This document shows positions 1 through 54,940 of a DNA stretch of 54,940 bases, piece by piece. A model generated the notes under the pieces. The model searched no databases. It was not told where the DNA came from and saw only the letters and a program-made list of their open reading frames with translations. The position numbers and the translations under genes are program-made. Each line of letters opens with the position of its first letter. Positions within the stretch are counted from its first letter, which is position 1. The stretch is from a virus (Duplodnaviria > Caudoviricetes): IMG/VR virus record IMGVR_UViG_3300027749_000137, positions 1 to 54,940 of that record. One strand, 5' to 3'.

Positions 1-693
1 GGTGGTAGCCAGTGCGCCTGTTGTTGAGGCATAGGTTACGCCATACTGTGTAAACGCGCTACTTTGACCTGTACCGCCGTAGTTATAAGCAAGTGGGGAA
101 GTGGTTGTAACCGTTGTAAACGCACCTGCTGCTGGGGTTGTAGCGCCCACTGTGCCGTTTAAAGCTCCGCCAAACTTGGTTGCCGCTAACGTTGTGCCGT
201 CCCAAGTCAGGGCAGAAGAAGCCCCAAATGCACCAGAGCTATTGAACTGTACCTGCGTGTTAGAGCCAGCAGCAGAGCCACCGCCCACGTTTACGAAGTT
301 TGTACCATCCCAAGCCACAATGGCCCGCGTACCTGCTGCCAGAGTAACGCCCGTACCGGTAGCAGCTTTGATCGTGATTGACTGGGAGCCGCCTGTGTTA
401 TTGATGACAACGTAGGTTTTAGACTGCGCCGGAACCGTAATGGTGCGGGTAACTGTACCGCTTGCTGTCCACAGAATGACTGCGTACTGAGAGCTATTTC
501 CCGTCAACCCTGTGCTGGCTGCTGTACCTGTAGTAACTGCCAACGTAATGTCGGCATCGGTGGAGATAGTCTGCGTACCTGCAACCGCAACGTCGATGAT
601 CTGCGAGATTGCGTTATTTACGGTGTCGCCCCATGTGCCGGACAGCGTACCCGTTGTGGGTAGCGTCAAACCTATAAGTGATGTATTTGCCAT
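1..693 (-). CDS. Tail fibre/tail protein, 3' end outside window
   Basis: Hand-translated, not in ORF track: MANTSLIGLTLPTTGTLSGTWGDTVNNAISQIIDVAVAG...GSNTQVQFNSSGAFG. The GTWG N-terminus and Gly/Thr/Ser-rich body are typical of phage fibres; AGGAG SD at 701-705. Confidence 0.75.
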   Translation of the reverse strand, partial: MANTSLIGLTLPTTGTLSGTWGDTVNNAISQIIDVAVAGTQTISTDADITLAVTTGTAASTGLTGNSSQYAVILWTASGTVTRTITVPAQSKTYVVINNTGGSQSITIKAATGTGVTLAAGTRAIVAWDGTNFVNVGGGSAAGSNTQVQFNSSGAFGASSALTWDGTTLAATKFGGALNGTVGATTPAAGAFTTVTTTSPLAYNYGGTGQSSAFTQYGVTYASTTGALATT

Positions 694-703
694 TCAAAAG
701 CTC

Positions 704-1480
704 CTAAAACGTAGGAATTGCTGTCCAATTTGGGGTCTCGGTTGTATCAATTGCCGTCCATCCCGGGGTTTGGGTATTACCTATATTTTGCCAGTTTGGA
801 GTCTGGCTGTCATCTATTAATTCCCACAAATTGCGGCCCGATTGCGCCACCGTCAAGGCCATCGTATCTGATACAGCCGCATGATAACCGGTGATAGCCG
901 TATTGGAATCCGATATTGCTGCTGTTTCAGTGATGCTTTGTATGTAATAGGTTCCAACCGTTGTGCTATCCGTAAGCGCCATCGACTCCGTGATGGTCAT
1001 TATCAGCGTAGCAACTTGGGTTTGTGCTATTGCTACGGACTCTGTGACGCTGGCTACAAAGTTGGCTAACGCAGCTTCCGTCGTTAGGATCGGGTTCGTC
1101 TCTGTCAGGGAGACTTGGTAAGTAGCGTTTGCTGCTTCGGTAGTAGACGTTACTGCGGTCTCAATTACCGTGGTTGTGTAGGACGTTGCCGCCGTGTTGG
1201 AATCCGTCAGCGCTGCTGTTTCTGTTACTGATCGGGCAAACGTAGCTGCTACCGCCTCAGTGGTCGATGTTGATGCAGTTTCTGCCCGGCTGACTGCAAA
1301 TGTGGCTGCTATTGCCTCGGCTGTGGACGTGGCTGCTGTCTCCGTGATGGAAACGCCAAAGGCCGCTGTTGCGGCCTCGGTGGATGTGATTGCTACTGTT
1401 TCGGTTACGCTATCTGCGTATACATCTCCGCCACCCCAGTAGCCATCACCCCAAGCATTTACGCCCCAACCGGTTGCCAT
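704..1480 (-). CDS. Virion structural protein with ~20-aa Thr/Ala repeats
   Basis: About ten 20-aa SxTETxA repeats, a GWGxxxWG N-terminus and Trp repeats at the C-terminus; lies in the structural operon. Confidence 0.7.
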   Translation of the reverse strand: MATGWGVNAWGDGYWGGGDVYADSVTETVAITSTEAATAAFGVSITETAATSTAEAIAATFAVSRAETASTSTTEAVAATFARSVTETAALTDSNTAATSYTTTVIETAVTSTTEAANATYQVSLTETNPILTTEAALANFVASVTESVAIAQTQVATLIMTITESMALTDSTTVGTYYIQSITETAAISDSNTAITGYHAAVSDTMALTVAQSGRNLWELIDDSQTPNWQNIGNTQTPGWTAIDTTETPNWTAIPTF

Positions 1481-1481
1481 C

Positions 1482-2045
1482 TTAGGTCAGGGTAGCCGTA
1501 TAGGTTACCGCGATGGTATCGCCGTTGACCACAGACTTGGAGCTGGAGAAGTCCCCAGCGGAGAACAAGACCCCAGTCGTGCTGTCTTTGGTGGAGCTGC
1601 CGCCGATGTTGATGAAGCAGCCAGCCACAGTGCCCGTACTGGTCATAGAAAATGACACTGCCGAAGAAGTTGCTTTGCTGCCAGCCGATGCGGCGCTAAA
1701 CGAAGGAGTGGGGCGGTTGCCGGAGTAAGTAGGTGCGTTTGCCAGACCAACTTCGTTCCAGCTTGAATGGGATGCTTGCGTATCTGCAACTACCGCCGTG
1801 CCAGTTCCTTTGAGGCCCATGACCACTGCGCCAGCGGCTACGTTACCAAGGATGGTGTCCAAAGTAGAGTTCTTGCCGACGGTAGTGACAAGGTTTTCAA
1901 TGTCGTCTTCCCACTTGATATTACCGGCGATATCATAGCAAACAGCGTGGTAGGTGCCGTGAATAGACATGGAGTCCTCGGGCATGGTGTTGTACTTGGT
2001 GACTGCCTCTACTTTGTCAGTCGCAATGATTTTGTCGTGGGACAT
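1482..2045 (-). CDS. Virion structural protein
   Basis: 187 aa with NLVTTVGKN and GDTIAVTY motifs common in phage structural proteins; tightly packed; SD present. Confidence 0.7.
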   Translation of the reverse strand: MSHDKIIATDKVEAVTKYNTMPEDSMSIHGTYHAVCYDIAGNIKWEDDIENLVTTVGKNSTLDTILGNVAAGAVVMGLKGTGTAVVADTQASHSSWNEVGLANAPTYSGNRPTPSFSAASAGSKATSSAVSFSMTSTGTVAGCFINIGGSSTKDSTTGVLFSAGDFSSSKSVVNGDTIAVTYTATLT

Positions 2046-2054
2046 AGGTACTCC

Positions 2055-2477
2055 TTAATTAATACGGATTAATGCTGCATCAGATGAATTGGAAGGCATC
2101 AAAATTTGAAATCCTTGATTCACCATAGTTTGAATTGCTCCAAAATTGATTACACCAATAGATTTATTTGCTTTAGACGCATTGTAAACAAGCGCCCCTA
2201 ATGTGGAAAAATTTGCTGCATTCCAAGTAGGATCATCAAAATCCACATACGCTACACCCGCCGTGTTGCTAAGAGTGACTGTGACATTAGTCGCAGTAAT
2301 TCCCCCTGCGGTATAGCCTGTCCCAGAAACTTCATTTATGGTGGAATAAACAGTGGTAGTTGGTCCCAAAGTAGCAGAAGATGTGTACAGCGCAACTTTG
2401 ATCGTATCTACAGATAGATCATGAACCCCTAAAAGGAGCTGGTATTTAAAACTGTTGGTAAGTCCTGCTGTAATCAT
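2055..2477 (-). CDS. Virion structural protein
   Basis: 140 aa with KVALYTSSATL...TT.YS..NEVSGTGYTAGG, a recurrent phage structural family. Confidence 0.7.
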   Translation of the reverse strand: MITAGLTNSFKYQLLLGVHDLSVDTIKVALYTSSATLGPTTTVYSTINEVSGTGYTAGGITATNVTVTLSNTAGVAYVDFDDPTWNAANFSTLGALVYNASKANKSIGVINFGAIQTMVNQGFQILMPSNSSDAALIRIN

Positions 2478-2479
2478 GC

Positions 2480-3130
2480 TTAGCTCACCGGTATTTTGAC
2501 TTGACCATCACGATATGTATCCATCCGCTGTTTACCATCACCCAAATTCTTCAGGAGCAACAACGCTTCTTTGTATTTTCCATCGTATAGCGTCAAAAGG
2601 TCCTGCTCGCCCTTCATAAAGGTATACGCCTCAATCAAACAACCATACAACAACGCTATGTCAAAATTATCGCCCAACCAAGATGTTCCTGAAGTAACAA
2701 TTGAAGTGGGGTAATAGTAGTAGTGCAGTTCAGCGTTGTAACTAACATCTGGGGTTGGCCCCAGAATAAAACTTAATTCTGCTTGATTAGTCGATTGGGG
2801 CCCAAAAATAGCATAGTATTTTGGTGTTCCTGTGCCTGTCGAAGAAGGATATACCTCACGAATGAAGTTTACATCCTTATCCAATAAGTAGGTGTAATCC
2901 CCACCCGTTGGATATATAGCAATTGAATAGACTGATAAAAAGTCTTCTGGTGCAGCCAGATACTTATTGTTAGCTGAAATTACGCCAGTAGCATTTTTTC
3001 GCAAGTTGGCCAACTGGACAGTGTTGTATATGCGCTGCTCTGCCTGCTTTGTAAACGTAGCAAGTTCTGTTGCAGTAAAAGTGTTTTCAGTGTAGTCCGC
3101 AATGGCTACACAAAGTTCGGTATAGGTCAT
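2480..3130 (-). CDS. Head-tail adaptor-like protein
   Basis: 216 aa with GTPKYYA, LGPTPD and LLYGCLIEAY motifs; downstream of the capsid genes. Confidence 0.65.
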   Translation of the reverse strand: MTYTELCVAIADYTENTFTATELATFTKQAEQRIYNTVQLANLRKNATGVISANNKYLAAPEDFLSVYSIAIYPTGGDYTYLLDKDVNFIREVYPSSTGTGTPKYYAIFGPQSTNQAELSFILGPTPDVSYNAELHYYYYPTSIVTSGTSWLGDNFDIALLYGCLIEAYTFMKGEQDLLTLYDGKYKEALLLLKNLGDGKQRMDTYRDGQVKIPVS

Positions 3131-3459
3131 GTTATCTGCGTCCTAACTTGCCCCATAAGCCCCGTTGCCTGCAACGGTTTGGCATATGGCATAGGCATCA
3201 TACCTATGCTAGAAAAAGAAGTGTCCGTGGTCGCCCCAACAAAGATTGTAACCAGCAATTTGGATTCTGGGCGGGGCTGATACAGCGCTTGAGGTTCCGT
3301 AATGGTCCGTTTTGGCTCCAACTGCGGGTGCTTGGGTTCGTAGCATTCCGTGCATACTTTAAACCCCTTCCAATCCCGAATCAATTCCAGCAATTTGTAC
3401 CGCTGACCGCACTGATCACACAATGCAATCGCATACCGGCCTGAAGCATAGCCGGACAT
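3127..3459 (-). CDS. Conserved phage protein with CxxC...CxxC Zn ribbon
   Basis: CDQCG...VCTECYEPKHPQL; overlaps the next gene by 4 bp. Confidence 0.7.
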   Translation of the reverse strand: MSGYASGRYAIALCDQCGQRYKLLELIRDWKGFKVCTECYEPKHPQLEPKRTITEPQALYQPRPESKLLVTIFVGATTDTSFSSIGMMPMPYAKPLQATGLMGQVRTQIT

Positions 3460-3462
3460 GGT

Positions 3463-4137
3463 CTACCCCGCCATAAAAGTAGGAATTAAGAATACGCTTG
3501 CCGTATCCCTATCTTCCATAGCCGCCCGAGCAAATTCTTCTTCGTAAAACTGCTTAAGCATCATGACTCGTTCCGGAGCTTTTTTTAGAGCCAAATAATA
3601 GGCTAAAGCTGCCACCAAACAAGGCAAAAAGCGGAACACAATATCCGCTGTATTTAAATAAGTGTCTGCGTTGTCAATCCGGCGGATGGCGTAGTACACA
3701 AAAGTGTACGTGGTAGTCGAATCAGGTGTAGGGTATAAGTACAAAGTGGTCGGTACAGACCGTTGAACGTAGTACTGAGCGGGACGAGACTGCGTATTTT
3801 TGTTGGGGAGATGCAGATACTCAGCGCGGCTGATACGATCAATCGTAATATCCTGCTGTGTAGACCCACTACCCGTACGAATGACTGCCGAAAGGGCATT
3901 AACTGTGTCGGAAGGAAGTTCGTAACTAGCTACCCCAGTAGAAAGCACTTGGGTACGCTGTTCAATCGTCCAAAGATTCAACCCACGATTTGCCCATTCG
4001 GCAAAAATCAGGTTTAAAGACCGCAAAGCGGTCTTCATGTCGTAGCCTGCCCTGACCTCTAGGCCGCAGCGCTCATACGCTTCGGCTATTAGGTCATCAA
4101 ATTGCAGGTCAAAGTTGGCTACGCCAGAAGTGGTCAT
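3463..4137 (-). CDS. Head-tail adaptor/tail tubular-like protein
   Basis: 224 aa with IAEAYERCG, EWANRGLNLW, RPAQYYVQR and LYPTPD; neck-module position. Confidence 0.65.
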   Translation of the reverse strand: MTTSGVANFDLQFDDLIAEAYERCGLEVRAGYDMKTALRSLNLIFAEWANRGLNLWTIEQRTQVLSTGVASYELPSDTVNALSAVIRTGSGSTQQDITIDRISRAEYLHLPNKNTQSRPAQYYVQRSVPTTLYLYPTPDSTTTYTFVYYAIRRIDNADTYLNTADIVFRFLPCLVAALAYYLALKKAPERVMMLKQFYEEEFARAAMEDRDTASVFLIPTFMAG

Positions 4138-4139
4138 TT

Positions 4140-4559
4140 TTAGCAGATCTTAGCGGTACGTGCGCGGGCTGCGCCCACACCTTTGACCTGTACAGTCTGT
4201 ACTTTTCCGCCGTTGGAATAACCACGCTGGGCAATGCCTTGGCCACGGAGTGCAGCTCCACCTTGTTTGTAGCCCAAAGCATCGGCATTCATATCGCGCT
4301 TGGAGCCCTCTTTCATGCCCGCATCCACATCCTTTGCCGACTGTTCAAACTTTTTCATCTTGTCAGACATCATGGCCTTGACTGCGGGTTTTTTAAATGC
4401 TGGTTTTTTCATAATGCCACCTTTTTGAAATTTGCGGCCTTTATCCGCTTTGGAAAAATCTTCACCCACGGACTGCGGGATACCTACTTTTTTGGCAAAA
4501 GCGGCATTGTGTGCTACCGCTTCCATCAAATTATGTTGTTTCTTACTCTTGCTTGGCAT
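4140..4559 (-). CDS. Basic small virion-associated protein with three xxKGG-type motifs
   Basis: Start refined to MPSKSKKQHNLMEAVAHN (4559, or 4562); contains FQKGG, YKQGG and YSNGG. Confidence 0.65.
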   Translation of the reverse strand: MPSKSKKQHNLMEAVAHNAAFAKKVGIPQSVGEDFSKADKGRKFQKGGIMKKPAFKKPAVKAMMSDKMKKFEQSAKDVDAGMKEGSKRDMNADALGYKQGGAALRGQGIAQRGYSNGGKVQTVQVKGVGAARARTAKIC

Positions 4560-4749
4560 CATCTGCCTTCTTTCGGACAATGACTTCAGAAAATGACTTG
4601 CCTGTTGCCATTTCAACAATACGCATCACACCGACAATCGCGCCAATAAGACCAAACACAGGAGAAATTACTTCCAGAAATGTGCCGATTGTTGAAAATA
4701 TTGCCAAGATATCAAGGACATCTTTCATGGCAGTATGGTGTTCATTCAT
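4543..4749 (-). CDS. Small membrane protein
   Basis: 68 aa with a hydrophobic stretch; AGGA SD upstream. Confidence 0.6.
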   Translation of the reverse strand: MNEHHTAMKDVLDILAIFSTIGTFLEVISPVFGLIGAIVGVMRIVEMATGKSFSEVIVRKKADDAKQE

Positions 4750-4757
4750 ATCCTACC

Positions 4758-5003
4758 TCAGCACTTCCAAGCCCGAAGGCTCTTGTTTATACGAGAATTC
4801 GGGTTTTTCGCCGTCTTCTCGCTGGTAAGTTTTTTCTTCATCCCAGTCATTCTTGCACAAAAAGAGTCGCGCCTGCTGCCGCCTTCTGGTTGGGGAGGTT
4901 TTAAATTCATCCCTTCCTTTTTGGCAGAGGCCCGACCCTTGGCATTCAAACCCCCATTGGGGTTCTTGCCTTCCTTGCGCTGCCATGCTGCGGTCTTAGC
5001 CAT
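4758..5003 (-). CDS. Conserved basic phage protein
   Basis: Start refined to MAKTAAWQRKEGKNPNGGLNAKGRAS...SFCARM...WKC, a recurrent phage family. Confidence 0.7.
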   Translation of the reverse strand: MAKTAAWQRKEGKNPNGGLNAKGRASAKKEGMNLKPPQPEGGSRRDSFCARMTGMKKKLTSEKTAKNPNSRINKSLRAWKC

Positions 5004-5004
5004 T

Positions 5005-5190
5005 TCAGTACATTTTGCAAGGCTTATTCCGTGCCTGACCCACACCGCGAGGAGAAACAGAGCTTGTAGGCCCTTTTCCCGGCTTGCGAGCGGTTTGCTT
5101 AGGGCCACCTTTGCTCATATCTTGCTTTTGTGCACCAGACTGAACTTCGCCTTGGTACTGATCATCTGCCATTTTTGCTGCACGTCCCAT
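5005..5190 (-). CDS. Small basic protein
   Basis: 61 aa; GGAG SD; ends PRGVGQAR..KPCKMY, resembling the C-terminus of the 4140 ORF (KGVGAARARTAKIC). Confidence 0.65.
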   Translation of the reverse strand: MGRAAKMADDQYQGEVQSGAQKQDMSKGGPKQTARKPGKGPTSSVSPRGVGQARNKPCKMY

Positions 5191-5200
5191 GATGGACTCC

Positions 5201-5713
5201 TTATCCGTAATAAATAGTCAAACCGGTTTGATTTGATAGCTGGCCATAAAGCCCATTAACCGCCCAAATACCATCGCCGGGGATCAACAGCGTGACTGTA
5301 GCGGAGTTATTTGTAGTGTCCCACGAAGTCATCCAACGTGATCCAACCGCGCTTTGAGAAGCTGATGCACCGGCAGTGATGCTTCCTGAGTTGATGTCCG
5401 TTACGGTATATGTACTTGACGTGAGTACCGTAACAACATAATTTCCATTGGTAGCTGTGCCGCCTGTGCCTGCACCAAAAGCTAAGCCCACTACATCGCC
5501 GGTAGTCAAGCCATGAGAGGCCAGAGTAATGGTAATAAGAGTTCCAGCACGGCCATAAGTGACGGCAGTTGGGGCCGCAGAAGAGTCCCAAATGTTCACT
5601 GTGCCTGCCGTAGCAGAACCAATACCAATAACGCCTTTTAGGCGCGTCCTGCCAGTGACCATTTGGCCACTGGCGTTTATATGCGCACTTTTTACGTCAA
5701 ATTGAAAGCCCAT
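5201..5713 (-). CDS. Virion structural/decoration protein
   Basis: 170 aa; ITLASHGLTTGD insert typical of small beta-domains in virion proteins; GGAGG SD. Confidence 0.65.
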   Translation of the reverse strand: MGFQFDVKSAHINASGQMVTGRTRLKGVIGIGSATAGTVNIWDSSAAPTAVTYGRAGTLITITLASHGLTTGDVVGLAFGAGTGGTATNGNYVVTVLTSSTYTVTDINSGSITAGASASQSAVGSRWMTSWDTTNNSATVTLLIPGDGIWAVNGLYGQLSNQTGLTIYYG

Positions 5714-5725
5714 AATGGCCTCCTA

Positions 5726-6265
5726 TTAGGAATCGGCAAACGGTGTAGCTACAGTGCCAGTGCCGAGGATCACGCCAGTAACCATGTATTTCAATGCAGC
5801 CAGTGCGCGGATCTCGATCCATGTGCCAGCAACACCGCCAGTGGTGCCGCCATTCAAATTGATGAAATCATTGCTGGCAGCGGCGGTAAAACCAACCATT
5901 GCACCCGCCGAATCGGTATCTACCGACAACAACGAACCAACAAACTTGTCAGTGCCGTCCGTACCAATCTTCAGCGAGCTTGTGCTGATGGTTGTAGGAA
6001 CCCAAATTGTGTACAAAACACCTTGGTTATTTAGTGTGTTGTAGTCATTGCCGGGTCCAGAAGTAGAACCATTGGAACTAGTGTTAATTGTGGGCAAAAG
6101 AATGGTTAGAGCAGATGCCAAAGAACCGCCAACGCTAATCATGCGGCCGCCGTGGGCAATTGGATCAAGTGTGGTATTGGAAGTGATAGAAACAACAGAG
6201 GAAGGGCCCTGTTGATACAGGCCGCCCATCGAACGAAAGGGGCCGCTAAAAGTCGTACGTGCCAT
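5726..6265 (-). CDS. Virion structural protein (MARTTFSGP family)
   Basis: Start refined to 6265 by AAGGA SD; the MAxTTFxGP N-terminus is common in genes following the major capsid gene. Confidence 0.7.
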   Translation of the reverse strand: MARTTFSGPFRSMGGLYQQGPSSVVSITSNTTLDPIAHGGRMISVGGSLASALTILLPTINTSSNGSTSGPGNDYNTLNNQGVLYTIWVPTTISTSSLKIGTDGTDKFVGSLLSVDTDSAGAMVGFTAAASNDFINLNGGTTGGVAGTWIEIRALAALKYMVTGVILGTGTVATPFADS

Positions 6266-6270
6266 AGCAA

Positions 6271-6348
6271 TAGTCCTTACATACAAGTTAAGTACATTGA
6301 TCGGTATGTCGTCTGCCGGGACAGTTCAATGCACCGGAAAGCCCGGGT
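6271..6348 (-). ncRNA. Candidate pseudoknotted 5'-leader RNA
   Basis: Three interleaved pairings: CCGGG/CCCGG, GUGCAUUGA/UCAAUGUAC and ACAUAC/GUAUGU. The last abuts the SD. Confidence 0.5.
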
Positions 6349-6355
6349 TAGCCAC

Positions 6356-6383
6356 AATATACACCATTTTTAACTCATGTCAA
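6356..6383 (-). promoter_or_regulatory. sigma70-like promoter
   Basis: TTGACA-N16-TATATT on the minus strand, upstream of the structured leader. Confidence 0.6.
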
Positions 6384-6384
6384 C

Positions 6385-6774
6385 ATGCCGTACAAAGATT
6401 TAGCAAAACGCAAGGAAAAAGCCAAAGAATATTCGGCTAGGCATTATGCTGCCAACAGTACGGCCCAAAAAGTAAGGACAAAAGCAAGCAGGAAGGTAGG
6501 CAAGGAGAAATGGAACGAGTTCAAAGCAACCCTGATGTGCACCCAATGTGGGATATCACACCCCGCCGTTATAGATTTCCACCATCCCCCCGGTACAAAA
6601 GAATACAGTGTCCACAAATTGGCCCAAAATGGCCGGTACAAAAAAGCATATATAGAAGCCGCAAAATGTATAGTTTTGTGTTCTAACTGCCATCGACTTC
6701 ACCACCACAACGAACGTTTAGCCAAGAAAATGGGGGCCGAAGCCCCCATTTTGAGTGGGATAGTACCCAATTAA
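6385..6774 (+). CDS. HNH endonuclease
   Basis: CTQCG...IDFHH...C.VLCSNCHRLHH signature; antisense to the surrounding structural genes. Confidence 0.85.
   Translation: MPYKDLAKRKEKAKEYSARHYAANSTAQKVRTKASRKVGKEKWNEFKATLMCTQCGISHPAVIDFHHPPGTKEYSVHKLAQNGRYKKAYIEAAKCIVLCSNCHRLHHHNERLAKKMGAEAPILSGIVPN
6724..6752 (-). terminator. Intrinsic terminator
   Basis: Minus strand AAAATGGGGG-CTTCGG-CCCCCATTTTCTT with a cUUCGg loop; follows the acidic ORF. Confidence 0.75.
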
Positions 6775-7076
6775 GCAGCGGCTTCTTCCTCTTCGCCTTC
6801 GCCCTCTTCCTCTTCCTCTTCCAACTCAAACCAATCATCAGACTCTTCGTCGTAGTAGTACCAAACTTCGGCTTCCTCATCGTACCAGTAAGCTACGCCT
6901 TCATCGTCATACACCAGATCTTCTGTATCCTCTTCCATAACTAGCTCCTCTTCGTTTTCGTCCGCTGCTTGGACAACAGTTACAAAATCGTTCAGCAATG
7001 CAACTTTCCAAAATTTGTCAGTGGAAAACTCAATGCTATCCCCAAAACCAAAATCAATTGTCAATTTGAAATCCAT
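6771..7076 (-). CDS. Highly acidic small protein
   Basis: Start refined to MDFKLTIDFG by AAGGGG SD; C-terminal half is Asp/Glu-rich with spaced Tyr/Trp. Confidence 0.7.
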   Translation of the reverse strand: MDFKLTIDFGFGDSIEFSTDKFWKVALLNDFVTVVQAADENEEELVMEEDTEDLVYDDEGVAYWYDEEAEVWYYYDEESDDWFELEEEEEEGEGEEEEAAA

Positions 7077-7212
7077 AATTAGCCCCTTAAAAATGGTGCA
7101 GCACGGCGCTGCAAACACATCTTATAAGTGATTTATGACACTTTAAGTCATTAATGTCTGGTATTTAACCCTGCAAATTTAACGTCAAACTTTAAAATTA
7201 CATGGTTAGCCA

Positions 7213-7240
7213 ATAAAAAGGGCCCCCAAAGGGGCCCTTT
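7213..7240 (-). terminator. Intrinsic terminator after the major capsid gene
   Basis: Minus strand AAAGGGCCCC-TTTG-GGGGCCCTTTTT. Confidence 0.85.
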
Positions 7241-7268
7241 ACATCGGTCGAACCGAAAGGCTGATTTA

Positions 7269-8183
7269 TCAGGTCGAACCCGAGGAACCATAAATGCCAC
7301 GTGGATCGCTCCAGCCGAAGCTGTAACGCTCACGCGCCTTGTAGCGCACGTTGCCGGTGTCAAAGTCGCCTTCAAAGGCGGTTTTGATGGGCGAACGCTG
7401 GAACATTTTCAGACCGTTGGGCGCATCGGTCATGATGAACCATGCGTTTGTGTCGGTCAGATAGTGGTTCACTGCATAGCCTTGAGGAATCAAGCCCATC
7501 GATTTGATGGCATTGACATCATTGTCGGCAGTAGCAGTACGCAAAGTGGACTTCATCAGACGCTCGGCAGTGAACTGAAGTTCTTTCGGAACAATCATTT
7601 TCGTGCCCAAGACGGCAATTTTCAGGCCGCGCTCGTCGATGAAACTTGCAATGTCGATCAGACCTTGCTCCAAAGACGTTTCGTTCAGGTCAGCCTGAGT
7701 CGAAGGCGTATTTGCAAAGTTCTGAGCCAGTGCAGTGGGGTGGTTCAGGTTGCACAGAGAAACGCCGTCACCGCCGACATAGTTGCCGCCAGTAAATGCA
7801 TTGTTCAGTACAGACGCTGCCTTGACCTGCTTGGTATGCGACATCGAACGAGCCAGAGCTTTGGTGTAGCGACCAGAGAGGCGGTCATAGAGGTTGTCCT
7901 CTACAGCTTCCTCAGTCAGTGCAAACGCCATGGCGATGGTTTCGTGCGTATAACGAGCCGTGAACGATTCGTTCGCGGTGTCATATTGAACGCCAGCACC
8001 CTCAGTCTTGGTGGGAGCAGAACCGAAGCCAGTCAACATCACCTCTTCTTCAAACGCACGGTCAGAGGATTCGATTTCAAAAATCTCTTCGTGTTCGTTT
8101 TCGTAGCGGTTGTACTCCATGCCGAACAAGGCATTGAGTCCGGGCTCTAGCTCTTTTACGAGTTGTGAACGTGTAATTGCCAT
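7269..8183 (-). CDS. Major capsid protein (Mu gpT-like family)
   Basis: MAITRSQLVKELEPGLNALFG...GDFDTGNVRYKARERYSFGWSDPRG; followed by a strong terminator. Confidence 0.9.
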   Translation of the reverse strand: MAITRSQLVKELEPGLNALFGMEYNRYENEHEEIFEIESSDRAFEEEVMLTGFGSAPTKTEGAGVQYDTANESFTARYTHETIAMAFALTEEAVEDNLYDRLSGRYTKALARSMSHTKQVKAASVLNNAFTGGNYVGGDGVSLCNLNHPTALAQNFANTPSTQADLNETSLEQGLIDIASFIDERGLKIAVLGTKMIVPKELQFTAERLMKSTLRTATADNDVNAIKSMGLIPQGYAVNHYLTDTNAWFIMTDAPNGLKMFQRSPIKTAFEGDFDTGNVRYKARERYSFGWSDPRGIYGSSGST

Positions 8184-8185
8184 GA

Positions 8186-8773
8186 TTATGCTCCGTCTGC
8201 TGCAACGCCAACACTACCGTATTGATGCTGATTAAGTTTGACAACCACCTGTGCATAACTACCGAAGGCATTCGTCGGGATATCGTAGATGCCTACGATC
8301 TTGAACGTCAGCGCTGCGGTCTTAGCGATAGAGGAGGAACCAAGACTACCACTGGAAATACCGCTGTAGGTACTACCGGTAGTAGATGCAGTTGGGTCAG
8401 CATTCTTGCCAATGTTGGCTTGAGTAACAGAACCGTCTGCTTGGACAACAAACAATTGATTGGGATCGTCCAAAACCTCAGTCACGATGCTACCGATATT
8501 GGGAGTAACACTACCGGGGTAGTAGTTCTTCCATGTCGGCTTATCAGCGCGAGTGGGGTCATTGTATTGGCAACCGTTAAACACGCCCGTGGGGGCATTG
8601 TGGGTGGAAGCGTCATACTTGATGATGTATCCGTCATAGACAACAACGAGGTCGCCCTGATAGATAGCAGTGCCGTATCCACTTGCAATCAGATAGCCAT
8701 ACTGCTTTTGTGCACCAGTGGCTGAAAGATTACCTAGCGGACGCAGACCAAAAGGCTTATTCACATTTGCCAT
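8186..8773 (-). CDS. Capsid decoration/minor capsid protein
   Basis: MANVNKPFGLRP...IYQGDLV...GVFNGCQY...DDPNQLF; immediately upstream of the major capsid gene. Confidence 0.7.
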   Translation of the reverse strand: MANVNKPFGLRPLGNLSATGAQKQYGYLIASGYGTAIYQGDLVVVYDGYIIKYDASTHNAPTGVFNGCQYNDPTRADKPTWKNYYPGSVTPNIGSIVTEVLDDPNQLFVVQADGSVTQANIGKNADPTASTTGSTYSGISSGSLGSSSIAKTAALTFKIVGIYDIPTNAFGSYAQVVVKLNQHQYGSVGVAADGA

Positions 8774-8805
8774 TTGTAGCTCCTAAAAGATTAAAAGGTA
8801 CCGCC

Positions 8806-9279
8806 TTAGCGGGTTCCGAAAGTCGTTTTAGAACTTCTTTCGGGGGATTGGATGCGCATTGTAGAGTGTGCGTTTTCTCGCATCAACTCATTGTCTACTG
8901 CGGACAACTGGTCCCGGGCCTTTTGACGGAAATAAGCATTACGCTCTTCAGCCGTTTCATGTGGAATCTTGGCAAGGAGCAAGCCCCCTGTTGAAATTAC
9001 CCCTGCATGTTTACCTTCGTCAATCGTAGGTAACAGGCCTTGGTATTCCTCCGGCAATTCTTCAATGCGCACGAGTTCATAACCTTCGCGCAAGCTGCTG
9101 TACACATTTTGCTTGTCGACAAATCCATTGACTTCTGAACGAATCCAACGGTAGCCGAATCCCTCTGGGGCGGGTGGGGTGTCTAATTTAGAAGGCGGTG
9201 CCCATGGCTTGCGACGAGTTTCCTTTTCCCGAGTGGTGCGGGCGGCTCTATCGATGGTAAGTTTTTCGCTCATGATCAT
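8806..9279 (-). CDS. Conserved head-module protein
   Basis: WAPPSKLD.P.APEG..YRWIR, REGYE.V and GGLLLA motifs; lies between scaffold and capsid genes. Confidence 0.7.
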   Translation of the reverse strand: MIMSEKLTIDRAARTTREKETRRKPWAPPSKLDTPPAPEGFGYRWIRSEVNGFVDKQNVYSSLREGYELVRIEELPEEYQGLLPTIDEGKHAGVISTGGLLLAKIPHETAEERNAYFRQKARDQLSAVDNELMRENAHSTMRIQSPERSSKTTFGTR

Positions 9280-10187
9280 TCCTTCACGTATTTAGCGTAT
9301 TCCTCAAGAGGAACACCCAATTTTTTTGCAATAGCAATCTGACTCGGCGATAGCCGGACAGTACGGCGCGCACTATTAATCCCCGAACTACGGGAAGCAG
9401 GTGCAACAGCAGGCGCGGAACGCTGTTGTCTGGTTTCATTTGCGAAGCGTTTCGGGAGCTCTTCCCGAAGTCTTCGATTTAACTCATTATAGTATTCATC
9501 AGAATCGGGTTCAACCCCCTCTTGCTCAATAAGGGACTGATGAATACCCCAAGCGGCGTATGTTGCCACGCGATCTTGGCCAAACCAAGGGTTTTCCTCC
9601 GCCCACTGCTCTGCGCGGGGGGATGGAGGAGCCTTTTGTGGCTGCGGAGCAACATTCTGAGGTTGCTGAGCAGTTTGTTGGGCTTGCTCTTGGTAATGCT
9701 GGACCTGCTGCTCCTGTGTTTGGAGCCAACCAGACACTTTTCGCTGCTCTTGGGTAAGATCGGTTAGCCGTTGGACTGCTTCCGTTTCAGTATCAATGTC
9801 ACCCTCTTCCCGCGCCTTGCGGATGATGGCTTTTAGCGTGGTTTGCTGGCCTTCCAGTCGGGTTTTAGCTTCATTGAGGCGGCTGTAGTCGGTGTGTACC
9901 AACTTTTGCTCCAAAGTCTGCTTTTCCGTCTGCAATCCACGGGCAAAATTAAGCGCAGCGTCCTTTTGGCGTTCTGCTTCCCGCATCCGGGCTGTTAATT
10001 TTGCGATACGCTTCTGAACGCCTTCGCTGACAGAGTCAAGCTCGTCCTTTGGCTCTTGAGGCTCAGGGGTATACCCTTGATTTACGGATTTGTCTTCAGC
10101 GCCTTCTTCCACGGTCACATTTGTGGCCACTTCTCCGTCACCTAGATCAAATTCCAACTGTTCATCATTCATAAATTGTCGTGCCAT
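9276..10187 (-). CDS. Capsid scaffolding protein
   Basis: Acidic N-terminus, long coiled coil, WAEENPWFG and C-terminal IAKKLGVPLEEYAK. Confidence 0.75.
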   Translation of the reverse strand: MARQFMNDEQLEFDLGDGEVATNVTVEEGAEDKSVNQGYTPEPQEPKDELDSVSEGVQKRIAKLTARMREAERQKDAALNFARGLQTEKQTLEQKLVHTDYSRLNEAKTRLEGQQTTLKAIIRKAREEGDIDTETEAVQRLTDLTQEQRKVSGWLQTQEQQVQHYQEQAQQTAQQPQNVAPQPQKAPPSPRAEQWAEENPWFGQDRVATYAAWGIHQSLIEQEGVEPDSDEYYNELNRRLREELPKRFANETRQQRSAPAVAPASRSSGINSARRTVRLSPSQIAIAKKLGVPLEEYAKYVKE

Positions 10188-10196
10188 GGCTGTTCC

Positions 10197-10670
10197 TTAC
10201 ATGTGGAGAATGTCATTGGGGTCATTGATCGTGGCCAAGATCTCGTCATCGTTCAAGATTCGGATTTCGCCGCCTTCAATGTTCATCCGGGCACCGGCAT
10301 AACGGCCAAAGATGATCCAATCGCCTTCCTTGCACCACGGACCGTGGGGGAATTTGTTGGTATCGGCGTATGCCAAGGGACCGACTGCCAAAACGTAGGC
10401 GCAAGTGGTCGTCAGTTGCTGCCGATCCATGGTTTGACCGGGCAACAAGACACCACCTTTGGTTTGGCTGGCCCCACGGTAAGGAAGTACCACAATCCGC
10501 CATCCAGTTGGATTTGGAAGATGGTTTTTAATGCTGTCAACACGCTCATCATGCTCTTTTTTAGCCAATTCTTCGTTGGCAGCAAGGGCAAGTGCTTCTT
10601 TGGCCTCAGCTTCTGCCTTGGCGGCAAATTCCTGAGCCCATTTCTCTTCCAATGAAGTAGTTTCTGTCAT
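10197..10670 (-). CDS. groES: GroES-like co-chaperonin
   Basis: PTGWRIVV, TKGGVLLP, VLAVGP, GRYAG and ILNDDEILA cpn10 motifs. Confidence 0.9.
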   Translation of the reverse strand: MTETTSLEEKWAQEFAAKAEAEAKEALALAANEELAKKEHDERVDSIKNHLPNPTGWRIVVLPYRGASQTKGGVLLPGQTMDRQQLTTTCAYVLAVGPLAYADTNKFPHGPWCKEGDWIIFGRYAGARMNIEGGEIRILNDDEILATINDPNDILHM

Positions 10671-10679
10671 CGATAGTCC

Positions 10680-10865
10680 TTAAAGGTTGGGATTTTTGTT
10701 TAAAAGATCCTGAACGGCCTCTTCAACAAACCTAAACCCCTCTAACCGGCCCATCATGTACTTGTACTGCTCCATATTTTGTATCCGACCACTCAAAATC
10801 AGGTCATCGGACTCCCTACGGAGTCTTTTAATCTGATTAAAAACGGCTTCTGCAAATTCCAGCAT
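10680..10865 (-). CDS. Small conserved head-module protein
   Basis: 61 aa with MEQYKYMMGRLEG; AGGAG SD; between portal and GroES. Confidence 0.7.
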   Translation of the reverse strand: MLEFAEAVFNQIKRLRRESDDLILSGRIQNMEQYKYMMGRLEGFRFVEEAVQDLLNKNPNL

Positions 10866-10933
10866 GGATTTCTCCTATGAAAGCAGACAGTTTAGGCCCC
10901 TGTCTGAAGGGTTCCCACTAACTATAGCGGATA

Positions 10934-11065
10934 TTACGCAAGTTTTACCTTGTTAAACGCATCTTTTCGGTAGACATACGTCACTTTTGCCTTTTCCGCA
11001 CCTTTTTCTGCCTTTTTTGGCACCGGTTTTGGCATTTGTTTCATCTGTTTGGGCTTATTGGCCAT
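10934..11065 (-). CDS. Small basic protein (43 aa)
   Basis: Hand-translated MANKPKQMKQMPKPVPKKAEKGAEKAKVTYVYRKDAFNKVKLA; AGGAG SD inside the portal 3' end. Confidence 0.55.
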   Translation of the reverse strand: MANKPKQMKQMPKPVPKKAEKGAEKAKVTYVYRKDAFNKVKLA

Positions 11066-13385
11066 TTTTTACTCCTAATTGTTGCTGTTTTAGCATCAAA
11101 TTTGCCTGATCCATCTGGGATTTTTCCGCTTGACGGGCCTGATCCAACTGCAATTTGGATTGATCAATCTGGGTTTTGGCCTGATCGCTGGCAGCATTCT
11201 GCTGAAGCTCCTGTTTCTTCAAATCAATCAATGGGTCCGGGGGCGGATTACCTTGCAATTGGTTTTGCAAGTCCTTCACTTCCTTAAAGAACTGGGCTAC
11301 CTTAAGCGCAACCAATGCTTCACGCTGCAATGGGGACACCATTTGATCTGGGTCCGTGCCGTACTGCTTAAACAAGTCAGCTTCCACTGTCTCTTCTGCC
11401 TTTACCGTGATGTGATCAAAGATATGCTTTTGCAGAGTAACCGCCACGTTGGGCATTCCTTGCAGCATGGGCGACAAACCAAACATGATGTGCGTCATGA
11501 TGTGCGCATCATGCTGTTGGCCAGCAAAAGCTTTGAGCGGTGATCCATCCAATGCCTGTGCGTTTTCGCTTGCAGGATCTTTTGGCTTGTCCACGTTTTG
11601 CGTGTTTAAAATTGAATCAATATCCCGCACACCAATTGCTTGGTACATGCGGTAGTACGACTCGTACATATTGTGCATCTGTGGTGCGCTTTGGGCCAGT
11701 TGCAACTGGGTCTGCGCCATTGTGATGCGCTGCGCCACCGAGAAGATGTTGGGGTCAGACACCGGCAATACATCAATGCGGTCATCAAAGTCTGCGCGTT
11801 TAATAATGCGGGACTCGCCGGGGACATCGTACGGATAAGTATCGGGTAGAAACTCTCCAAAACCTTTGGCCAGCAACTGGAACTCCAGCTTCTGTGCGTA
11901 GTGCAAGCGCTTGTGGATGGCCGACATGACCGAGCTGCCTTTTTCCAGCAGCGCAATCGTGGTTCCAACAGCAGCATTTTGGTTGCTATCGCCAACTTGC
12001 ATGTCGGTGATCGAAGCCATACGGCGACCAGCATCCACGCAGAAACCAAGCAGTGCAAACAACGTTTGGCTTGGCTCTTTGTAAGGCAACGGTAGCAGGG
12101 ATGACTGCAACTCTGCGCCGCCTGCATCCATATCGCGGAACTCACCGGGCTGCAATGGCACGTCATCGTTCATGATACGTGCGCCCTTGGCCTTGAAGCC
12201 CGCTGGCAGGTTAGCAAATGTACCTGCATCGACCAACTGCTGCAATGCAGCCGAAGAAGTCTTGGACAAACCGCCTACCAAGTGCAAGAAGCCAAGGCCA
12301 TAAGCCCCCGGACCTTGCACCAAGACGTAGTGCACGTAGTACTGGACGCGCCGATGCTTCTTATCGCCCTCTTTCCAGTTGCGGCGGATGCCTACAACGT
12401 CACCAGATACCTCATCCAAGGTAATGATGTACGGCAGTTGGATGCCAGTCGGCTCCCCTTCTTCATCCTTGTCCTCAAACCCGGGCAGATCGTAATCAAT
12501 TTGGAATTCCAACAGGTTGACTTCTTCTGTATCAGGGCTGGGCTGGATGCCAGTAACTTTGTCCACAGCCTTTTGGATGATGCTGGGATTGTTGTTGGAC
12601 ATCGAAGCAGGTTCAGCAGAGTCTAAATACTGACCGCGAACCACGGCTTTGCGATACGCATTGGCGGACATTGGAACGCGATGCGTAATACGCTCGCATT
12701 CGCTCATGACTGAAGAACCGTTGTACGGGATGTACAGGTTGTCAGCCAGTACCAAAGCGCTAACCATGCGCCCTTTGTCCTCGTCGTAGTACACCTTCTT
12801 GAACGTCGATCCGCCGTAGCCTGTGTAGAACAGCAGTTGGTCAAACTCAGGTGTGTACTCTTCCATCACCGTAGTGATTTCGTAGTTCATAAAGTCGCGC
12901 ACGCGCTGCGCCTGCATCAGCTTCTCGCGGGTTTCCTTGCCCAACACTTGTGTGCGCACCGGGCCGTCAGCGGGCATCAGTTCCTTGAGCGCCTGCGCTT
13001 GGAATTGAACGATGCTTTCGGTTAGCAGAGGATGCTGCACGCCGCACGCGCCTTTGAACGGACGGGTACGCTCGTCCAAAGTAAAGCCAAGGAGCTTTAA
13101 ACCCTTGCTGTACTGATCCTCCCAGTCTTTGCGGGAAGATTTGTCAGCGTCAAACATGTCCAAAAGCTCTTGCGAGATGTTGGCCAGCACGGATTCCTCG
13201 ACCACCTCGGCAAGGTTGCTGTCAAAGGGGACTTCGGCATCGTCTTCTGCACCGATGTCAACCAGCACATCGCCGGTTTCCTTATCAAAAGAGATGTTGA
13301 CATCGGGCAATGGACCGTCATCGACCTCCACATCCATGCTGCCCGCAGGCAGATCTTCAGAGCGTATTGATTTTTCAACTGACAT
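11055..13385 (-). CDS. Portal protein
   Basis: 776 aa with HPLLTESIVQFQAQA, GSTFKKVY, DAGTFANLPAGFK and SAIHKRLH; Gln-rich C-terminal coil as in P22-like portals. Confidence 0.9.
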   Translation of the reverse strand: MSVEKSIRSEDLPAGSMDVEVDDGPLPDVNISFDKETGDVLVDIGAEDDAEVPFDSNLAEVVEESVLANISQELLDMFDADKSSRKDWEDQYSKGLKLLGFTLDERTRPFKGACGVQHPLLTESIVQFQAQALKELMPADGPVRTQVLGKETREKLMQAQRVRDFMNYEITTVMEEYTPEFDQLLFYTGYGGSTFKKVYYDEDKGRMVSALVLADNLYIPYNGSSVMSECERITHRVPMSANAYRKAVVRGQYLDSAEPASMSNNNPSIIQKAVDKVTGIQPSPDTEEVNLLEFQIDYDLPGFEDKDEEGEPTGIQLPYIITLDEVSGDVVGIRRNWKEGDKKHRRVQYYVHYVLVQGPGAYGLGFLHLVGGLSKTSSAALQQLVDAGTFANLPAGFKAKGARIMNDDVPLQPGEFRDMDAGGAELQSSLLPLPYKEPSQTLFALLGFCVDAGRRMASITDMQVGDSNQNAAVGTTIALLEKGSSVMSAIHKRLHYAQKLEFQLLAKGFGEFLPDTYPYDVPGESRIIKRADFDDRIDVLPVSDPNIFSVAQRITMAQTQLQLAQSAPQMHNMYESYYRMYQAIGVRDIDSILNTQNVDKPKDPASENAQALDGSPLKAFAGQQHDAHIMTHIMFGLSPMLQGMPNVAVTLQKHIFDHITVKAEETVEADLFKQYGTDPDQMVSPLQREALVALKVAQFFKEVKDLQNQLQGNPPPDPLIDLKKQELQQNAASDQAKTQIDQSKLQLDQARQAEKSQMDQANLMLKQQQLGVKNGQ

Positions 13386-13394
13386 GTTTTGTCC

Positions 13395-16300
13395 TTATAG
13401 GTAGCGGCGATTATCGTCCGATTGGCGTTCAACAGAACCGCCATGCCGGAATTTAACACCTTCTTTCAAGACTTTTGCAGCGGCTTCCGGGGTCCAAGCC
13501 ACACCGTGGACCAAGATTGGGTTGCCATCTTTGTCCTGAAGTTGGATATTACGGATTTCAAAACCTGCTTTTTCCCCACCAAGATCTTTTACAACCTGCT
13601 TAAGATTGATTGGTACTTTTTTCTCGTACAACTGCGACTGTTTTGATTCTGCCCCGGGGAAAGTAGCAAAACTGCCTCCGTCCCGCATGGTGGCTTGAAT
13701 GGAATTTTTCATCAACAGTTGTTGTTCCACAGAAGGGTTTGTCTCAAAACCATGGAAAGGTTGTTCCAGCTTATATGTGGGCGCTTCTCTTCCTGCTGCA
13801 TTTATGCGTTTTTGCAAAATAAGCTTACGTTGATCCAATTTAGCCAACTCTGCATTAATTTGCTCAGGATTTCCTTTAGGGGGATTTGCCCGCATCTGCC
13901 CAATTTTACTGGTTAAATCTTCATATTCTGCTTTATCCTTTTCAAGGCTTCCGCCTGCCGGACCTTTTTTTCGAATATCCTGTGCAAGGTCAGATTGCAA
14001 TTCATGGTAGTGTCTGCCCTTAACATTACTCCCCATGCCCGGGATAGCCGCTTCATGCTCCGAGTAACGGGAAAAACCAATTGGATGCGCCTGACCTGCG
14101 ATAGTTCCGTGCTGGCCACCATATGGCGCTACATCCTCTAATGATGCTTCTAGCCTCCGTACTTCAGGGGTAATGTCCCGTTGTATGCCTACTTTTAAGT
14201 CATTGTATTTTTGCAGGATAGGGTCAAGTGCATCGTTTAATTGTTGTTTAAATTCTGGTTGTGCACGAAATAACTCATGCGTGGGAATTCCTTCAGGTCT
14301 ACCGAAAACGTCAGGCTTACTAGAAATTACAGCCTCTAGGTCTGGGAGTTTTGCAGGATCAACCCCTACCGCTTTTAACCTATCTATGGCCTCTTGTCCT
14401 ATCGCACGGGTTGCGGCTTGGTGGGCTAAAAGTTCTCTTTCAGCCAAAGGAACTGTGGACCCCTCCATACCTTTATCTATGGCGTTATATATTTCCCAAT
14501 ATGGCCTATTACTTTTGGCATCTGTATATATGACAGGGAACATAAGTCCCCTTGCTGCATCCGATATCTCCTTGGTTTTTTGCGATATCTCATTTATATC
14601 GTTTGTGTATGCATTTACTTTATTCAGTAAAGACTTACTGGCAGGAAGATCCTTTAGTAAAGGAGATGAGCCTATTAAAGATTTAATCTTATCTACATCT
14701 ACACGAAAGTTTCCATTAATGTCTGTGTTGAAATTAACAAAATCTTTTATGGCACTGATTGTGCTTTTTGCATCTTTTGCAGAAGCTGCCACTTCAGGAG
14801 GCATGTCTAAGTACAGATTTGTTGTACCTAATTGCTTACCAAACACATTGTCTTGGCTTTCCCAGAACTTAGACCCAGTAGTATCTACCGAAAGATCCTC
14901 CGATTTAAACCGTTGGGGAGAATAAGTTTTGCCAAGCGTTTCTTTTAGTTGTTCAGGGGTTATCTTGGCATTTGCAGGGATATCCGCAAGCGCTGCTTCC
15001 AAACGCTGGACATCGTACTCCCGCAAATTTTTTTTAACTTGATTGATAAGCTGTTGTTTCTGCACAGGACCGGGCAGTTGGTCTACAAGTTGGTCCAATC
15101 TTCCAACAAACGGGCGATCAGCCGGTGTTGAAATTTCTTCGGGGGGTGCAACTGGAACAACTTCTGGTAGGGCAGGTGTTCTTTGCGCTGCTTGTTCCAT
15201 TGCCGCTGCTTCGGCTGGCGCAGGGATAAAGTCGTCTATGGCTTGATGACCTTCTGGAGCCAACGCTACTTCCCCCCATCCGGCTGGGTTGGGTGCGACT
15301 TCCGGTGCGACTTGAGCAGCCGGGGATGGGCGGGCTACTCCCGCCGCATCCAACCGACGATTCATTTCCCGAATTGCTTGGAGTTGACGATCTATATCCT
15401 CATTCATCCGAGCAACAGCGGCTAAGTTTTCACTTGTCGGTGCGGCTTTGGCTGCGACTTGTGCAGTCTTCAATCCGTTGTATGCATTCTTCAGCATTTC
15501 TGCCGCAGTAGCACCCGTGCGCATTGCACCGCGAACCACGGAGGCAGGGTTGAGCAACCCGGCTCCCATCTCCCCCATCATTCGGAAACCTTGGTCCTGT
15601 GGGTCTTTGGAATCCTCTGGGCGGATACCATATTTGGTGGCTTGCTCCTTGATCCAATCACTTCCCATCACGGGCTTTTGTTCTTTGTAACCAGCCGGAC
15701 GCATGGCCATGGATACTAAATCAACAGGTGCACCTGCGAGATCGTAGGGGAGATCCAATGCTCCTTTGCCAATGTTTTCTACGTTACGTACTGTTCCTTT
15801 GGCCACCCCCTTGAGCATCTTGGCTGCTTCTGAAGGATTGAAGTCCTTGCCCTTGGCCATGGTGTCCGAGGTGATCGGACCGCTGTCGGCTACCCCCATG
15901 GGATCTTGGAAGTAATCCGTGCTCTCTCCGGTAGCAGGAGAACCATCGGCGCGAGATATGGGAGTCACGGCAAACGGGCTTTGCTGGTTAATACCAGTAG
16001 GCATCAAGTTGTTTGGCAAGCCTTGGTTACTGCCAAAACCAGAATTAAATGGCATTGGTGCAACAGTGGCAGCCCGCATAGCAATCATTGTTGGCGTAGG
16101 TGTTGCCAAATTGTTATACATATTGGCATTGTTATACGGCGCAGCAACAGGAGCGCTGTTCACATAAGCAAACGGATCAACAGGATGGTTGTACGCTTGG
16201 TACGGAACATATTGTGTGCTTGGTACTTCTACGGGTCCCATGGTTATCACTGACCCCGTTGTACCTGAAGTAGTTCTACTGGTAGTTGTTGGAGCAACAG

Positions 16301-18149
16301 TTGTAGTGTTTCCTCCAGTGACAATGGGAGGCGACCAAATAGATGTGGTCCACGGAGGGGCAATTGTGGTCCACACATAAGTACTTGTAAGTGTCGGTGT
16401 CGATGTCGGGGCTATCGTAGAAGTAGAAGTAGAAGTAGATGTTAGCGTGGGCGTAGACGTATTGGTTGTCTCTGGAAATGCTGTTGGCTCTAACGTAACT
16501 ACTGGCGGCAAAGTAAATACACTTATCCACGGATCAGTAGTTTCACGCTTACCCGTAATGATTACTTGGGATAACGTATTGGTTTGAGTAGGGGTTGGAG
16601 TTCCCGTATTAGTTGTCTCTGGAAATGCCGTTGGCTTTAACGTAACTACTGGTGGCAAAGTAAATACACTTATCCACGGATCTGTTGTTTCACGCTTGCC
16701 CGTAATGATTACTTGGGATAACGTATTGGTCTGCGTAGGGGTTGGGCTTGCCGTATTAGTCGTCTCTGGAAATGCCGTTGCCTGTAACGTAACTACTGGC
16801 GGCAAAGTAAACGCAGTCAACCACGGATCAGTAGTCTCTTTTTTACCTACTACTGTCACCGGAGCAAACACAGTTCCGCCAGTATCCACTACTGTGTTAT
16901 TTAAATTTGTTCCATTTTGATTCTGCAACTGGCTAAGCAAGAAGGGATCAACCCCTTCTTTGTTGCCTGTAACTGTCACCGTACCCAAATCAGTACCATT
17001 CCCACCTACAGTGGAATCAACACCATTCCCGCCTACAGTGGAATCAGTACCTACGATCTGGCTGATCAAAGTATTAAGATCGGTAGCCGCATTGGTATTA
17101 GAACTGTTGGCATCTCCAACAACAGGTATCTGATTTAAAAACGCTTGCAAGCTATTGGCGTCTGCCCCAGTCAGCAACCCAGCATTCTGATAGTTGGCTG
17201 CGGTATCCGGATTACCATAGGTATATCCGTTGTCGCCAAAGGTGTATCCGCCACCATTTTCGCTATTTCCAAAGTTGTTCCCAAAATCACTGCCGCCGCC
17301 ACTGCTTATCCAACCGCCGTACTCTCCGCTATCCCCTACGTTGGCAGAATCAGCAAATGTACCTATAGCCGCGTGCACCGGACCACCGGGCGGCATCTTC
17401 ACTTCCCCACCCTTAGCCATGGTCCTCGGAGCTTGCTCCTCGGGGAATGGACTGCGCACAGCCAAATCAACACTGGCCAGCGCCGGAGGTTTCACCTGAG
17501 CCAGCCACTGCGATGCTACGCTGGGTTCGGTGCGCTCCTTATAAGCCTGCACCGTTGGATCATCCTCGTCAGAGTTATCCGCCAAGAACGACAGAGCCAT
17601 CGCGGCTTGGTAGTTTGGTCCGAGGGCCGCGAGCATCGCAGCTTTATCTTCTGTCGGCTGTTCAGCCTGCGCCATCCGCGCAGCACCGGCCACGGGCCGA
17701 GGAGCGGGGGCCGCTTGATCCATAGGACTGACAGCAGGTTTTTGCGCTACCTGCTGGCCCAGCTTGGAGCCAGTAACCTTCTCAACGTACTTGGCTGTCT
17801 CATCGGGGACCGCGCCCTTCTTACCGCTGGCCACCCACTTATCAACATTACCCGGGCCCCAGTTGTAAGCCGCAGCCGCCAAGGTTGGATCGTTGTTGTA
17901 CTTTTGCAGCATGGCCGCTGCGTAATCCTTGCCCACCCGTGCCCGCTCTTCAGGAGATTTATTGCGCGCCGGTTCTACCCCAAAACCCGGATCAAGAAAG
18001 GTTTTATCCAAAACCTGCATCTCACCCTTGGCAGTACCATGCTTAGTCTTAGGACCTTGCAACAATTTACCATTGGCATCATAGCGGCGCTTGTTGCTTT
18101 CCGCTTCCATGATTTTGTCAATAAATTCCTGATTCGGATCTTTAGCCAT
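13395..18149 (-). CDS. Large virion/ejection protein: N-terminal lytic transglycosylase, Thr/Pro-rich middle, C-terminal HELQSD domain
   Basis: SLT motifs (MEAES, AKGEMQV, AAYNWGPG, ET.KYV); 49-aa repeats; ELQSD motif typical of large polyvalent phage proteins. Confidence 0.75.
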   Translation of the reverse strand: MAKDPNQEFIDKIMEAESNKRRYDANGKLLQGPKTKHGTAKGEMQVLDKTFLDPGFGVEPARNKSPEERARVGKDYAAAMLQKYNNDPTLAAAAYNWGPGNVDKWVASGKKGAVPDETAKYVEKVTGSKLGQQVAQKPAVSPMDQAAPAPRPVAGAARMAQAEQPTEDKAAMLAALGPNYQAAMALSFLADNSDEDDPTVQAYKERTEPSVASQWLAQVKPPALASVDLAVRSPFPEEQAPRTMAKGGEVKMPPGGPVHAAIGTFADSANVGDSGEYGGWISSGGGSDFGNNFGNSENGGGYTFGDNGYTYGNPDTAANYQNAGLLTGADANSLQAFLNQIPVVGDANSSNTNAATDLNTLISQIVGTDSTVGGNGVDSTVGGNGTDLGTVTVTGNKEGVDPFLLSQLQNQNGTNLNNTVVDTGGTVFAPVTVVGKKETTDPWLTAFTLPPVVTLQATAFPETTNTASPTPTQTNTLSQVIITGKRETTDPWISVFTLPPVVTLKPTAFPETTNTGTPTPTQTNTLSQVIITGKRETTDPWISVFTLPPVVTLEPTAFPETTNTSTPTLTSTSTSTSTIAPTSTPTLTSTYVWTTIAPPWTTSIWSPPIVTGGNTTTVAPTTTSRTTSGTTGSVITMGPVEVPSTQYVPYQAYNHPVDPFAYVNSAPVAAPYNNANMYNNLATPTPTMIAMRAATVAPMPFNSGFGSNQGLPNNLMPTGINQQSPFAVTPISRADGSPATGESTDYFQDPMGVADSGPITSDTMAKGKDFNPSEAAKMLKGVAKGTVRNVENIGKGALDLPYDLAGAPVDLVSMAMRPAGYKEQKPVMGSDWIKEQATKYGIRPEDSKDPQDQGFRMMGEMGAGLLNPASVVRGAMRTGATAAEMLKNAYNGLKTAQVAAKAAPTSENLAAVARMNEDIDRQLQAIREMNRRLDAAGVARPSPAAQVAPEVAPNPAGWGEVALAPEGHQAIDDFIPAPAEAAAMEQAAQRTPALPEVVPVAPPEEISTPADRPFVGRLDQLVDQLPGPVQKQQLINQVKKNLREYDVQRLEAALADIPANAKITPEQLKETLGKTYSPQRFKSEDLSVDTTGSKFWESQDNVFGKQLGTTNLYLDMPPEVAASAKDAKSTISAIKDFVNFNTDINGNFRVDVDKIKSLIGSSPLLKDLPASKSLLNKVNAYTNDINEISQKTKEISDAARGLMFPVIYTDAKSNRPYWEIYNAIDKGMEGSTVPLAERELLAHQAATRAIGQEAIDRLKAVGVDPAKLPDLEAVISSKPDVFGRPEGIPTHELFRAQPEFKQQLNDALDPILQKYNDLKVGIQRDITPEVRRLEASLEDVAPYGGQHGTIAGQAHPIGFSRYSEHEAAIPGMGSNVKGRHYHELQSDLAQDIRKKGPAGGSLEKDKAEYEDLTSKIGQMRANPPKGNPEQINAELAKLDQRKLILQKRINAAGREAPTYKLEQPFHGFETNPSVEQQLLMKNSIQATMRDGGSFATFPGAESKQSQLYEKKVPINLKQVVKDLGGEKAGFEIRNIQLQDKDGNPILVHGVAWTPEAAAKVLKEGVKFRHGGSVERQSDDNRRYL
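16450..16870 (-). repeat. About three copies of a 147-bp (49-aa) tandem repeat
   Basis: CCACGGATC recurs at 16527, 16674 and 16821 (period 147); a (GTAGAA)n microsatellite lies at 16417-16440. Confidence 0.9.
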
Positions 18150-18196
18150 GGTCCGTGGTCCTTGGAGGGTGTTACTACCCTCATTCTACAAGTTTG

Positions 18197-19666
18197 TCAA
18201 TAATACTCAAGGGCTCCTAGCTCTACCTTTTCCTCATCCTGTTCATCAGAATCCAAAGCAATAAAATTCCCTTGACGGAATCTTGTCCAAGCCATAACCG
18301 TTGAGTCCACCTGATCGTCATGCGCCCCATTAGGAAACGATGCACATTCTTCAACAAGCTCTTGCGCCCACTCCAAATCCGCCGGATACCAGATCATTCC
18401 CGATTCCAACAAGGGAGCTACCGCATTAGCACGCGATATCTTATCCTGCCCGGTCCGTCTGCCGCCGGGTGAGTACATCGTAACCGGAATCCCTATGCGG
18501 CGCAATTCCTGTTGCAATGGCGTGCCAGTAGCCTTGGCCTCGATCAAAACATTATCGGGATTCCAATAAAGGTACTCGGACCGCGCAACGCGCTTCAATT
18601 CAGGAAAGTCCCACCGCCCGCGCTTCACGTTGAGCAAGATCAGATTGGGGCCCGAGTCGGCAGAAGGGGTGAACACGCCCCACGTCGAGATGACAGAGTA
18701 GTCCGCCGTCTCCTTCTTGGAGTACGCAGTATCGTAGGACTGGATGATGTATTCGCAGGCCGGGGGTTCATCGTAAGTCCACTTGCGCCACCAATCGCGC
18801 TTCAAGATTGCGCCTTCATCGTTGGTGGGCTGCTGCTGCCACTGGGCATTCCACTTCTTTAAACCAATGCTGACTTTGACTTTTTCTAGCTCATCTATAT
18901 GCCAATACTCGGGCCAAAGTGCGCGGCCCGAGGGAAGAATGGCAGGAAATTCCAAGATCTCCCATTGATCTGACTTTAACTGCCCTTGCTGCCTTAGTAA
19001 GCGCCCTGTAAGGTCATCGGTCTTCCAGCGGGTATTAATGATGATGATCGAGCCGTTGGGCTGGAGACGCTGACGGGGGCCCGAGGTATACCACTCCCAA
19101 GTGTTCTCCATGGCTGTCTCGGACAGAGCGTCCTGCTCGTCCAAGATATCGTCCAGAATGACAATGTCACCGCCGCGCCCGGTCATCGCGCCGCCCTTAC
19201 CGATGAAATAGGCTTCCCCACCACCCTTCGTGTTCCACCGACCAGCAGCCTTGCTGTCAGCAGAAAGGCCCACGGACGGGAAAAGTTCCTTGTACTTATC
19301 TTCCTCGACAAGGTTTCGGATCATCCGGCCAAAGCGTTGGGCCAGCTCGGCAGTATGGGAGCCGACAATGAGTTTAGAAGCGGGGATCTTGCCCATCAGG
19401 TAGGCGGGGAACAGATAACTGCCCATCTGTGACTTGCCGTGGCGCGGGGGCATGGCGATCATGAGCCGCTTGCATTTGCCCTCGATCACCCGGTCAAAAG
19501 CCTTGGCAATCCGCTTGTGGTGTTCCCCGATGATGATCTCGGGCCAGACGTAGCGGCAAAACTCTAGGAAGTTGGTGGTGGCCTTGTCCCGGATTTCAAT
19601 TTGACGTAGGCGTAGCTCCAGCAGGAGGCGTTTATGTTCGACATCGGGGGCTTCATTTGGGGCCAT
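18197..19666 (-). CDS. terL: Terminase large subunit
   Basis: MPPRHGKS Walker A, ILDD Walker B, SYDTA and HDDQVDS nuclease motifs; start uncertain (19666 preferred). Confidence 0.93.
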   Translation of the reverse strand: MAPNEAPDVEHKRLLLELRLRQIEIRDKATTNFLEFCRYVWPEIIIGEHHKRIAKAFDRVIEGKCKRLMIAMPPRHGKSQMGSYLFPAYLMGKIPASKLIVGSHTAELAQRFGRMIRNLVEEDKYKELFPSVGLSADSKAAGRWNTKGGGEAYFIGKGGAMTGRGGDIVILDDILDEQDALSETAMENTWEWYTSGPRQRLQPNGSIIIINTRWKTDDLTGRLLRQQGQLKSDQWEILEFPAILPSGRALWPEYWHIDELEKVKVSIGLKKWNAQWQQQPTNDEGAILKRDWWRKWTYDEPPACEYIIQSYDTAYSKKETADYSVISTWGVFTPSADSGPNLILLNVKRGRWDFPELKRVARSEYLYWNPDNVLIEAKATGTPLQQELRRIGIPVTMYSPGGRRTGQDKISRANAVAPLLESGMIWYPADLEWAQELVEECASFPNGAHDDQVDSTVMAWTRFRQGNFIALDSDEQDEEKVELGALEYY

Positions 19667-19860
19667 GGGCAGACTCGTAAGGTTCTGAATTTTTATAGTA
19701 TACCCCCACCCTTGCCTTTTTAAAAACAAGGGGGTGGGGTCGATAACTCCCGATTACCCTGTTATTTGTCTAAAACAGGGGCGAAGCTGACGCTGAGCAA
19801 GCCGGTGCCTTTATGGCCCTCCCCCCTCTAAGAAAGACAGAGACAGACAGTCAGAGAGTT

Positions 19861-19967
19861 GCGGGCCCACCCACCCCCGCCACCACCTTTGAGGGAAAAA
19901 TAGAAAGAAGAAGTAAGGGTAAACACCTATTGACACGGCGGGCCCACCCACCCCCGCCACCACCTTT
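19861..19967. repeat. Exact 30-bp direct repeat pair, G-rich on the minus strand
   Basis: GCGGGCCCACCCACCCCCGCCACCACCTTT at 19861-19890 and 19938-19967. Confidence 0.9.
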
Positions 19968-20114
19968 AGGGACTGATAGTTATCAGTTTATATTGCGATA
20001 TTGGCAATCATTCAAGCGACCCTATTACATTTGGCAAGCATCGCGTAAGTGCTTGATTTATAAGGCTTTTTTGGGAATTGCTTAGGTGCGCGGACTGGGG
20101 CGCTGCGCACAGGC

Positions 20115-20143
20115 AAAAGAAAAGCGGCCCAGTTGGGCCGCTT
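20115..20143 (-). terminator. Intrinsic terminator ending the early cassettes
   Basis: AAGCGGCCC stem followed by a T-tract on the minus strand; a second hairpin AACTGGGCCC-GT-GGGCCCAGTT lies at 20149-20170. Confidence 0.7.
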
Positions 20144-20175
20144 AGGGTAACTGGGCCCGTGGGCCCAGTTCGGGG

Positions 20176-20454
20176 TTACTCTGCTGCTGCTGCTGCTTCG
20201 CGTGCTTTGTATGCTTCTTTGGAAGCAGTGCTTAAGCGTACAGCTTCCTCTTCAGGGTAAAGATCCACTTCTTCAATTTGCACGCTAGCAAATTTGCTAG
20301 CGTATGCGAAGTCTGTGCCATCATAATTGCAGAGGCTAGAAGCTTTGCGCAGTGTGCCGATGAACCCGATAAACGCTTGCAGTTCTTTGGTGGAAACGCT
20401 CTCAGGGATCACCAGCTTGCAGTCCCATCCGAGGTTCAATATACGAGTCTTCAT
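20176..20454 (-). CDS. Hypothetical early protein
   Basis: 92 aa; AGAAAGGATAG SD; own promoter motif. Confidence 0.75.
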   Translation of the reverse strand: MKTRILNLGWDCKLVIPESVSTKELQAFIGFIGTLRKASSLCNYDGTDFAYASKFASVQIEEVDLYPEEEAVRLSTASKEAYKAREAAAAAE

Positions 20455-20501
20455 TTTGCTATCCTTTCTAGGGTTGATTGTCAGCGGCTGCTGACATGGA
20501 C

Positions 20502-20544
20502 ATTATAAGCCAGCCCCACGGGGCTGGCCCACAATTCTTTCTAT
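20502..20544 (-). promoter_or_regulatory. Early-cassette promoter (degenerate ATAG box, N22, TATAAT)
   Basis: Same spacing as the other cassette promoters; the spacer is a hairpin. Confidence 0.55.
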
Positions 20545-20547
20545 CGA

Positions 20548-20967
20548 TTAATCGAACGTGATAGATACGCACGTGCCGGACAGTGCCGACTCGACATCAA
20601 AGTTGTTATCCATCCAGTCCTGCACCTTTTGATCTAGATCGATGTCATCGATGGCCTCATCGATCTGGCGGGTAATTTCGTGGCTGTGATTTTCAAGTGC
20701 CACTTCCACTGAACTGTGAACAGCAGTAAAGGCCTTTTGAATTTCGGCCTCGATCAATTCGCGCAGTGGTGCGTTGGCAGCGGCCATGTCGGACTGGTGC
20801 AGTTTGATGGCTGTATTCAATACTGAATACACAGCAGTGAGTAACGCTGCCGAATTGTCAGAGCCATTGGCCAGTTCAGTTGCACGGGCCAGCGCCGTAT
20901 CCATGTTGTCATACGTCACAAACAGGTTGTTTGTGTACGTGGCAAGAGTAGTTCCGTAGACTTTCAT
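20548..20967 (-). CDS. Hypothetical early protein
   Basis: Start refined to MKVYGTTL by the AGAAAGGATAG SD. Confidence 0.75.
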   Translation of the reverse strand: MKVYGTTLATYTNNLFVTYDNMDTALARATELANGSDNSAALLTAVYSVLNTAIKLHQSDMAAANAPLRELIEAEIQKAFTAVHSSVEVALENHSHEITRQIDEAIDDIDLDQKVQDWMDNNFDVESALSGTCVSITFD

Positions 20968-21018
20968 TTTGCTATCCTTTCTAGGTTGATGATGTAGCCC
21001 CACTGGGGGACTGTCTGA

Positions 21019-21072
21019 ATTATAGCCCAGTGGGGTAACAAACCAGCCCCAGCCCCGATTGTATTTTTCAAT
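21019..21072 (-). promoter_or_regulatory. Early-cassette promoter (ATTG-N7-CAAT, N33, TATAAT)
   Basis: Shared dyad ATTGAAAAATACAAT and a perfect -10 element. Confidence 0.55.
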
Positions 21073-21097
21073 TAAACCAGCCCCACCGATAGCGCCC

Positions 21098-21225
21098 AAG
21101 CTTCGCGGCCCTTCGCTGCGCGAGCCCTTCGGGCGCGGGCCGCGAAGCTTGGGACGTGGTGCGCGGTCCGCGCACCACGCAGCGCGGTGCATTTTCACTG
21201 GTGCACGCAGCGCGGCGCGCGGCTT
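21098..21225. repeat. GC-rich degenerate heptamer array with perfect inverted repeats
   Basis: AAGCTTCGCGGCCC/GGGCCGCGAAGCTT and CGTGGTGCGCGG-T-CCGCGCACCACG; 7-bp periodicity NYGNNNC. Confidence 0.7.
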
Positions 21226-21308
21226 GGTTTCCGATATCGAAAGCAACCTAAAAAAGGCCAGCAAAATTACCCTTTTCCATTGGGCAATTCGCCAGCCTTA
21301 CGCAATAG

Positions 21309-22316
21309 TTAAGCGCTAAGCAATTCCACTGCTCGATTTTTAAGCGCTGCGCCAGTGCCAAACCATGCCGATTCAAGGCGCGTATTGTCGGACCTTCCGC
21401 GCTCATGATCCACCAATTCGGTGACAGCATTAAGCATGGCCCAGCGACTACCAGCAACCCCGTCGATATCGGAACCGATAGCGGCTCCGTTGAATAATTG
21501 CAGCACCCGCTTATAGGCGCGGCTTTCTGTGATATCGATCCGGCCTGTGTGGTAGGGTTTGAGCAATTCGGCAACAAAAGAATCGGCCTCCGCTGCACTC
21601 ATGGTTTCCGCTGCCAATTGGCGGCTCTGAACAATAAAGCGCTCGAATTGATTCGCCACAATCCCCAATTGCAGGCGGACGGTGTCGGCGTCGAAGCGCT
21701 CACTATGCAATACGCGAATGGCACTTTTCAGATATCCCTTTTCGGTTTCCGCTTCGCCCTTCACGGCCTGCCCGTTGGAATAGCCGCCCACTGCCGCCGT
21801 GATTGTGTTATTGCACACCACGCGAATTGCAGTGAATTTCGCAATTGTCGCCATGGTTCCATCGTAGGACGTGCCCAGCAATAGGTACGGCTTGACTAGG
21901 TCCCCGTCTACCACTGGTGCCGCTTCGCCCACGCTCGCCAGTGCCCAAACCCTGCGCCCGTAACTAAGGGCTCCGGCTGTCTCCAATTGAAAACCGCCAA
22001 GCGCTACTAAGTCAGAGAAAAAGCCCATTATTTCGGCGGGCTGAACAACGTTATAGCCCTTCGATACTACCGCCAGCGCTGCGCCGGTATCGCTCCGGTG
22101 CAGTACTTTACGCTCCGGCCATGCTTGGGGCTCTGTTGCCGCTGCTGTCTGAAATAGAACGGGGCTCTCCAATACGCTGTAAGACAAGCCAGCTTCGCGG
22201 GTCCAAGTGGGGATATCTGCCCCCGCTGTCAGTGCCTGCCCCAGTCCGTGCCACGGGGTTTTACCTGCGTACGCAATCGCTGCGCTGCCGGTGGTGGTGT
22301 CGATCATATGTGCCAT
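21309..22316 (-). CDS. DUF932-family phage/plasmid protein
   Basis: MAHMI...TPWHGLG, ETAGAL..GRRVWALA, SYDGT, RVVCNNT and W.MLNAVTE..DH motifs. Confidence 0.85.
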   Translation of the reverse strand: MAHMIDTTTGSAAIAYAGKTPWHGLGQALTAGADIPTWTREAGLSYSVLESPVLFQTAAATEPQAWPERKVLHRSDTGAALAVVSKGYNVVQPAEIMGFFSDLVALGGFQLETAGALSYGRRVWALASVGEAAPVVDGDLVKPYLLLGTSYDGTMATIAKFTAIRVVCNNTITAAVGGYSNGQAVKGEAETEKGYLKSAIRVLHSERFDADTVRLQLGIVANQFERFIVQSRQLAAETMSAAEADSFVAELLKPYHTGRIDITESRAYKRVLQLFNGAAIGSDIDGVAGSRWAMLNAVTELVDHERGRSDNTRLESAWFGTGAALKNRAVELLSA

Positions 22317-22370
22317 TTTGCTATCCTTTCTGTTGTTAAAAAATTACCGGTTTTCCTGTTCCGGTGCGCC

Positions 22371-22414
22371 AGTATAAGCGCAATATTCAGTGCCTGCCGA
22401 TTGTATTTTTCAAT
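22371..22414 (-). promoter_or_regulatory. Early-cassette promoter (ATTG-N7-CAAT, N23, TATACT)
   Basis: Dyad identical to the one at 21058-21072. Confidence 0.6.
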
Positions 22415-22478
22415 CGAATTTATCCAGCACCCAGCTAATCCCTATTATGACGGCCAGCGCCACGAAGGCCATTATCAT
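22410..22478 (-). CDS. 22-aa hydrophobic peptide
   Basis: MIMAFVALAVIIGISWVLDKFD; ATGA coupling to the upstream gene. Confidence 0.45.
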   Translation of the reverse strand: MIMAFVALAVIIGISWVLDKFD

Positions 22479-23173
22479 GCTGCCGCCTTTCCGCAATCCC
22501 CTGCGATATGGTGCCGCAACATGCTGCCACGGGGCAAACCATGCGCGAAGGCGCGGACGGCCTGCGCATCATTGGCGGCCCCTTTCTTTTTAGTAGCATG
22601 CCACTGTATAGCAGTGGGGCCCGATGCTGCATAGCAACCCCCTTCGGCATCGGTGCCGACTCTCTTTTTTCCGGTACCGTGCCCAACGAACACCACCACA
22701 TAATCACGTTGACCACGTGCGCATAGTGGGGAACCATTCCCGCACTGCTGGCATGTGAATGAATCGGACAATTCGGCAGGGCACCGGACAAACCCGATAC
22801 CGTGGAATTTTCGGGGCCATTGGTCCGCGCTATCGTGGGGCGCTGCGTAAACGGCAGGCCTTCCAAGCTCTACAGCGCGTGCCGCATCTTGCATGGTGTC
22901 GCAGCTTGCATTAAATACGGTTTTGCCTTCGGCAGGCAGTGGTAAGGCTTCGGCCTGAAAATGGCTGTAGGTCCAAGCCAAGCCCCCACGGGGAACCGCA
23001 TCATAAACGGCCTGCATATATTCGGCATCGACTAGGTCCGTGCCGGTTTCGCTTTTCGGGTGCAGCTTGCACGTTTTGGGGCACGTGCCATAAGTCTCAT
23101 GTTCGCCTGCGCGATAAGTAACGGCAATGGGGCCGGTTTTGCTGTTGCTGCTGGTTTGTACTGTCTTGAGCAT
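22475..23173 (-). CDS. Cys-rich conserved phage protein (gp88-like, inferred)
   Basis: SNSKTGPI, TCPKTC, WTYSH, RCPA...CQQC...LC and RHHIAGD motifs; start set by the AGAAAGGATA SD. Confidence 0.7.
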   Translation of the reverse strand: MLKTVQTSSNSKTGPIAVTYRAGEHETYGTCPKTCKLHPKSETGTDLVDAEYMQAVYDAVPRGGLAWTYSHFQAEALPLPAEGKTVFNASCDTMQDAARAVELGRPAVYAAPHDSADQWPRKFHGIGFVRCPAELSDSFTCQQCGNGSPLCARGQRDYVVVFVGHGTGKKRVGTDAEGGCYAASGPTAIQWHATKKKGAANDAQAVRAFAHGLPRGSMLRHHIAGDCGKAAA

Positions 23174-23219
23174 GATGTTATCCTTTCTGATATGCCGGAA
23201 CCGTTCCGGCATGGTTTGA

Positions 23220-23262
23220 ATTATGCGGCTATTTGGTTACTCCGTGCATTGTATTTTGCTAT
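23220..23262 (-). promoter_or_regulatory. Early-cassette promoter (ATAG-N7-CAAT, N22, CATAAT)
   Basis: Embedded in the 3' end of the upstream ORF; same architecture as the others. Confidence 0.55.
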
Positions 23263-23469
23263 CGTCTCGCGGCTAATAATAGGTATCGCAGTGCGTGCCG
23301 GAAAGTCCCACGGGAACCCCTCTATTACCATGTTCTCGGCGTATTGTCGGGCGGCCTTAAGAGTATCGAAAGCGCGAACGGCGGTGCGCGTGCTAGGGTA
23401 GCAAACAACGAACTTGACGCGCTCGCGCGGCTTGGGGTGTTGGCGTCGGTAGCTTACGGGATTAGACAT
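23221..23469 (-). CDS. Hypothetical protein
   Basis: 82 aa; overlaps the upstream gene; AGGGG SD. Confidence 0.6.
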   Translation of the reverse strand: MSNPVSYRRQHPKPRERVKFVVCYPSTRTAVRAFDTLKAARQYAENMVIEGFPWDFPARTAIPIISRETIAKYNARSNQIAA

Positions 23470-23878
23470 TTTGAGCCCCTTCGATTACGCGCATAGCGGC
23501 TTCCTCGCCCCCATCACACATACTAACGGCAACGACAATTGCGGCCATTACGTCCGAAAGGGTCTGCTCCCCTGCACCTCGAACGACAGTGGAATAAATA
23601 CCGCCATTTTCTTGGGCGCTATCCCAATCAATATATTGGCTTTCGCGGTACATTTCGATTGTGGTTTTAACCGGCTTTTTAGCAAAAGCCACAGCGTGGC
23701 CCCATAAAATGTATGAGTCAGTTACCGTGCGGCTTTCGGAAAAACGTTCCGATATTCTTTCCTCGTCATAACCCATTGACAACATAAGGGCAATCGTTTG
23801 GACATTTTCCTTGCTCTCATAACCCATGCATTGGCCGTACGCCTCAACAAAGGCTTCTATCTCTTTTGCGGTTTTCAT
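23462..23878 (-). CDS. Hypothetical early protein
   Basis: 138 aa; AGAAAGGATAG SD. Confidence 0.7.
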   Translation of the reverse strand: MKTAKEIEAFVEAYGQCMGYESKENVQTIALMLSMGYDEERISERFSESRTVTDSYILWGHAVAFAKKPVKTTIEMYRESQYIDWDSAQENGGIYSTVVRGAGEQTLSDVMAAIVVAVSMCDGGEEAAMRVIEGAQNV

Positions 23879-23923
23879 CTCTCTATCCTTTCTGTGGTGT
23901 GCGCACTATTGCGACACGGCCCT

Positions 23924-23966
23924 ATGTTAGCCCAAAATACATCCCTGCCTAATTGTATTTTCCTAT
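23924..23966 (-). promoter_or_regulatory. Early-cassette promoter (ATAG-N7-CAAT, N22, TAACAT)
   Basis: Same architecture as the other four cassette promoters. Confidence 0.55.
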
Positions 23967-23968
23967 CA

Positions 23969-24376
23969 CTAAGCCAGTGCCAATAGCTGCCGCAATTTAC
24001 TCCAATCCATGGCGCGGGACGGCCAAGAGGCCATAGGCGCAAGCCTAAGCCCCTGCTGGGCAAGCTCGATAGCATCCTTGCCAGCATAAAGGGATATCGT
24101 GGAAGGGACCAACAAGGAGCCCTCCCGCTTGACCAAAATAAAGCACGGACGGCCCGCTGCTGAGTTGCGGGCCATAAAGGCTATTTGATGTGGCCGAAGG
24201 CCTACCTTCAGGCCGCGAGTGACAACCTTAAGCTCGACCAGCACAAACCGCGAATTAATGCCAATGAGCATGTCCGGAATGCCGAGGTTTACCCGATTCT
24301 CCAGCCGCTCAATATCGCAATTGAGCAGGCTAGTGCGCACGCGCTGGGAAAATTTACTCTCCGGTGTTGTCGCCAT
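23969..24376 (-). CDS. VRR-NUC/Holliday-junction-resolvase-like nuclease
   Basis: PESKF, RLEN...GIPD...VELK...LRPHQ PD-(D/E)xK pattern. Confidence 0.8.
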   Translation of the reverse strand: MATTPESKFSQRVRTSLLNCDIERLENRVNLGIPDMLIGINSRFVLVELKVVTRGLKVGLRPHQIAFMARNSAAGRPCFILVKREGSLLVPSTISLYAGKDAIELAQQGLRLAPMASWPSRAMDWSKLRQLLALA

Positions 24377-25022
24377 GGTCTATCTCGAAAATGTCCGGCG
24401 GGGGCTCCGCCACGCCTGCGTCAAAAATGGGGTCTGCCTGCTTAGCTATGCTGTCCATGACCAAACCGGTGTCAGCGTCAATCAGGGCAGTCGGAGGGGG
24501 ACCGCCGTACAAGCGCTTAAGCTCTTCAAGCTGGTGTTGCACTTCTTCTTTGCTCATGCTGTCAATGGTCCCGTGCCGGATTTCCTTGCGCTCCACGTAG
24601 ATTGTCCCCAGCGCCTGTCCGCGCCGATACTCAGCGGCCACGGCAGCCGAGAACGCCCCAGCCTCCAGCGCCTTGTCGCGGATGATCTGAAGGTCCCGCA
24701 TGTGCCGCTCATAGCTGGTGTTGTACTTTGAGGCCAATTCGGCCCTGTAGGCCTGAATAGCGGCCACCACGTGGGGGTATACCTTGGGGTTCGTTAGCTT
24801 CCACGCCATGACCGATGCGCTGCCCTCTCGGTACCCTGCGCGGATCGCGGCTTCCTTCAGGGTCACACGGCCATCCCCTGAGACGTACTCCTGAACGAAC
24901 TTCCATTCCTTTTCGTTCATAACCTTGCGCTGCTTGCGCAGCGGGACAACTTCCCCAGCCATGCGCTGCTTGGCCTTGTCAGGCACCACAGGCGGCACGT
25001 TCCAAACGTCTTTACGGGTCAT
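24354..25022 (-). CDS. terS: Terminase small subunit
   Basis: KFVQEYV...AAIRAGY..SA....KL...P.V HTH pattern and SAAVAAEYRRG; start refined to MTRKDVW. Confidence 0.75.
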   Translation of the reverse strand: MTRKDVWNVPPVVPDKAKQRMAGEVVPLRKQRKVMNEKEWKFVQEYVSGDGRVTLKEAAIRAGYREGSASVMAWKLTNPKVYPHVVAAIQAYRAELASKYNTSYERHMRDLQIIRDKALEAGAFSAAVAAEYRRGQALGTIYVERKEIRHGTIDSMSKEEVQHQLEELKRLYGGPPPTALIDADTGLVMDSIAKQADPIFDAGVAEPPPDIFEIDHGDNTGE

Positions 25023-25246
25023 GCTGTCCTCCATAGTCGCCAGCCGCCGCTTACCTGCTTCAAGGAGAACTTCCACGTGGGCTCATGCTTCTGGATGAAC
25101 TGGGCAGCAGACACCCGCGCCGAGGTTCCCTTGGGCAGGGTATCAAAAAAGATGCTGTCGCCCACTTCCATATCCTTGAACGGGTAGCGGGTCCTTCCTT
25201 GGGGTATGGGCACATCAGGGTCTATTTGGAGGTTTGTAAGGGACAT
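25019..25246 (-). CDS. Small conserved phage protein, possibly DNA-binding
   Basis: IDPDVPIP...YPFKDMEVGDS...RLWR family pattern. Confidence 0.7.
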   Translation of the reverse strand: MSLTNLQIDPDVPIPQGRTRYPFKDMEVGDSIFFDTLPKGTSARVSAAQFIQKHEPTWKFSLKQVSGGWRLWRTA

Positions 25247-25259
25247 GATATATAAAGCC

Positions 25260-25625
25260 TATCGTAACGCAGATGTAGCTACTTTAAGGGACGTAATTTC
25301 CAGAAGTCAAGCGTTCAGTTTTTCGGGCCTCCTATAGAGTTTTTTCACAAGAATTTATTTTTTAATTTTTTTTTCTCGAAGCGTAGGGACACCCCAGTAA
25401 ATTACACCTACTACAGTACTCAGATTCCACCGTAATGGTATAACCTATTGATTTACATCACTTATTACGCCAATTACACCATTACGTCTATTCTCACAAA
25501 AAAAGATGAAAAAACATTTTTCTTTGGAAAAACCTTATAGGGAACCCCAAAAAAGCATATAAGAACCGCTTTCTTATATGCTTTTGGTTATATAAGACCC
25601 ATACCATAGGGTAAACCCTAGTATC
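25260..25625. other. Putative replication origin/divergent control region
   Basis: Non-coding; long A/T tracts, ATTACRC repeats, flanking imperfect inverted repeat and a 15-bp hairpin; strand switch. Confidence 0.5.
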
Positions 25626-25656
25626 AATTCTACAAATTGACACCCAAAAATAAAGC

Positions 25657-25683
25657 TTGACGTAAGGCTAGGTAAGATACAAT
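25657..25683 (+). promoter_or_regulatory. Putative sigma70 promoter of the rightward array
   Basis: TTGACG-N15-TACAAT (short spacer). Confidence 0.45.
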
Positions 25684-25742
25684 AAACCCCGGGCCTCGGT
25701 CCTCGGACCAGTTTCCATTAACCATCAAGAAAGGATAGATAA

Positions 25743-25961
25743 ATGCAGACACAGATGCCGAATCAAACCAGCATTGCAGACGTAATGCTGAGCATTCCTG
25801 TAGAAGTTCACTACGCGCTAGACAAAGACGGGAGAACGCAAATAGTAGCAGTAAACGTAACGGTAGGGAAAAGCTCTCTAAACGTTATCAGTCTACTTGG
25901 AGAAGATGACTTCTTTGATATTTTTGTCCAACTGGACGATTACTACCACGAGGTGTCCTGA
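25743..25961 (+). CDS. Hypothetical protein
   Basis: 72 aa; AGAAAGGATAG SD. Confidence 0.7.
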   Translation: MQTQMPNQTSIADVMLSIPVEVHYALDKDGRTQIVAVNVTVGKSSLNVISLLGEDDFFDIFVQLDDYYHEVS

Positions 25962-26194
25962 TGAGCTACGTCAACTACTGGCACAAAATCAACGACAAGG
26001 GCGACTACTTTAATTGCAATTTTTACTACGAGCCCGTGGAAAAAGCCACTGCTGATGATCCCCCGAGCCACGGTTCGTGGATCTTGGTCAGTGTGAAGTT
26101 AGCCGGTGTGGACCTGTTTGAACACCTGTCCTACACCACTTTGCGGGACATTGAGGAGTCCTCGCAGATCACTTTTGAAACCATGGGGGAATAA
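25961..26194 (+). CDS. Hypothetical protein
   Basis: 77 aa; TGATG coupling. Confidence 0.7.
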   Translation: MSYVNYWHKINDKGDYFNCNFYYEPVEKATADDPPSHGSWILVSVKLAGVDLFEHLSYTTLRDIEESSQITFETMGE

Positions 26195-26356
26195 ATGCAG
26201 AGTTATCTTTTTTGGTCACAGGAGCATGGTGACGTGTATATACATGCTGAAAACGAGGACAAGGCGTGGGACAAGTTTTACGACACCCACAATGGAAATG
26301 GGGACTACGAGGTTGTGGTCCATTTGTTAGACGAACTAGGAGAGAGCTATGAGTGA
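26195..26356 (+). CDS. Hypothetical protein (53 aa)
   Basis: Hand-translated MQSYLFWSQEHGDVYIHAENEDKAW...; fills the gap exactly. Confidence 0.6.
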   Translation: MQSYLFWSQEHGDVYIHAENEDKAWDKFYDTHNGNGDYEVVVHLLDELGESYE

Positions 26357-26648
26357 TGATCTTTATCAGGTGTACCACATCAACGGCACCGTTACCCCCG
26401 ATGAGTATCGGGAAGCCTTGGTCCGCGCAACGTCACCCGAGGACGCTGTACAGCAATTTGGCGCTATTTATCCTGAAGTCCCTGAAGGCGATTTTGTGGA
26501 AGTGAACTTGGCATATCTGTGCACTGACTGCGGTTGGCCATCAATTAAGCAGAGTAATGTCCGCGATATCAGTGGAGCGGATGCCTATACCTGCCATGTC
26601 TGTGAAAACTGTGGCCACCACTTCGGAGGGGACCTTGACCATGCTTAA
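26349..26648 (+). CDS. Zn-ribbon protein
   Basis: CTDCG...CENCG; GGAG SD. Confidence 0.7.
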   Translation: MSDDLYQVYHINGTVTPDEYREALVRATSPEDAVQQFGAIYPEVPEGDFVEVNLAYLCTDCGWPSIKQSNVRDISGADAYTCHVCENCGHHFGGDLDHA

Positions 26649-26733
26649 CCTGATCCGCCTGTACTTTATGTTCCGCCGCAAGGGGTGGAGCCGTATTCAA
26701 TCGATTAAATCAACTTGGAGAATTGCAAAATGA
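26641..26733 (+). CDS. 30-aa peptide
   Basis: MLNLIRLYFMFRRKGWSRIQSIKSTWRIAK; overlaps both neighbours. Confidence 0.5.
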   Translation: MLNLIRLYFMFRRKGWSRIQSIKSTWRIAK

Positions 26734-26984
26734 TATTTGGAACTAAACGCATCAAAGCTTTGGAAGAGCAATTGGAAATGCACATTAACCGGCTCAACAA
26801 CCTGTTTGCAAACCTGCAAAGTCAGATCATTAGCCTGCACCACGCGAAGGTGACCGCCAGTGTGGATAAGAAGGTTGCCCAGCGCCTAAAGCAGCGGGAG
26901 TATGCACGGGAGTATTACCGCAAGAACAAAGCCGTGGTGAATGCAAAGACCGCAGCACGGAGAAAGGCCAAGGCTGGGAAATGA
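26730..26984 (+). CDS. Basic coiled-coil protein
   Basis: Start refined by ATGA coupling; REYAREYYRKNK. Confidence 0.65.
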   Translation: MIFGTKRIKALEEQLEMHINRLNNLFANLQSQIISLHHAKVTASVDKKVAQRLKQREYAREYYRKNKAVVNAKTAARRKAKAGK

Positions 26985-27172
26985 AATTTTTTTCTTTTTT
27001 GAAGAATCAACTAAAGGGGCTGACACCTTTGGAAGTGATCAGCAAGGAGCTGGCACAGGCTCATTTGGATAGGCTGGAAGCGGAGAATGCTTGCGAATAC
27101 AGCCAAGCTGTGCTGGATCTAAATTTGGCCCGCATCGAACGGTTAAACCTACGTATCAAGGAGTACAAATAA
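26981..27172 (+). CDS. Hypothetical protein
   Basis: 63 aa; coupled; TPLEVI..EL..A...RIERL. Confidence 0.7.
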   Translation: MKFFSFLKNQLKGLTPLEVISKELAQAHLDRLEAENACEYSQAVLDLNLARIERLNLRIKEYK

Positions 27173-27294
27173 TGAACTGGACACCTGAGCAGAAATGGAA
27201 AGTCATACAGGCGTGGTTGTACGCATACGACCAAGGCATACACAAAGACTACGAGCAGCAACTACTACTGGCTATCAAAGGAGAAGCACAGTGA
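27172..27294 (+). CDS. Hypothetical protein (40 aa)
   Basis: MNWTPEQKWK...; AAGGAG SD; TAATG coupling. Confidence 0.6.
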   Translation: MNWTPEQKWKVIQAWLYAYDQGIHKDYEQQLLLAIKGEAQ

Positions 27295-27449
27295 ACGAAG
27301 CAGACAAACACTACATGACACCGACACCCATTGAAGAAGAGGTCCGTGATCCGTGGTCCTTTATCAGTCAACAGATAAGAGGTCTACTTGCACTTGCAGC
27401 CATTGTGGTTGGTGTGTGGATGCTTGTTGCAGCGGTGGTGGTGAGATGA
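27291..27449 (+). CDS. Small membrane protein
   Basis: GTG start with AAGGAG SD; C-terminal TM segment. Confidence 0.55.
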   Translation: MNEADKHYMTPTPIEEEVRDPWSFISQQIRGLLALAAIVVGVWMLVAAVVVR

Positions 27450-27673
27450 ACGAGATGACAGACTGGTTTCCCCCACACATCAAGCCTGTGCATATCGGTG
27501 TGTACGAAATTAAATTTTCTAATGTGCCACTTGGCAAACGTTTAATGTACGCACGATGGAATGGTAAAGAATGGTCAAACTTTGCGTATAAAAAGAATGA
27601 TGACTGTATGAACGATTGTTTCGGCGCAGTGCAAAAGAAACATTGGCGCGGTTTTACGGAGGAGCAGACATGA
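27446..27673 (+). CDS. Hypothetical protein
   Basis: TDWFPPHIKPVHIGVYE...WNGKEW...WRG family pattern. Confidence 0.7.
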   Translation: MNEMTDWFPPHIKPVHIGVYEIKFSNVPLGKRLMYARWNGKEWSNFAYKKNDDCMNDCFGAVQKKHWRGFTEEQT

Positions 27674-27852
27674 CAGAAAAATACGGTATGGGTCACACAG
27701 ACCCTCGCGCCATATATGGCTTAACTGCTGTTGAATTGGAAGAGCCTGTTGTGCGGTGGGAATTTCTTGAGCGCAACCAATACGAGATAGGTTCACTTGT
27801 GACGCAGTTAATTTTTATTGCGGTGGTTGTCATATTGGGGGTGTTGATATGA
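27670..27852 (+). CDS. Small membrane protein
   Basis: MTEKYGMG...; GGAG SD; C-terminal TM segment. Confidence 0.6.
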   Translation: MTEKYGMGHTDPRAIYGLTAVELEEPVVRWEFLERNQYEIGSLVTQLIFIAVVVILGVLI

Positions 27853-28355
27853 CAGGCTATCAAAGCAAAAAGGCGGCGGCGCAGGGCAAGCTGGAAGATG
27901 ACGATACGCAGGTATACCAAGACCACGACGATACGCTGACGATTGCATACCAAAGCGGCTACTACGATGGAAAAAAAGCAGCAGCGCAGGAGCCTACCAA
28001 GTATTCTTTCAGAGCGCAGTGGGAAGAAGATGGTTGTATTGGCGTAGTTGCGGCTATTGAAAGGTTAGATGGTGGTGTTCATTTATTGAAAGACACCATT
28101 GACGCACCACAGCCAGTGCAGGAACCTGTGGCGTATCTTTGTGGCCCAGACAAAAACGGTATGTTTGGTTTACCGACAGCGGACAAGGCTTGCAAATATT
28201 GTTTTCCTGTTTACGCCGCACCACGACAGCGCCCTTGGGTTGGGCTGACGGATGAGGAAATAGAACAGTTACACACAACATGGGTGCTTGGTGGCGGGTT
28301 TAGACAATTGTGCAATGCCATAGAAGCCAAACTCAAGGAAAAGAACAATGGGTGA
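27849..28355 (+). CDS. Mosaic phage protein (QEPVA/WVGLTDEE module)
   Basis: AQEP, QEPVAY, RPWVGLTDEE and IEAKLKEKN. Confidence 0.7.
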   Translation: MTGYQSKKAAAQGKLEDDDTQVYQDHDDTLTIAYQSGYYDGKKAAAQEPTKYSFRAQWEEDGCIGVVAAIERLDGGVHLLKDTIDAPQPVQEPVAYLCGPDKNGMFGLPTADKACKYCFPVYAAPRQRPWVGLTDEEIEQLHTTWVLGGGFRQLCNAIEAKLKEKNNG

Positions 28356-28581
28356 ACGACTAATACCAAAGCTGGACAGGCTTGGCGCGGAGGCTGGCAT
28401 CAAGCAGATGACGCCCGAGATATATAACTTTGCCCTGCGGGTGCGTGCTGATGTGGTAGCGCAGTGGCCTGAACGCCCGTGGGTTGGGTTGACTGCCGAA
28501 GAAGCCGTTGAATGCTGTACAACAACCGCAACACAAACGTGGAAAAACTTTGAAGCTAAGCTCAAGGAGCGCAACACATGA
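28348..28581 (+). CDS. Mosaic phage protein (WVGLT module)
   Basis: RPWVGLTAEE...FEAKLKERN. Confidence 0.65.
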   Translation: MGERLIPKLDRLGAEAGIKQMTPEIYNFALRVRADVVAQWPERPWVGLTAEEAVECCTTTATQTWKNFEAKLKERNT

Positions 28582-28814
28582 AAACAATTATTCATGTGAA
28601 TCAGCACGTCATAAAATCCAATGCAAAAAATGGAACAAATGAGCCGGTGTTAACAGTAAAAACGTACAAGGAAAACCGGTATGCACATGAAGCCGTGATC
28701 CTCGGTCCATGCAAAGTGGTCTATTCTCCTGACAGAGCACTTTCGTGCGGGGCAAAGGTGTGGATTGAGACGCATGCAGAGGTTGAACTTAAATTAGAGG
28801 AGCAAACAGCTTGA
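28578..28814 (+). CDS. Conserved phage protein
   Basis: IIHVNQHVIK.N...EPVLTVKT...LSCGAKVWIET. Confidence 0.75.
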   Translation: MKTIIHVNQHVIKSNAKNGTNEPVLTVKTYKENRYAHEAVILGPCKVVYSPDRALSCGAKVWIETHAEVELKLEEQTA

Positions 28815-29815
28815 CCATATTCGTGAGCCTCGCTTCTTACTGCGACAACCTTTTGGAGCAGACCATGACAGAAGCCATGACCAAGGCTAAGTACCCAAGG
28901 GATATCCGTTTTGGTGTGGTGGAACAGCAATACGTTGAGAAACGTCTGCGCTCTGAAATTGTCAAGAATCCGCAGGTCCGTTATGTCGGGATTGATATCC
29001 GCGAGGCGCGGGGCGCGTGCTGGGCACGGGCTTTGGCGATGAGTTTATACAATGACGAGGACTACTTTTTGCAAGTGGATGCACACACGGTATTTGATGA
29101 GGATTGGGATGAGAAACTGATCAAATCCATAGAACATTGTGGGAAGAAATCAGCCAAGCCTTTGTTGTCTAGTTATCCTCCTTCTTTTGAAATTAAGGAC
29201 AAACAGATCATCCTTCAGTACGCCCCCAAGTGCATGGCCACATCATGGGTAGTGGACAAAGAATGGCCTAATGAGCCTAACGGTAATGACATTGTCTTGC
29301 ATTTCAGGGCGTACGTTTATAACGATGTTACGGAGCCTGTCAAAGGGTTTCATGTTGCTGGGGGAATGATTTTTGCGCATGGGAAGTTTGTGTACGAAGT
29401 ACCGTATGACCCGCATTTGTATTTCCAAGGCGAAGAACAAAATATCTCGGTCAGGGCCTATACGCATGGATGGGACATTTACCATACCCCTGATGTTCCT
29501 GTTTATCACCTGTATGCCATGAATAAAGAAGGGCAAGAAGGAACGCCTGATATTGAACGTAATCAGAGGGAAACGCACTGGGTAGAAGACAAGGACAAAA
29601 TGCGTAAGGAGCGATGGTGGGACCTTGATAAAAAGTCAAGGACTAGGCTATCTGCTTTACTGCATAAAGGTGAGAATCTTGGTGCGTATGGGCTGGGAAA
29701 AGAACGCACATTAAAGGACTATGCGAAGTTTTCTGGGATTGATTACGTCAACAAAAAGCTTATGCCTAATGCATGGTTGCCTTCTGAACGTCCTGCGACT
29801 AAGAAAAAGAAATGA
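28811..29815 (+). CDS. GT60/Gnt1-like GlcNAc glycosyltransferase
   Basis: TIFVSLASY.D, ARGACWAR, FLQVDAHT.F..DWD, VPYDP.LYF.GEE...R.YT.GWD and YHLY: the GT-A fold pattern of the GlcNAc-transferase family. Confidence 0.8.
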   Translation: MTIFVSLASYCDNLLEQTMTEAMTKAKYPRDIRFGVVEQQYVEKRLRSEIVKNPQVRYVGIDIREARGACWARALAMSLYNDEDYFLQVDAHTVFDEDWDEKLIKSIEHCGKKSAKPLLSSYPPSFEIKDKQIILQYAPKCMATSWVVDKEWPNEPNGNDIVLHFRAYVYNDVTEPVKGFHVAGGMIFAHGKFVYEVPYDPHLYFQGEEQNISVRAYTHGWDIYHTPDVPVYHLYAMNKEGQEGTPDIERNQRETHWVEDKDKMRKERWWDLDKKSRTRLSALLHKGENLGAYGLGKERTLKDYAKFSGIDYVNKKLMPNAWLPSERPATKKKK

Positions 29816-30483
29816 AAGTTGGTGTGATGATCCCCACTTATAAGCGGCCTGATCTGCTTCGCGCAGCCGTGCTGCAATGGATTGTGCAAACAAGGCCACC
29901 GGACATTATTTGTGTTCATCAGAACGGGGAAAGCGAAAGCTACGAATGGGTTGTGGAAGACCTCAGGTCCTTGGTCCACGTCAAGTGGGTCTACATGCCT
30001 AAAACTATCCCCCAGCACCGTTGGTATCTTGTACCGCTAAGTTATCTGATCGCACAGGACTGTGATGTATTCTTTTGGGGTGACCATGATGATATTTATC
30101 TACGTAACCATGTGGAGAAATGCATTCGTGAGCTGGTACATGCGGACATTACGGTGTCCGAAACGTGCGGTGTGCTGTATCTGAAGGGCAAAGAGTTTGC
30201 CTACGATAAGCCAAGGAAATTTACTGCGCATGCGCCCGGGGGGATGAGTTCATCTATGGCATTTAATCGTCCTTTTGCCTTGGTTTTGGAAGAGGACTTA
30301 CAGGACGACACAAATACTTTTTTCTCAGATAACGTAGTGGCCAATGTAACCATGCCGAAATTTCGTGTGTTTAGGGGAGAAAGGAATACCACTGTTTATG
30401 TATCCCATTCAGGATCATATAGCTCATCAAGCTGGGTAAAAGAAAGCGATTGGGCTAAGGAAGCCAACTGGGGAACTGTATGA
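29812..30483 (+). CDS. GT2-family glycosyltransferase
   Basis: VMIPTYKRPDLL...QT and DHDD (DxD) motifs. Confidence 0.8.
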   Translation: MKVGVMIPTYKRPDLLRAAVLQWIVQTRPPDIICVHQNGESESYEWVVEDLRSLVHVKWVYMPKTIPQHRWYLVPLSYLIAQDCDVFFWGDHDDIYLRNHVEKCIRELVHADITVSETCGVLYLKGKEFAYDKPRKFTAHAPGGMSSSMAFNRPFALVLEEDLQDDTNTFFSDNVVANVTMPKFRVFRGERNTTVYVSHSGSYSSSSWVKESDWAKEANWGTV

Positions 30484-31118
30484 ACATATGGCAAGACTTT
30501 AAGAGTAATAACGGCAAAGGGATTTACAAGTGGTCACATTATTTCCCTATTTATGAAAAGCATTTTGCTTCTTGGCGCAATAAAAATGTGACTTTTTTGG
30601 AAATCGGAGTACAGCGGGGCGGCTCACTGCAAATGTGGCAGCGTTTCTTTGGCCCGTTGGCCACGATTGTCGGCATTGATATTGATCCAAGTTGCGCGGC
30701 GCATGGTGGGGAAAACGTGCACGTGCGCATTGGGGACCAATCCGATACACAATTTTTAAAATCCCTAATTGATGAATTTGGGCCTTTTGATATTGTTCTG
30801 GATGATGGCAGTCATCACATGATTCATATTTGGAAGACGTTTGAATTCATGTATCCCAAAATATCAAAGAATGGGATCTATGCGGTGGAGGATCTGCATA
30901 CAGCGTATTGGAAGGAGTATGGAGGGGATATTACGGACAAGAACACTTTTGTCAACATCAGCAAAAGTTTTGTTGATGATTTAAATGCGCACCATTCAAG
31001 GGGCGTGTTGAAGCCTAATTTCATAACAGACAATACGTTTGGGATTTCTTTTTACGACAGCGTTATCGTGTACGAACGAGGGCGCATACCAAATAGAAAT
31101 CCTATTCTGTCTGAGTAA
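30480..31118 (+). CDS. Class I SAM-dependent methyltransferase (sugar O-methyltransferase-like)
   Basis: LEIGVQRGGS, GIDID, GDQSD, DIVLDDGSH and Y.VEDLH motifs. Confidence 0.85.
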   Translation: MNIWQDFKSNNGKGIYKWSHYFPIYEKHFASWRNKNVTFLEIGVQRGGSLQMWQRFFGPLATIVGIDIDPSCAAHGGENVHVRIGDQSDTQFLKSLIDEFGPFDIVLDDGSHHMIHIWKTFEFMYPKISKNGIYAVEDLHTAYWKEYGGDITDKNTFVNISKSFVDDLNAHHSRGVLKPNFITDNTFGISFYDSVIVYERGRIPNRNPILSE

Positions 31119-31130
31119 CCAAAGGAACAT

Positions 31131-31298
31131 ATGACCGAACACGAACAAAATTTACGCGACCTAGCAGCATTAGTTGCTATGGCAGCGCTGTTGGTTAGGG
31201 ATAAATACAGCCTCTACCCACATGACACGGCATTCAAAATAGCAGATCAATTTATTAACGAAAGGAAGAAAAGTGGTAGCAACATTCAAGATGAATGA
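31131..31298 (+). CDS. Hypothetical protein (55 aa)
   Basis: Hand-translated MTEHEQNLRDLAALVAM...AFKIADQFI; AAGGA SD. Confidence 0.65.
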   Translation: MTEHEQNLRDLAALVAMAALLVRDKYSLYPHDTAFKIADQFINERKKSGSNIQDE

Positions 31299-31479
31299 CA
31301 CCGATTCAGCACGCAAGGCATTGAATCTGATGGTGCCTTGGAAGAAGCGGGAGAAACAGGCCAATGAGGCCACGCCTCCCAGCATTAACATTTGGAAGCA
31401 GCCAGTGTATAGCCCACCTACGGGCGACTATGTGAGGCCCTCGGGCCTCGATCACCGCAAATATAAAAGTAAAGGATGA
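31273..31479 (+). CDS. Hypothetical protein
   Basis: 68 aa ending RPSGLDHRKYKSKG. Confidence 0.6.
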   Translation: MVATFKMNDTDSARKALNLMVPWKKREKQANEATPPSINIWKQPVYSPPTGDYVRPSGLDHRKYKSKG

Positions 31480-31685
31480 CCATGTATATTGTTTCAGTTG
31501 TTAATTACGCACTGCCCTGCATGCTTGCAGAGACGGCGCTAAAGGATGCGCACAACGCTGCGCTGGACGGGGACTTGGTAAAGGCGATGGACTATACGAT
31601 CCAAGCCATTGCTGAGTCAAAAATAATGCTTAACTCACTTATAATTATGAAGGAGAAAGAAGATGCTGGACGCTCTGTCACGTAA
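31476..31685 (+). CDS. Hypothetical protein
   Basis: 69 aa; coupled. Confidence 0.6.
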   Translation: MTMYIVSVVNYALPCMLAETALKDAHNAALDGDLVKAMDYTIQAIAESKIMLNSLIIMKEKEDAGRSVT

Positions 31686-31881
31686 CCGATTGCGCGATGT
31701 TGCTCGCCCCAAACGAGGGGACTTAAACAAACAGAATTATTTATTGGAACAGGTCATTGAGGACTTGCACAAAAAATACCCAGAGAAATTTCATGACAAT
31801 CTATCGATCCATAACCGAGTGTTTTTTCACAAACCCCATATCCACGTTTTAACCCCATATCACCATGCTATTAACATTTGA
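31663..31881 (+). CDS. Hypothetical protein
   Basis: 72 aa; AAGGAG SD. Confidence 0.6.
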   Translation: MLDALSRNRLRDVARPKRGDLNKQNYLLEQVIEDLHKKYPEKFHDNLSIHNRVFFHKPHIHVLTPYHHAINI

Positions 31882-32062
31882 AAACCTAATCAAAGTACTG
31901 GATGACCTTGCACGGGCATACCGGCAAACCAACGGCCTTGATGGGGCCTACGACAAACCCCTTTTAGCCGCAGAAATGGTACTTAAGAAATATGCCGATA
32001 TCACAGCATCCCAAACTAAGAGAATTGCTGAAGCAACATCCGGAGGGGATGACGTGCGCTGA
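31865..32062 (+). CDS. Hypothetical protein
   Basis: 65 aa; overlaps the next ORF by about 70 bp. Confidence 0.45.
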   Translation: MLLTFENLIKVLDDLARAYRQTNGLDGAYDKPLLAAEMVLKKYADITASQTKRIAEATSGGDDVR

Positions 32063-32234
32063 ACTGCATGGGCTGTCCGGTATCAAATCAGAGTCCATCA
32101 GACAGGCTTTGAATAACATGCCGGACACCTATGTTGATAGGTGGCAAAAAAGGGGCCGAGGCCCCTTTCAAAAAGTGTGGTGTGTGGTGGACGTTCCTAA
32201 AGACTGTCCCCACCCCACACAATCACTTCGCTGA
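31992..32234 (+). CDS. Putative HTH DNA-binding protein
   Basis: LRELLKQHPEGMTCAEL...IRQALNNMPDTYVDRW winged-HTH-like pattern. Confidence 0.65.
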   Translation: MPISQHPKLRELLKQHPEGMTCAELHGLSGIKSESIRQALNNMPDTYVDRWQKRGRGPFQKVWCVVDVPKDCPHPTQSLR

Positions 32235-34088
32235 GCCCCAAGTTGGGCCGACTTCAACGTCACACCGGCTTGGAACTTCCAACTTCACAGCGGCTGCCAT
32301 GATTTCGGCAGCCGCTTCTGCTTCTGCCTTACTGTTTACGCTCAACGCCAGCTCATCATGCACTTGCAGCATGCTGTTTATTCCCGCTTTGTGCAGCGCT
32401 ACCATGGCAGACTTCACCTGATCAGCGGCGGACCCTTGGATAAGACGATTAAGCCCCTTGTAGGTGCCTGAGCGCTTGATCCGTTGGCCATATTCCATGG
32501 CGGCTTGCTCACGGGGCAGCGCCTTGTTCACGCCCCATTCCATCGGCTCCCACAACGGGAAGCGGCATTTACGGCCCAGCAGCGTGCGGATAGATCCATT
32601 AGATGTAGGGCTGTCAATTCGCTTCATAACGGCGTTGACAGTGCCTTTGAGAAACGGAACATTTTGGTGGAACTTGGTAATCAATTCATCGGCCTCGCCA
32701 AGATGCAGATCCAACTGCGCAGCCAGCTTAGCTTTGCCCATACCGTACATCAGGCCCAAACCAATTGTCTTGGCCGCCTTGCGATTGATACCTGCCATGG
32801 TAGCTACCATTTGGTGGAAGTCCGTATCAGGGTTTTCCCTATATGCGTTCACCATGGTCTCCGACCCGGGCAGATCCAAGAGGCTTGCATAGTGGACCAG
32901 CAGGCGCGGCTCCTGTGCGCTGAAATCGTTTGATGCCCACAGTTGGCCCTCTTCCGGCAAGAATAGATTGCGCACCATCGGGCCAATGATTTCATGGCGG
33001 GCAGGAACCTGCTGAAGGTTAGGGTTGGCCATGGACAGCCGTCCTGTAACCGTGCCCCCATCATCCGAACGCATCTGATTGACATGCGGGTGGATGCGGC
33101 CAGTCTTGGCGCTAAAGTCTAAGTAAGGCTGGAGAAAGGTACTATGCGTCTTATTTGTCTCTCGGGCCTCAATGATCATCCGCCCTAAAGGGTGGGAGCA
33201 AGATTCCAGAAAGCCTTTGGTAAAGCTCGGTGCACCGGCCTCGGTCTTTGCATAAGGCAGGCTCAGTTTGTCAAAGGCGGCAGCAATACTTTGGGCAGTC
33301 CAGATATCTACGGAATTGCCAACGAGGTTGCGCATGTGCGTATATAGCTCCTTCTCCCGCTTTTTGAGCTTATCAATCAGCAATTCGCAATTAAATCGGT
33401 CAAACCGAATTCCGCGCTGCGTCATACCCAGTAATACAGGGAATACAGCGGTTTCAAGATTAAAGATTGATTCGACTTCTTCCTGCCGCAGTTTGATCTT
33501 TAAAGCCTGCCACAGCTTCAGCGTCAGGGCAGCATCCTGCTCGGCGTAGTCACCCACATACATTGCAGGCAGCTTCCACAATTCCTTTTTAGGATGCACA
33601 CCAAAATCAGCAGCGGCCATCTTCAGTCCTGCCTCTGACTTTACTTCCTGAAGATAGTCAAATCCAAGGGAGTTGAGGGAATAGCTGAAACGATTTTCGT
33701 CGATGAGCGGCGCTGCAAGCATCGTGTCAACGATACGGCCGTTGATGGTAAATCCGCTGGCTTGAAGCCATCCGGAGTCATAGGCTGCGTTGTGCATAAC
33801 TTTGTCGGCGGGGGTACTGAGAACTTCTTGTACCCATCTTTCAACTCGGGCCTTATCAAGGTTACCGCCGCCTTGGTGGGCCACAGGATAATATCCGGCC
33901 CATCCGTCCACAGCAACAGCATAGCCAACAATAAAACCATCACGTCTGGGCCAGCCGGGTCCAAAAGACTCCATGTTTGGGTCGCAGGTTTCGAGGTCAA
34001 TTGCAATCTCCTTGGCTGTGGATAAGTTGGGGAAAGTTTCTGGAGCAACCCACTCTGTGGGCACAGTAAACATAGGCATGGTTTTCAT
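32223..34088 (-). CDS. polA: DNA polymerase family A (3'-5' exonuclease + polymerase)
   Basis: DLET ExoI, HNAAYD, YAEQD, TGRLS.ANPNLQQ, DFSAQEPR, AKTIGLGLMYG and QVHDEL. Confidence 0.95.
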   Translation of the reverse strand: MKTMPMFTVPTEWVAPETFPNLSTAKEIAIDLETCDPNMESFGPGWPRRDGFIVGYAVAVDGWAGYYPVAHQGGGNLDKARVERWVQEVLSTPADKVMHNAAYDSGWLQASGFTINGRIVDTMLAAPLIDENRFSYSLNSLGFDYLQEVKSEAGLKMAAADFGVHPKKELWKLPAMYVGDYAEQDAALTLKLWQALKIKLRQEEVESIFNLETAVFPVLLGMTQRGIRFDRFNCELLIDKLKKREKELYTHMRNLVGNSVDIWTAQSIAAAFDKLSLPYAKTEAGAPSFTKGFLESCSHPLGRMIIEARETNKTHSTFLQPYLDFSAKTGRIHPHVNQMRSDDGGTVTGRLSMANPNLQQVPARHEIIGPMVRNLFLPEEGQLWASNDFSAQEPRLLVHYASLLDLPGSETMVNAYRENPDTDFHQMVATMAGINRKAAKTIGLGLMYGMGKAKLAAQLDLHLGEADELITKFHQNVPFLKGTVNAVMKRIDSPTSNGSIRTLLGRKCRFPLWEPMEWGVNKALPREQAAMEYGQRIKRSGTYKGLNRLIQGSAADQVKSAMVALHKAGINSMLQVHDELALSVNSKAEAEAAAEIMAAAVKLEVPSRCDVEVGPTWGSAK

Positions 34089-35587
34089 ATTCGGAATCCT
34101 TTTTCGATGTGCTTAGGAAGCACAAGATGCAACGATTGTTTGGCACGGGTTATGCCTACATAGAAGAGCCTGTGCACGTTATCAGGGTTTCGTGCATATT
34201 CTTTTGCAAACTTAGGACTCAGGTCCATGAGCAGCAATACATTGTCCGCTTCCCCTCCTTTGGCCCCATGAATTGTTGATAGCCTGATCCTCGGCGCTTG
34301 ATTCAATTTCACTCCACGGCGCAGCAATGCAATCAAGTACTCCTGCGTTTCCAGCGATATCTTGCTTAGCGCTTCATGCCAAACCACATCGGTCAGCAGG
34401 CCAAAATTGCGCTTCAGGGAATCCATGTCATACAGCTCATCCTTTTCCCCGCTGCGAAAGGTTTTATGTCCTCGGGCCACGGCACTCGCATCAAGATACC
34501 GGTAAATCGTGGCCACATGCTCTCCAGTGACCTGCTTCCCCTTACGCAAGCGCTCCCAGTTGACCACGGCTCCTGCAATCTGAGGGGAGAGGCTGGGGAT
34601 GCCGTTGCGCTCAAACAAAATGCCCATTCCTTTTAGCCATTCATGGATAGGATTGAGCAGGTAGTTGGTGCTGGCCATGATCAGCCATTGACCTTGGCTG
34701 ATGTCCACATCCTCATGTCGGTAGTAGGTCTTGACGTTGCCCTCTACATCTCGCGACTTCCACGTCTTGCTTTGGCGCTCACGGATCTGCCGGACGATAC
34801 TATCGGCCAATGTATGTATTTTTGTGGGTACACGGTAGGACTGATCCAGCACAGTGATCTTGCCTTGGAAAGACAAAAAGCTCTTCACGTCTGCCCCTGC
34901 CCAAGTGAACACCGCCTGATCATCATCCCCGGCCAAGTAGGTACGCTTTGCCCGCTCAGATAAGGCCTCCACCATCAGCCATTGCAGGCGTGACAAATCC
35001 TGTGCCTCATCTACAATCAAAACATCTAGGCTGGGCAATCTGGAGGGCTCATCTACAATCATTTCCAATAGGTCGGTGAAGTCCAGTAGGTTGCGGGAAT
35101 GCTTGTAGTGCCGGTAAGTGCGCTCTACAAATTCAAAGTGTCGCCATTCGATGTCCAATGCTGACTGGTTGTAATGCTCCCGCAGGTCAAGGCCCTTGAT
35201 CCGCGCAAGGTTGACTTCGTTCAGTATGGGGTTGTCCGCCTTGATGAACCCCATTTCCTCATCCTTAGTCAGGTCCAACTGGATGCCTGCCTCTGTCGCA
35301 AACTCTTTGTAGTGGGCAGGCTGCATGATGTCATCGGTGCGCGTTCCGAGGCAACGAAATGCAAGGCTGTGCAGCGTGCGGAAATAGGGGAAATCCGTAC
35401 GTTCATTGAGCGCAGGGAACTTGGCAATAGCCCTGTCCCGCGCTTCGTTGGCCGCCTTGCGGGTGAAGGAAAAGTACCCAATGCTGATCGGCAGCGTTCC
35501 GGAAAGTAATTCCAAATCCACTACGTTGAGCAAGTAGGTTGTTTTCCCTGTCCCCGGCGGACCAAATATCTTGTTGATATCACCCAT
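34085..35587 (-). CDS. UvrD/Rep-like SF1 helicase
   Basis: GPPGTGKT, DEAQD, GDDDQA, TIHGAKGGE and YVGITRA. Confidence 0.92.
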   Translation of the reverse strand: MGDINKIFGPPGTGKTTYLLNVVDLELLSGTLPISIGYFSFTRKAANEARDRAIAKFPALNERTDFPYFRTLHSLAFRCLGTRTDDIMQPAHYKEFATEAGIQLDLTKDEEMGFIKADNPILNEVNLARIKGLDLREHYNQSALDIEWRHFEFVERTYRHYKHSRNLLDFTDLLEMIVDEPSRLPSLDVLIVDEAQDLSRLQWLMVEALSERAKRTYLAGDDDQAVFTWAGADVKSFLSFQGKITVLDQSYRVPTKIHTLADSIVRQIRERQSKTWKSRDVEGNVKTYYRHEDVDISQGQWLIMASTNYLLNPIHEWLKGMGILFERNGIPSLSPQIAGAVVNWERLRKGKQVTGEHVATIYRYLDASAVARGHKTFRSGEKDELYDMDSLKRNFGLLTDVVWHEALSKISLETQEYLIALLRRGVKLNQAPRIRLSTIHGAKGGEADNVLLLMDLSPKFAKEYARNPDNVHRLFYVGITRAKQSLHLVLPKHIEKGFRI

Positions 35588-35591
35588 GATA

Positions 35592-35840
35592 TCAAGCGTG
35601 GGGCTCAAGCCAGAAGAAGTCGCTTGGCCAAACAAGCAGCGGAGTATCGGGGCCCATATAGGCACTTTCGATATTGTATTCAATAAACTCCCGCGCCTCT
35701 TCTACGCTCATGCCGTCTCGCTTTTGCAGGATATAGCGAATGGCATCGGCGTTATATATAAGAACATGTATACGTTCATTGCCGTTCCACGTAAAGCATG
35801 GGCCAATGATGGCCTGATCGTATCCATCTAACCTTTTCAA
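35592..35840 (-). CDS. Conserved small phage protein
   Basis: LDGYDQAIIG...EEAREFIEYNIESAYMGPDTP. Confidence 0.75.
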   Translation of the reverse strand: MKRLDGYDQAIIGPCFTWNGNERIHVLIYNADAIRYILQKRDGMSVEEAREFIEYNIESAYMGPDTPLLVWPSDFFWLEPHA

Positions 35841-37372
35841 AATGGGCTCCCTTCTGTGCGGGTGGTGTGTGTTTCAAAAGGAGCATCCTGTTTCTCAAAG
35901 CAAGGAATCCTCCAGCAGCGCGTGGTCCGTGATTTAAGCAGCAAGGATATGGGCTCGCCACCGAGGTCCCTGATCCGTTGTGCAATCTTGGGAGCAGTCA
36001 GCCCCATGAAATTGTTGCGCTTTAGGTGGGACATCAGGTCCTTCATCCTGAAGTAAGTCTTGGCCTCAGAATCATCATTCCACGGACGGCCCATGAGTAT
36101 TTCATCGCGGTCCAATGCCTGCTGCATGTGGGTAGTGAACTCTTCCAGCAGATCCATAAATTGACCCGTAACGCTGGTATCTTCGCTAGCCTCAGTAATT
36201 TGCTCAGTCTCCACCATTTCTTTGAGCAGTGCATTGAGTAAATTCTCCCAGTCTTGCTTGCGCAGCGTGGGCGGCAGCAGGTTCAGACGCTCAAGGCAAG
36301 CTTTCTGAAAAGCCATCTGATTGAACAGGTTGTCAGTTTCCAGCTCGACCCTACGGCCATTGATATCAAGGAACCACAGCGGCGGCTCGCTAGCGTACTT
36401 AGACAAAGAACTGATCTTTGGTGCGTCAGGGCCGTTGCCCCCGATCCCAAACTTGCGTGTCCGGCACAGGCCAGAATTGCAAAAGGAATTGAGCGGCATG
36501 TCCTTACACTTGTACATGTAATCTTTTTTGTTCAATTGCTTTAGGATCACCTGCACTTCATTGTTAGGCAGCGGTGGGGATACATACTTGTAGTTGTACT
36601 CGGCCAGCTTGTCTTCCCAACCAGCGGGAGCCAGCTTCTTTAAGTAGATCCCGATATTAAACAGGCCGTTGTTACGTGTGCCTTCAGGAAAGCCTTGAGC
36701 GCAAAGAGCCTGTAGGCAGGGCGGACCATCCTTGATAGGGCTGTCCGGCTGCTTTGGGGGCTCAGGGAAGGCCAGTGGAGATGTCTGCACATTGGCTTCG
36801 TACAGCGTAAAAAATTCCTCCAGCGAAGCGGCAGATCCGTCTGCATTAAAGGCATAACGTGTTCCGTTATCACCAGCAAAATAAGGCAGGTTTAGGAAGT
36901 TGCCGGTATCCCCGCGCTCAACCAAAATCTCGGCCTGCTTGGGAAAGATCTCACGCCCTGCCTCACCCAACAATGCTGCTGAGGTTTGCAGGTAGTGCTG
37001 CATGTCGGCAGCCGGTATTGGCTCCCGAACAAATAAGAAGACGTGTGCGCCGCCGGACTTGCTGCGGCAGACAACTAACGGGAGTTTGAGCGCAGCAATT
37101 CGCTGCACAAGGCCCAAATGGTCAAGGGGATACTGATCAATATCAATGCAACCCCATATACAACTATTATCAGCGCGAATAGGAATGACCCCAAGACTAG
37201 GCTCAACGCCGTCAAGATGCTTGATCCAGAGGTCCTCTGTTGGCGGCTTTCGGACCACCGTGGCTTTACCTGCTTGTTTTCCATCACCGCGCTCCGATTT
37301 GATTACGTATGTCCCATAGGCAATATCCAGCCCGCTGAATATTGCCTGAAATTTTTCAAGTTGATCTTGCAT
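35837..37372 (-). CDS. AEP-superfamily primase with C-terminal PriCT-like region
   Basis: WGCIDID, RSKSGGAH, GNFLNLPY, PPCL and EGTRNNGLF motifs. Confidence 0.8.
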   Translation of the reverse strand: MQDQLEKFQAIFSGLDIAYGTYVIKSERGDGKQAGKATVVRKPPTEDLWIKHLDGVEPSLGVIPIRADNSCIWGCIDIDQYPLDHLGLVQRIAALKLPLVVCRSKSGGAHVFLFVREPIPAADMQHYLQTSAALLGEAGREIFPKQAEILVERGDTGNFLNLPYFAGDNGTRYAFNADGSAASLEEFFTLYEANVQTSPLAFPEPPKQPDSPIKDGPPCLQALCAQGFPEGTRNNGLFNIGIYLKKLAPAGWEDKLAEYNYKYVSPPLPNNEVQVILKQLNKKDYMYKCKDMPLNSFCNSGLCRTRKFGIGGNGPDAPKISSLSKYASEPPLWFLDINGRRVELETDNLFNQMAFQKACLERLNLLPPTLRKQDWENLLNALLKEMVETEQITEASEDTSVTGQFMDLLEEFTTHMQQALDRDEILMGRPWNDDSEAKTYFRMKDLMSHLKRNNFMGLTAPKIAQRIRDLGGEPISLLLKSRTTRCWRIPCFEKQDAPFETHTTRTEGSPF

Positions 37373-37390
37373 CAGGCATCTCTATAAGAT

Positions 37391-37471
37391 GGGGGTACTC
37401 GCTGCGTCTGTGTTTGACCCTTTAAATCAGGCTGCAAATACCGCAGCAACGCCAGCATCCGCTTTCCCCCC
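37391..37471 (-). ncRNA. Candidate structured RNA between the SSB and primase genes
   Basis: GGGG/CCCC closing stem, GAA/AGUA internal loop, CUG/CAG helix and two inner hairpins with G-U pairs. Confidence 0.55.
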
Positions 37472-37476
37472 GAATA

Positions 37477-38244
37477 TCAAAACGGTGCTGGCCCGCCAGC
37501 GGTGACATCCTCATCAGCGTGTTTGACTTTCACGTCACCAGCGCTTACCGAAGAGGAAAAAGCTTTGGCGGCGTGGTACACGCTCATGTCATTAATCGGC
37601 CCAATGCGCTCGACTTCCCAGCCGTACCATTTACCCTTGTCGTTGGACTCAGCCTGAGTTGTCAGACGATAAAGGTGTGAATACATCGGTGGCGTGTATG
37701 CGCCATTCTTACCCATCAACTTGGTGGACATCATCATGGAATTCCACTTGCGCGACTTCTTCAGTTGCGTGGACTTCATGGTGATCAAGGCAGGCTCAGG
37801 GATGCCATCATCGCTAATCACCATCACATAATGATTGGCGGTGTTTTCGATGTAGTTCCCGTTGTCAAGGTAATCCTTGTTGTCGCCCGGTTCGCGGTGC
37901 GTGCGACTCAAAACGTCAGACGTGGCCGGGTAGATCGCAATCGGAGCGCCCGAACCAACTCCACGTGGTGCCCACTCAATGTACTGACGTACATAGGCGC
38001 AAGGCACAACGATCATCCCCTTTTTGCCGTCATACAACGTACCATTTACAGTGTTGTAAACCATACCGGGCATCGCACCATCGACCTCACCAACCTCGGG
38101 GGAGGTATTGGTCAACAAGCGCAAGAACGGCAGAGCAAAATCATCCTGATTCATCGACTCAAAGCCGCTGGATGCATCCTGTTCAAAGTCATTCACCAAA
38201 GCAATTGCTTGCTCGCTTTTCACTGCTACTTCTGTCTTAGCCAT
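37477..38244 (-). CDS. Putative single-stranded DNA-binding protein
   Basis: Replication-module position; MKSTQLKKSRKWNS, NDKGKWYGW and a C-terminal acidic...PF tail. Confidence 0.7.
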   Translation of the reverse strand: MAKTEVAVKSEQAIALVNDFEQDASSGFESMNQDDFALPFLRLLTNTSPEVGEVDGAMPGMVYNTVNGTLYDGKKGMIVVPCAYVRQYIEWAPRGVGSGAPIAIYPATSDVLSRTHREPGDNKDYLDNGNYIENTANHYVMVISDDGIPEPALITMKSTQLKKSRKWNSMMMSTKLMGKNGAYTPPMYSHLYRLTTQAESNDKGKWYGWEVERIGPINDMSVYHAAKAFSSSVSAGDVKVKHADEDVTAGGPAPF

Positions 38245-38259
38245 TTTTCATTTCCTTCT

Positions 38260-38820
38260 TTATGCTGATTTGATAGTTGCTTTTTGGCCTACGTATACGC
38301 CAAAAAGCTCGGTTGGGAACTCGCTTCCACGTTCCACTTGCTCACGAACCCAAGCTTTCAAGGTCTGGGGCTCGATCTTCTGCGATTGCTCGACTGGATA
38401 GTTTTGCTCACGCAGTTGATTCAGTAATGTGTCGCACAGGCCGTCTTCTCCACGGCCAAAACGTACTGACACTGTGTTTTTGATGATGTCATCAAAGCCG
38501 TTATCACGCAGCCACTCATAGGCCTTGGCGCGTTTCTCTTCCTTGATGCTGGCGCTGTAGAAAGGCTTGACTTCAATGTTGCTGCCATCAGCCATCTTGA
38601 AAGACTTCATACCAAGCTCGGACAACATCGCAGGGATGGTGTCTTCCAGCAATTTGCGGCGCTGTTCTTGGCGCTCTTTCAGCACACTCTCCAGCTCTTC
38701 CACTTCTTTTTCCAACTCCTTGGCCCGCTTGGCCAAGGCTCCAACGGAGGACAGGTCTTCGTTCTTCACGACCAAAGCGCCAGCATCCTCCTCAAACAGG
38801 TCATTCATATCAGTCATCAT
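38260..38820 (-). CDS. Conserved replication-module protein
   Basis: Coiled coil followed by IPAMLSELG...DGS...WLRDNG..DIIKN...QTLKAWVRE. Confidence 0.75.
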   Translation of the reverse strand: MMTDMNDLFEEDAGALVVKNEDLSSVGALAKRAKELEKEVEELESVLKERQEQRRKLLEDTIPAMLSELGMKSFKMADGSNIEVKPFYSASIKEEKRAKAYEWLRDNGFDDIIKNTVSVRFGRGEDGLCDTLLNQLREQNYPVEQSQKIEPQTLKAWVREQVERGSEFPTELFGVYVGQKATIKSA

Positions 38821-39163
38821 GCTCTCCTTTCTCAGTGATGTCCAAACGGACGGGAATATACAACTTTTCGCGGCGGTCCCATTTCAGGGCAGTAAAACTG
38901 CCTGAGTTATAGGCTGCGGCTATCGCACAAGACAATCCGATAGCCACAGGGTCACCAGTCAACAACAGGAAATCTTGGTCAGAGTATTCCCGCAACTTGC
39001 GCTTCAGCAGCCTTACGGCGGGGGCCGTGGAGAATGCGATCTGCGTGTTGAACGGGAGCAAAACTACCATCTCCCCAAAGGACATTGCAGCAGCAATATC
39101 GTGATTGGGCATTTCCTGAACTACATATACCTTAGCGGTACGGGGATCTTTTTTATCAGTCAC
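38810..39163 (-). CDS. Conserved small alpha/beta protein
   Basis: VYVVQE, DFLLLTGDP and LKWDR...Y motifs; GTG start with AGAAAGGATA SD. Confidence 0.75.
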   Translation of the reverse strand: MTDKKDPRTAKVYVVQEMPNHDIAAAMSFGEMVVLLPFNTQIAFSTAPAVRLLKRKLREYSDQDFLLLTGDPVAIGLSCAIAAAYNSGSFTALKWDRREKLYIPVRLDITEKGEHDD

Positions 39164-39194
39164 GTTACGTTATCCTTTCTTAAAACGTACGGCT

Positions 39195-39222
39195 AGTGTA
39201 CAATACTTTTTCCGGTTGTCAA
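39195..39222 (-). promoter_or_regulatory. sigma70-like promoter of the replication operon
   Basis: TTGACA-N16-TACACT in the divergent gap. Confidence 0.6.
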
Positions 39223-39239
39223 CACAGAAAGCAAGAAAG

Positions 39240-40691
39240 ATGAATTATTTTTTAGAGAAGTACCCCTTCAAGTACCAGCCCTTCCTGCATCAAGCTGCTT
39301 ATTTGCAGCGGTTTTGGGAGGAGAAAAGCGTTGCGCTGTTCGCGGACATGGGCACTGGGAAGAGCTTTATGCTCATCAACAACGCCGCCATGCTTTACGA
39401 CAAGGGCAAGATTGATTCCATGCTGGTTATCGCTCCAAAGGGGGTGTATCGTAACTGGTATACCAGCGAATTGCCTAAGCATTTACCCGAACACATCACC
39501 GCCACCATCGCCTGCTGGTCCCCCACCCCAAGGAAGGCGGAAAAGGCAGAAATGGATGCCATGATGAATGCAGGGGACACACTGCGTATTTTGGTGATGA
39601 ACGTGGAAGCATTTAGCACCGAAAAAGGCACTGCCTTCGCCAAGCTGTTTTTGCGTGTTACCAAGGCTTTTATGGCCATTGATGAAAGCACCACCATCAA
39701 GACCCATACCGCTAAGCGTACGAAGAGCATTGTGGCCCTTGGCAAGGAAGCAAAGTACCGCCGCATCGCCACTGGCTCCCCTGTGACAAAGAGCCCTTTG
39801 GATCTGTATGCGCAGTGCGAATTCCTCGGCCCTGATTGCTTAAATGCAAGCAGCTACTACGCTTTCCAAGCGCGGTACGCGGTCCTTGTTGAACGCAAAA
39901 TGCCTACCCACACATTTAAGCAGATTGTGGGCTACCGCAGGCTGGATGAATTGCAGGAGAAGCTGAGCGATTTTGCCTTCCGTGTGACCAAAGAAGAATG
40001 TCTTGATTTACCCGACAAAATCTACACCCGCCGGGATGTGGAATTGACTAAGGAACAGCAGAAATACTACGACCAAATGAAGCTCATGGCGCTGTCCGTG
40101 GTTGAAGGTGGTTTGATGACCACCAACAATGCTTTGACCCAGTTGATGCGCCTGCATCAGATCGTCTGTGGCCACGTTAAATTGGATGATGGCCAAGAGC
40201 TGGATATCCCCAGCAACCGGATAGATGAGCTGCTGGCGGTGCTTGCTGAAGCCAGTGGCAAAGTAATCATCTGGGCCAATTACCGCAAAGACATTGAGAA
40301 CATCAAACTGGCCGTTCAAAAAGAGTACGGCATGACTTCTGTAGCAACCTACTTTGGCGATACTGAAGCAGAGGATCGGCAGGATATCGTCACCAAGTTC
40401 CAAGACCCCAACAGCGAGCTACGCTTCTTTGTCGGTAATCCCCGCACAGGAGGCTATGGCCTGACATTGACTGCTGCTAACCTAGTGGTGTACTACAGCA
40501 ATAGCTTTGACCTCGAAGTACGTTTGCAGTCCGAGGACCGCGCTCACCGTATCGGGCAGACCCAAAAGGTTACTTACGTTGATCTGATTGCCAAAGACAC
40601 CATGGACGAATATATCGTCAATGCCCTTCGTAAGAAAATCAACATCGCTGGCGAAGTGCTTGGCGAACAATTTAAGAAATGGATCATCTGA
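39240..40691 (+). CDS. SNF2-family helicase
   Basis: DMGTGKS, DEST, TGSP, GGYGLTL and QSEDRAHRIGQ. Confidence 0.9.
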   Translation: MNYFLEKYPFKYQPFLHQAAYLQRFWEEKSVALFADMGTGKSFMLINNAAMLYDKGKIDSMLVIAPKGVYRNWYTSELPKHLPEHITATIACWSPTPRKAEKAEMDAMMNAGDTLRILVMNVEAFSTEKGTAFAKLFLRVTKAFMAIDESTTIKTHTAKRTKSIVALGKEAKYRRIATGSPVTKSPLDLYAQCEFLGPDCLNASSYYAFQARYAVLVERKMPTHTFKQIVGYRRLDELQEKLSDFAFRVTKEECLDLPDKIYTRRDVELTKEQQKYYDQMKLMALSVVEGGLMTTNNALTQLMRLHQIVCGHVKLDDGQELDIPSNRIDELLAVLAEASGKVIIWANYRKDIENIKLAVQKEYGMTSVATYFGDTEAEDRQDIVTKFQDPNSELRFFVGNPRTGGYGLTLTAANLVVYYSNSFDLEVRLQSEDRAHRIGQTQKVTYVDLIAKDTMDEYIVNALRKKINIAGEVLGEQFKKWII

Positions 40692-41380
40692 TGCAACTCA
40701 TCCCCATCCGCAAGCGCTATGTGTACGAAAAACTGGAAAGAATCGACACGTCTGAAGGGCGTGTATACAAAGTAGGAGATTTGCAACGCTTACCCAGCGT
40801 GACTTCTATCCTGTCTGCCACCAAAGATGGCGCTCACCTTAAAGAGTGGACTGCCCGGGTAGGTGAGGAGGCCGCAGAGCGCATTAAAAACGAAGCGGCT
40901 ACCGTGGGCACCCATATGCACAACGTAGTCGAACGGCTGCTGCTTAACCGTGATCTGCCTGCTCCCCGTACGTGGCTCGCGGTCAAAGGGTATCAAATGG
41001 GATACAAGCTGATTGAGGAGTTTTTCCCACATGTAAATGAAGTGTGGGGCGCGGAAATCCCGTTGTACTACCCCAACCGCTATGCAGGTACTTCTGACTG
41101 CATTGGGGTGTATAAAAGCGACCCATCCATCATTGACTTTAAGCAGACCAACAGGATGAAGAAGCGGGAATGGATTGAGGACTACTTCATCCAGTTAGCC
41201 GCTTATGCCATGGCCCACAACAAGGTCCACGGTACGTCAATCAGGCAGGGCGTGATTATGATGGTTGCCCAAGATGGGCAGGTGCAGGAGTTTGTAACCT
41301 GCGGTCGGGAATTTGATTCCTATGGAGACAAGTGGTTGCGCAAAGTGGAGGCGTTTGAGCGCCTTCAATCCCCTACTTAG
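40691..41380 (+). CDS. PD-(D/E)xK exonuclease (Cas4/MGME1-like fold)
   Basis: PSVTSIL, GTHMH, YAGTSD, IIDFKQ and QLAAYA; TGATG coupling. Confidence 0.85.
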   Translation: MQLIPIRKRYVYEKLERIDTSEGRVYKVGDLQRLPSVTSILSATKDGAHLKEWTARVGEEAAERIKNEAATVGTHMHNVVERLLLNRDLPAPRTWLAVKGYQMGYKLIEEFFPHVNEVWGAEIPLYYPNRYAGTSDCIGVYKSDPSIIDFKQTNRMKKREWIEDYFIQLAAYAMAHNKVHGTSIRQGVIMMVAQDGQVQEFVTCGREFDSYGDKWLRKVEAFERLQSPT

Positions 41381-41534
41381 CCTTTTTTGCCGCCCGCATG
41401 TTGTCCACTAAGTTGGGGTAAGGCCTCCCCGCTGCTTTTGCCGCTGCTTTCGCACTGGCTTTTTTGGCAGGGGAAAGAGGCTTAGGAACACCAAGCTTCT
41501 TTGGGCGGGGTTTATCCCATACTTCTTTGGCCAT
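41373..41534 (-). CDS. Small basic protein
   Basis: MAKEVWDKPRPK...GRPYPNLVDNMRAAK; GAGGA SD. Confidence 0.7.
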   Translation of the reverse strand: MAKEVWDKPRPKKLGVPKPLSPAKKASAKAAAKAAGRPYPNLVDNMRAAKKAK

Positions 41535-41541
41535 ATTGTCC

Positions 41542-41910
41542 TCAACGTAGGTTGCGTAGTTTGTACAGAGTACTGAGGTACAGACCCACTGCATCATCGA
41601 CAAGGTTTTGCAGTGGGGTATCATTTTTGTCGATGGCGGCGTAACGCATTTTCTCAATGTCGGTCATGTGCTTCTCCAGAACATCATCAATTTCCTCATA
41701 CGAATCCATGGTCAGGATTGGGATGTTGGCAATGATGGTATGGCGGCCTTGGTAAGCCTCGGTCAGCGAATCGGCCTTCTCGACAATTTCAAGGTAGAAC
41801 GTGTTAAGCGCCATGTGAATGGAGAAACTACCTGTCCCGGTGATCCGCAAATGCTCCCTGTGAGCCACTTCGCGGCTTAGGAACATCGTGGCAATAAGTT
41901 TGTCAATCAT
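41542..41910 (-). CDS. Ferritin/Dps-like four-helix protein (DUF5856-like)
   Basis: AH..HL...SF..H.AL..FY...D...EAYQG...L.NL.D...TLYKL..L. Confidence 0.75.
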   Translation of the reverse strand: MIDKLIATMFLSREVAHREHLRITGTGSFSIHMALNTFYLEIVEKADSLTEAYQGRHTIIANIPILTMDSYEEIDDVLEKHMTDIEKMRYAAIDKNDTPLQNLVDDAVGLYLSTLYKLRNLR

Positions 41911-44900
41911 CGTTGTTGTCCTTGTTGGATCTGCGCCTGACGCTGTTGCAGCAGCCCGCTGATTGGATCATTGGGGAACATGGCAGGATACATTAATTGT
42001 ATATTAGGCCCGCTGGCCGGAGGGGGTGCGCCCACCCGCATGTTCATCTGTGGGCCAGAAGGCATCTGGGTTCCCGTGGTCGGCGGAGCAGGAGGCAAGG
42101 CCCGCAGCATTTGTTGTGCTGTAGGCTGTTTGCGTTCAGGCTGAAGATTGCTGATCGCTGCTTGTTTTATTGTTCGGCCAATCAAACTGGGAGCAGGTGC
42201 CCGGGGCATTTCGTATACCTTGGACACATCGATACCAATGTTTTGCAATGCCTTGTTGACGGTAGTAGCTTGCTGCGGTGTGCCCACATGCGTGATGGAA
42301 TTTGCAAATGCAGGGTCTTCCAGCGCTTTAGTAAACAAACGCTGATAAAGCTGGGTTTCTGTTTTCCCTGCCAAACGCAACATCAAAGCAAGGGCACCAG
42401 TTTCAGGATTGATCCTTCCGACTGCTGTTTCGCGGGCCGTGGTTGTCAAGAATTGAATGCCGAAGCCAAACAAACGCTTGAGTTTCTCGTCCGTAGATTC
42501 AAACACCGGTATCTGGCCAGTTACATCAGCAAAAGCGTTGACCCGGCGCTGCATATCAGCCAAAATTTTCAGATCTTCAAAGTGCTTGCTATTCTCAAAC
42601 AAAACTTTCAAGCTCTTTTCATTATTGTCCAAAAAGCCTTTAAGTGCGCCGCCTTTTGTTGCGCCCTGTGTAGCAATGTCATACACAGACCGGCGTAGGG
42701 CAGCCAAGTTTTCTGGATCTTTAGCCATCTGATCTACCAACGTACGCATGAGCGCCGGGTCTTTTATGGCCTGTGCCAACATTTGGGAGGGATCAGCATT
42801 TTGACGAGAAGCCTTGGCCAGCATGGAATCCAATTCTGAATTCTTGGCGGTAACCATCCGCTGGTCTAATTCGCCCATGCGAGTAACGTAGCTTTCAGCC
42901 AGTGCTACTTCGTTTTTCAGCTCCGCTTGGATGTTGGCGGGTAGTGCATTGACAATGTTTAGGTTCTTATCCAGCACTGAGCGGATTTTCTTGGGATCAA
43001 TCAAGCCTTCTTGGTTGACCACGCCTTTGCTGCGCAGCCAATCAATAGTGCCCCGGCGCAAGAGATCCTCGCCTTGGGGAAGATTACCCAAGGTGGTTTG
43101 AAGCTGTTTTAAATTGCGGGCATCTGCAAATGCGCGTTGCATCAATTGCTCATTGGGCAGCAAATAAGACTCGCCCCCACGGGTTTTTTGAGTAATCAAC
43201 AGCGGTAGATTTTGCTCATATCCAGCGCGGTAATCATCCAACACGCCTTTGATGTTTTCGTACTGCTTATTGATCTTGGGTACATGCTGCAAGACCAGTT
43301 TTTCAATGTCGTTGTATACAGCATCGCCAGTTTTAAGATATCGATCTGCATCCGTAAGCCGCATACGGCCATTCTTCATGGCATTGTTGTAGCTGAATAA
43401 TGAGTCATTACGAAAGCGTTGTGCTGCTGCCAGATAGTCCAATGCCTCGGGCAAACTGATATCAATTTTTGTGCTTTCCTCCGCGATCCGCGCAGCGTCA
43501 GCCTTGATCTGTTCAGGATTAATGACGATTTTTTTGCCCGGTATACCGGAAGGCATGGAGATGTTACCCTGTGCATCAGGCTTGCTGACAATGTCAGAAG
43601 CAGAAATAGTACGTTTTCCACTCTTCCCTGCTGCTTCACCTTTAACTGCTTTCAGCACCTCGCTACGCAGAGCTTTTTGGAAATCAGCGGGCATTCCTTG
43701 CAACTGTGTAGACAAAGCCTCATCCGTCAGTTGGGTGAGCATGTTGTCCGTCATCTTGTCCCGGGCAAGCTGCTGACGCGCCACAAAATCGCGGATAAGT
43801 TTGATTGGCTCAGGCATGGTCAACCGCATGGATGGGCGGTCAATTTTGTACTTCTCAATCAATCGTTGAGCAGCGATTTCCATATCCTGTGCAGGGAATA
43901 AGGATGCACCATTTTCCCGGGTAGGCATGGGGATACCTTCAGGAGAAGTACCTTGGCGCATACCCATTTGCGACAGAACTTTCTGGCGCATATTGGCATC
44001 CATCTCCATGCTGCCTGCGATCACACCACGCAACTCATTGTTCAGGTTGTTGATGTCTTGTGGCCCAAGGCGCTCGGATATGGCTGCAATTTCTGCATCT
44101 GTCATATCGCCTTTTTGTCGCATCATGTCCTCAAAAAAGCTTTGCCTATCGGCCTGTGCAGCGCGAAATGCTTCTTCAATTGGTTTGCGGGCTTCGGGGG
44201 CAAACGATTCCATCAGGTTCGTAAACCGTTGCTGGTTGTCCGCGATCCGCGCTTTAACGCCTTGTATTTCGGATGGACCAAGCTCATTCAAAAGCTTGGT
44301 TTTCTCGGTCAGCAGTGGGCCATACATGGTCTGCTCTGCGGCATCCAAGGTGCTTTGGCCATTGACAAGAAAGTGTTCCGCGACTCGCGGATCTTGGAGC
44401 GCGGCTTGCAATTGGCCAAGGGCTTCTTTCGCTTCAGGGCTTTCCGCAATGGGTCCGAATACATTGACCAGTTTTTGCTCAGCACGCTTGAGCATGACCT
44501 TGGGAAAGATATTAATCACAGGGAGCTTATACCCTGAAGGCAAACTATCCAATGCTTCCTGTTGTACGCTCCCTAATTCTGTTGGCTTAACACTTATTCC
44601 AGCTACTTTATTTTTTACCCAACTAACTGCATTACGTCCGGGGGAGACTGCGTACCATGCAGCGGGGCCCAAAAAGGCCGCAGCAGGAAGTACTTCCTTG
44701 TACATTTCCTTGTTTGGATCGCTGTCATCCACATTTTCTTGGACAGCCTGTTTTAGCCCTTCATATGCTGATCCAAAAGCCATATCTGTGGCAACCGCTT
44801 TTACAGGATTGGCAGCAATATAGTTCAGCGTATCATCCGCCAAACCTTTCAGGATGCCCTTGACGCCTGTTCCCGGAGCCGCCATTAGCCCAGTAACTGG

Positions 44901-45296
44901 ACGAGCAGCGGCGGCAGCGCCAAGGATGCCAGTGAAAGGCAACGTCATTCCAGCGCCTTCGCCAATGGCTCGGGCATAGCGCTCAGGCGCATTCTGTGGG
45001 GCTACTTCTCCACGATTAAAGATTTTGGAAAGTTGGGTAATCTGGTCACCTTGCAGACCATTGGCTTCTGCAAACTTTTTATAAGCAGCATCAGGCAAAG
45101 CAAACAAAGCAGCATTAAACCCCCACGACAAATTCTTGACCAAACCTGTTACCGCATCCATCGGGCTGGCTGCGGAGCGTTCTAGGCTAGTGTTTCGTGG
45201 ATTTGTGCCTTCAGGTGAAGGCACAGCCGCACCTTTAACATCTGGTTCATTTCCATATAGGTCTATTACATCGCCGTTTGAGTCAAGGACTTTCAT
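41907..45296 (-). CDS. Large ejection/internal virion protein
   Basis: 1129 aa, helical; last of four large genes after the tail nozzle; ends Y.AMFPNDPIS. Confidence 0.6.
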   Translation of the reverse strand: MKVLDSNGDVIDLYGNEPDVKGAAVPSPEGTNPRNTSLERSAASPMDAVTGLVKNLSWGFNAALFALPDAAYKKFAEANGLQGDQITQLSKIFNRGEVAPQNAPERYARAIGEGAGMTLPFTGILGAAAAARPVTGLMAAPGTGVKGILKGLADDTLNYIAANPVKAVATDMAFGSAYEGLKQAVQENVDDSDPNKEMYKEVLPAAAFLGPAAWYAVSPGRNAVSWVKNKVAGISVKPTELGSVQQEALDSLPSGYKLPVINIFPKVMLKRAEQKLVNVFGPIAESPEAKEALGQLQAALQDPRVAEHFLVNGQSTLDAAEQTMYGPLLTEKTKLLNELGPSEIQGVKARIADNQQRFTNLMESFAPEARKPIEEAFRAAQADRQSFFEDMMRQKGDMTDAEIAAISERLGPQDINNLNNELRGVIAGSMEMDANMRQKVLSQMGMRQGTSPEGIPMPTRENGASLFPAQDMEIAAQRLIEKYKIDRPSMRLTMPEPIKLIRDFVARQQLARDKMTDNMLTQLTDEALSTQLQGMPADFQKALRSEVLKAVKGEAAGKSGKRTISASDIVSKPDAQGNISMPSGIPGKKIVINPEQIKADAARIAEESTKIDISLPEALDYLAAAQRFRNDSLFSYNNAMKNGRMRLTDADRYLKTGDAVYNDIEKLVLQHVPKINKQYENIKGVLDDYRAGYEQNLPLLITQKTRGGESYLLPNEQLMQRAFADARNLKQLQTTLGNLPQGEDLLRRGTIDWLRSKGVVNQEGLIDPKKIRSVLDKNLNIVNALPANIQAELKNEVALAESYVTRMGELDQRMVTAKNSELDSMLAKASRQNADPSQMLAQAIKDPALMRTLVDQMAKDPENLAALRRSVYDIATQGATKGGALKGFLDNNEKSLKVLFENSKHFEDLKILADMQRRVNAFADVTGQIPVFESTDEKLKRLFGFGIQFLTTTARETAVGRINPETGALALMLRLAGKTETQLYQRLFTKALEDPAFANSITHVGTPQQATTVNKALQNIGIDVSKVYEMPRAPAPSLIGRTIKQAAISNLQPERKQPTAQQMLRALPPAPPTTGTQMPSGPQMNMRVGAPPPASGPNIQLMYPAMFPNDPISGLLQQRQAQIQQGQQR

Positions 45297-47689
45297 TTCT
45301 GAGCCTCGTCAAGGGGGTTTAATACTGACGATAGGGGAACGGATTTCACTTCCCCACTGGGTTTACGCACAAATACCACTGCATTAGGAATGGTTGTCTT
45401 TTTACCTAAACCTTGAAGAAAAGTAGTCATGATTTTTTGTTCTTGCGGATCTGATGGCATTACAAAAGGATCATTTGCTGTCCCGATAGGTGGCGGAGAT
45501 ATGACGTAATTGTTTTTCTCATACCCTAATTGAGTTAAAACAGATTGGCGAGCATTTCGGAAATTTGCCTCCAGTGAGTTTAGAGTTCCTGCGGCCAACT
45601 CCTTATTTCTAAGGAAGCCATTTGGATCATTTAACTTAGAAGCTGCATCCCGTGCCCATTCTTGAACTTGCACGGGAACATGGCCACCTTGATCTATAGA
45701 AATCGATCCTTTAGTGATCGCATCAAATCCTGTAGTCAGACGGGTCATTGCATCTTGTACGTTAAGGTTAGGCTTAAATACTCCACCAGACAAAGGAACA
45801 AAAACATTATTTACTTTATCTATAATAAATGCCCCGGGGGAATATGCATTTGCCACAAGGCCTTTCATATTGTTTATGGTAGCAAGATTGTTATCTATCT
45901 GCGCCAACGCTTGACCTAACTTCAGTCGGGTATCCTTGTCCGTAGCCACAGTGGTTGGTGCTTGGCCAAGATTTCGGACATAGGGGTTATCCGTATCACG
46001 TAAGGTATACGGACTGGTAACAGCAGAAACCACTGAAGGATCTTGTGGATCAATACCAAAACCGTTGTAACTTCCTTGGCGAGTTTTAGAAATACGTCCA
46101 CCAAGGCCTGCGTCTTCCAATACATTTCCACCCAGTTTTGCTTGTTCGCGAATAAGACCGTAGTCACCTCTGAGCATCTCAAGCCTTATTGCTTGAGCGT
46201 ACTTATCTTGGCTATCCACATCAGTGATGGCTTGCGACAAGGCAGCGCTATCTACCTTCATCTGACGATCACGTTGTTGGGCCAAAATGGCTGCAAAGCC
46301 GCGAGGCACGCCGCTTGCTGCTTCACTCAACGCCATGGCAGCAGTCGGAGCGCGACTTGAACCAAACTTAAATCCTGCTTCAGACAGCAATAGCAAAGCA
46401 TTTGCCTTGGCATCTTCTGTATCGCCACCTAATAGTTCGCGGTACAAACCTTGGTAATCATTCTTCAGGTTCTTAATGCGATTCAAACGGTTTTGCGGTG
46501 TTTCAGGTTTTTCCGCAGTTGCGGATGTACCGGGCAAGAATGCACCAGAATCTTTGCCGCCTTGCTTAGAAAGCTGCTCATTAATGAACGAAGATACGTC
46601 CGATTCAGGTACGTTTTGATCAGAAAACACGGGTGCACTTTCAGGGGCCGTGGGCGGCGCTCCTCTGGCCGCTGCACCTTTAGGGTTAAAGTCTGGCTGT
46701 TTATAGCGAGCCTCTTTCCCTGTATTCATCGGCGATTCCGTAGCATTCAGATTAGCCACTGTCTGGTCATATGATGCCTGCGCTTCAGGGCTCATCGGAG
46801 TCGAATCACTGCCTGTTAGACCCAAAATAGAACCAATACCTGCAGTAGCCGCCCCAGCAGCTCCGACTGCCTTAGCGGCAGTTGGGTATTGCTGGGCAAG
46901 TTGGGTCAACCCTTGGCCAATGCCTTGGGATAATGTGGGGTACAGCAGTTCACCACCGCGATTAATCTGCTCAGCGGTAAAACGGCCACCCGGGCCGCGA
47001 ACATTGTCCAAAAATGGCTGGCTCATGCTGGGGTTCATGAACATACGGCCCATGGCAGCATCAGCTTGGCTCAAGTAAGGAGCGGCACGTGCACCAACAT
47101 TCTGTGCCATCTGCGCAACCCGCATAGCAGGAGTGGCCAAGGCTCCAAAAAAAGCATGCATTGGAGGCATACCATCTGGTGTTGGAGGCTCTACAGCGCC
47201 TCCGTGTGCCATGCCTTGCGGAGCTTGTTCAGCCCCGCCCTGCGGTAAAGGGCTGGCACTCTCCATGCCCGGGGGCATGGCTCCTTGAGGGGGTGCTGCT
47301 CCTTGATCAGGCGGCGGTGCACCCATATCAGGAGGGGGCATTCCCTGTGCTTGTGGCAAAGCGCCAATACCCTGTTGGGGCGGAGGTTGTTGCTGAGCTA
47401 ACTGCATTTGCAGCATAGCCAAAACTTCAGGCGGGGTTTCATCCGCAGCATCTTCGCCAACCATCAAAGCCAGTTCTTGCCTACGTGCATCCACAGAGCG
47501 GATATCACCACGCAGGTTATTCATCAAAATCTCAGGATTCTGGGGGGTACGAGCCATAGAAGGCATCGTGTCCTCTTCTGGAGGCTGCATGTCTTTTTCA
47601 TCAAACCCAGACATGATGCCCGTGTTCCGCGAGGCTTTAGACAAGGGCATCGCAAACATCGCCCGCTTCAGGATATCGTTTTTCATCAT
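45293..47689 (-). CDS. Ejection/internal virion protein
   Basis: 798 aa; ILKRAMF N-terminus and Pro/Gln low-complexity segment. Confidence 0.6.
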   Translation of the reverse strand: MMKNDILKRAMFAMPLSKASRNTGIMSGFDEKDMQPPEEDTMPSMARTPQNPEILMNNLRGDIRSVDARRQELALMVGEDAADETPPEVLAMLQMQLAQQQPPPQQGIGALPQAQGMPPPDMGAPPPDQGAAPPQGAMPPGMESASPLPQGGAEQAPQGMAHGGAVEPPTPDGMPPMHAFFGALATPAMRVAQMAQNVGARAAPYLSQADAAMGRMFMNPSMSQPFLDNVRGPGGRFTAEQINRGGELLYPTLSQGIGQGLTQLAQQYPTAAKAVGAAGAATAGIGSILGLTGSDSTPMSPEAQASYDQTVANLNATESPMNTGKEARYKQPDFNPKGAAARGAPPTAPESAPVFSDQNVPESDVSSFINEQLSKQGGKDSGAFLPGTSATAEKPETPQNRLNRIKNLKNDYQGLYRELLGGDTEDAKANALLLLSEAGFKFGSSRAPTAAMALSEAASGVPRGFAAILAQQRDRQMKVDSAALSQAITDVDSQDKYAQAIRLEMLRGDYGLIREQAKLGGNVLEDAGLGGRISKTRQGSYNGFGIDPQDPSVVSAVTSPYTLRDTDNPYVRNLGQAPTTVATDKDTRLKLGQALAQIDNNLATINNMKGLVANAYSPGAFIIDKVNNVFVPLSGGVFKPNLNVQDAMTRLTTGFDAITKGSISIDQGGHVPVQVQEWARDAASKLNDPNGFLRNKELAAGTLNSLEANFRNARQSVLTQLGYEKNNYVISPPPIGTANDPFVMPSDPQEQKIMTTFLQGLGKKTTIPNAVVFVRKPSGEVKSVPLSSVLNPLDEAQK

Positions 47690-47695
47690 GTTTCC

Positions 47696-48766
47696 TTAGA
47701 ACAGTCCGAGTTTTGCGCCTGCCGCTGCACCGGCCACGAGTCCAGTACCGAGGCCCGCGATCTGCTGGAATGGGCTGGGTGTTGGCTGCATTGCAGTGGT
47801 AACGCCCATCTGCGAAGAAGGCGCACCTTTGTAGATGTCCGACTGGAAAGCCAATTGCTGATATGGCTGCATTGCGTTTTGCATTGCAGTTGCGCGTTGC
47901 GCGTCCAGCACTGCTTGGCTCTGTTTCTGTTGTACAGATCCAAAGTTGTATAGTTGGTTGACATCGTTCTGGCCAAGTCCCTGTGCCGTCTGACCAAGTG
48001 CTGCTTGTTGGGTGCCAAGATTGCCATATTGGGTGCCAAGTGCACCGATTCCTTGTGCCATTTGCTGGCCAATGCCAAACTGCTGAGCAGCTAAATTTCC
48101 GATTCCTTGGCCAACACCCTGCAAAGCTTGCGACTTCTGCAGTTGAGCGGCTTGTTCAGTATTGAACTGATTTTGTGCATTTTGATATGCATTTTGCAGT
48201 CCAGTTTGCTGGTTATTATTCATTAACTGGCTAAGATTGCGTTCACGCTCAGCACGCATAATTGCATCTCGGGAGCCACCAAAAGCACCAGACTGCGTAG
48301 CCTGTGCTTGCTGTTGTGTACCTTGAATATCAGCTTGACGCTGAGCTTCACGATTTTGAATGTCTATTACATTTTGCATGTAAGGAGACATATAGTTCGC
48401 AGCATTAGCTCCAGTGTTGAAGCTTTGGCCTGCATTTTGGGCAGATTGTCCTGCCATATTCAATGCGCTTTGGCCTCCTGCAAATTGACCACGGGTATCT
48501 GCACCTTGCATAAGGTTAGCAGCAGTGCCCAGCATACCTGCGCCTTGGCCCATAGTCTGGCCAGCACCTGTTAAATAAGGCTGATAAGCACCAATCCCTT
48601 GTTGGCCGATATTAATGGCAGCTTTTTGCTGGTCCGTGAGCCCCGCAACTTGGTAATTAGGGAGCGTAGGAGCTTGAAGTTTAGAGGCTGTATCAAGCAG
48701 CCCCATCTTGTAGGCTTCAATGTCCGGCGCTTCCCGGACTATTTGTTCTGATATGGTTGCGTCCAT
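47696..48766 (-). CDS. Gln-rich DNA-transfer/pilot-like protein
   Basis: YMSPY.QNVI, GAFGGSR, Gln/Gly repeats and a hydrophobic C-terminus. Confidence 0.65.
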   Translation of the reverse strand: MDATISEQIVREAPDIEAYKMGLLDTASKLQAPTLPNYQVAGLTDQQKAAINIGQQGIGAYQPYLTGAGQTMGQGAGMLGTAANLMQGADTRGQFAGGQSALNMAGQSAQNAGQSFNTGANAANYMSPYMQNVIDIQNREAQRQADIQGTQQQAQATQSGAFGGSRDAIMRAERERNLSQLMNNNQQTGLQNAYQNAQNQFNTEQAAQLQKSQALQGVGQGIGNLAAQQFGIGQQMAQGIGALGTQYGNLGTQQAALGQTAQGLGQNDVNQLYNFGSVQQKQSQAVLDAQRATAMQNAMQPYQQLAFQSDIYKGAPSSQMGVTTAMQPTPSPFQQIAGLGTGLVAGAAAGAKLGLF

Positions 48767-48768
48767 GA

Positions 48769-50937
48769 TTAACCCCGTGTTGCGTTGCGTTCTAGTTGAT
48801 GCATAAGGGCGTACATTTTCTTAGCCCCGGCTAATTTGCTGCCTTTTCCTGCGCCACGCACGGCTTTGGCCGTCATAACGAATTCTCCATCCGACAACAT
48901 GGCTGGAATAGAGTCAGAAGTCTCGGTCCCCGGTCCTTGGATAGACCCCATTTTTCGGGGATAACTTGCTGTATCCATAGGATAACTGCCCTTGGACAAT
49001 GAAGCAATACCCATGTTAGCGGCTCCACCCATAGCCGCAGTACGTAGTGTACCGGGTGTGTACGGGACAGAACTACTAGGAACCTCTGTATCGCGCAAAG
49101 GAGGAGTAGCCGGGGACCAAGGATTAGACCCAACAATTCTGCCTTGGGCATCATAAACAATACCAAATCGTTCCATTCCTTTTGGAACATATTTTCCGGG
49201 GTTTGCAGCAACATCTGCCCGCTGCTGTGCAATCTGGGCCATGATGTCGTTCTTCATGGAAGAATCAACCGGATTTGGTTGGAATCCACCAGTCAAGCCT
49301 AATGCACCGATGCCAGCGGCTACGGCAGGGCCGTAGGTTCGGACCATTCCCGGAGCTTGGTCCGCGACACGTTTTGCAGCATCCGTGTAGGACATCCCCT
49401 TATCCATGTAACTTTGGATGGCCGCATCCTTTTGTGCAGCAGACATTCCGGGGCTAAACAAATCTGTCGCACCCTTTTGAAACTGATCAAAACTTCCGTT
49501 TTTGATCCCGCCATACATGTTTTCGACAGACTGCCCAATTGTTGGGGCCTGATAGCCTCCGGGGGCTGTTGCACCTTGGGCAACATTTGTTCCCTGTGCG
49601 CTTTTTGCAGCGTTGGCCATGGCCATATCGTTGCTAAATACCCCTTGTTGTGGAGCAGCACCTTGAGGCGCAGCCTGAGCAGCAGATTGGTATGTGCTGG
49701 GTGGCCCGCCTACTTGTGTAGGAGCCTGTACACCTTGGGCAGCGGATTGGTATGTATCCGGAGGACCCATCACTAAACTGGGAGCCGGGGTTGCTGGCGC
49801 TTGGGCCGCGCCCAAGTTTGCATTACCCGATACTGACTGCCCTGTAACCGGTTGGCCAAAAACAGGTTGCCCAGTTGGGGTGTTAGGTTGCCCTAACATA
49901 CTGCGGTCTTCAATCGGGGCTTTTTCGCCACCTGCGCCACCAGATACCAGTGATGCTCCCCCGGAAATAGCACCAGCTACCAATCCATTTTGAATGGATT
50001 TTTCCAGTGATTGGCCTTGTAGCAATCCTGCACCAGTGCCTACCAAACCAGCAGAAATAGCAGCATTAACTGCTGGTGCAGCCATTGCACCACCAAAACT
50101 GCCGACAAAGTCAGAAACTACACCGCCCGGGGCAGCAAAGTAAGCCGTTGCACCATTGATTAATGCAGTTTTAAGATCCTGCCCCGCTGCCAACGAAGTA
50201 AGTGCAGAAGCAGCAGGCAAGCCTACAAAAGTAGCAAGTGCAACTGTGGCAATAACCCGAATAATCGGATTTTGTAGGGCACTCTTAATACCATCACCTA
50301 CCTTGTTAAGTACATCGCCAACACCATTAAAAAAATTCTCAATAACGTTACCAAACTCAGGTAAGCCTGTGGAAGGATTCATGGTCCCTGCGCCGCCATG
50401 CATACGCAATAAGTGCGCTTCTTTTGGGGTGATATGGGCAAGCATGGTGTCCTCGCCACGGCCTTGACTCATCAAGGACCGAGCGGCTTCGGCAATACCT
50501 CCGCGAGCCATGGTCGCTGGTGGTTCCATCGGTGCAGTAGGGGCTTGTTGCTGTGCTGACTGCTGGCGCTTCATCTTTGTATCCAGAAGTACCATGCCCA
50601 ACGTAGCTACAAATTCAGGGCTGTATTGCTCAGGAAATACGCCCTGTTTCAGTGCACCAGACTGGATCAATTTAGCCAAAATGGCTCCATATTGATCTGG
50701 GTGATCCTTCATAAATTGCACCAGTTGCAGCAATTTATCTAGGGTGGCATCGTCTACCTGATCGAGGATCGGGGACATTTGTGCCATCATCTGATCCACT
50801 GCTTGCGAAGTAGATGGGCTGGCATTGTGCAAACCTTGGCGGACAGCGCTGTATGACTCCTCAAGGCTCAGGGGCGGAGGAGGGGCTTGGTCACTTTGGG
50901 GCAGTGCCATGATTCCTTGGTTTGGTGCGGTTGCCAT
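48769..50937 (-). CDS. Ejection/internal virion protein
   Basis: GRGEDTMLAHI...NP.TGLPEF, a Gly/Ala hydrophobic segment and GPGTETSDSIPAMLSDGEFV. Confidence 0.65.
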   Translation of the reverse strand: MATAPNQGIMALPQSDQAPPPPLSLEESYSAVRQGLHNASPSTSQAVDQMMAQMSPILDQVDDATLDKLLQLVQFMKDHPDQYGAILAKLIQSGALKQGVFPEQYSPEFVATLGMVLLDTKMKRQQSAQQQAPTAPMEPPATMARGGIAEAARSLMSQGRGEDTMLAHITPKEAHLLRMHGGAGTMNPSTGLPEFGNVIENFFNGVGDVLNKVGDGIKSALQNPIIRVIATVALATFVGLPAASALTSLAAGQDLKTALINGATAYFAAPGGVVSDFVGSFGGAMAAPAVNAAISAGLVGTGAGLLQGQSLEKSIQNGLVAGAISGGASLVSGGAGGEKAPIEDRSMLGQPNTPTGQPVFGQPVTGQSVSGNANLGAAQAPATPAPSLVMGPPDTYQSAAQGVQAPTQVGGPPSTYQSAAQAAPQGAAPQQGVFSNDMAMANAAKSAQGTNVAQGATAPGGYQAPTIGQSVENMYGGIKNGSFDQFQKGATDLFSPGMSAAQKDAAIQSYMDKGMSYTDAAKRVADQAPGMVRTYGPAVAAGIGALGLTGGFQPNPVDSSMKNDIMAQIAQQRADVAANPGKYVPKGMERFGIVYDAQGRIVGSNPWSPATPPLRDTEVPSSSVPYTPGTLRTAAMGGAANMGIASLSKGSYPMDTASYPRKMGSIQGPGTETSDSIPAMLSDGEFVMTAKAVRGAGKGSKLAGAKKMYALMHQLERNATRG

Positions 50938-50970
50938 AGTAATTCCTTGCTAAAAATCAGGTAAATGTTA

Positions 50971-51633
50971 TCACGCCGGTAGCGCTGAGACAAACGATAG
51001 CGTGGCTACCACAGACTGGGTAGAAGGCCGGACGGGGCCAGTGGTTGCTGCATAGGCTTGAATAGTTACTGATGCCAAAGTAGTTGACCAGTAAATTTCT
51101 ATGTACTGCCCAGCGGTTAAGCTAACGTAGTAGTTCCACCCAATAATCTCATGGGCTTCCTGTCCAGCCGACGCGCTTTTTCTTGCGGGAATAGATACAT
51201 AGCCTGTGGAGCCCGTAATGTCGGTACCGTTTTGGCGCAGCCAAATGCTGATATCTTGGATGGCATTATCCGTATTTTGAAACTGAGTGCTGAACTGGAG
51301 GTTGTATATACCGGCGTTGGCTACAGTAATTTTGGAGCTTGCGATACTTACACCATTGGAAAAGTCCGTGGTGTTTAGCGTCATCAACGTAGCTGTGTTT
51401 GCCGTAGTTGTTTGGGACTGGTCGCTAGAAAACGCCCCATAAGGGAGCCGAATCCCTGCGCCCCCGGAGGATGCCATCAACTGCTGGTTAAAGTTGTCTA
51501 GCCTATTAAAGTAAAGACGCAGGACGTTATTGAGCTGGTCTATGTACTGGGAATCATATTCCCGTGGGGCCAACGGTAAGCTAGGTGCAACTACTTTGTT
51601 GAGTTGGTAGTCCGAAGTAATGATGTAGCTCAT
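50971..51633 (-). CDS. Tail-associated protein with a C-terminal beta-sandwich
   Basis: LPLAP.EY...LRLYFN followed by AGIYNLQFS.Q; start refined by ATGA coupling. Confidence 0.65.
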   Translation of the reverse strand: MSYIITSDYQLNKVVAPSLPLAPREYDSQYIDQLNNVLRLYFNRLDNFNQQLMASSGGAGIRLPYGAFSSDQSQTTTANTATLMTLNTTDFSNGVSIASSKITVANAGIYNLQFSTQFQNTDNAIQDISIWLRQNGTDITGSTGYVSIPARKSASAGQEAHEIIGWNYYVSLTAGQYIEIYWSTTLASVTIQAYAATTGPVRPSTQSVVATLSFVSALPA

Positions 51634-53717
51634 CGGCGACCATCCTGACGGGTATCTATACGGGTTGATCCAAGCTGCCAAGATGTTCCAAGCACATTAG
51701 AACTTATTTTTAATATCATTTGTCGACCACGTACACGGGTAAATACTTGGCCAGTAAAACCTTCTGTTATTGTGTAAGAAGCCCCGGTTAGCTGGTCTAC
51801 ATTTGCAGCTACCGGAGTTCCTGTACCTGACCCAGAGTTTTTCATGGGATACAACGTGTATGTGACTTGCGGGCTAGAACCAGAATCTGAGCCAGAAAAA
51901 GTCAAATCAGGCAGCATGCGCCAGATGAACGCAAAGTGGTCACCATCTCCAATATCAAATTCAGAGGAAGATATAAAGGAATTGATTGGTAGCGTTGTAT
52001 CAGTTTCGTTGTCATCATTGCCATACTCTTGGTTGACCACGTTGTAGTTGTAAGTAGCCGCAAGTGGGTAATTACGTAAACCAGAGTCCAGCCATGCCGT
52101 ACGCGCCATAGAGCCGTAATACCAAGTGTTTTCAAGATAGTTGTACACCACGTACCTATCTATCGTACTGCTGGCAGCGGTGCAATAGAAAAACCAAACC
52201 TCATTAAAACCCTCGTTAGTGCTAGCAAACACTTGCTGGTTTTGGCCCAAGTTAATGTCTTGGTAGATAAATTTACGCAAATCACAATTTAGCGTTTGCA
52301 CCCGTCCATCATATTTATAAAACTTATCTATACCCATCCAATAGACTACGCCCGAAGCCTGTGCCACCGAGTTTTGGTTGAGGATAGATATGTTGTCACC
52401 AAGCAACTGCACCCCCCAAACATACGGTGGTCCAAGATACTGTAAAGAATAAATTGCAGCATCCGTCCAAACAATAATTTCTTGGCGTGTTTGAATTGTT
52501 GCAACAATATTAGTACCATGGGATAGGCGCACGCTACCGGCTTGGTTTGTGATTGCTGGTGTCCAGTTGGTGACCGACTCCTGATCCGACCAGCGAATCA
52601 GCATGGGGTCTTGCACCGTACTGCCAATGTCATTACAGCCAAAGGCAAATGTGAACCGGCTTACGTCAGAGACGTATACAAGATTTTGGATAATCGGCAC
52701 GTTAGACGCCCCTGACAACGAAGTCACCGGGACAAGGTTTGGCAGGATATAGTGCGTACCAGACTGCGTACCAGAGGTATTAATTGCAGCGCCGCCAACA
52801 GTTGCCGACAGGTTAAACGTAGAACCCGAAGCGTTGATGACGTAATACGTGGTGCCGGGAGTCAAGCCAGTTGGCAAAGCAGATGGGTAGCCGGAACTTG
52901 TCAAGATAACCGGGCTTCCGTTTGCCAAGGTAAGCGTGCTGGTTACTACTGCAGGACTAGCAATAGTCACGGTAAAAATAGAAGGAGAAACGCCGTAACT
53001 AGCATCCCAGTAGTACATTGGTCCTCCACGGAACCCAGCTACCAAATTTTGACCAAAGTTTGTTTGGCTCCACAAACGCAAAGAGGAGGTAGACGTACCA
53101 CCATATCCCCAGACACCAGCACCCCAAGCGCCAGCGCCCCAACCAGCCAAAGGAATTTCTGCATCCAAACCAACGTTGATCTGATACATAGCACCAACAG
53201 TCGTACCGCCACCTGCGGCTACTGTGGAACTTGCTTGGCTAGATGCTGTGATTGTGTACGTATTCGCATCAACGTAGGTAATTTTATACTCGCCGTTAAG
53301 GTTTAGCCCACCGACTGTAGCTGCATTATTGTAGGTAACATAATCATTATTGGTTGCGCCATGAGATGCGTGCGTTACCGTAACCGTAGTTTGGTTGATG
53401 GTTGTTTTGAACGGGTTGCTCAGGGTAGCGTAGCTACGGATGGGGGTTACATCGTTGTACGCACCGCCGTTCTCAATATAAAACTTGGAGCTTGTGCCTA
53501 ACCCCAATAAATTAAGATTAGATAGTGTTGTCCAATTCCACAGTGAACGGCAAATTCCAAGAAATTTTGCAGCGGAAAGCCGTGCCCAGCCCCCAATTTT
53601 TTCAGGGGTGCCTTGACGAAAACGCACTTTGTCCGACTGATACCAGCCGCCCTCGTTGGTATACCGAGTGTTTTCCCGGTTAACCCCCGGCTTCAAAACA
53701 AGTTTCTGTAACGGCAT
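51630..53717 (-). CDS. Tail nozzle/stabilisation protein (P22 gp10-like)
   Basis: KVRFRQG.PEKIGGW, DPMLIRWSDQE, YKYDGRVQ.L.C and C-terminal DGRR. Confidence 0.7.
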   Translation of the reverse strand: MPLQKLVLKPGVNRENTRYTNEGGWYQSDKVRFRQGTPEKIGGWARLSAAKFLGICRSLWNWTTLSNLNLLGLGTSSKFYIENGGAYNDVTPIRSYATLSNPFKTTINQTTVTVTHASHGATNNDYVTYNNAATVGGLNLNGEYKITYVDANTYTITASSQASSTVAAGGGTTVGAMYQINVGLDAEIPLAGWGAGAWGAGVWGYGGTSTSSLRLWSQTNFGQNLVAGFRGGPMYYWDASYGVSPSIFTVTIASPAVVTSTLTLANGSPVILTSSGYPSALPTGLTPGTTYYVINASGSTFNLSATVGGAAINTSGTQSGTHYILPNLVPVTSLSGASNVPIIQNLVYVSDVSRFTFAFGCNDIGSTVQDPMLIRWSDQESVTNWTPAITNQAGSVRLSHGTNIVATIQTRQEIIVWTDAAIYSLQYLGPPYVWGVQLLGDNISILNQNSVAQASGVVYWMGIDKFYKYDGRVQTLNCDLRKFIYQDINLGQNQQVFASTNEGFNEVWFFYCTAASSTIDRYVVYNYLENTWYYGSMARTAWLDSGLRNYPLAATYNYNVVNQEYGNDDNETDTTLPINSFISSSEFDIGDGDHFAFIWRMLPDLTFSGSDSGSSPQVTYTLYPMKNSGSGTGTPVAANVDQLTGASYTITEGFTGQVFTRVRGRQMILKISSNVLGTSWQLGSTRIDTRQDGRR

Positions 53718-53725
53718 CGCACATC

Positions 53726-54202
53726 CTAAGACAAAAATAGGGCACGTTCGTCAATGCGGCGGTTCTGCAACCCTTTGAGGATTTTACCCCCAGCCATGCA
53801 ATACTTCAAGAACTCGTCTGCAGCGCCCGTCTTATCCCCACGTAACAGTTTTTGGCGAAGCGTAGAACGCTGGAGTGTCCCAAGGCCCACGTTAAAAGAA
53901 AAACTGACAAGCCCATCAAACATACCCTGTGTAAGGCTGACAGGACAGAACTGCTCGACCCCGCGCTCAAATCTAGCCAAATCTGCTGCAAGTATTCCAT
54001 CTACTTCCTCCATAGGGAAAACCCTATCATCCTCTGCACGCAGAGAAACAGAATCCCGCTGCTCAATTTTTAGCTTGCCCTGCTCGGGATAAAGCACATG
54101 GCCTACGCCGATTGTCCAAAGGCGAGCAGGGCAACGATACGCACGTTGGCGAGTTCCCTCGTGGTGCTTGATGACCCCCAACGCTTTGGCAGATACTTTC
54201 AT
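53726..54202 (-). CDS. Endolysin (GH24 lysozyme)
   Basis: HEG...AYRCPA..WTIGVGH, FDGLVSFSFNVG and GL.NRR..E motifs. Confidence 0.92.
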   Translation of the reverse strand: MKVSAKALGVIKHHEGTRQRAYRCPARLWTIGVGHVLYPEQGKLKIEQRDSVSLRAEDDRVFPMEEVDGILAADLARFERGVEQFCPVSLTQGMFDGLVSFSFNVGLGTLQRSTLRQKLLRGDKTGAADEFLKYCMAGGKILKGLQNRRIDERALFLS

Positions 54203-54354
54203 TTGCGTTTTACCGTTTGAACACAACCAACCTTGTATCCCAGATCACGCCATTCCTGAGCCGCTTTCTGACAGGCGGCCTCGTATTCAAAGTACCCAAC
54301 CGTAGTGACGTACTGCATATTAATCCCCGATATAAGCACCAGAGTCCAGATCAT
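54199..54354 (-). CDS. Small lysis-region protein
   Basis: MIWTLVLISG...AACQKAA...GCVQ; coupled at both ends. Confidence 0.55.
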   Translation of the reverse strand: MIWTLVLISGINMQYVTTVGYFEYEAACQKAAQEWRDLGYKVGCVQTVKRK

Positions 54355-54866
54355 TTTCCAAAGGCCCGGCCCCCGAAGTGAAACGCAATAATCGAAGCAA
54401 ACAGGGCTTGGGTATTGGAATCCCACAGCTTCTCAGCCAGCACAGGGAACTGCACGCCGTTGTTGTAGCCGTAGATAAACAGGCCGATATCCACAAAGCA
54501 CAGTAGAGCAAAGAAACCAAGGGTAATAAAGCTACGAACACCTGCACGGAGGTTCTTCATCCACTGGCTGGTTCCCTCGTTCAGGGATTCGTCGTGCTGA
54601 TAGATGGCGTTCATCTCAGCGACTTGGGCATTGACTAGATTCTCGTTGCCCTTGGCAGTGGTCTCCATCTCAAGCTGGGCACTGTGAATCTGCTCTATAC
54701 GCTCCTGAGCCTCAAAGCCAGCCTTGCGCATCTCCAGCTCCCGCTCAATTTGCATCCGAGCCAAGTCCAGTTCGTGGCGTTTATCCTGCCGGTCTTGGAA
54801 AAAGTCCAGCAGTTTGGGCAAGCCGCCCATCAGGAAGGAGATTAGAGTTGATAGGATGGTAAGCAT
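54351..54866 (-). CDS. Putative holin
   Basis: N-terminal hydrophobic helix, coil, LRAGVR TM segment and IIAFHFGGR; adjacent to the endolysin. Confidence 0.65.
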   Translation of the reverse strand: MLTILSTLISFLMGGLPKLLDFFQDRQDKRHELDLARMQIERELEMRKAGFEAQERIEQIHSAQLEMETTAKGNENLVNAQVAEMNAIYQHDESLNEGTSQWMKNLRAGVRSFITLGFFALLCFVDIGLFIYGYNNGVQFPVLAEKLWDSNTQALFASIIAFHFGGRAFGK

Positions 54867-54869
54867 GGT

Positions 54870-54940
54870 TTAGTCCTTCCCGGTCAGGGATTTGATTTTG
54901 TTGTTTACTGGGGTTTTTTCTTCAAGGATTGCAATGTGCA
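54870..54940 (-). CDS. Partial CDS (3' end only)
   Basis: Open frame ...HIAILEEKTPVNNKIKSLTGKD-stop running off the window edge. Confidence 0.45.
   Translation of the reverse strand, partial: HIAILEEKTPVNNKIKSLTGKD

Follow-up and report, generated by a model that had tools for sequence, protein, structure and literature searches.

TonB boxes are a known route by which foreign proteins, the bacteriocins, tap the proton-motive force from outside the cell. The window analyzed here, a 54,940-nucleotide stretch of a tailed-phage genome (Duplodnaviria, Caudoviricetes; IMG/VR record IMGVR_UViG_3300027749_000137), encodes a 1584-aa protein, P0001, that joins a lytic transglycosylase to four segments resembling TonB boxes. 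The question is whether these segments are TonB ligands carried by the phage itself or owe their likeness to another role of the surrounding sequence. It bears on how very large proteins and the leading DNA of short-tailed phages get across the Gram-negative envelope, and on what drives them.

P0001 and its genomic setting

P0001 is encoded by an ORF at 13395..18149 on the minus strand. From its N terminus it comprises an SLT domain, a variable insert, and a C-terminal domain that is conserved. The gene is flanked by those for the large terminase subunit and the portal protein. The terminase gene is directly upstream (18197..19729, minus strand; phrog_38, E 9e-116; Terminase_6N/6C). The portal gene (11055..13385, minus strand; phrog_1216, E 4e-39) starts 10 nt past the P0001 stop, and its product is 63.2% identical to the annotated portal of phage DSL-LC04. 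Relatives of the portal occur in pelagiphages HTVC027P/023P and similar podoviruses. The order terminase, P0001-family gene, portal is held in all 39 related loci with both neighbors visible. A place among the head genes is in keeping with the preliminary description of a transglycosylase-bearing virion protein. No tRNA genes were found in the window.

The SLT domain (aa 7–111; 17817..18131, minus strand) matched Pfam PF01464 with an E value of 3.3e-08 and a score of 33.6 bits against a curated cut-off of 21.3, so the motif-bearing protein does carry the transglycosylase attributed to it. A profile of the P0001 family matched solved structures of the SLT70 type (E 7.1e-09; PDB profile search, SLT structures only), and the AES and AYNWGPGN stretches of the domain are kept in the family consensus. 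The profile match and the conserved motifs indicate that the domain is a member of the SLT lytic transglycosylase family. SLT domains act on peptidoglycan; therefore, at least the N terminus of P0001 would have to reach the periplasm.

Behind the SLT domain lies a lineage-specific cargo insert (aa 250–730; 15960..17402, minus strand) that is Gly/Asn/Ser-rich first and Thr/Pro-rich after. The conserved C-terminal domain (aa 1000–1584; 13398..15152, minus strand) gave a confident AlphaFold2 fold from 39 sequences (pLDDT 82.7, pTM 0.72). Solved relatives of this fold were not found: Foldseek against the PDB gave 0 matches at E ≤ 0.001, and the protein Atlas held unnamed viral clusters only. A GNAT-like identity was considered. 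The best VIA-align rows had Z scores of 9.3 and 9.1, a range that the tool calls common, and thus no assignment was made. In BFVD, matches under the name 'Large polyvalent protein associated domain' were weak, with E values of 0.0098 and worse. Membrane-spanning segments were not found in P0001, the top 19-residue Kyte-Doolittle mean being 1.13.

Internal virion (ejection) proteins of the T7 gp16 type also have an N-terminal lytic transglycosylase. P0001 is like them in exceeding 1000 aa, in the position of its transglycosylase, and in belonging to a short-tailed phage lineage. The P0001 gene lies between terminase and portal, whereas the gp16-type gene follows the tail genes. In the searches made, detected likeness to gp16-type proteins was confined to the SLT region: PHROG matches covered only aa 7–148, the PDB profile search returned SLT only, and the rows listed by Foldseek and VIA-align for the C-terminal domain included no phage ejection protein. 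We know of no TonB box described for gp16. Polyvalent proteins encoded beside portal and terminase genes offer a second comparison. Packaging and injection are predicted for this class, known from phages and conjugative elements, and wall-cutting domains are common in it (PMC5512222). P0001 shares with the proteins described there a very large size, a multi-module build, a place beside portal and terminase, a wall-cutting domain, and a variable slot. It is a large multi-domain protein encoded among the virion genes of a portal-terminase phage, and in this respect it fits the polyvalent class. Unlike in those proteins, its 'module' consists of linear motifs rather than an enzyme, and P0001 has no Pfam LPD domain; the word TonB is absent from the main text of PMC5512222. 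By analogy with these proteins, P0001 may be packaged in the head next to the portal and injected. The motifs would then be exposed in the periplasm, given the SLT domain on the same chain and the head-gene context.

Likeness of the four motifs to TonB boxes

The ORF translation and a regular expression located four TonB-box-like motifs in P0001, as the preliminary description had claimed for the 1584-aa protein. Motif 1, LGTVTVTGNKEGVDPF, occupies aa 388–403 (16941..16988, minus strand), and its scoring 10-mer begins at aa 387. Motif 2, FAPVTVVGKKETTDPW, occupies aa 428–443 (16821..16868, minus strand). Motif 3, LSQVIITGKRETTDPW, lies at aa 477–492 (16674..16721, minus strand), and the same box recurs as motif 4 at aa 526–541 (16527..16574, minus strand). 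The region had been given as 16540..16995; copy 4 reaches 16527, 13 nt past that start. DP[FW] follows every motif, as noted earlier. The Thr/Pro linkers noted with it are present between copies 2, 3, and 4 but not between copies 1 and 2, where the linker is Gln/Asn/Gly/Thr-rich. A basic residue often comes after the P0001 motifs, as it does in several real transporter boxes.

Transporter boxes were collected for comparison. A 30-box matrix was built with a Gibbs sampler from the 60–75 residues upstream of the Plug domain in 30 Burkholderiales transporters. The matrix genomes were picked after a weak host lead. The sampler converged on the consensus x[LM]xxVxVx[GA]x, with 28 of the 30 sites placed 20–41 aa before the Plug domain. 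Forty more Burkholderiales transporters, outside the matrix training, served as a check set. Their best upstream scores had a median of 17.2 bits, and 34, 28, and 24 of the 40 scored at least 10.7, 13.3, and 14.3 bits, respectively. P0001 motifs 1–4 scored 13.3, 10.7, 14.3, and 14.3 bits on the same matrix. A 70-box matrix was then made de novo from the TonB boxes of 70 Burkholderiales transporters. Real boxes, scored by leave-one-out, had a median of 18.1 bits and quartiles of 13.5–21.1. Motif 1 scored 15.3 bits (37th percentile of real boxes) and motifs 3 and 4 scored 13.9 bits (29th percentile). Motif 2, in which F replaces L/M, is the weakest copy at 11.1 bits (11th percentile).

The P0001 insert (aa 250–730) thus holds three matches of at least 13 bits on the 70-box matrix. 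Background positions at this level numbered 0 of 260,980, made up of 0 of 168,890 in viral ORFs and 0 of 92,090 in 71 other homologues of P0001. The background set takes in beta-rich capsid and tail proteins. Composition-preserving shuffles of P0001 gave three or more such matches in 0 of 5000 and two or more in 8 of 5000; shuffles of P0002, its close relative, gave three or more in 1 of 5000. Among about 250,000 windows, a few two-match cases could arise by chance. The reversed inserts peaked at 6.1 bits (P0001) and 10.6 bits (P0002). These data indicate that the likeness of the motifs to TonB boxes exceeds chance.

Chance is not the only alternative. The motifs may belong to a strand-forming spacer repeat, either spanning the periplasm or internal to the head, in which the pattern 'polar, L, two residues, V-x-V/I-x, then a Gly/Ala turn' gives TonB likeness as a by-product. 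The background and reversed-insert scores argue against this explanation, since generic strands score lower than the motifs. So does the clade specificity of the match. Sphingomonad boxes have the form [DE]IVVT[GA][ST][RK], and a sphingomonad matrix gave the P0001 motifs at most 11.4 bits (3rd–13th percentile). On the Burkholderiales matrix, none of 9 E. coli K-12 regions scored at least 13 bits, the highest score of a real box there being 12.5. In a comparison covering these three groups, the P0001 motifs therefore appear to be of the Burkholderiales box type, not the sphingomonad or E. coli type. A match confined to the box type of one clade among three is not what a purely structural repeat predicts.

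The claimed resemblance to real TonB boxes is thus upheld statistically and narrowed to the Burkholderiales type by matrix scores, shuffles, and clade comparison. The motifs fit the TonB-box consensus of Burkholderiales transporters as judged by these scores, with the host clade as a lead only. A Burkholderiales host, also suggested earlier, fits a separate, weak indication: the nearest relative in the genome collection is encoded on a contig of 4.7 kb that was binned in a MAG of the Burkholderiaceae, with 58% identity over aa 1–257. Against this, the authors who described DSL-LC04, the nearest named phage, predicted a Pseudomonas host (PMC10611076).

Two other candidate boxes were considered and dropped. 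A second box per repeat unit ('TLPPVVTL..') scored 11.0 and 9.2 bits on the 30-box matrix and 8.1 on the 70-box matrix. A Pro-rich stretch that the family conserves, of the 'QLPVVTPVAAP' type and located at aa 993 of P0001, gave some homologues a score of 12.7, and none reached 13 on the larger matrix.

The tandem repeat and its variable slot

Motifs 2–4 are carried by a 147-nt (49-aa) tandem repeat of 2.6 copies (16458..16835, minus strand; Tandem Repeats Finder score 616, 90% matches). Because this repeat spans them, motifs 2–4 arose by duplication. Over the first 12 codons, unit 4 differs from unit 3 by one synonymous and no non-synonymous change. Between units 2 and 3 there are eight non-synonymous changes over the same stretch and seven over the remaining 37 codons. 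Since copies 3 and 4 duplicated recently, P0001 offers only two or three independent matches. Of the 49-aa unit, the box is the portion with the lowest identity among the P0001 copies, and the part after it, 'TTDPW..FTLPPVVTL..TAFPETTNT', is better kept. This suggests a role of the repeat unit beyond the box. It also favors the spacer repeat, in that the second half of the unit (W, then ..LPPVV.L) is better conserved in P0001 than the box; the same outline, W followed by LPPV, recurs in P0002.

P0002 is the sole close relative of P0001. The two proteins are 85% identical overall, and identity is 80–98% in the flanks versus 20–45% in the insert. P0002 holds three boxes of differing sequence that scored 18.3, 15.0, and 14.6 bits on the 70-box matrix. 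Three box pairs align between the two proteins, with L, V, V/I, and G/A kept and the other positions different. The 71 other homologues have no match of at least 13 bits on this matrix, so the motifs are confined to two of the 73 family proteins and are unneeded for the core role of the family. Conservation in homologues, which the preliminary description had proposed as a check, thus holds for P0002 and fails for the other 71. Its further idea, that the motifs should be conserved above their surroundings, stands between these two phages alone, and there for the consensus positions alone, since no other part of the P0001 unit diverges as much as the box. That most family members do without the insert repeat also fits a spacer.

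The insert sits at an insertion hot spot common to the family, bounded by '..MAxGG' and 'VxRAxGSPxxGE', where insert length ranges from 0 to 574 aa among 32 aligned members. A Thr+Pro-rich insert occurs only in P0001 (0.29) and P0002 (0.34) among these members. Other modules fill the slot in relatives, and HExxH motifs are present in 8 of the 32. Pfam LPD23 was found in a distant homologue (P0072), and PcfJ in the DSL-LC04 protein that holds the same genomic slot. The flanking RAxGSPxxGE motif is common to the P0001 family and this unrelated slot-mate; pairwise comparison of the slot-mate with P0001 limited homology to a 13-residue motif.

Another explanation concerns the binding partner. The boxes may add beta-strands to a partner other than TonB, either a different periplasmic or outer-membrane protein of the host, such as one of the Tol, Lpt, or Bam type, or, in packaging rather than entry, the phage portal or inner capsid wall. 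The P0001-family gene abuts the portal gene in all 39 loci. Conserved linear motifs such as RAxGSPxxGE flank the insert, which shows that P0001 makes other contacts by way of linear motifs. Each box is followed, 7–12 positions on, by a conserved aromatic residue that is outside the TonB-box definition. Docking to portal or capsid should be family-wide, yet the motifs occur in 2 of 73 proteins. No motif of another partner was found to fit, and the match is specifically to transporter TonB boxes. We regard a non-TonB partner as quite improbable.

Relatives of the repeat unit were sought widely. NCBIfam gave 0 families on a 91-aa stretch. A phmmer search with aa 385–575 against 1.84 billion representative proteins gave two matches at E ~1e-5, both to unrelated repeat proteins. 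A word-indexed search with aa 380–600 against proteins of 871–2772 aa in a 5.8-billion-protein collection gave none at E ≤ 10, and tblastn against 50,697 phage records gave none at E ≤ 1. Scans for close relatives returned one locus in viral contigs and one weak locus in metagenome contigs. The empty phmmer and word-indexed searches are as expected for the lineage-specific, low-complexity sequence of a spacer.

The structure of the motif region was predicted with AlphaFold2 from the single sequence. Residues 375–600 had a mean pLDDT of 38.5, and no residue exceeded 70. The fraction of G/P/S/T/N/Q residues was 0.45–0.75 across aa 241–760. Low pLDDT is a weak test of disorder because an orphan sequence would model poorly too. 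The 'disordered' middle of the preliminary description is accordingly supported by composition and low pLDDT only to the extent that a single-sequence model, a weak test, allows. An autonomous fold of the repeats, which it had named as evidence against its proposal, was not found with confidence in aa 375–600, though the same poor modeling of orphan sequences applies. The low-confidence model draws paired strands or hairpins at each repeat unit.

These hairpins return the argument to the spacer repeat. The Thr/Pro-rich insert would be only a fast-evolving, extended linker whose short hydrophobic strands form beta-hairpins or sheets by pairing within one chain or across copies of the protein, and a strand followed by Gly suits a beta-hairpin repeat. 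The low pLDDT leaves a defined fold unsupported. We consider the spacer repeat the main rival to TonB-box mimicry and possible, if somewhat less likely. Were it correct, the region would be a lineage-specific spacer of little wider interest.

Possible use of the motifs at entry

The reading that we tentatively prefer, and consider plausible if still short of probable, is host-matched TonB-box mimicry: the motifs would lie in a flexible cargo insert that evolves fast, and the large polyvalent protein that bears it would be injected. The N-terminal transglycosylase would enter the periplasm and cut the cell wall, and the insert behind it would display the boxes there. As with the boxes of transporters and bacteriocins, each box would add a beta-strand to the TonB C-terminal domain of the host. 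TonB, powered by ExbBD and the proton-motive force, would then pull or tether P0001, so that the remaining ~1000 residues, and possibly a channel built by them, are helped across the envelope. A by-product, or else a different benefit, would be that less TonB is left for host transporters. In a more specific version, the tandem boxes, 40–49 residues apart, would be successive handles by which TonB-ExbBD winches P0001 and an entry channel or leading DNA inward stepwise. This version we consider unlikely.

Mimicry can be compared with known TonB ligands. The P0001 motifs match the consensus positions of Burkholderiales transporter boxes, score within the range of real boxes (11th–51st percentile), and lie in a segment without confident structure, a further likeness. 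A transporter has one N-terminal box in a Plug-barrel protein, whereas P0001 has four in tandem, phage-encoded and without a Plug-barrel. In the bacteriocins pyocin S2 and klebicin C, the TonB box lies in a disordered N terminus that is pulled in by TonB-ExbBD (PMC12927319). P0001 is like the bacteriocins described there in being a foreign protein with a host-type box that must cross the outer membrane and act in or beyond the periplasm, and in the proposed pulling by the proton-motive force. Those bacteriocins have one box near the N terminus, but P0001 has four at aa 387–536 behind a folded enzyme domain. Bacteriocins pass the outer membrane through a transporter or TolC; P0001 would pass through the phage tail.

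Phages are also known to depend on host energy-transducing systems of the envelope. The TonB dependence of T1 and phi80 on FhuA acts through the box of the host receptor, and g3p of filamentous phages binds TolA of the Tol system through a folded domain. These phages use such a system at entry, as proposed for P0001. The box used by T1 and phi80 belongs to the receptor and g3p uses a folded domain, but here the box would be on the phage protein itself. A phage-encoded TonB box was not found in the literature searched.

The same sequence evidence would also serve an explanation as a mere TonB decoy. In that case the boxes would jam TonB early in infection and block TonB-dependent uptake or superinfection by TonB-dependent phages or bacteriocins, and several boxes per chain would raise the local concentration. 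The few protein copies likely to be injected per infection would be a poor stoichiometric match for cellular TonB, and expression from the genome after entry would be a more sensible way to make a decoy. We consider this explanation very improbable.

If the TonB-box mimicry is correct, the phage hijacks the TonB motor with its own ligand and not through the box of a receptor, and P0001 would be the first virus-encoded TonB ligand. Linear-motif mimicry would be a further capacity of phage polyvalent proteins. The boxes would also give a sequence-based clue to the host, since different bacterial clades have different box types. In Cupriavidus, the tonB gene adjoins exbB and exbD.

Tandem motifs in the insert of P0001

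P0001 is the 1584-residue product of the ORF at 13395..18149 (- strand). All four of the TonB-box-like motifs claimed for it in the preliminary description are present: LGTVTVTGNKEGVDPF at residues 388–403, FAPVTVVGKKETTDPW at residues 428–443, and LSQVIITGKRETTDPW at both 477–492 and 526–541. The range assigned to them stops short, because the fourth copy ends at nucleotide 16527, 13 nucleotides beyond the proposed limit. Motifs 2–4 lie within a tandem repeat whose 147-nucleotide (49-residue) unit occurs 2.6 times with 90% matches, so the four motifs are not four independent events. The box-to-box spacing is 40, 49, and 49 residues. The first 12 codons of units 2 and 3 differ by 8 non-synonymous changes and the other 37 codons by 7. 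Between units 3 and 4, 11 codons differ synonymously and 5 non-synonymously, and the two boxes are identical in protein sequence. No relatives of the repeat unit were found using NCBIfam, phmmer, a word-based protein search, or tblastn against phage records.

The fraction of Gly, Pro, Ser, Thr, Asn, and Gln is 0.45–0.75 over residues 241–760, and no membrane-spanning segment is present in P0001. AlphaFold2 modeling of residues 375–600 as a single sequence gave weakly drawn hairpins with a mean pLDDT of 38.5; this value does not establish disorder, since an orphan sequence would model poorly in any case. Autonomous folding of the repeats had been named as an outcome that would count against a TonB role, and the AlphaFold2 prediction gives no evidence for such a domain. 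A Gly/Asn/Ser-rich stretch with scattered aromatics (16995–17366, residues 262–385) lies just upstream of the boxes and ends in a 27-nucleotide repeat of 2.4 copies (16988–17051) encoding 'DSTVGGNG'-type units. Its composition recalls bacteriocin translocation regions.

Comparison with TonB boxes of bacterial transporters

Weight matrices were learned from the TonB boxes of transporters in Cupriavidus, Achromobacter, and Janthinobacterium genomes, all three chosen from those matched in the genome-collection scan for P0001 relatives described below. There were 106 matches to Plug, the transporter domain that follows the box, and 70 were used (30 for training and 40 further). A Gibbs sampler run without a prior pattern on the residues upstream of Plug in 30 transporters returned x[LM]xxVxVx[GA]x. 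The site lay 20–41 residues ahead of Plug in 28 of the 30, and the two odd placements were retained in the 30-box matrix. The 40 separately fetched test transporters had a median best upstream score of 17.2 bits on this matrix, with 34, 28, and 24 of them reaching 10.7, 13.3, and 14.3 bits, respectively. The phage motifs scored 14.3, 14.3, 13.3, and 10.7 bits on this Burkholderiales matrix. On the 70-box matrix, real boxes had a leave-one-out median of 18.1 bits (quartiles 13.5–21.1), and the phage motifs scored 15.3, 13.9, 13.9, and 11.1 bits, placing them at the 37th, 29th, 29th, and 11th percentiles of the real-box scores. In ORFs of at least 150 residues from 74 viral loci, 168,890 positions were scored and none reached 13 bits. 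Shuffling the P0001 insert (residues 250–730) produced at least three matches of at least 13 bits in 0/5000 trials and at least two in 8/5000, and the reversed insert reached a maximum of 6.1 bits. At the level of sequence, the proposed resemblance holds, with motifs inside the real-box range and no background position at 13 bits or more. These data are strong statistical confirmation of the four-motif observation as a sequence pattern.

The TonB-box consensus differs sharply among clades. The box-type comparison drew on loci L105–L134, L167–L236, and L238–L247. In contrast to the Burkholderiales pattern x[LM]xxVxVx[GA], sphingomonad boxes (30 transporters, drawn from two genomes with 85 Plug matches) have the tighter consensus [DE]IVVT[GA][ST][RK]. 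Their leave-one-out median was 24.0 bits on the sphingomonad matrix, where the phage motifs scored at most 11.4 bits (3rd–13th percentile). Nine of the 11 Plug matches in E. coli K-12 were read, leaving out two partial matches. These boxes had a maximum of 12.5 bits on the Burkholderiales matrix, with 0/9 regions reaching 13; the phage motifs thus outscore genuine boxes of another class.

The better fit of the phage motifs to the Burkholderiales matrix agrees with an independent lead on the host. The best P0001 relative in a scan of the genome collection (58% identity over residues 1–257) is encoded by a 4.7-kb contig that had been binned with a Burkholderiaceae MAG. The other 19 of the 20 matches are confined to the SLT domain, and 14 of the 20 come from what we take to be Betaproteobacteria, judging from the genera in their titles. 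These matches are a weak lead to a Burkholderiales-type host. The TonB-box interpretation is plausible and, across the Burkholderiales, sphingomonad, and E. coli sets, clade-consistent, but the actual host may differ. A Pseudomonas host was predicted in PMC10611076 for DSL-LC04, a related metagenome-assembled freshwater phage. The clade differences in consensus mean that box type could be a host clue for phage-borne look-alikes.

P0002 (1565 residues), the one close relative, has flanks 80–98% identical to those of P0001, and its residues 250–700 are 20–45% identical with indels. It carries three boxes at 18.3, 15.0, and 14.6 bits (70-box matrix), and shuffled P0002 inserts had at least three such matches in 1/5000 trials. 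Global alignment pairs them with boxes 2, 3, and 4 of P0001; the L, V, V/I, and G/A are retained, and the remaining positions differ. Of all the observations, this retention in a divergent insert points most clearly to possible selection on the consensus positions. The expected conservation of the motifs was found in part, because the consensus is kept in P0002 but the 71 other homologues have no match of at least 13 bits in 92,090 positions. The TonB-box interpretation is confined to these two known proteins. Strand docking onto a partner other than TonB would be another reading of the motifs, one that we consider unlikely. Within P0001, the box is the least identical portion of the repeat unit, and the unit tail (a Trp, then a ..LPPV.. 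strand) is retained in outline in P0002. For these two reasons, presenting a box may not be the only role of the unit. The main rival reading, a spacer repeat that forms strands and has no TonB link, is only somewhat less probable than TonB-box mimicry.

The P0001 family and its gene neighborhood

The sole Pfam match to P0001 is an SLT transglycosylase (residues 7–111), and every PHROG match lies inside residues 7–148. A word-indexed search that scored 7998 candidates gave 72 homologues at E ≤ 0.001, all from metagenomes or uncultured viruses. When IMG/VR was scanned with the family alignment, 269 of 360 candidate stretches proved to be relatives, and 74 loci were kept. The family conserves the N-terminal SLT domain, several short linear motifs, and a C-terminal domain (residues 1000–1584, 13398–15152) that AlphaFold2 folds confidently (39 sequences, pLDDT 82.7, pTM 0.72). 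This domain had no Foldseek match in PDB at E ≤ 0.001. The best VIA-align rows are GNAT-like domains with Z of 9.3 and 9.1, a range that the tool calls common, which makes the GNAT-like core a weak one. BFVD matched phage proteins that are uncharacterised, and its rows under the name 'Large polyvalent protein associated domain' were weak. A near-invariant 'GRHxHELQSD' near 13986–14012 looks catalytic or metal-binding from its sequence.

The insertion hot spot lies between '..MAxGG' (residue ~249) and 'VxRAxGSPxxGE' (residue 731), at 15960–17402. Insert length is 0–574 residues among 32 aligned members, 7 of which lack an insert. HExxH occurs in the inserts of 8 of the 32 and may mark metallopeptidases; Thr- and Pro-rich inserts occur in P0001 and P0002 only. 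The hot spot resembles a site at which cargo modules are exchanged.

The IMG/VR record is linear, with 54,940 bases and an estimated completeness of 89%. P0001 is preceded by the large terminase gene (18197–19729) and followed by the portal gene (11055–13385); further head genes run to the major capsid protein gene (7269–8183), all on the - strand. The order of terminase, P0001-type gene, and portal holds in 39/39 loci with both neighbors visible, and the portal starts ~10 nucleotides past the stop of the P0001-type gene in related loci. The portal shares 63.2% identity with its DSL-LC04 counterpart and 39–45% with the portals of pelagiphages HTVC027P/023P and roseophages CRP-901/902; we take all of these phages to be short-tailed. 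The terminase-portal slot of DSL-LC04 holds an 825-residue protein with a PcfJ domain (L164:6484–8961) that is unrelated to P0001 except for the 13-residue 'PIxRAxGSPxxGE' (15924–15962, residues 730–742). This shared sequence could serve occupants of the slot as a common signal for docking or processing.

Elsewhere in the record, the phage that encodes this Thr/Pro-rich protein also encodes a glycosyltransferase (Pfam 'GlcNAc' family PF11397, E 6e-59) at 28811–29815 (+), whose substrate may be DNA or a protein. The presumed tail/ejection module includes ORFs 41907–45296 and 45293–47689 (-; 1129 and 798 residues) with no Pfam or PHROG match, ORF 47696–48766 with a weak match to a 'DNA ejection protein' PHROG, and ORF 48769–50937, which matches tape-measure-like C-termini. 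The replication/early region (-) has DUF932 (21309–22316), DUF7227 (22475–23212), and a Pam3 gp34-like protein (37477–38244). An AEP-type primase (35837–37372), a UvrD-type helicase, and a family A DNA polymerase are also encoded, and no tRNA genes were found in the record.

A possible engagement of TonB

In architecture and gene context, P0001 matches the polyvalent proteins described by Iyer et al. (PMC5512222), which are predicted there to be packaged and injected and which frequently bear wall-cutting domains; the word TonB is absent from the main text of that paper. We infer that P0001 is packaged and ejected. Our leading reading, which we place somewhat short of an even chance, takes the boxes to mimic host-type TonB boxes from within the cargo slot of a polyvalent protein that is injected. 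The transglycosylase end would arrive in the periplasm, and the insert would come after it. The boxes would pair with the TonB C-terminal domain as an added strand, and TonB-ExbBD would then pull on or tether the P0001 chain. The pulling model follows TonB-dependent bacteriocins, whose disordered N-terminus bears a box and which the motor draws in (review PMC12927319). A pure TonB decoy would need the same boxes, and we regard it as very unlikely.

Full-text literature that includes few subscription journals yielded no phage virion, ejection, or tail protein reported to bear a TonB box; the TonB-box literature found concerns phage T5 and FhuA, bacteriocins, HasB, FusB, and SusCD. The P0001 motifs are plausibly the known TonB-box linear motif type, with a new carrier and setting. 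The review PMC12927319 also states that TonB dislodges about 50–60 residues of the transporter plug and calls import of much longer polypeptides via a single box unclear. Speculatively, an array spaced at 40, 49, and 49 residues, set against 50–60 plug residues, could allow repeated pulls.

Follow-up and report, generated by a model that had tools for sequence, protein, structure and literature searches.

What does an irregularly paired sequence of 81 bases do between two replication genes of a tailed freshwater phage, and does it act as RNA? The sequence lies in a 54,940-nt stretch of viral DNA (Caudoviricetes; IMG/VR record IMGVR_UViG_3300027749_000137), here called the window. Its minus-strand operon (~32.2-39.2 kb) has, as the original prediction held, one sizeable gap. 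This gap of 104 nt harbors a single copy of the element, placed 5 nt 3' of the stop codon of a probable single-strand DNA-binding protein (SSB) gene and 18 nt 5' of the primase start codon. In the direction of transcription, the parts are:

37477..38244, minus strand: upstream gene, encoding a Pam3_Gp34-like protein ending ...GGPAPF (Pfam PF23977, E = 2.8e-64)
37479-37477, minus strand: stop codon of the upstream gene, read from the sequence
37472..37476, minus strand: 5-nt spacer UAUUC from stop codon to stem, with C at -1
37391-37471, minus strand: candidate structured RNA, 81 bases between the probable SSB gene and the primase gene
37467..37471, minus strand: outer stem, 5' strand GGGGG, partner of 37391-37395
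37464..37466, minus strand: GAA strand of the putative S-turn (loop E / sarcin-ricin type) internal loop
37456..37463, minus strand: 5' arm AGCGGAUG of the second conserved module, opposite 37400-37407
37453..37455, minus strand: P2 helix, 5' strand CUG, partner of 37408-37410
37411..37452, minus strand: variable payload, two hairpins
37447-37443 with 37435-37431, minus strand: payload hairpin GCUGC/GCAGC
37429-37415, minus strand: payload hairpin UGAUUU-AAA-GGGUCA
37408..37410, minus strand: P2 helix, 3' strand CAG
37400..37407, minus strand: 3' arm ACGCAGCG of the second conserved module, with AC as the 2-nt spacer variant
37396..37399, minus strand: AGUA strand of the putative S-turn internal loop
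37391..37395, minus strand: outer stem, 3' strand CCCCC
37388..37390, minus strand: single-stranded 3' tail AUC, departing at +2 from the family consensus ACC
37380..37385, minus strand: AUAGAG, 7-12 nt 5' of the primase start, conserved at this locus
37372, minus strand: ATG of the primase gene
35837..37372, minus strand: downstream gene, archaeo-eukaryotic-type primase (Pfam AEP-TOTE, E = 1.5e-11)

The downstream gene had been called a primase, and its PHROG family agrees (phrog_21866, primase, E = 1.8e-96). The call of an SSB upstream is plausible, given the Pam3_Gp34-like family, and unproven, given that the PHROG family, phrog_2402, is of unknown function and that structure matches are middling. 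The AlphaFold2 model (mean pLDDT 74.9) matched the PhiC31 RDF (Z 7.5), the BRCA2 OB fold (Z 5.9) and T4 gp32 (Z 4.8), while Foldseek returned nothing at E <= 0.001, the PDB no sequence match and the ESM Atlas only the protein's own family. The product is probably a single-strand DNA-binding protein. Its C-terminal P-F tip is common to 38 of the 110 upstream proteins of the element family. Almost every one of the 56 distinct intergenic regions at the SSB-primase locus keeps AUAGAG next to the primase gene, with or without the element; it is probably the ribosome-binding region.

The minus-strand layout had been described correctly: GAA faces AGUA above a G/C stem, and a second helix and two hairpins lie farther out. 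Between the second helix and the S-turn, the arms of the second module interleave G-C, C-G and G-C pairs with A.G, G.A, A.G, U.C and G.A oppositions; one relative (L027) has Watson-Crick pairs in place of this loop, with the register unchanged. The folding energy of the element is unremarkable: the minimum of -32.6 kcal/mol (z -0.84) is equalled by 40 of 200 shuffles and belongs to an alternative fold specific to the window, the described fold reaching -20.9 against -31.3 kcal/mol over 91 nt. It is therefore sequence comparison, not thermodynamics alone, that raises the element above chance.

This comparison confirmed that the element is a real, conserved folded RNA. Both helices covary across the relatives, with 82.7% of the cells paired against 67.0% in shuffles (none of 500 as high) and 30-44% when the partner columns were slid. 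Across 64 sequences, the innermost pair of the outer stem is GC in 38, CG in 17, UG in 4 and UA in 2. The second pair of P2 is UA in 45, CG in 16 and UG in 3, never unpaired, and the third is GC in 53, AU in 7 and GU in 1, with 3 unpaired. The inner G-C/C-G pairs beside the S-turn are invariant and are thus consistent with a flanking helix, yet uninformative. The argument that the G-U pairs work only on the transcribed strand was borne out, with 47 G-U pairs against 11 A-C mismatches at well-formed stem positions, and flanking coding sequences place the element in sense orientation 93 times and in antisense 10 times. Between the window and its relatives L002 and L003, the arms are 95-97% identical, the flanking coding sequence 84-85% and the payload only 35-64%; the arms are under stronger constraint than the neighboring coding sequence.

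GAA opposite AGUA, singled out by the original prediction as a classical S-turn, proved to be the most conserved feature of the family. It is kept in protein-anchored sets, that is, sets not chosen by the motif: 21 canonical and 3 minimal examples among the 56 intergenic regions of a first locus, and 26 of 60 at a second. We infer the S-turn geometry from the strand sequences, which resemble the sarcin-ricin / loop E hairpin near the 5' end of 23S rRNA in placing AGUA opposite GAA between Watson-Crick clamps. The 23S rRNA of a host-type genome, Cupriavidus (L225), reads GCGGC-GAA-(12 nt)-AGUA-GCUGC, the same design as in our family. The motif of the family differs in standing at the base of a mobile mRNA element and in being followed by ACC, and there is no sign of its belonging to rRNA or having arisen from it. 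The spacer of the 3' arm is AC in 63, U in 56, AU in 5 and otherwise in 4 of 128 distinct copies. A pseudoknot joining the ACC tail to the payload was rejected: payloads contain GGU 70 times against 66.3 +/- 5.1 in shuffles, which is no enrichment.

A covariance model built on 64 relatives found a single copy in the 54.9-kb window (62.5 bits, E = 3e-14). The next match, at 12887-12936, was rejected as a second copy (14 bits, inside a 776-codon ORF). A scan of the window for the pattern of the stem and S-turn gave 3 matches against 2.3 +/- 1.5 in shuffles, the element alone having a 5-bp stem. Beyond the window, phages and prophages yielded at least 141 distinct copies with the same arms, and each of two pattern scans matched at least 120 stretches, a lower bound on abundance. 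The element is not private to this operon; its family is widespread and portable and occurs beside many different genes. It is one payload class of a wider superfamily with a common handle, namely a G/C stem of 4-6 bp, a GAAA/RAGUA S-turn-type loop directly above it and a single-stranded ACC after it; this conserved 3' tail had been overlooked in the original prediction. In the class of the window, the handle is followed by a second irregular helix (GCGGAUGCYR opposite YRG-N1-2-GCAGC) and then by variable hairpins, two in the window copy and, in most relatives, one followed by a 5-8-nt 3' bulge. Of the 78 distinct matches listed for the superfamily, 60 are non-canonical, keeping the handle with the second conserved loop swapped for unrelated payloads. 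Two minimal members (L051, L067) consist of a single irregular hairpin, devoid of junction or pseudoknot, and six loci carry tandem arrays (L082, L146, L166, L065, L092, L115). Some copies lie in non-coding regions adjoining another conserved RNA.

The carriers are phages and prophages of freshwater and soil Betaproteobacteria, with hosts mostly in the Burkholderiales. Isolate genomes with a copy include Cupriavidus sp. H19C3 (C1:305481-305557) and the Comamonas strains of L204, L207, L217 and L222. Among cultured phages, blastn with the element gave only short chance matches covering <=34% of the query; a 701-nt region matches one cultured-phage record, DSL-LC04, in which the gap, of 45 nt, holds a plain hairpin. 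The family is large and absent from Rfam. Rfam 15 gave no match at the gathering threshold in the whole window and, at E <= 10, only sR53 (11.2 bits against a threshold of 49); in 19 related loci it found only tRNAs, and in 7 further loci nothing relevant at E <= 0.1. Full-text literature searches and term look-ups in PMC10690425 and two 2026 preprints yielded no account of the motif, although the supplementary candidates of PMC10690425 (thousands, unnamed, from IMG/VR) may include the element. Hammerhead and kink-turn were rejected by inspection, the core strings being off the consensus.

Where the copies sit is also conserved. A same-strand ORF stops <=16 nt 5' of the stem in 110 of the 141 listed copies, at 5-7 nt in 70 of those 110. 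Annotated SSBs, from several unrelated families, make up 26 of the 95 upstream ORFs tested, and other upstream genes encode Tad2-like and Acb2/Tad1-like proteins; some neighbors are anti-defence genes. The downstream genes are very diverse. In 64 of 135 copies, a ribosome-binding motif and an ORF start (>=50 codons) follow within 45 nt, which leaves no room for a promoter. In 7 of 140 copies, a strong sigma-70-type promoter is positioned to begin the transcript with the opening base of the stem, an arrangement seen at 8 of 2800 control positions.

The element is also portable. Three copies (L046, L117, L153) are 100% identical over the span GGGG through CCCCACCUU, and on either side of it their identity falls to background; the flanks are at background level in ~35 of 42 pairs with similar payloads. 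Identity between copies begins and ends at the predicted RNA boundaries. In two pairs (L087/L118 and L102/L134), an identical inner part is joined to different outer stems, as if the element had been placed within a pre-existing GC hairpin. At the two protein-anchored loci, the same slot is filled, variably among relatives, by plain GC hairpins or by handle modules; the plain alleles at both loci are followed by U-rich tracts, as in GGGGGC-AUCAU-GCCCCC-UCUUUCUUC.

Among the 141 listed copies, the tail is A at +1 in 97, C at +2 in 122 and C at +3 in 118, and the base after it is not A and is U in 88. At -1, C predominates (92 copies) over A (32) and U (15), and the stem has 4-6 bp in 124. In the window, an unpaired C37472 precedes G37471 and the tail is AUC, while L002 and L003 end in ACC. 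The end of the element is thus tRNA-like. In PMC11143913, the GGU of the P15 loop of bacterial RNase P is described as pairing with the discriminator base, C74 and C75, and the non-tRNA substrates of the enzyme as including phage C4 RNA and operon mRNAs.

A second, independent intergenic slot points the same way. Its alternatives with a ...CCCC-ACC end include L374, which folds as a cloverleaf whose canonical T arm (GUGGG-UUCGAUC-CCCAC) lies flush against the 3' strand of a 9-bp stem, with ACC following. Hairpins resembling a T arm number 3 among 181 S-turn elements, where 0.35 would be expected. Of 120 loci scanned with ARAGORN, 8 have tRNA genes, and only in L181 is one directly adjacent: a tRNA-Leu gene, with 5 nt between its CCA and the start of the element. 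ARAGORN called no tRNA or tmRNA gene in the window and none of the elements in 129 loci.

Our leading reading, which we hold tentatively and at somewhat less than even confidence, is that the element is an intercistronic signal for mRNA processing and stability, shaped like the acceptor end of a tRNA and read most likely by RNase P. The original prediction had named, as candidate roles, processing, a regulatory element setting the SSB:primase ratio, or a small RNA. The element would be transcribed within the replication-operon mRNA and mark there, like punctuation, the boundary between cistrons. With its unpaired C at -1, G at +1, helix and then A-C-C, the base would imitate the acceptor end for the host enzymes that handle tRNA ends: RNase P would cut 5' of the helix, and exonucleases arriving from the 3' side would halt at ACC. 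Such processing would uncouple the abundant upstream message, which encodes SSB-type proteins, from that of the downstream enzymes, leaving a protected 5' or 3' end, and may free the folded RNA.

Like the non-tRNA substrates of RNase P, among them the C4 RNA of phages P1/P7, members of the family have a G-initiated helix after an unpaired base, in most copies with a single-stranded purine-C-C behind it, and lie between cistrons or at the start of a transcript, the slot-mate L374 being a tRNA mimic. They differ from those substrates in mostly having no T arm, in C at -1, in the AUC of the window copy and in the additional S-turn, and their cleavage is a prediction. The precursor of 4.5S RNA and the tRNA punctuation of mitochondrial transcripts are further parallels of the RNase P type. 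Several features count against RNase P as the reader. The AUC tail deprives the window copy of the equivalent of C74. E. coli RNase P prefers U at -1, and the listed elements mostly have C. In the window element, there is no T stem-loop ~12 bp from the putative cleavage site, and a 4-6-bp stem above that site together with a mostly absent T arm makes a fixed 12-bp measure not evident. A 5' cut would strip the upstream SSB message of its 3' hairpin, which fits the link to the upstream gene poorly unless the 3' cut is what matters. Recognition by RNase P also leaves the strict conservation of the S-turn and second helix unexplained, which hints at another partner.

RNase III sites of T7 and REP stabilizer hairpins are irregular as well, have conserved internal loops, lie in 5' leaders or between genes of a polycistronic mRNA and set the relative stability of its segments. 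They occur many times per genome, whereas the element occurs once, carries an ACC tail and has no long regular duplex; it is common to unrelated phages and not repeated within one.

The conserved loops could instead form a pocket or platform to which a protein or small ligand binds, its occupancy governing how the next gene is translated or whether transcription ends just downstream, as with an operator or riboswitch. Proteins classically bind S-turn loops. The arrangement of conserved nucleotides in internal loops, covarying closing helices and free distal hairpins is how aptamers and protein sites are built, and the arms are more conserved than the adjoining coding sequence. On Comamonas chromosomes, moreover, a minimal copy lies in a non-coding leader, 3' of paired CTGT-N8-ACAG boxes, ~40 nt 5' of a strong terminator and 5' of an exonuclease-family gene. 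We nevertheless judge this reading unlikely. The exchange of the second loop for unrelated payloads is unlike a single ligand pocket, the downstream genes are very diverse, and inspection found no conserved alternative pairing with the ribosome-binding region. Recognition by the SSB of its own message is improbable, since the upstream proteins come from unrelated families.

Placed 3' of genes needed in bulk, the element might also be a leaky intrinsic terminator or attenuator, an elaborated form of the plain GC hairpin of its relatives, that keeps transcription into the genes of primase, helicase and polymerase below that of the SSB gene. This agrees with the relatives at two loci that have a GC-rich hairpin and then a U-rich tract, and with UUU within +3 to +10 in 58 of the 141 listed elements. 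We consider it rather unlikely, however. The conserved ACC separates the stem from any U-tract; in the window, the stem is followed only by AUCUUAUAG, with no adjacent U-tract, in line with the earlier statement that a U-tail is missing, and a terminator consensus scan did not flag the window element. The 64 copies that run straight into the next gene leave no promoter room, and the 7 promoter-proximal copies stand at the very start of the transcript. A separate terminator-like hairpin follows the element in 8 of 135 copies in the scan, clearly so in five (L084, L204, L207, L217, L222), and the conserved loops would be superfluous for termination.

An extension of the tRNA-end reading, which we regard as quite doubtful, is that the handle is a portable mimic, passed among unrelated phages, that brings host tRNA-processing enzymes to gene boundaries for cutting of phage mRNAs and so frees a stabilized payload RNA of ~70-100 nt with a trans-acting variable part. 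This extension offers no reason for the copies to favor the 3' ends of SSB-type and SOS-linked genes.

The emphasis may shift further from the mRNA, to a free small RNA cut from the message and acting in trans, the handle being a scaffold and the payload the active part, as a decoy or regulator of host or defence factors. One handle carrying many recurring payload classes, the tandem arrays, the non-coding copies beside another conserved RNA, the anti-defence genes among the neighbors and the end of copy identity at predicted RNA boundaries would suit such a role. Payloads differ between near-identical phages, so that no conserved target is evident, and most copies are wedged tightly between two genes; we find this reading improbable.

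Just as improbable, in our estimate, is a selfish miniature mobile DNA element, of MITE/REP type or inserted into hairpin loops, whose fold would be a substrate for single-strand DNA recombination and from which the phage would gain little. The 100% identical copies in unrelated flanks, the presence or absence among close relatives at two loci and the inner parts shared between different outer stems are what such an element would produce. Correia, ERIC and bcr1 sequences are likewise short, portable, imperfect palindromes, intergenic, transcribed as hairpins and MITE-like. In contrast to them, the element is single-copy: the search gave one match each in the 68 loci with a match, of 100 searched, and one in a 7.2-Mb host genome of Cupriavidus, which has no native chromosomal copy besides that of the prophage. 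The boundaries of identical pairs exhibit no target-site duplication and, apart from the stem, nothing like a good terminal inverted repeat, and no transposase is linked. The sense-strand bias, the G-U excess, the greater constraint on the arms than on coding sequence and the selection on non-canonical loops also speak against it, and payload exchange by recombination through the conserved arms would account for part of the mobility without transposition. A new class of self-cleaving ribozyme, for which the original prediction had suggested a check, is very improbable: new ribozymes have been found before among small, conserved, irregular motifs between phage genes, sometimes in tandem, as here, but the minimal members have no junction or pseudoknot and no known ribozyme family matches.

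A folded RNA that no catalogue lists thus recurs at phage gene boundaries in freshwater and soil Betaproteobacteria. Unrelated phages exchange it whole; it is more constrained than the genes it adjoins, and is tied to one class of genes, those of single-strand DNA-binding proteins, across protein families with no common ancestry. If the element mimics a tRNA end read by RNase P or a related enzyme, a portable RNA part would set the expression ratios of phage operons, and synthetic operons would gain a small insulator or processing tag of natural origin. Should the mimic also release its payload, phages would have their own equivalent of tRNA punctuation and of small RNAs scaffolded on tRNA. 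If instead the S-turn binds a host protein, the element would point to a new host factor in the expression of phage replication genes.

The replication operon that carries the element (the S-turn RNA module between the gp34-like gene and the primase gene) runs on the minus strand of the 54,940-base window from about 39.2 kb to 32.2 kb:

Minus strand: Pam3 gp32-like and gp33-like proteins
37477-38244, minus strand: Pam3_Gp34-like protein
37391-37471, minus strand: the element
37380-37385, minus strand: AUAGAG, 7-12 nt 5′ of the primase ATG
35837-37372, minus strand: archaeo-eukaryotic-type primase
Minus strand, other members: small ORF, UvrD-type helicase, family A DNA polymerase

Adjacent genes touch or overlap except where 104 nt separate the gp34-like gene from the primase, in agreement with the original prediction of one sizeable gap in the operon; the minus-strand sequence it gave for this gap matches the actual reading exactly. 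After the stop codon and 5 nt, the 5′ half of the element reads GGGGG, GAA, AGCGGAUG and CUG, two hairpins lie between CUG and CAG, and the 3′ half comprises CAG, ACGCAGCG, AGUA, CCCCC and the tail AUC. Of the two neighbours proposed, SSB and primase, the primase stands, and SSB is plausible but not proven, since the fold matches of the predicted protein model are only middling: the PhiC31 recombination directionality factor comes first (Z 7.5), ahead of OB-fold ssDNA binders (BRCA2 OB fold, Z 5.9; T4 gp32, Z 4.8). The AUAGAG motif, kept in nearly all 56 intergenic variants at the locus (L001-L081) independently of the preceding hairpin type, may be an unusual ribosome-binding sequence. Just 5′ of the gp32-like gene, a promoter-like site (TTGACA-16 nt-TACACT, 39195-39222, minus strand) may drive the operon.

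An IMG/VR search with the gp34-like protein gave 373 stretches, from which 80 loci were kept. With phage DSL-LC04, the one cultured relative at this locus, and the window, and excluding L040, which is without a primase, these provided 81 intergenic regions corresponding to 56 distinct sequences. By our own reading of these 56 sequences, 19 are plain GC hairpins with a U-rich tail (43-62 nt), 21 contain the element with the window's arms, the two strands of the second conserved irregular module (GAAAGCGGAU.. / ..GCAGCGAGUA), around very different interiors of 10-90 nt, 3 are minimal versions, 9 combine the same stem and GAAA/..GUA loop with different arms, and 4 are other complex hairpins. L065 has two tandem elements. 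In L027, Watson-Crick pairs replace the irregular part of the second module in the same register, so the pairing scheme is fixed. Between the window and its closest relatives, L002 and L003, coding flanks are 84-85% identical, arms 95-97% and the interior 35-64%.

Homologues, whose collection had been proposed as a check, exist at this locus and far beyond it. The two-arm pattern was found in at least 120 IMG/VR stretches, and only 7 of the 120 matches listed have gp34-like and primase neighbours; the family thus extends well beyond the operon studied here. Bacterial genomes contribute 22 stretches with the pattern, chiefly from Burkholderiales (Comamonas, Cupriavidus, Limnohabitans, Polaromonas, Xylophilus and others), 4 of which are without the stem and look by eye like chance matches. 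The nameable flanks of the bacterial copies are prophage-like, with SSB, small terminase, Tad2-like and Acb2/Tad1-like genes. Pooling yielded at least 128 distinct copies; with prophage copies included, at least 141 have a well-formed outer stem. The arms of these copies are dictated by the pattern used to find them, whereas the outer stem, P2 (the covarying helix, CUG/CAG in the window), the tail and the context are not.

In 64 copies aligned with MAFFT, pairing holds at the 15 proposed positions in 82.7% of cells, compared with 67.0% after shuffling (0/500 as high). Covariation, proposed at the outset as a test, is borne out by a score of 0.377 versus 0.134; with the partner columns slid out of register, only 30-44% of cells pair. 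At the innermost position of the outer stem, GC occurs in 38 copies, CG in 17, UG in 4 and UA in 2, and the second P2 pair is UA in 45, CG in 16 and UG in 3, never unpaired. By our sums, well-formed stem positions hold 47 G-U pairs against 11 A-C mismatches, and elements lie sense to the callable flanking coding strand in 93 cases and antisense in 10. The transcribed strand is therefore the one that carries the structure, as had been argued from G-U pairs in the window. A covariance model built from this alignment finds one copy in the window (62.5 bits, E = 3e-14), one match per locus in 68 of 100 loci searched and never two, and a single copy in a 7.2-Mb Cupriavidus genome. In the window and related loci, no Rfam 15 family matches the element, and ARAGORN calls no element a tRNA. 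No description of the motif turned up in the full-text literature searched, which for PMC10690425 covered the article text but not the unnamed candidates listed in its supplements.

Folding energy is unremarkable (-32.6 kcal/mol, z = -0.84, with 40 of 200 shuffles folding equally well; z = -1.08 on the opposite strand). The minimum-energy fold of the window copy pairs differently, in a way peculiar to the window, and scores -31.3 kcal/mol against -20.9 kcal/mol with the described pairs enforced.

Among the 141 copies, the base 5′ of the stem is unpaired (C in 92) and the outer stem has 4-6 mostly G-C pairs in 124. Above it, GAA(A) faces (R)AGUA, and members of the window's class continue with G-C and C-G pairs, then purine-purine and U-C oppositions. 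This GAA/AGUA between clamping helices is the sarcin-ricin/loop E consensus, as originally recognized, and 23S rRNA of a host-type genome contains a hairpin of the same design. The 3′-side spacer to P2 is 1-2 nt long (AC 63, U 56, AU 5, other 4; 128 copies). The variable region most commonly forms one hairpin with a 5-8 nt 3′ bulge, and its classes recur. After the stem come A (97), C (122), C (118) and U (88 of 141), then U/A-rich sequence; the window has AUC where the family has ACC. A pseudoknot between this tail and the payload, the part above the handle, was rejected, since GGU is not enriched in payloads. A looser scan for the handle only (G/C stem, GAAA/RAGUA S-turn loop and 3′ single-stranded ACC) gave at least 78 distinct new matches; only 18 of the 78 listed have the window's arms, so the handle is common to many payload types, some of which recur. 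Eight non-canonical members (L228, L249, L227, L255, L258, L282, L291, L233) share a payload hairpin with loop GCUUCACAUAC or GCUUCGCAUAC.

Pairwise comparison of the 126 copies with enough flank (120 nt) revealed 42 pairs with payload identity of at least 80%, in about 35 of which both flanks are at background (0.53-0.62; unrelated average 0.58). L046, L117 and L153 match without a difference from the first stem G through CCCCACCUU and are unrelated outside. In the pairs L087/L118 and L102/L134 it is the inner part that is identical, within outer stems that differ and are still complementary. The module or its inner part has therefore been exchanged between unrelated phages.

A same-strand upstream ORF of at least 45 codons, with its stop within 16 nt of the stem, precedes 110 of 141 copies, the spacer being 5-7 nt in 70. 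Pfam assigned, among 95 upstream ORFs tested, 4 SSB (PF00436), 5 Enc34-type ssDNA-binding, 6 DUF669 and 1 Pam3_Gp34; PHROGs added 10 SSB (phrog_18154/7364) and identified the single DUF669 ORF tested (L083) as SSB and the single Enc34-type ORF tested (L087) as Gp2.5-like SSB. Annotated single-strand DNA-binding proteins thus make up 26 of 95, in mutually non-homologous families. Other recurrent families with acidic C-termini, of unknown function, include phrog_27714 (9 ORFs) and phrog_862 (3 ORFs), and the C-terminal tip is P-F or similar in 38 of the 110 proteins. The genes downstream of the element vary widely (DNA polymerase, primase, RusA, terminase, head protein, many unknowns). In L181, the element lies 5 nt after a tRNA-Leu gene.

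Several copies have particular surroundings. In two prophage-like contigs (L203, L213) the upstream gene is of anti-defence type, not SSB (Acb2/Tad1 hairpin domain; Tad2-like). Minimal copies in Comamonas (L204 5291-5325, minus strand; L217, L222, L207) sit in an ordinary chromosomal, non-prophage neighbourhood (nitroreductase, thiolase, dicarboxylate symporter), with two CTGT-N8-ACAG boxes resembling LexA sites about 200 nt upstream and, about 40 nt after the element, a strong terminator followed by a same-strand Exo_endo_phos family gene; this could represent a leader or small RNA linked to the SOS response. Directly 3′ of the module, L157, L140, L114, L211 and L098 have a second conserved non-coding element without Rfam match, a long hairpin starting ACACGCAUGRGGAUUG and closing ...CAGYCGUGUUGG. 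About 150 nt 5′ of the element, L105, L140 and L173 share a non-coding stretch (..GGCAGCUCAGCCG..CUGCGUAGAGC..CCCCGUAGACUGGAACCUGCGGAG..) matched by neither ARAGORN nor Rfam. A small hairpin with recurring loop GGAAAGAC lies just 3′ in L091, L097, L095 and L211, the copies whose outer stem is A/U-rich.

Downstream of phrog_27714, a gene family unrelated to gp34-like, the picture is the same. There, 74 loci gave 60 distinct intergenic regions, which we read as 9 empty, 15 plain GC hairpins, 21 canonical elements, 5 other S-turn elements and 10 other complex hairpins, of which at least 7 have the 3′ end ...CCCC-ACC. One of the ten, L374, has a cloverleaf fold with a 9-bp stem, a canonical T arm adjoining the 3′ strand, and ACC, and is called by neither ARAGORN nor Rfam. 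T-arm-like hairpins occur in 3 of 181 S-turn elements (0.35 expected).

That the element is a conserved RNA structure within the mRNA is certain. A processing role does not explain why the S-turn and the second irregular helix are so strictly conserved, why SSB-type genes are linked to the element or why the window copy has AUC as its tail. A protein or ligand site is an unlikely alternative. An efficient terminator is ruled out, because essential genes follow without room for a promoter (a ribosome-binding motif and the next ORF lie within 45 nt 3′ in 64 of 135 copies), because some copies are predicted to start transcripts (7 of 140 lie just 3′ of a strong sigma-70-type promoter, with the predicted start at the first stem base; control, 8 of 2800 positions), and because a separate terminator clearly follows five copies (the terminator scan flagged 8 of 135); a leaky one is improbable. 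We give little credence to a selfish mobile element, side-by-side views of near-identical copies having displayed no target-site duplication, and equally little to a released trans-acting RNA; a ribozyme is very unlikely.

We tentatively favor a processing and stability signal. A junction G after an unpaired base, a short G/C helix and a single-stranded A-C-C, with no conserved fourth base after it, appear common to all classes, and, according to passages of PMC11143913, it is these very features of the acceptor end that bacterial RNase P recognizes in a substrate. The outright tRNA mimic L374 in the phrog_27714 slot fits such a reading, and together these two points are why we prefer it. The element would be a putative processing and stability signal exploiting the host tRNA-end machinery, of which RNase P specifically is a possible, if doubtful, reader.
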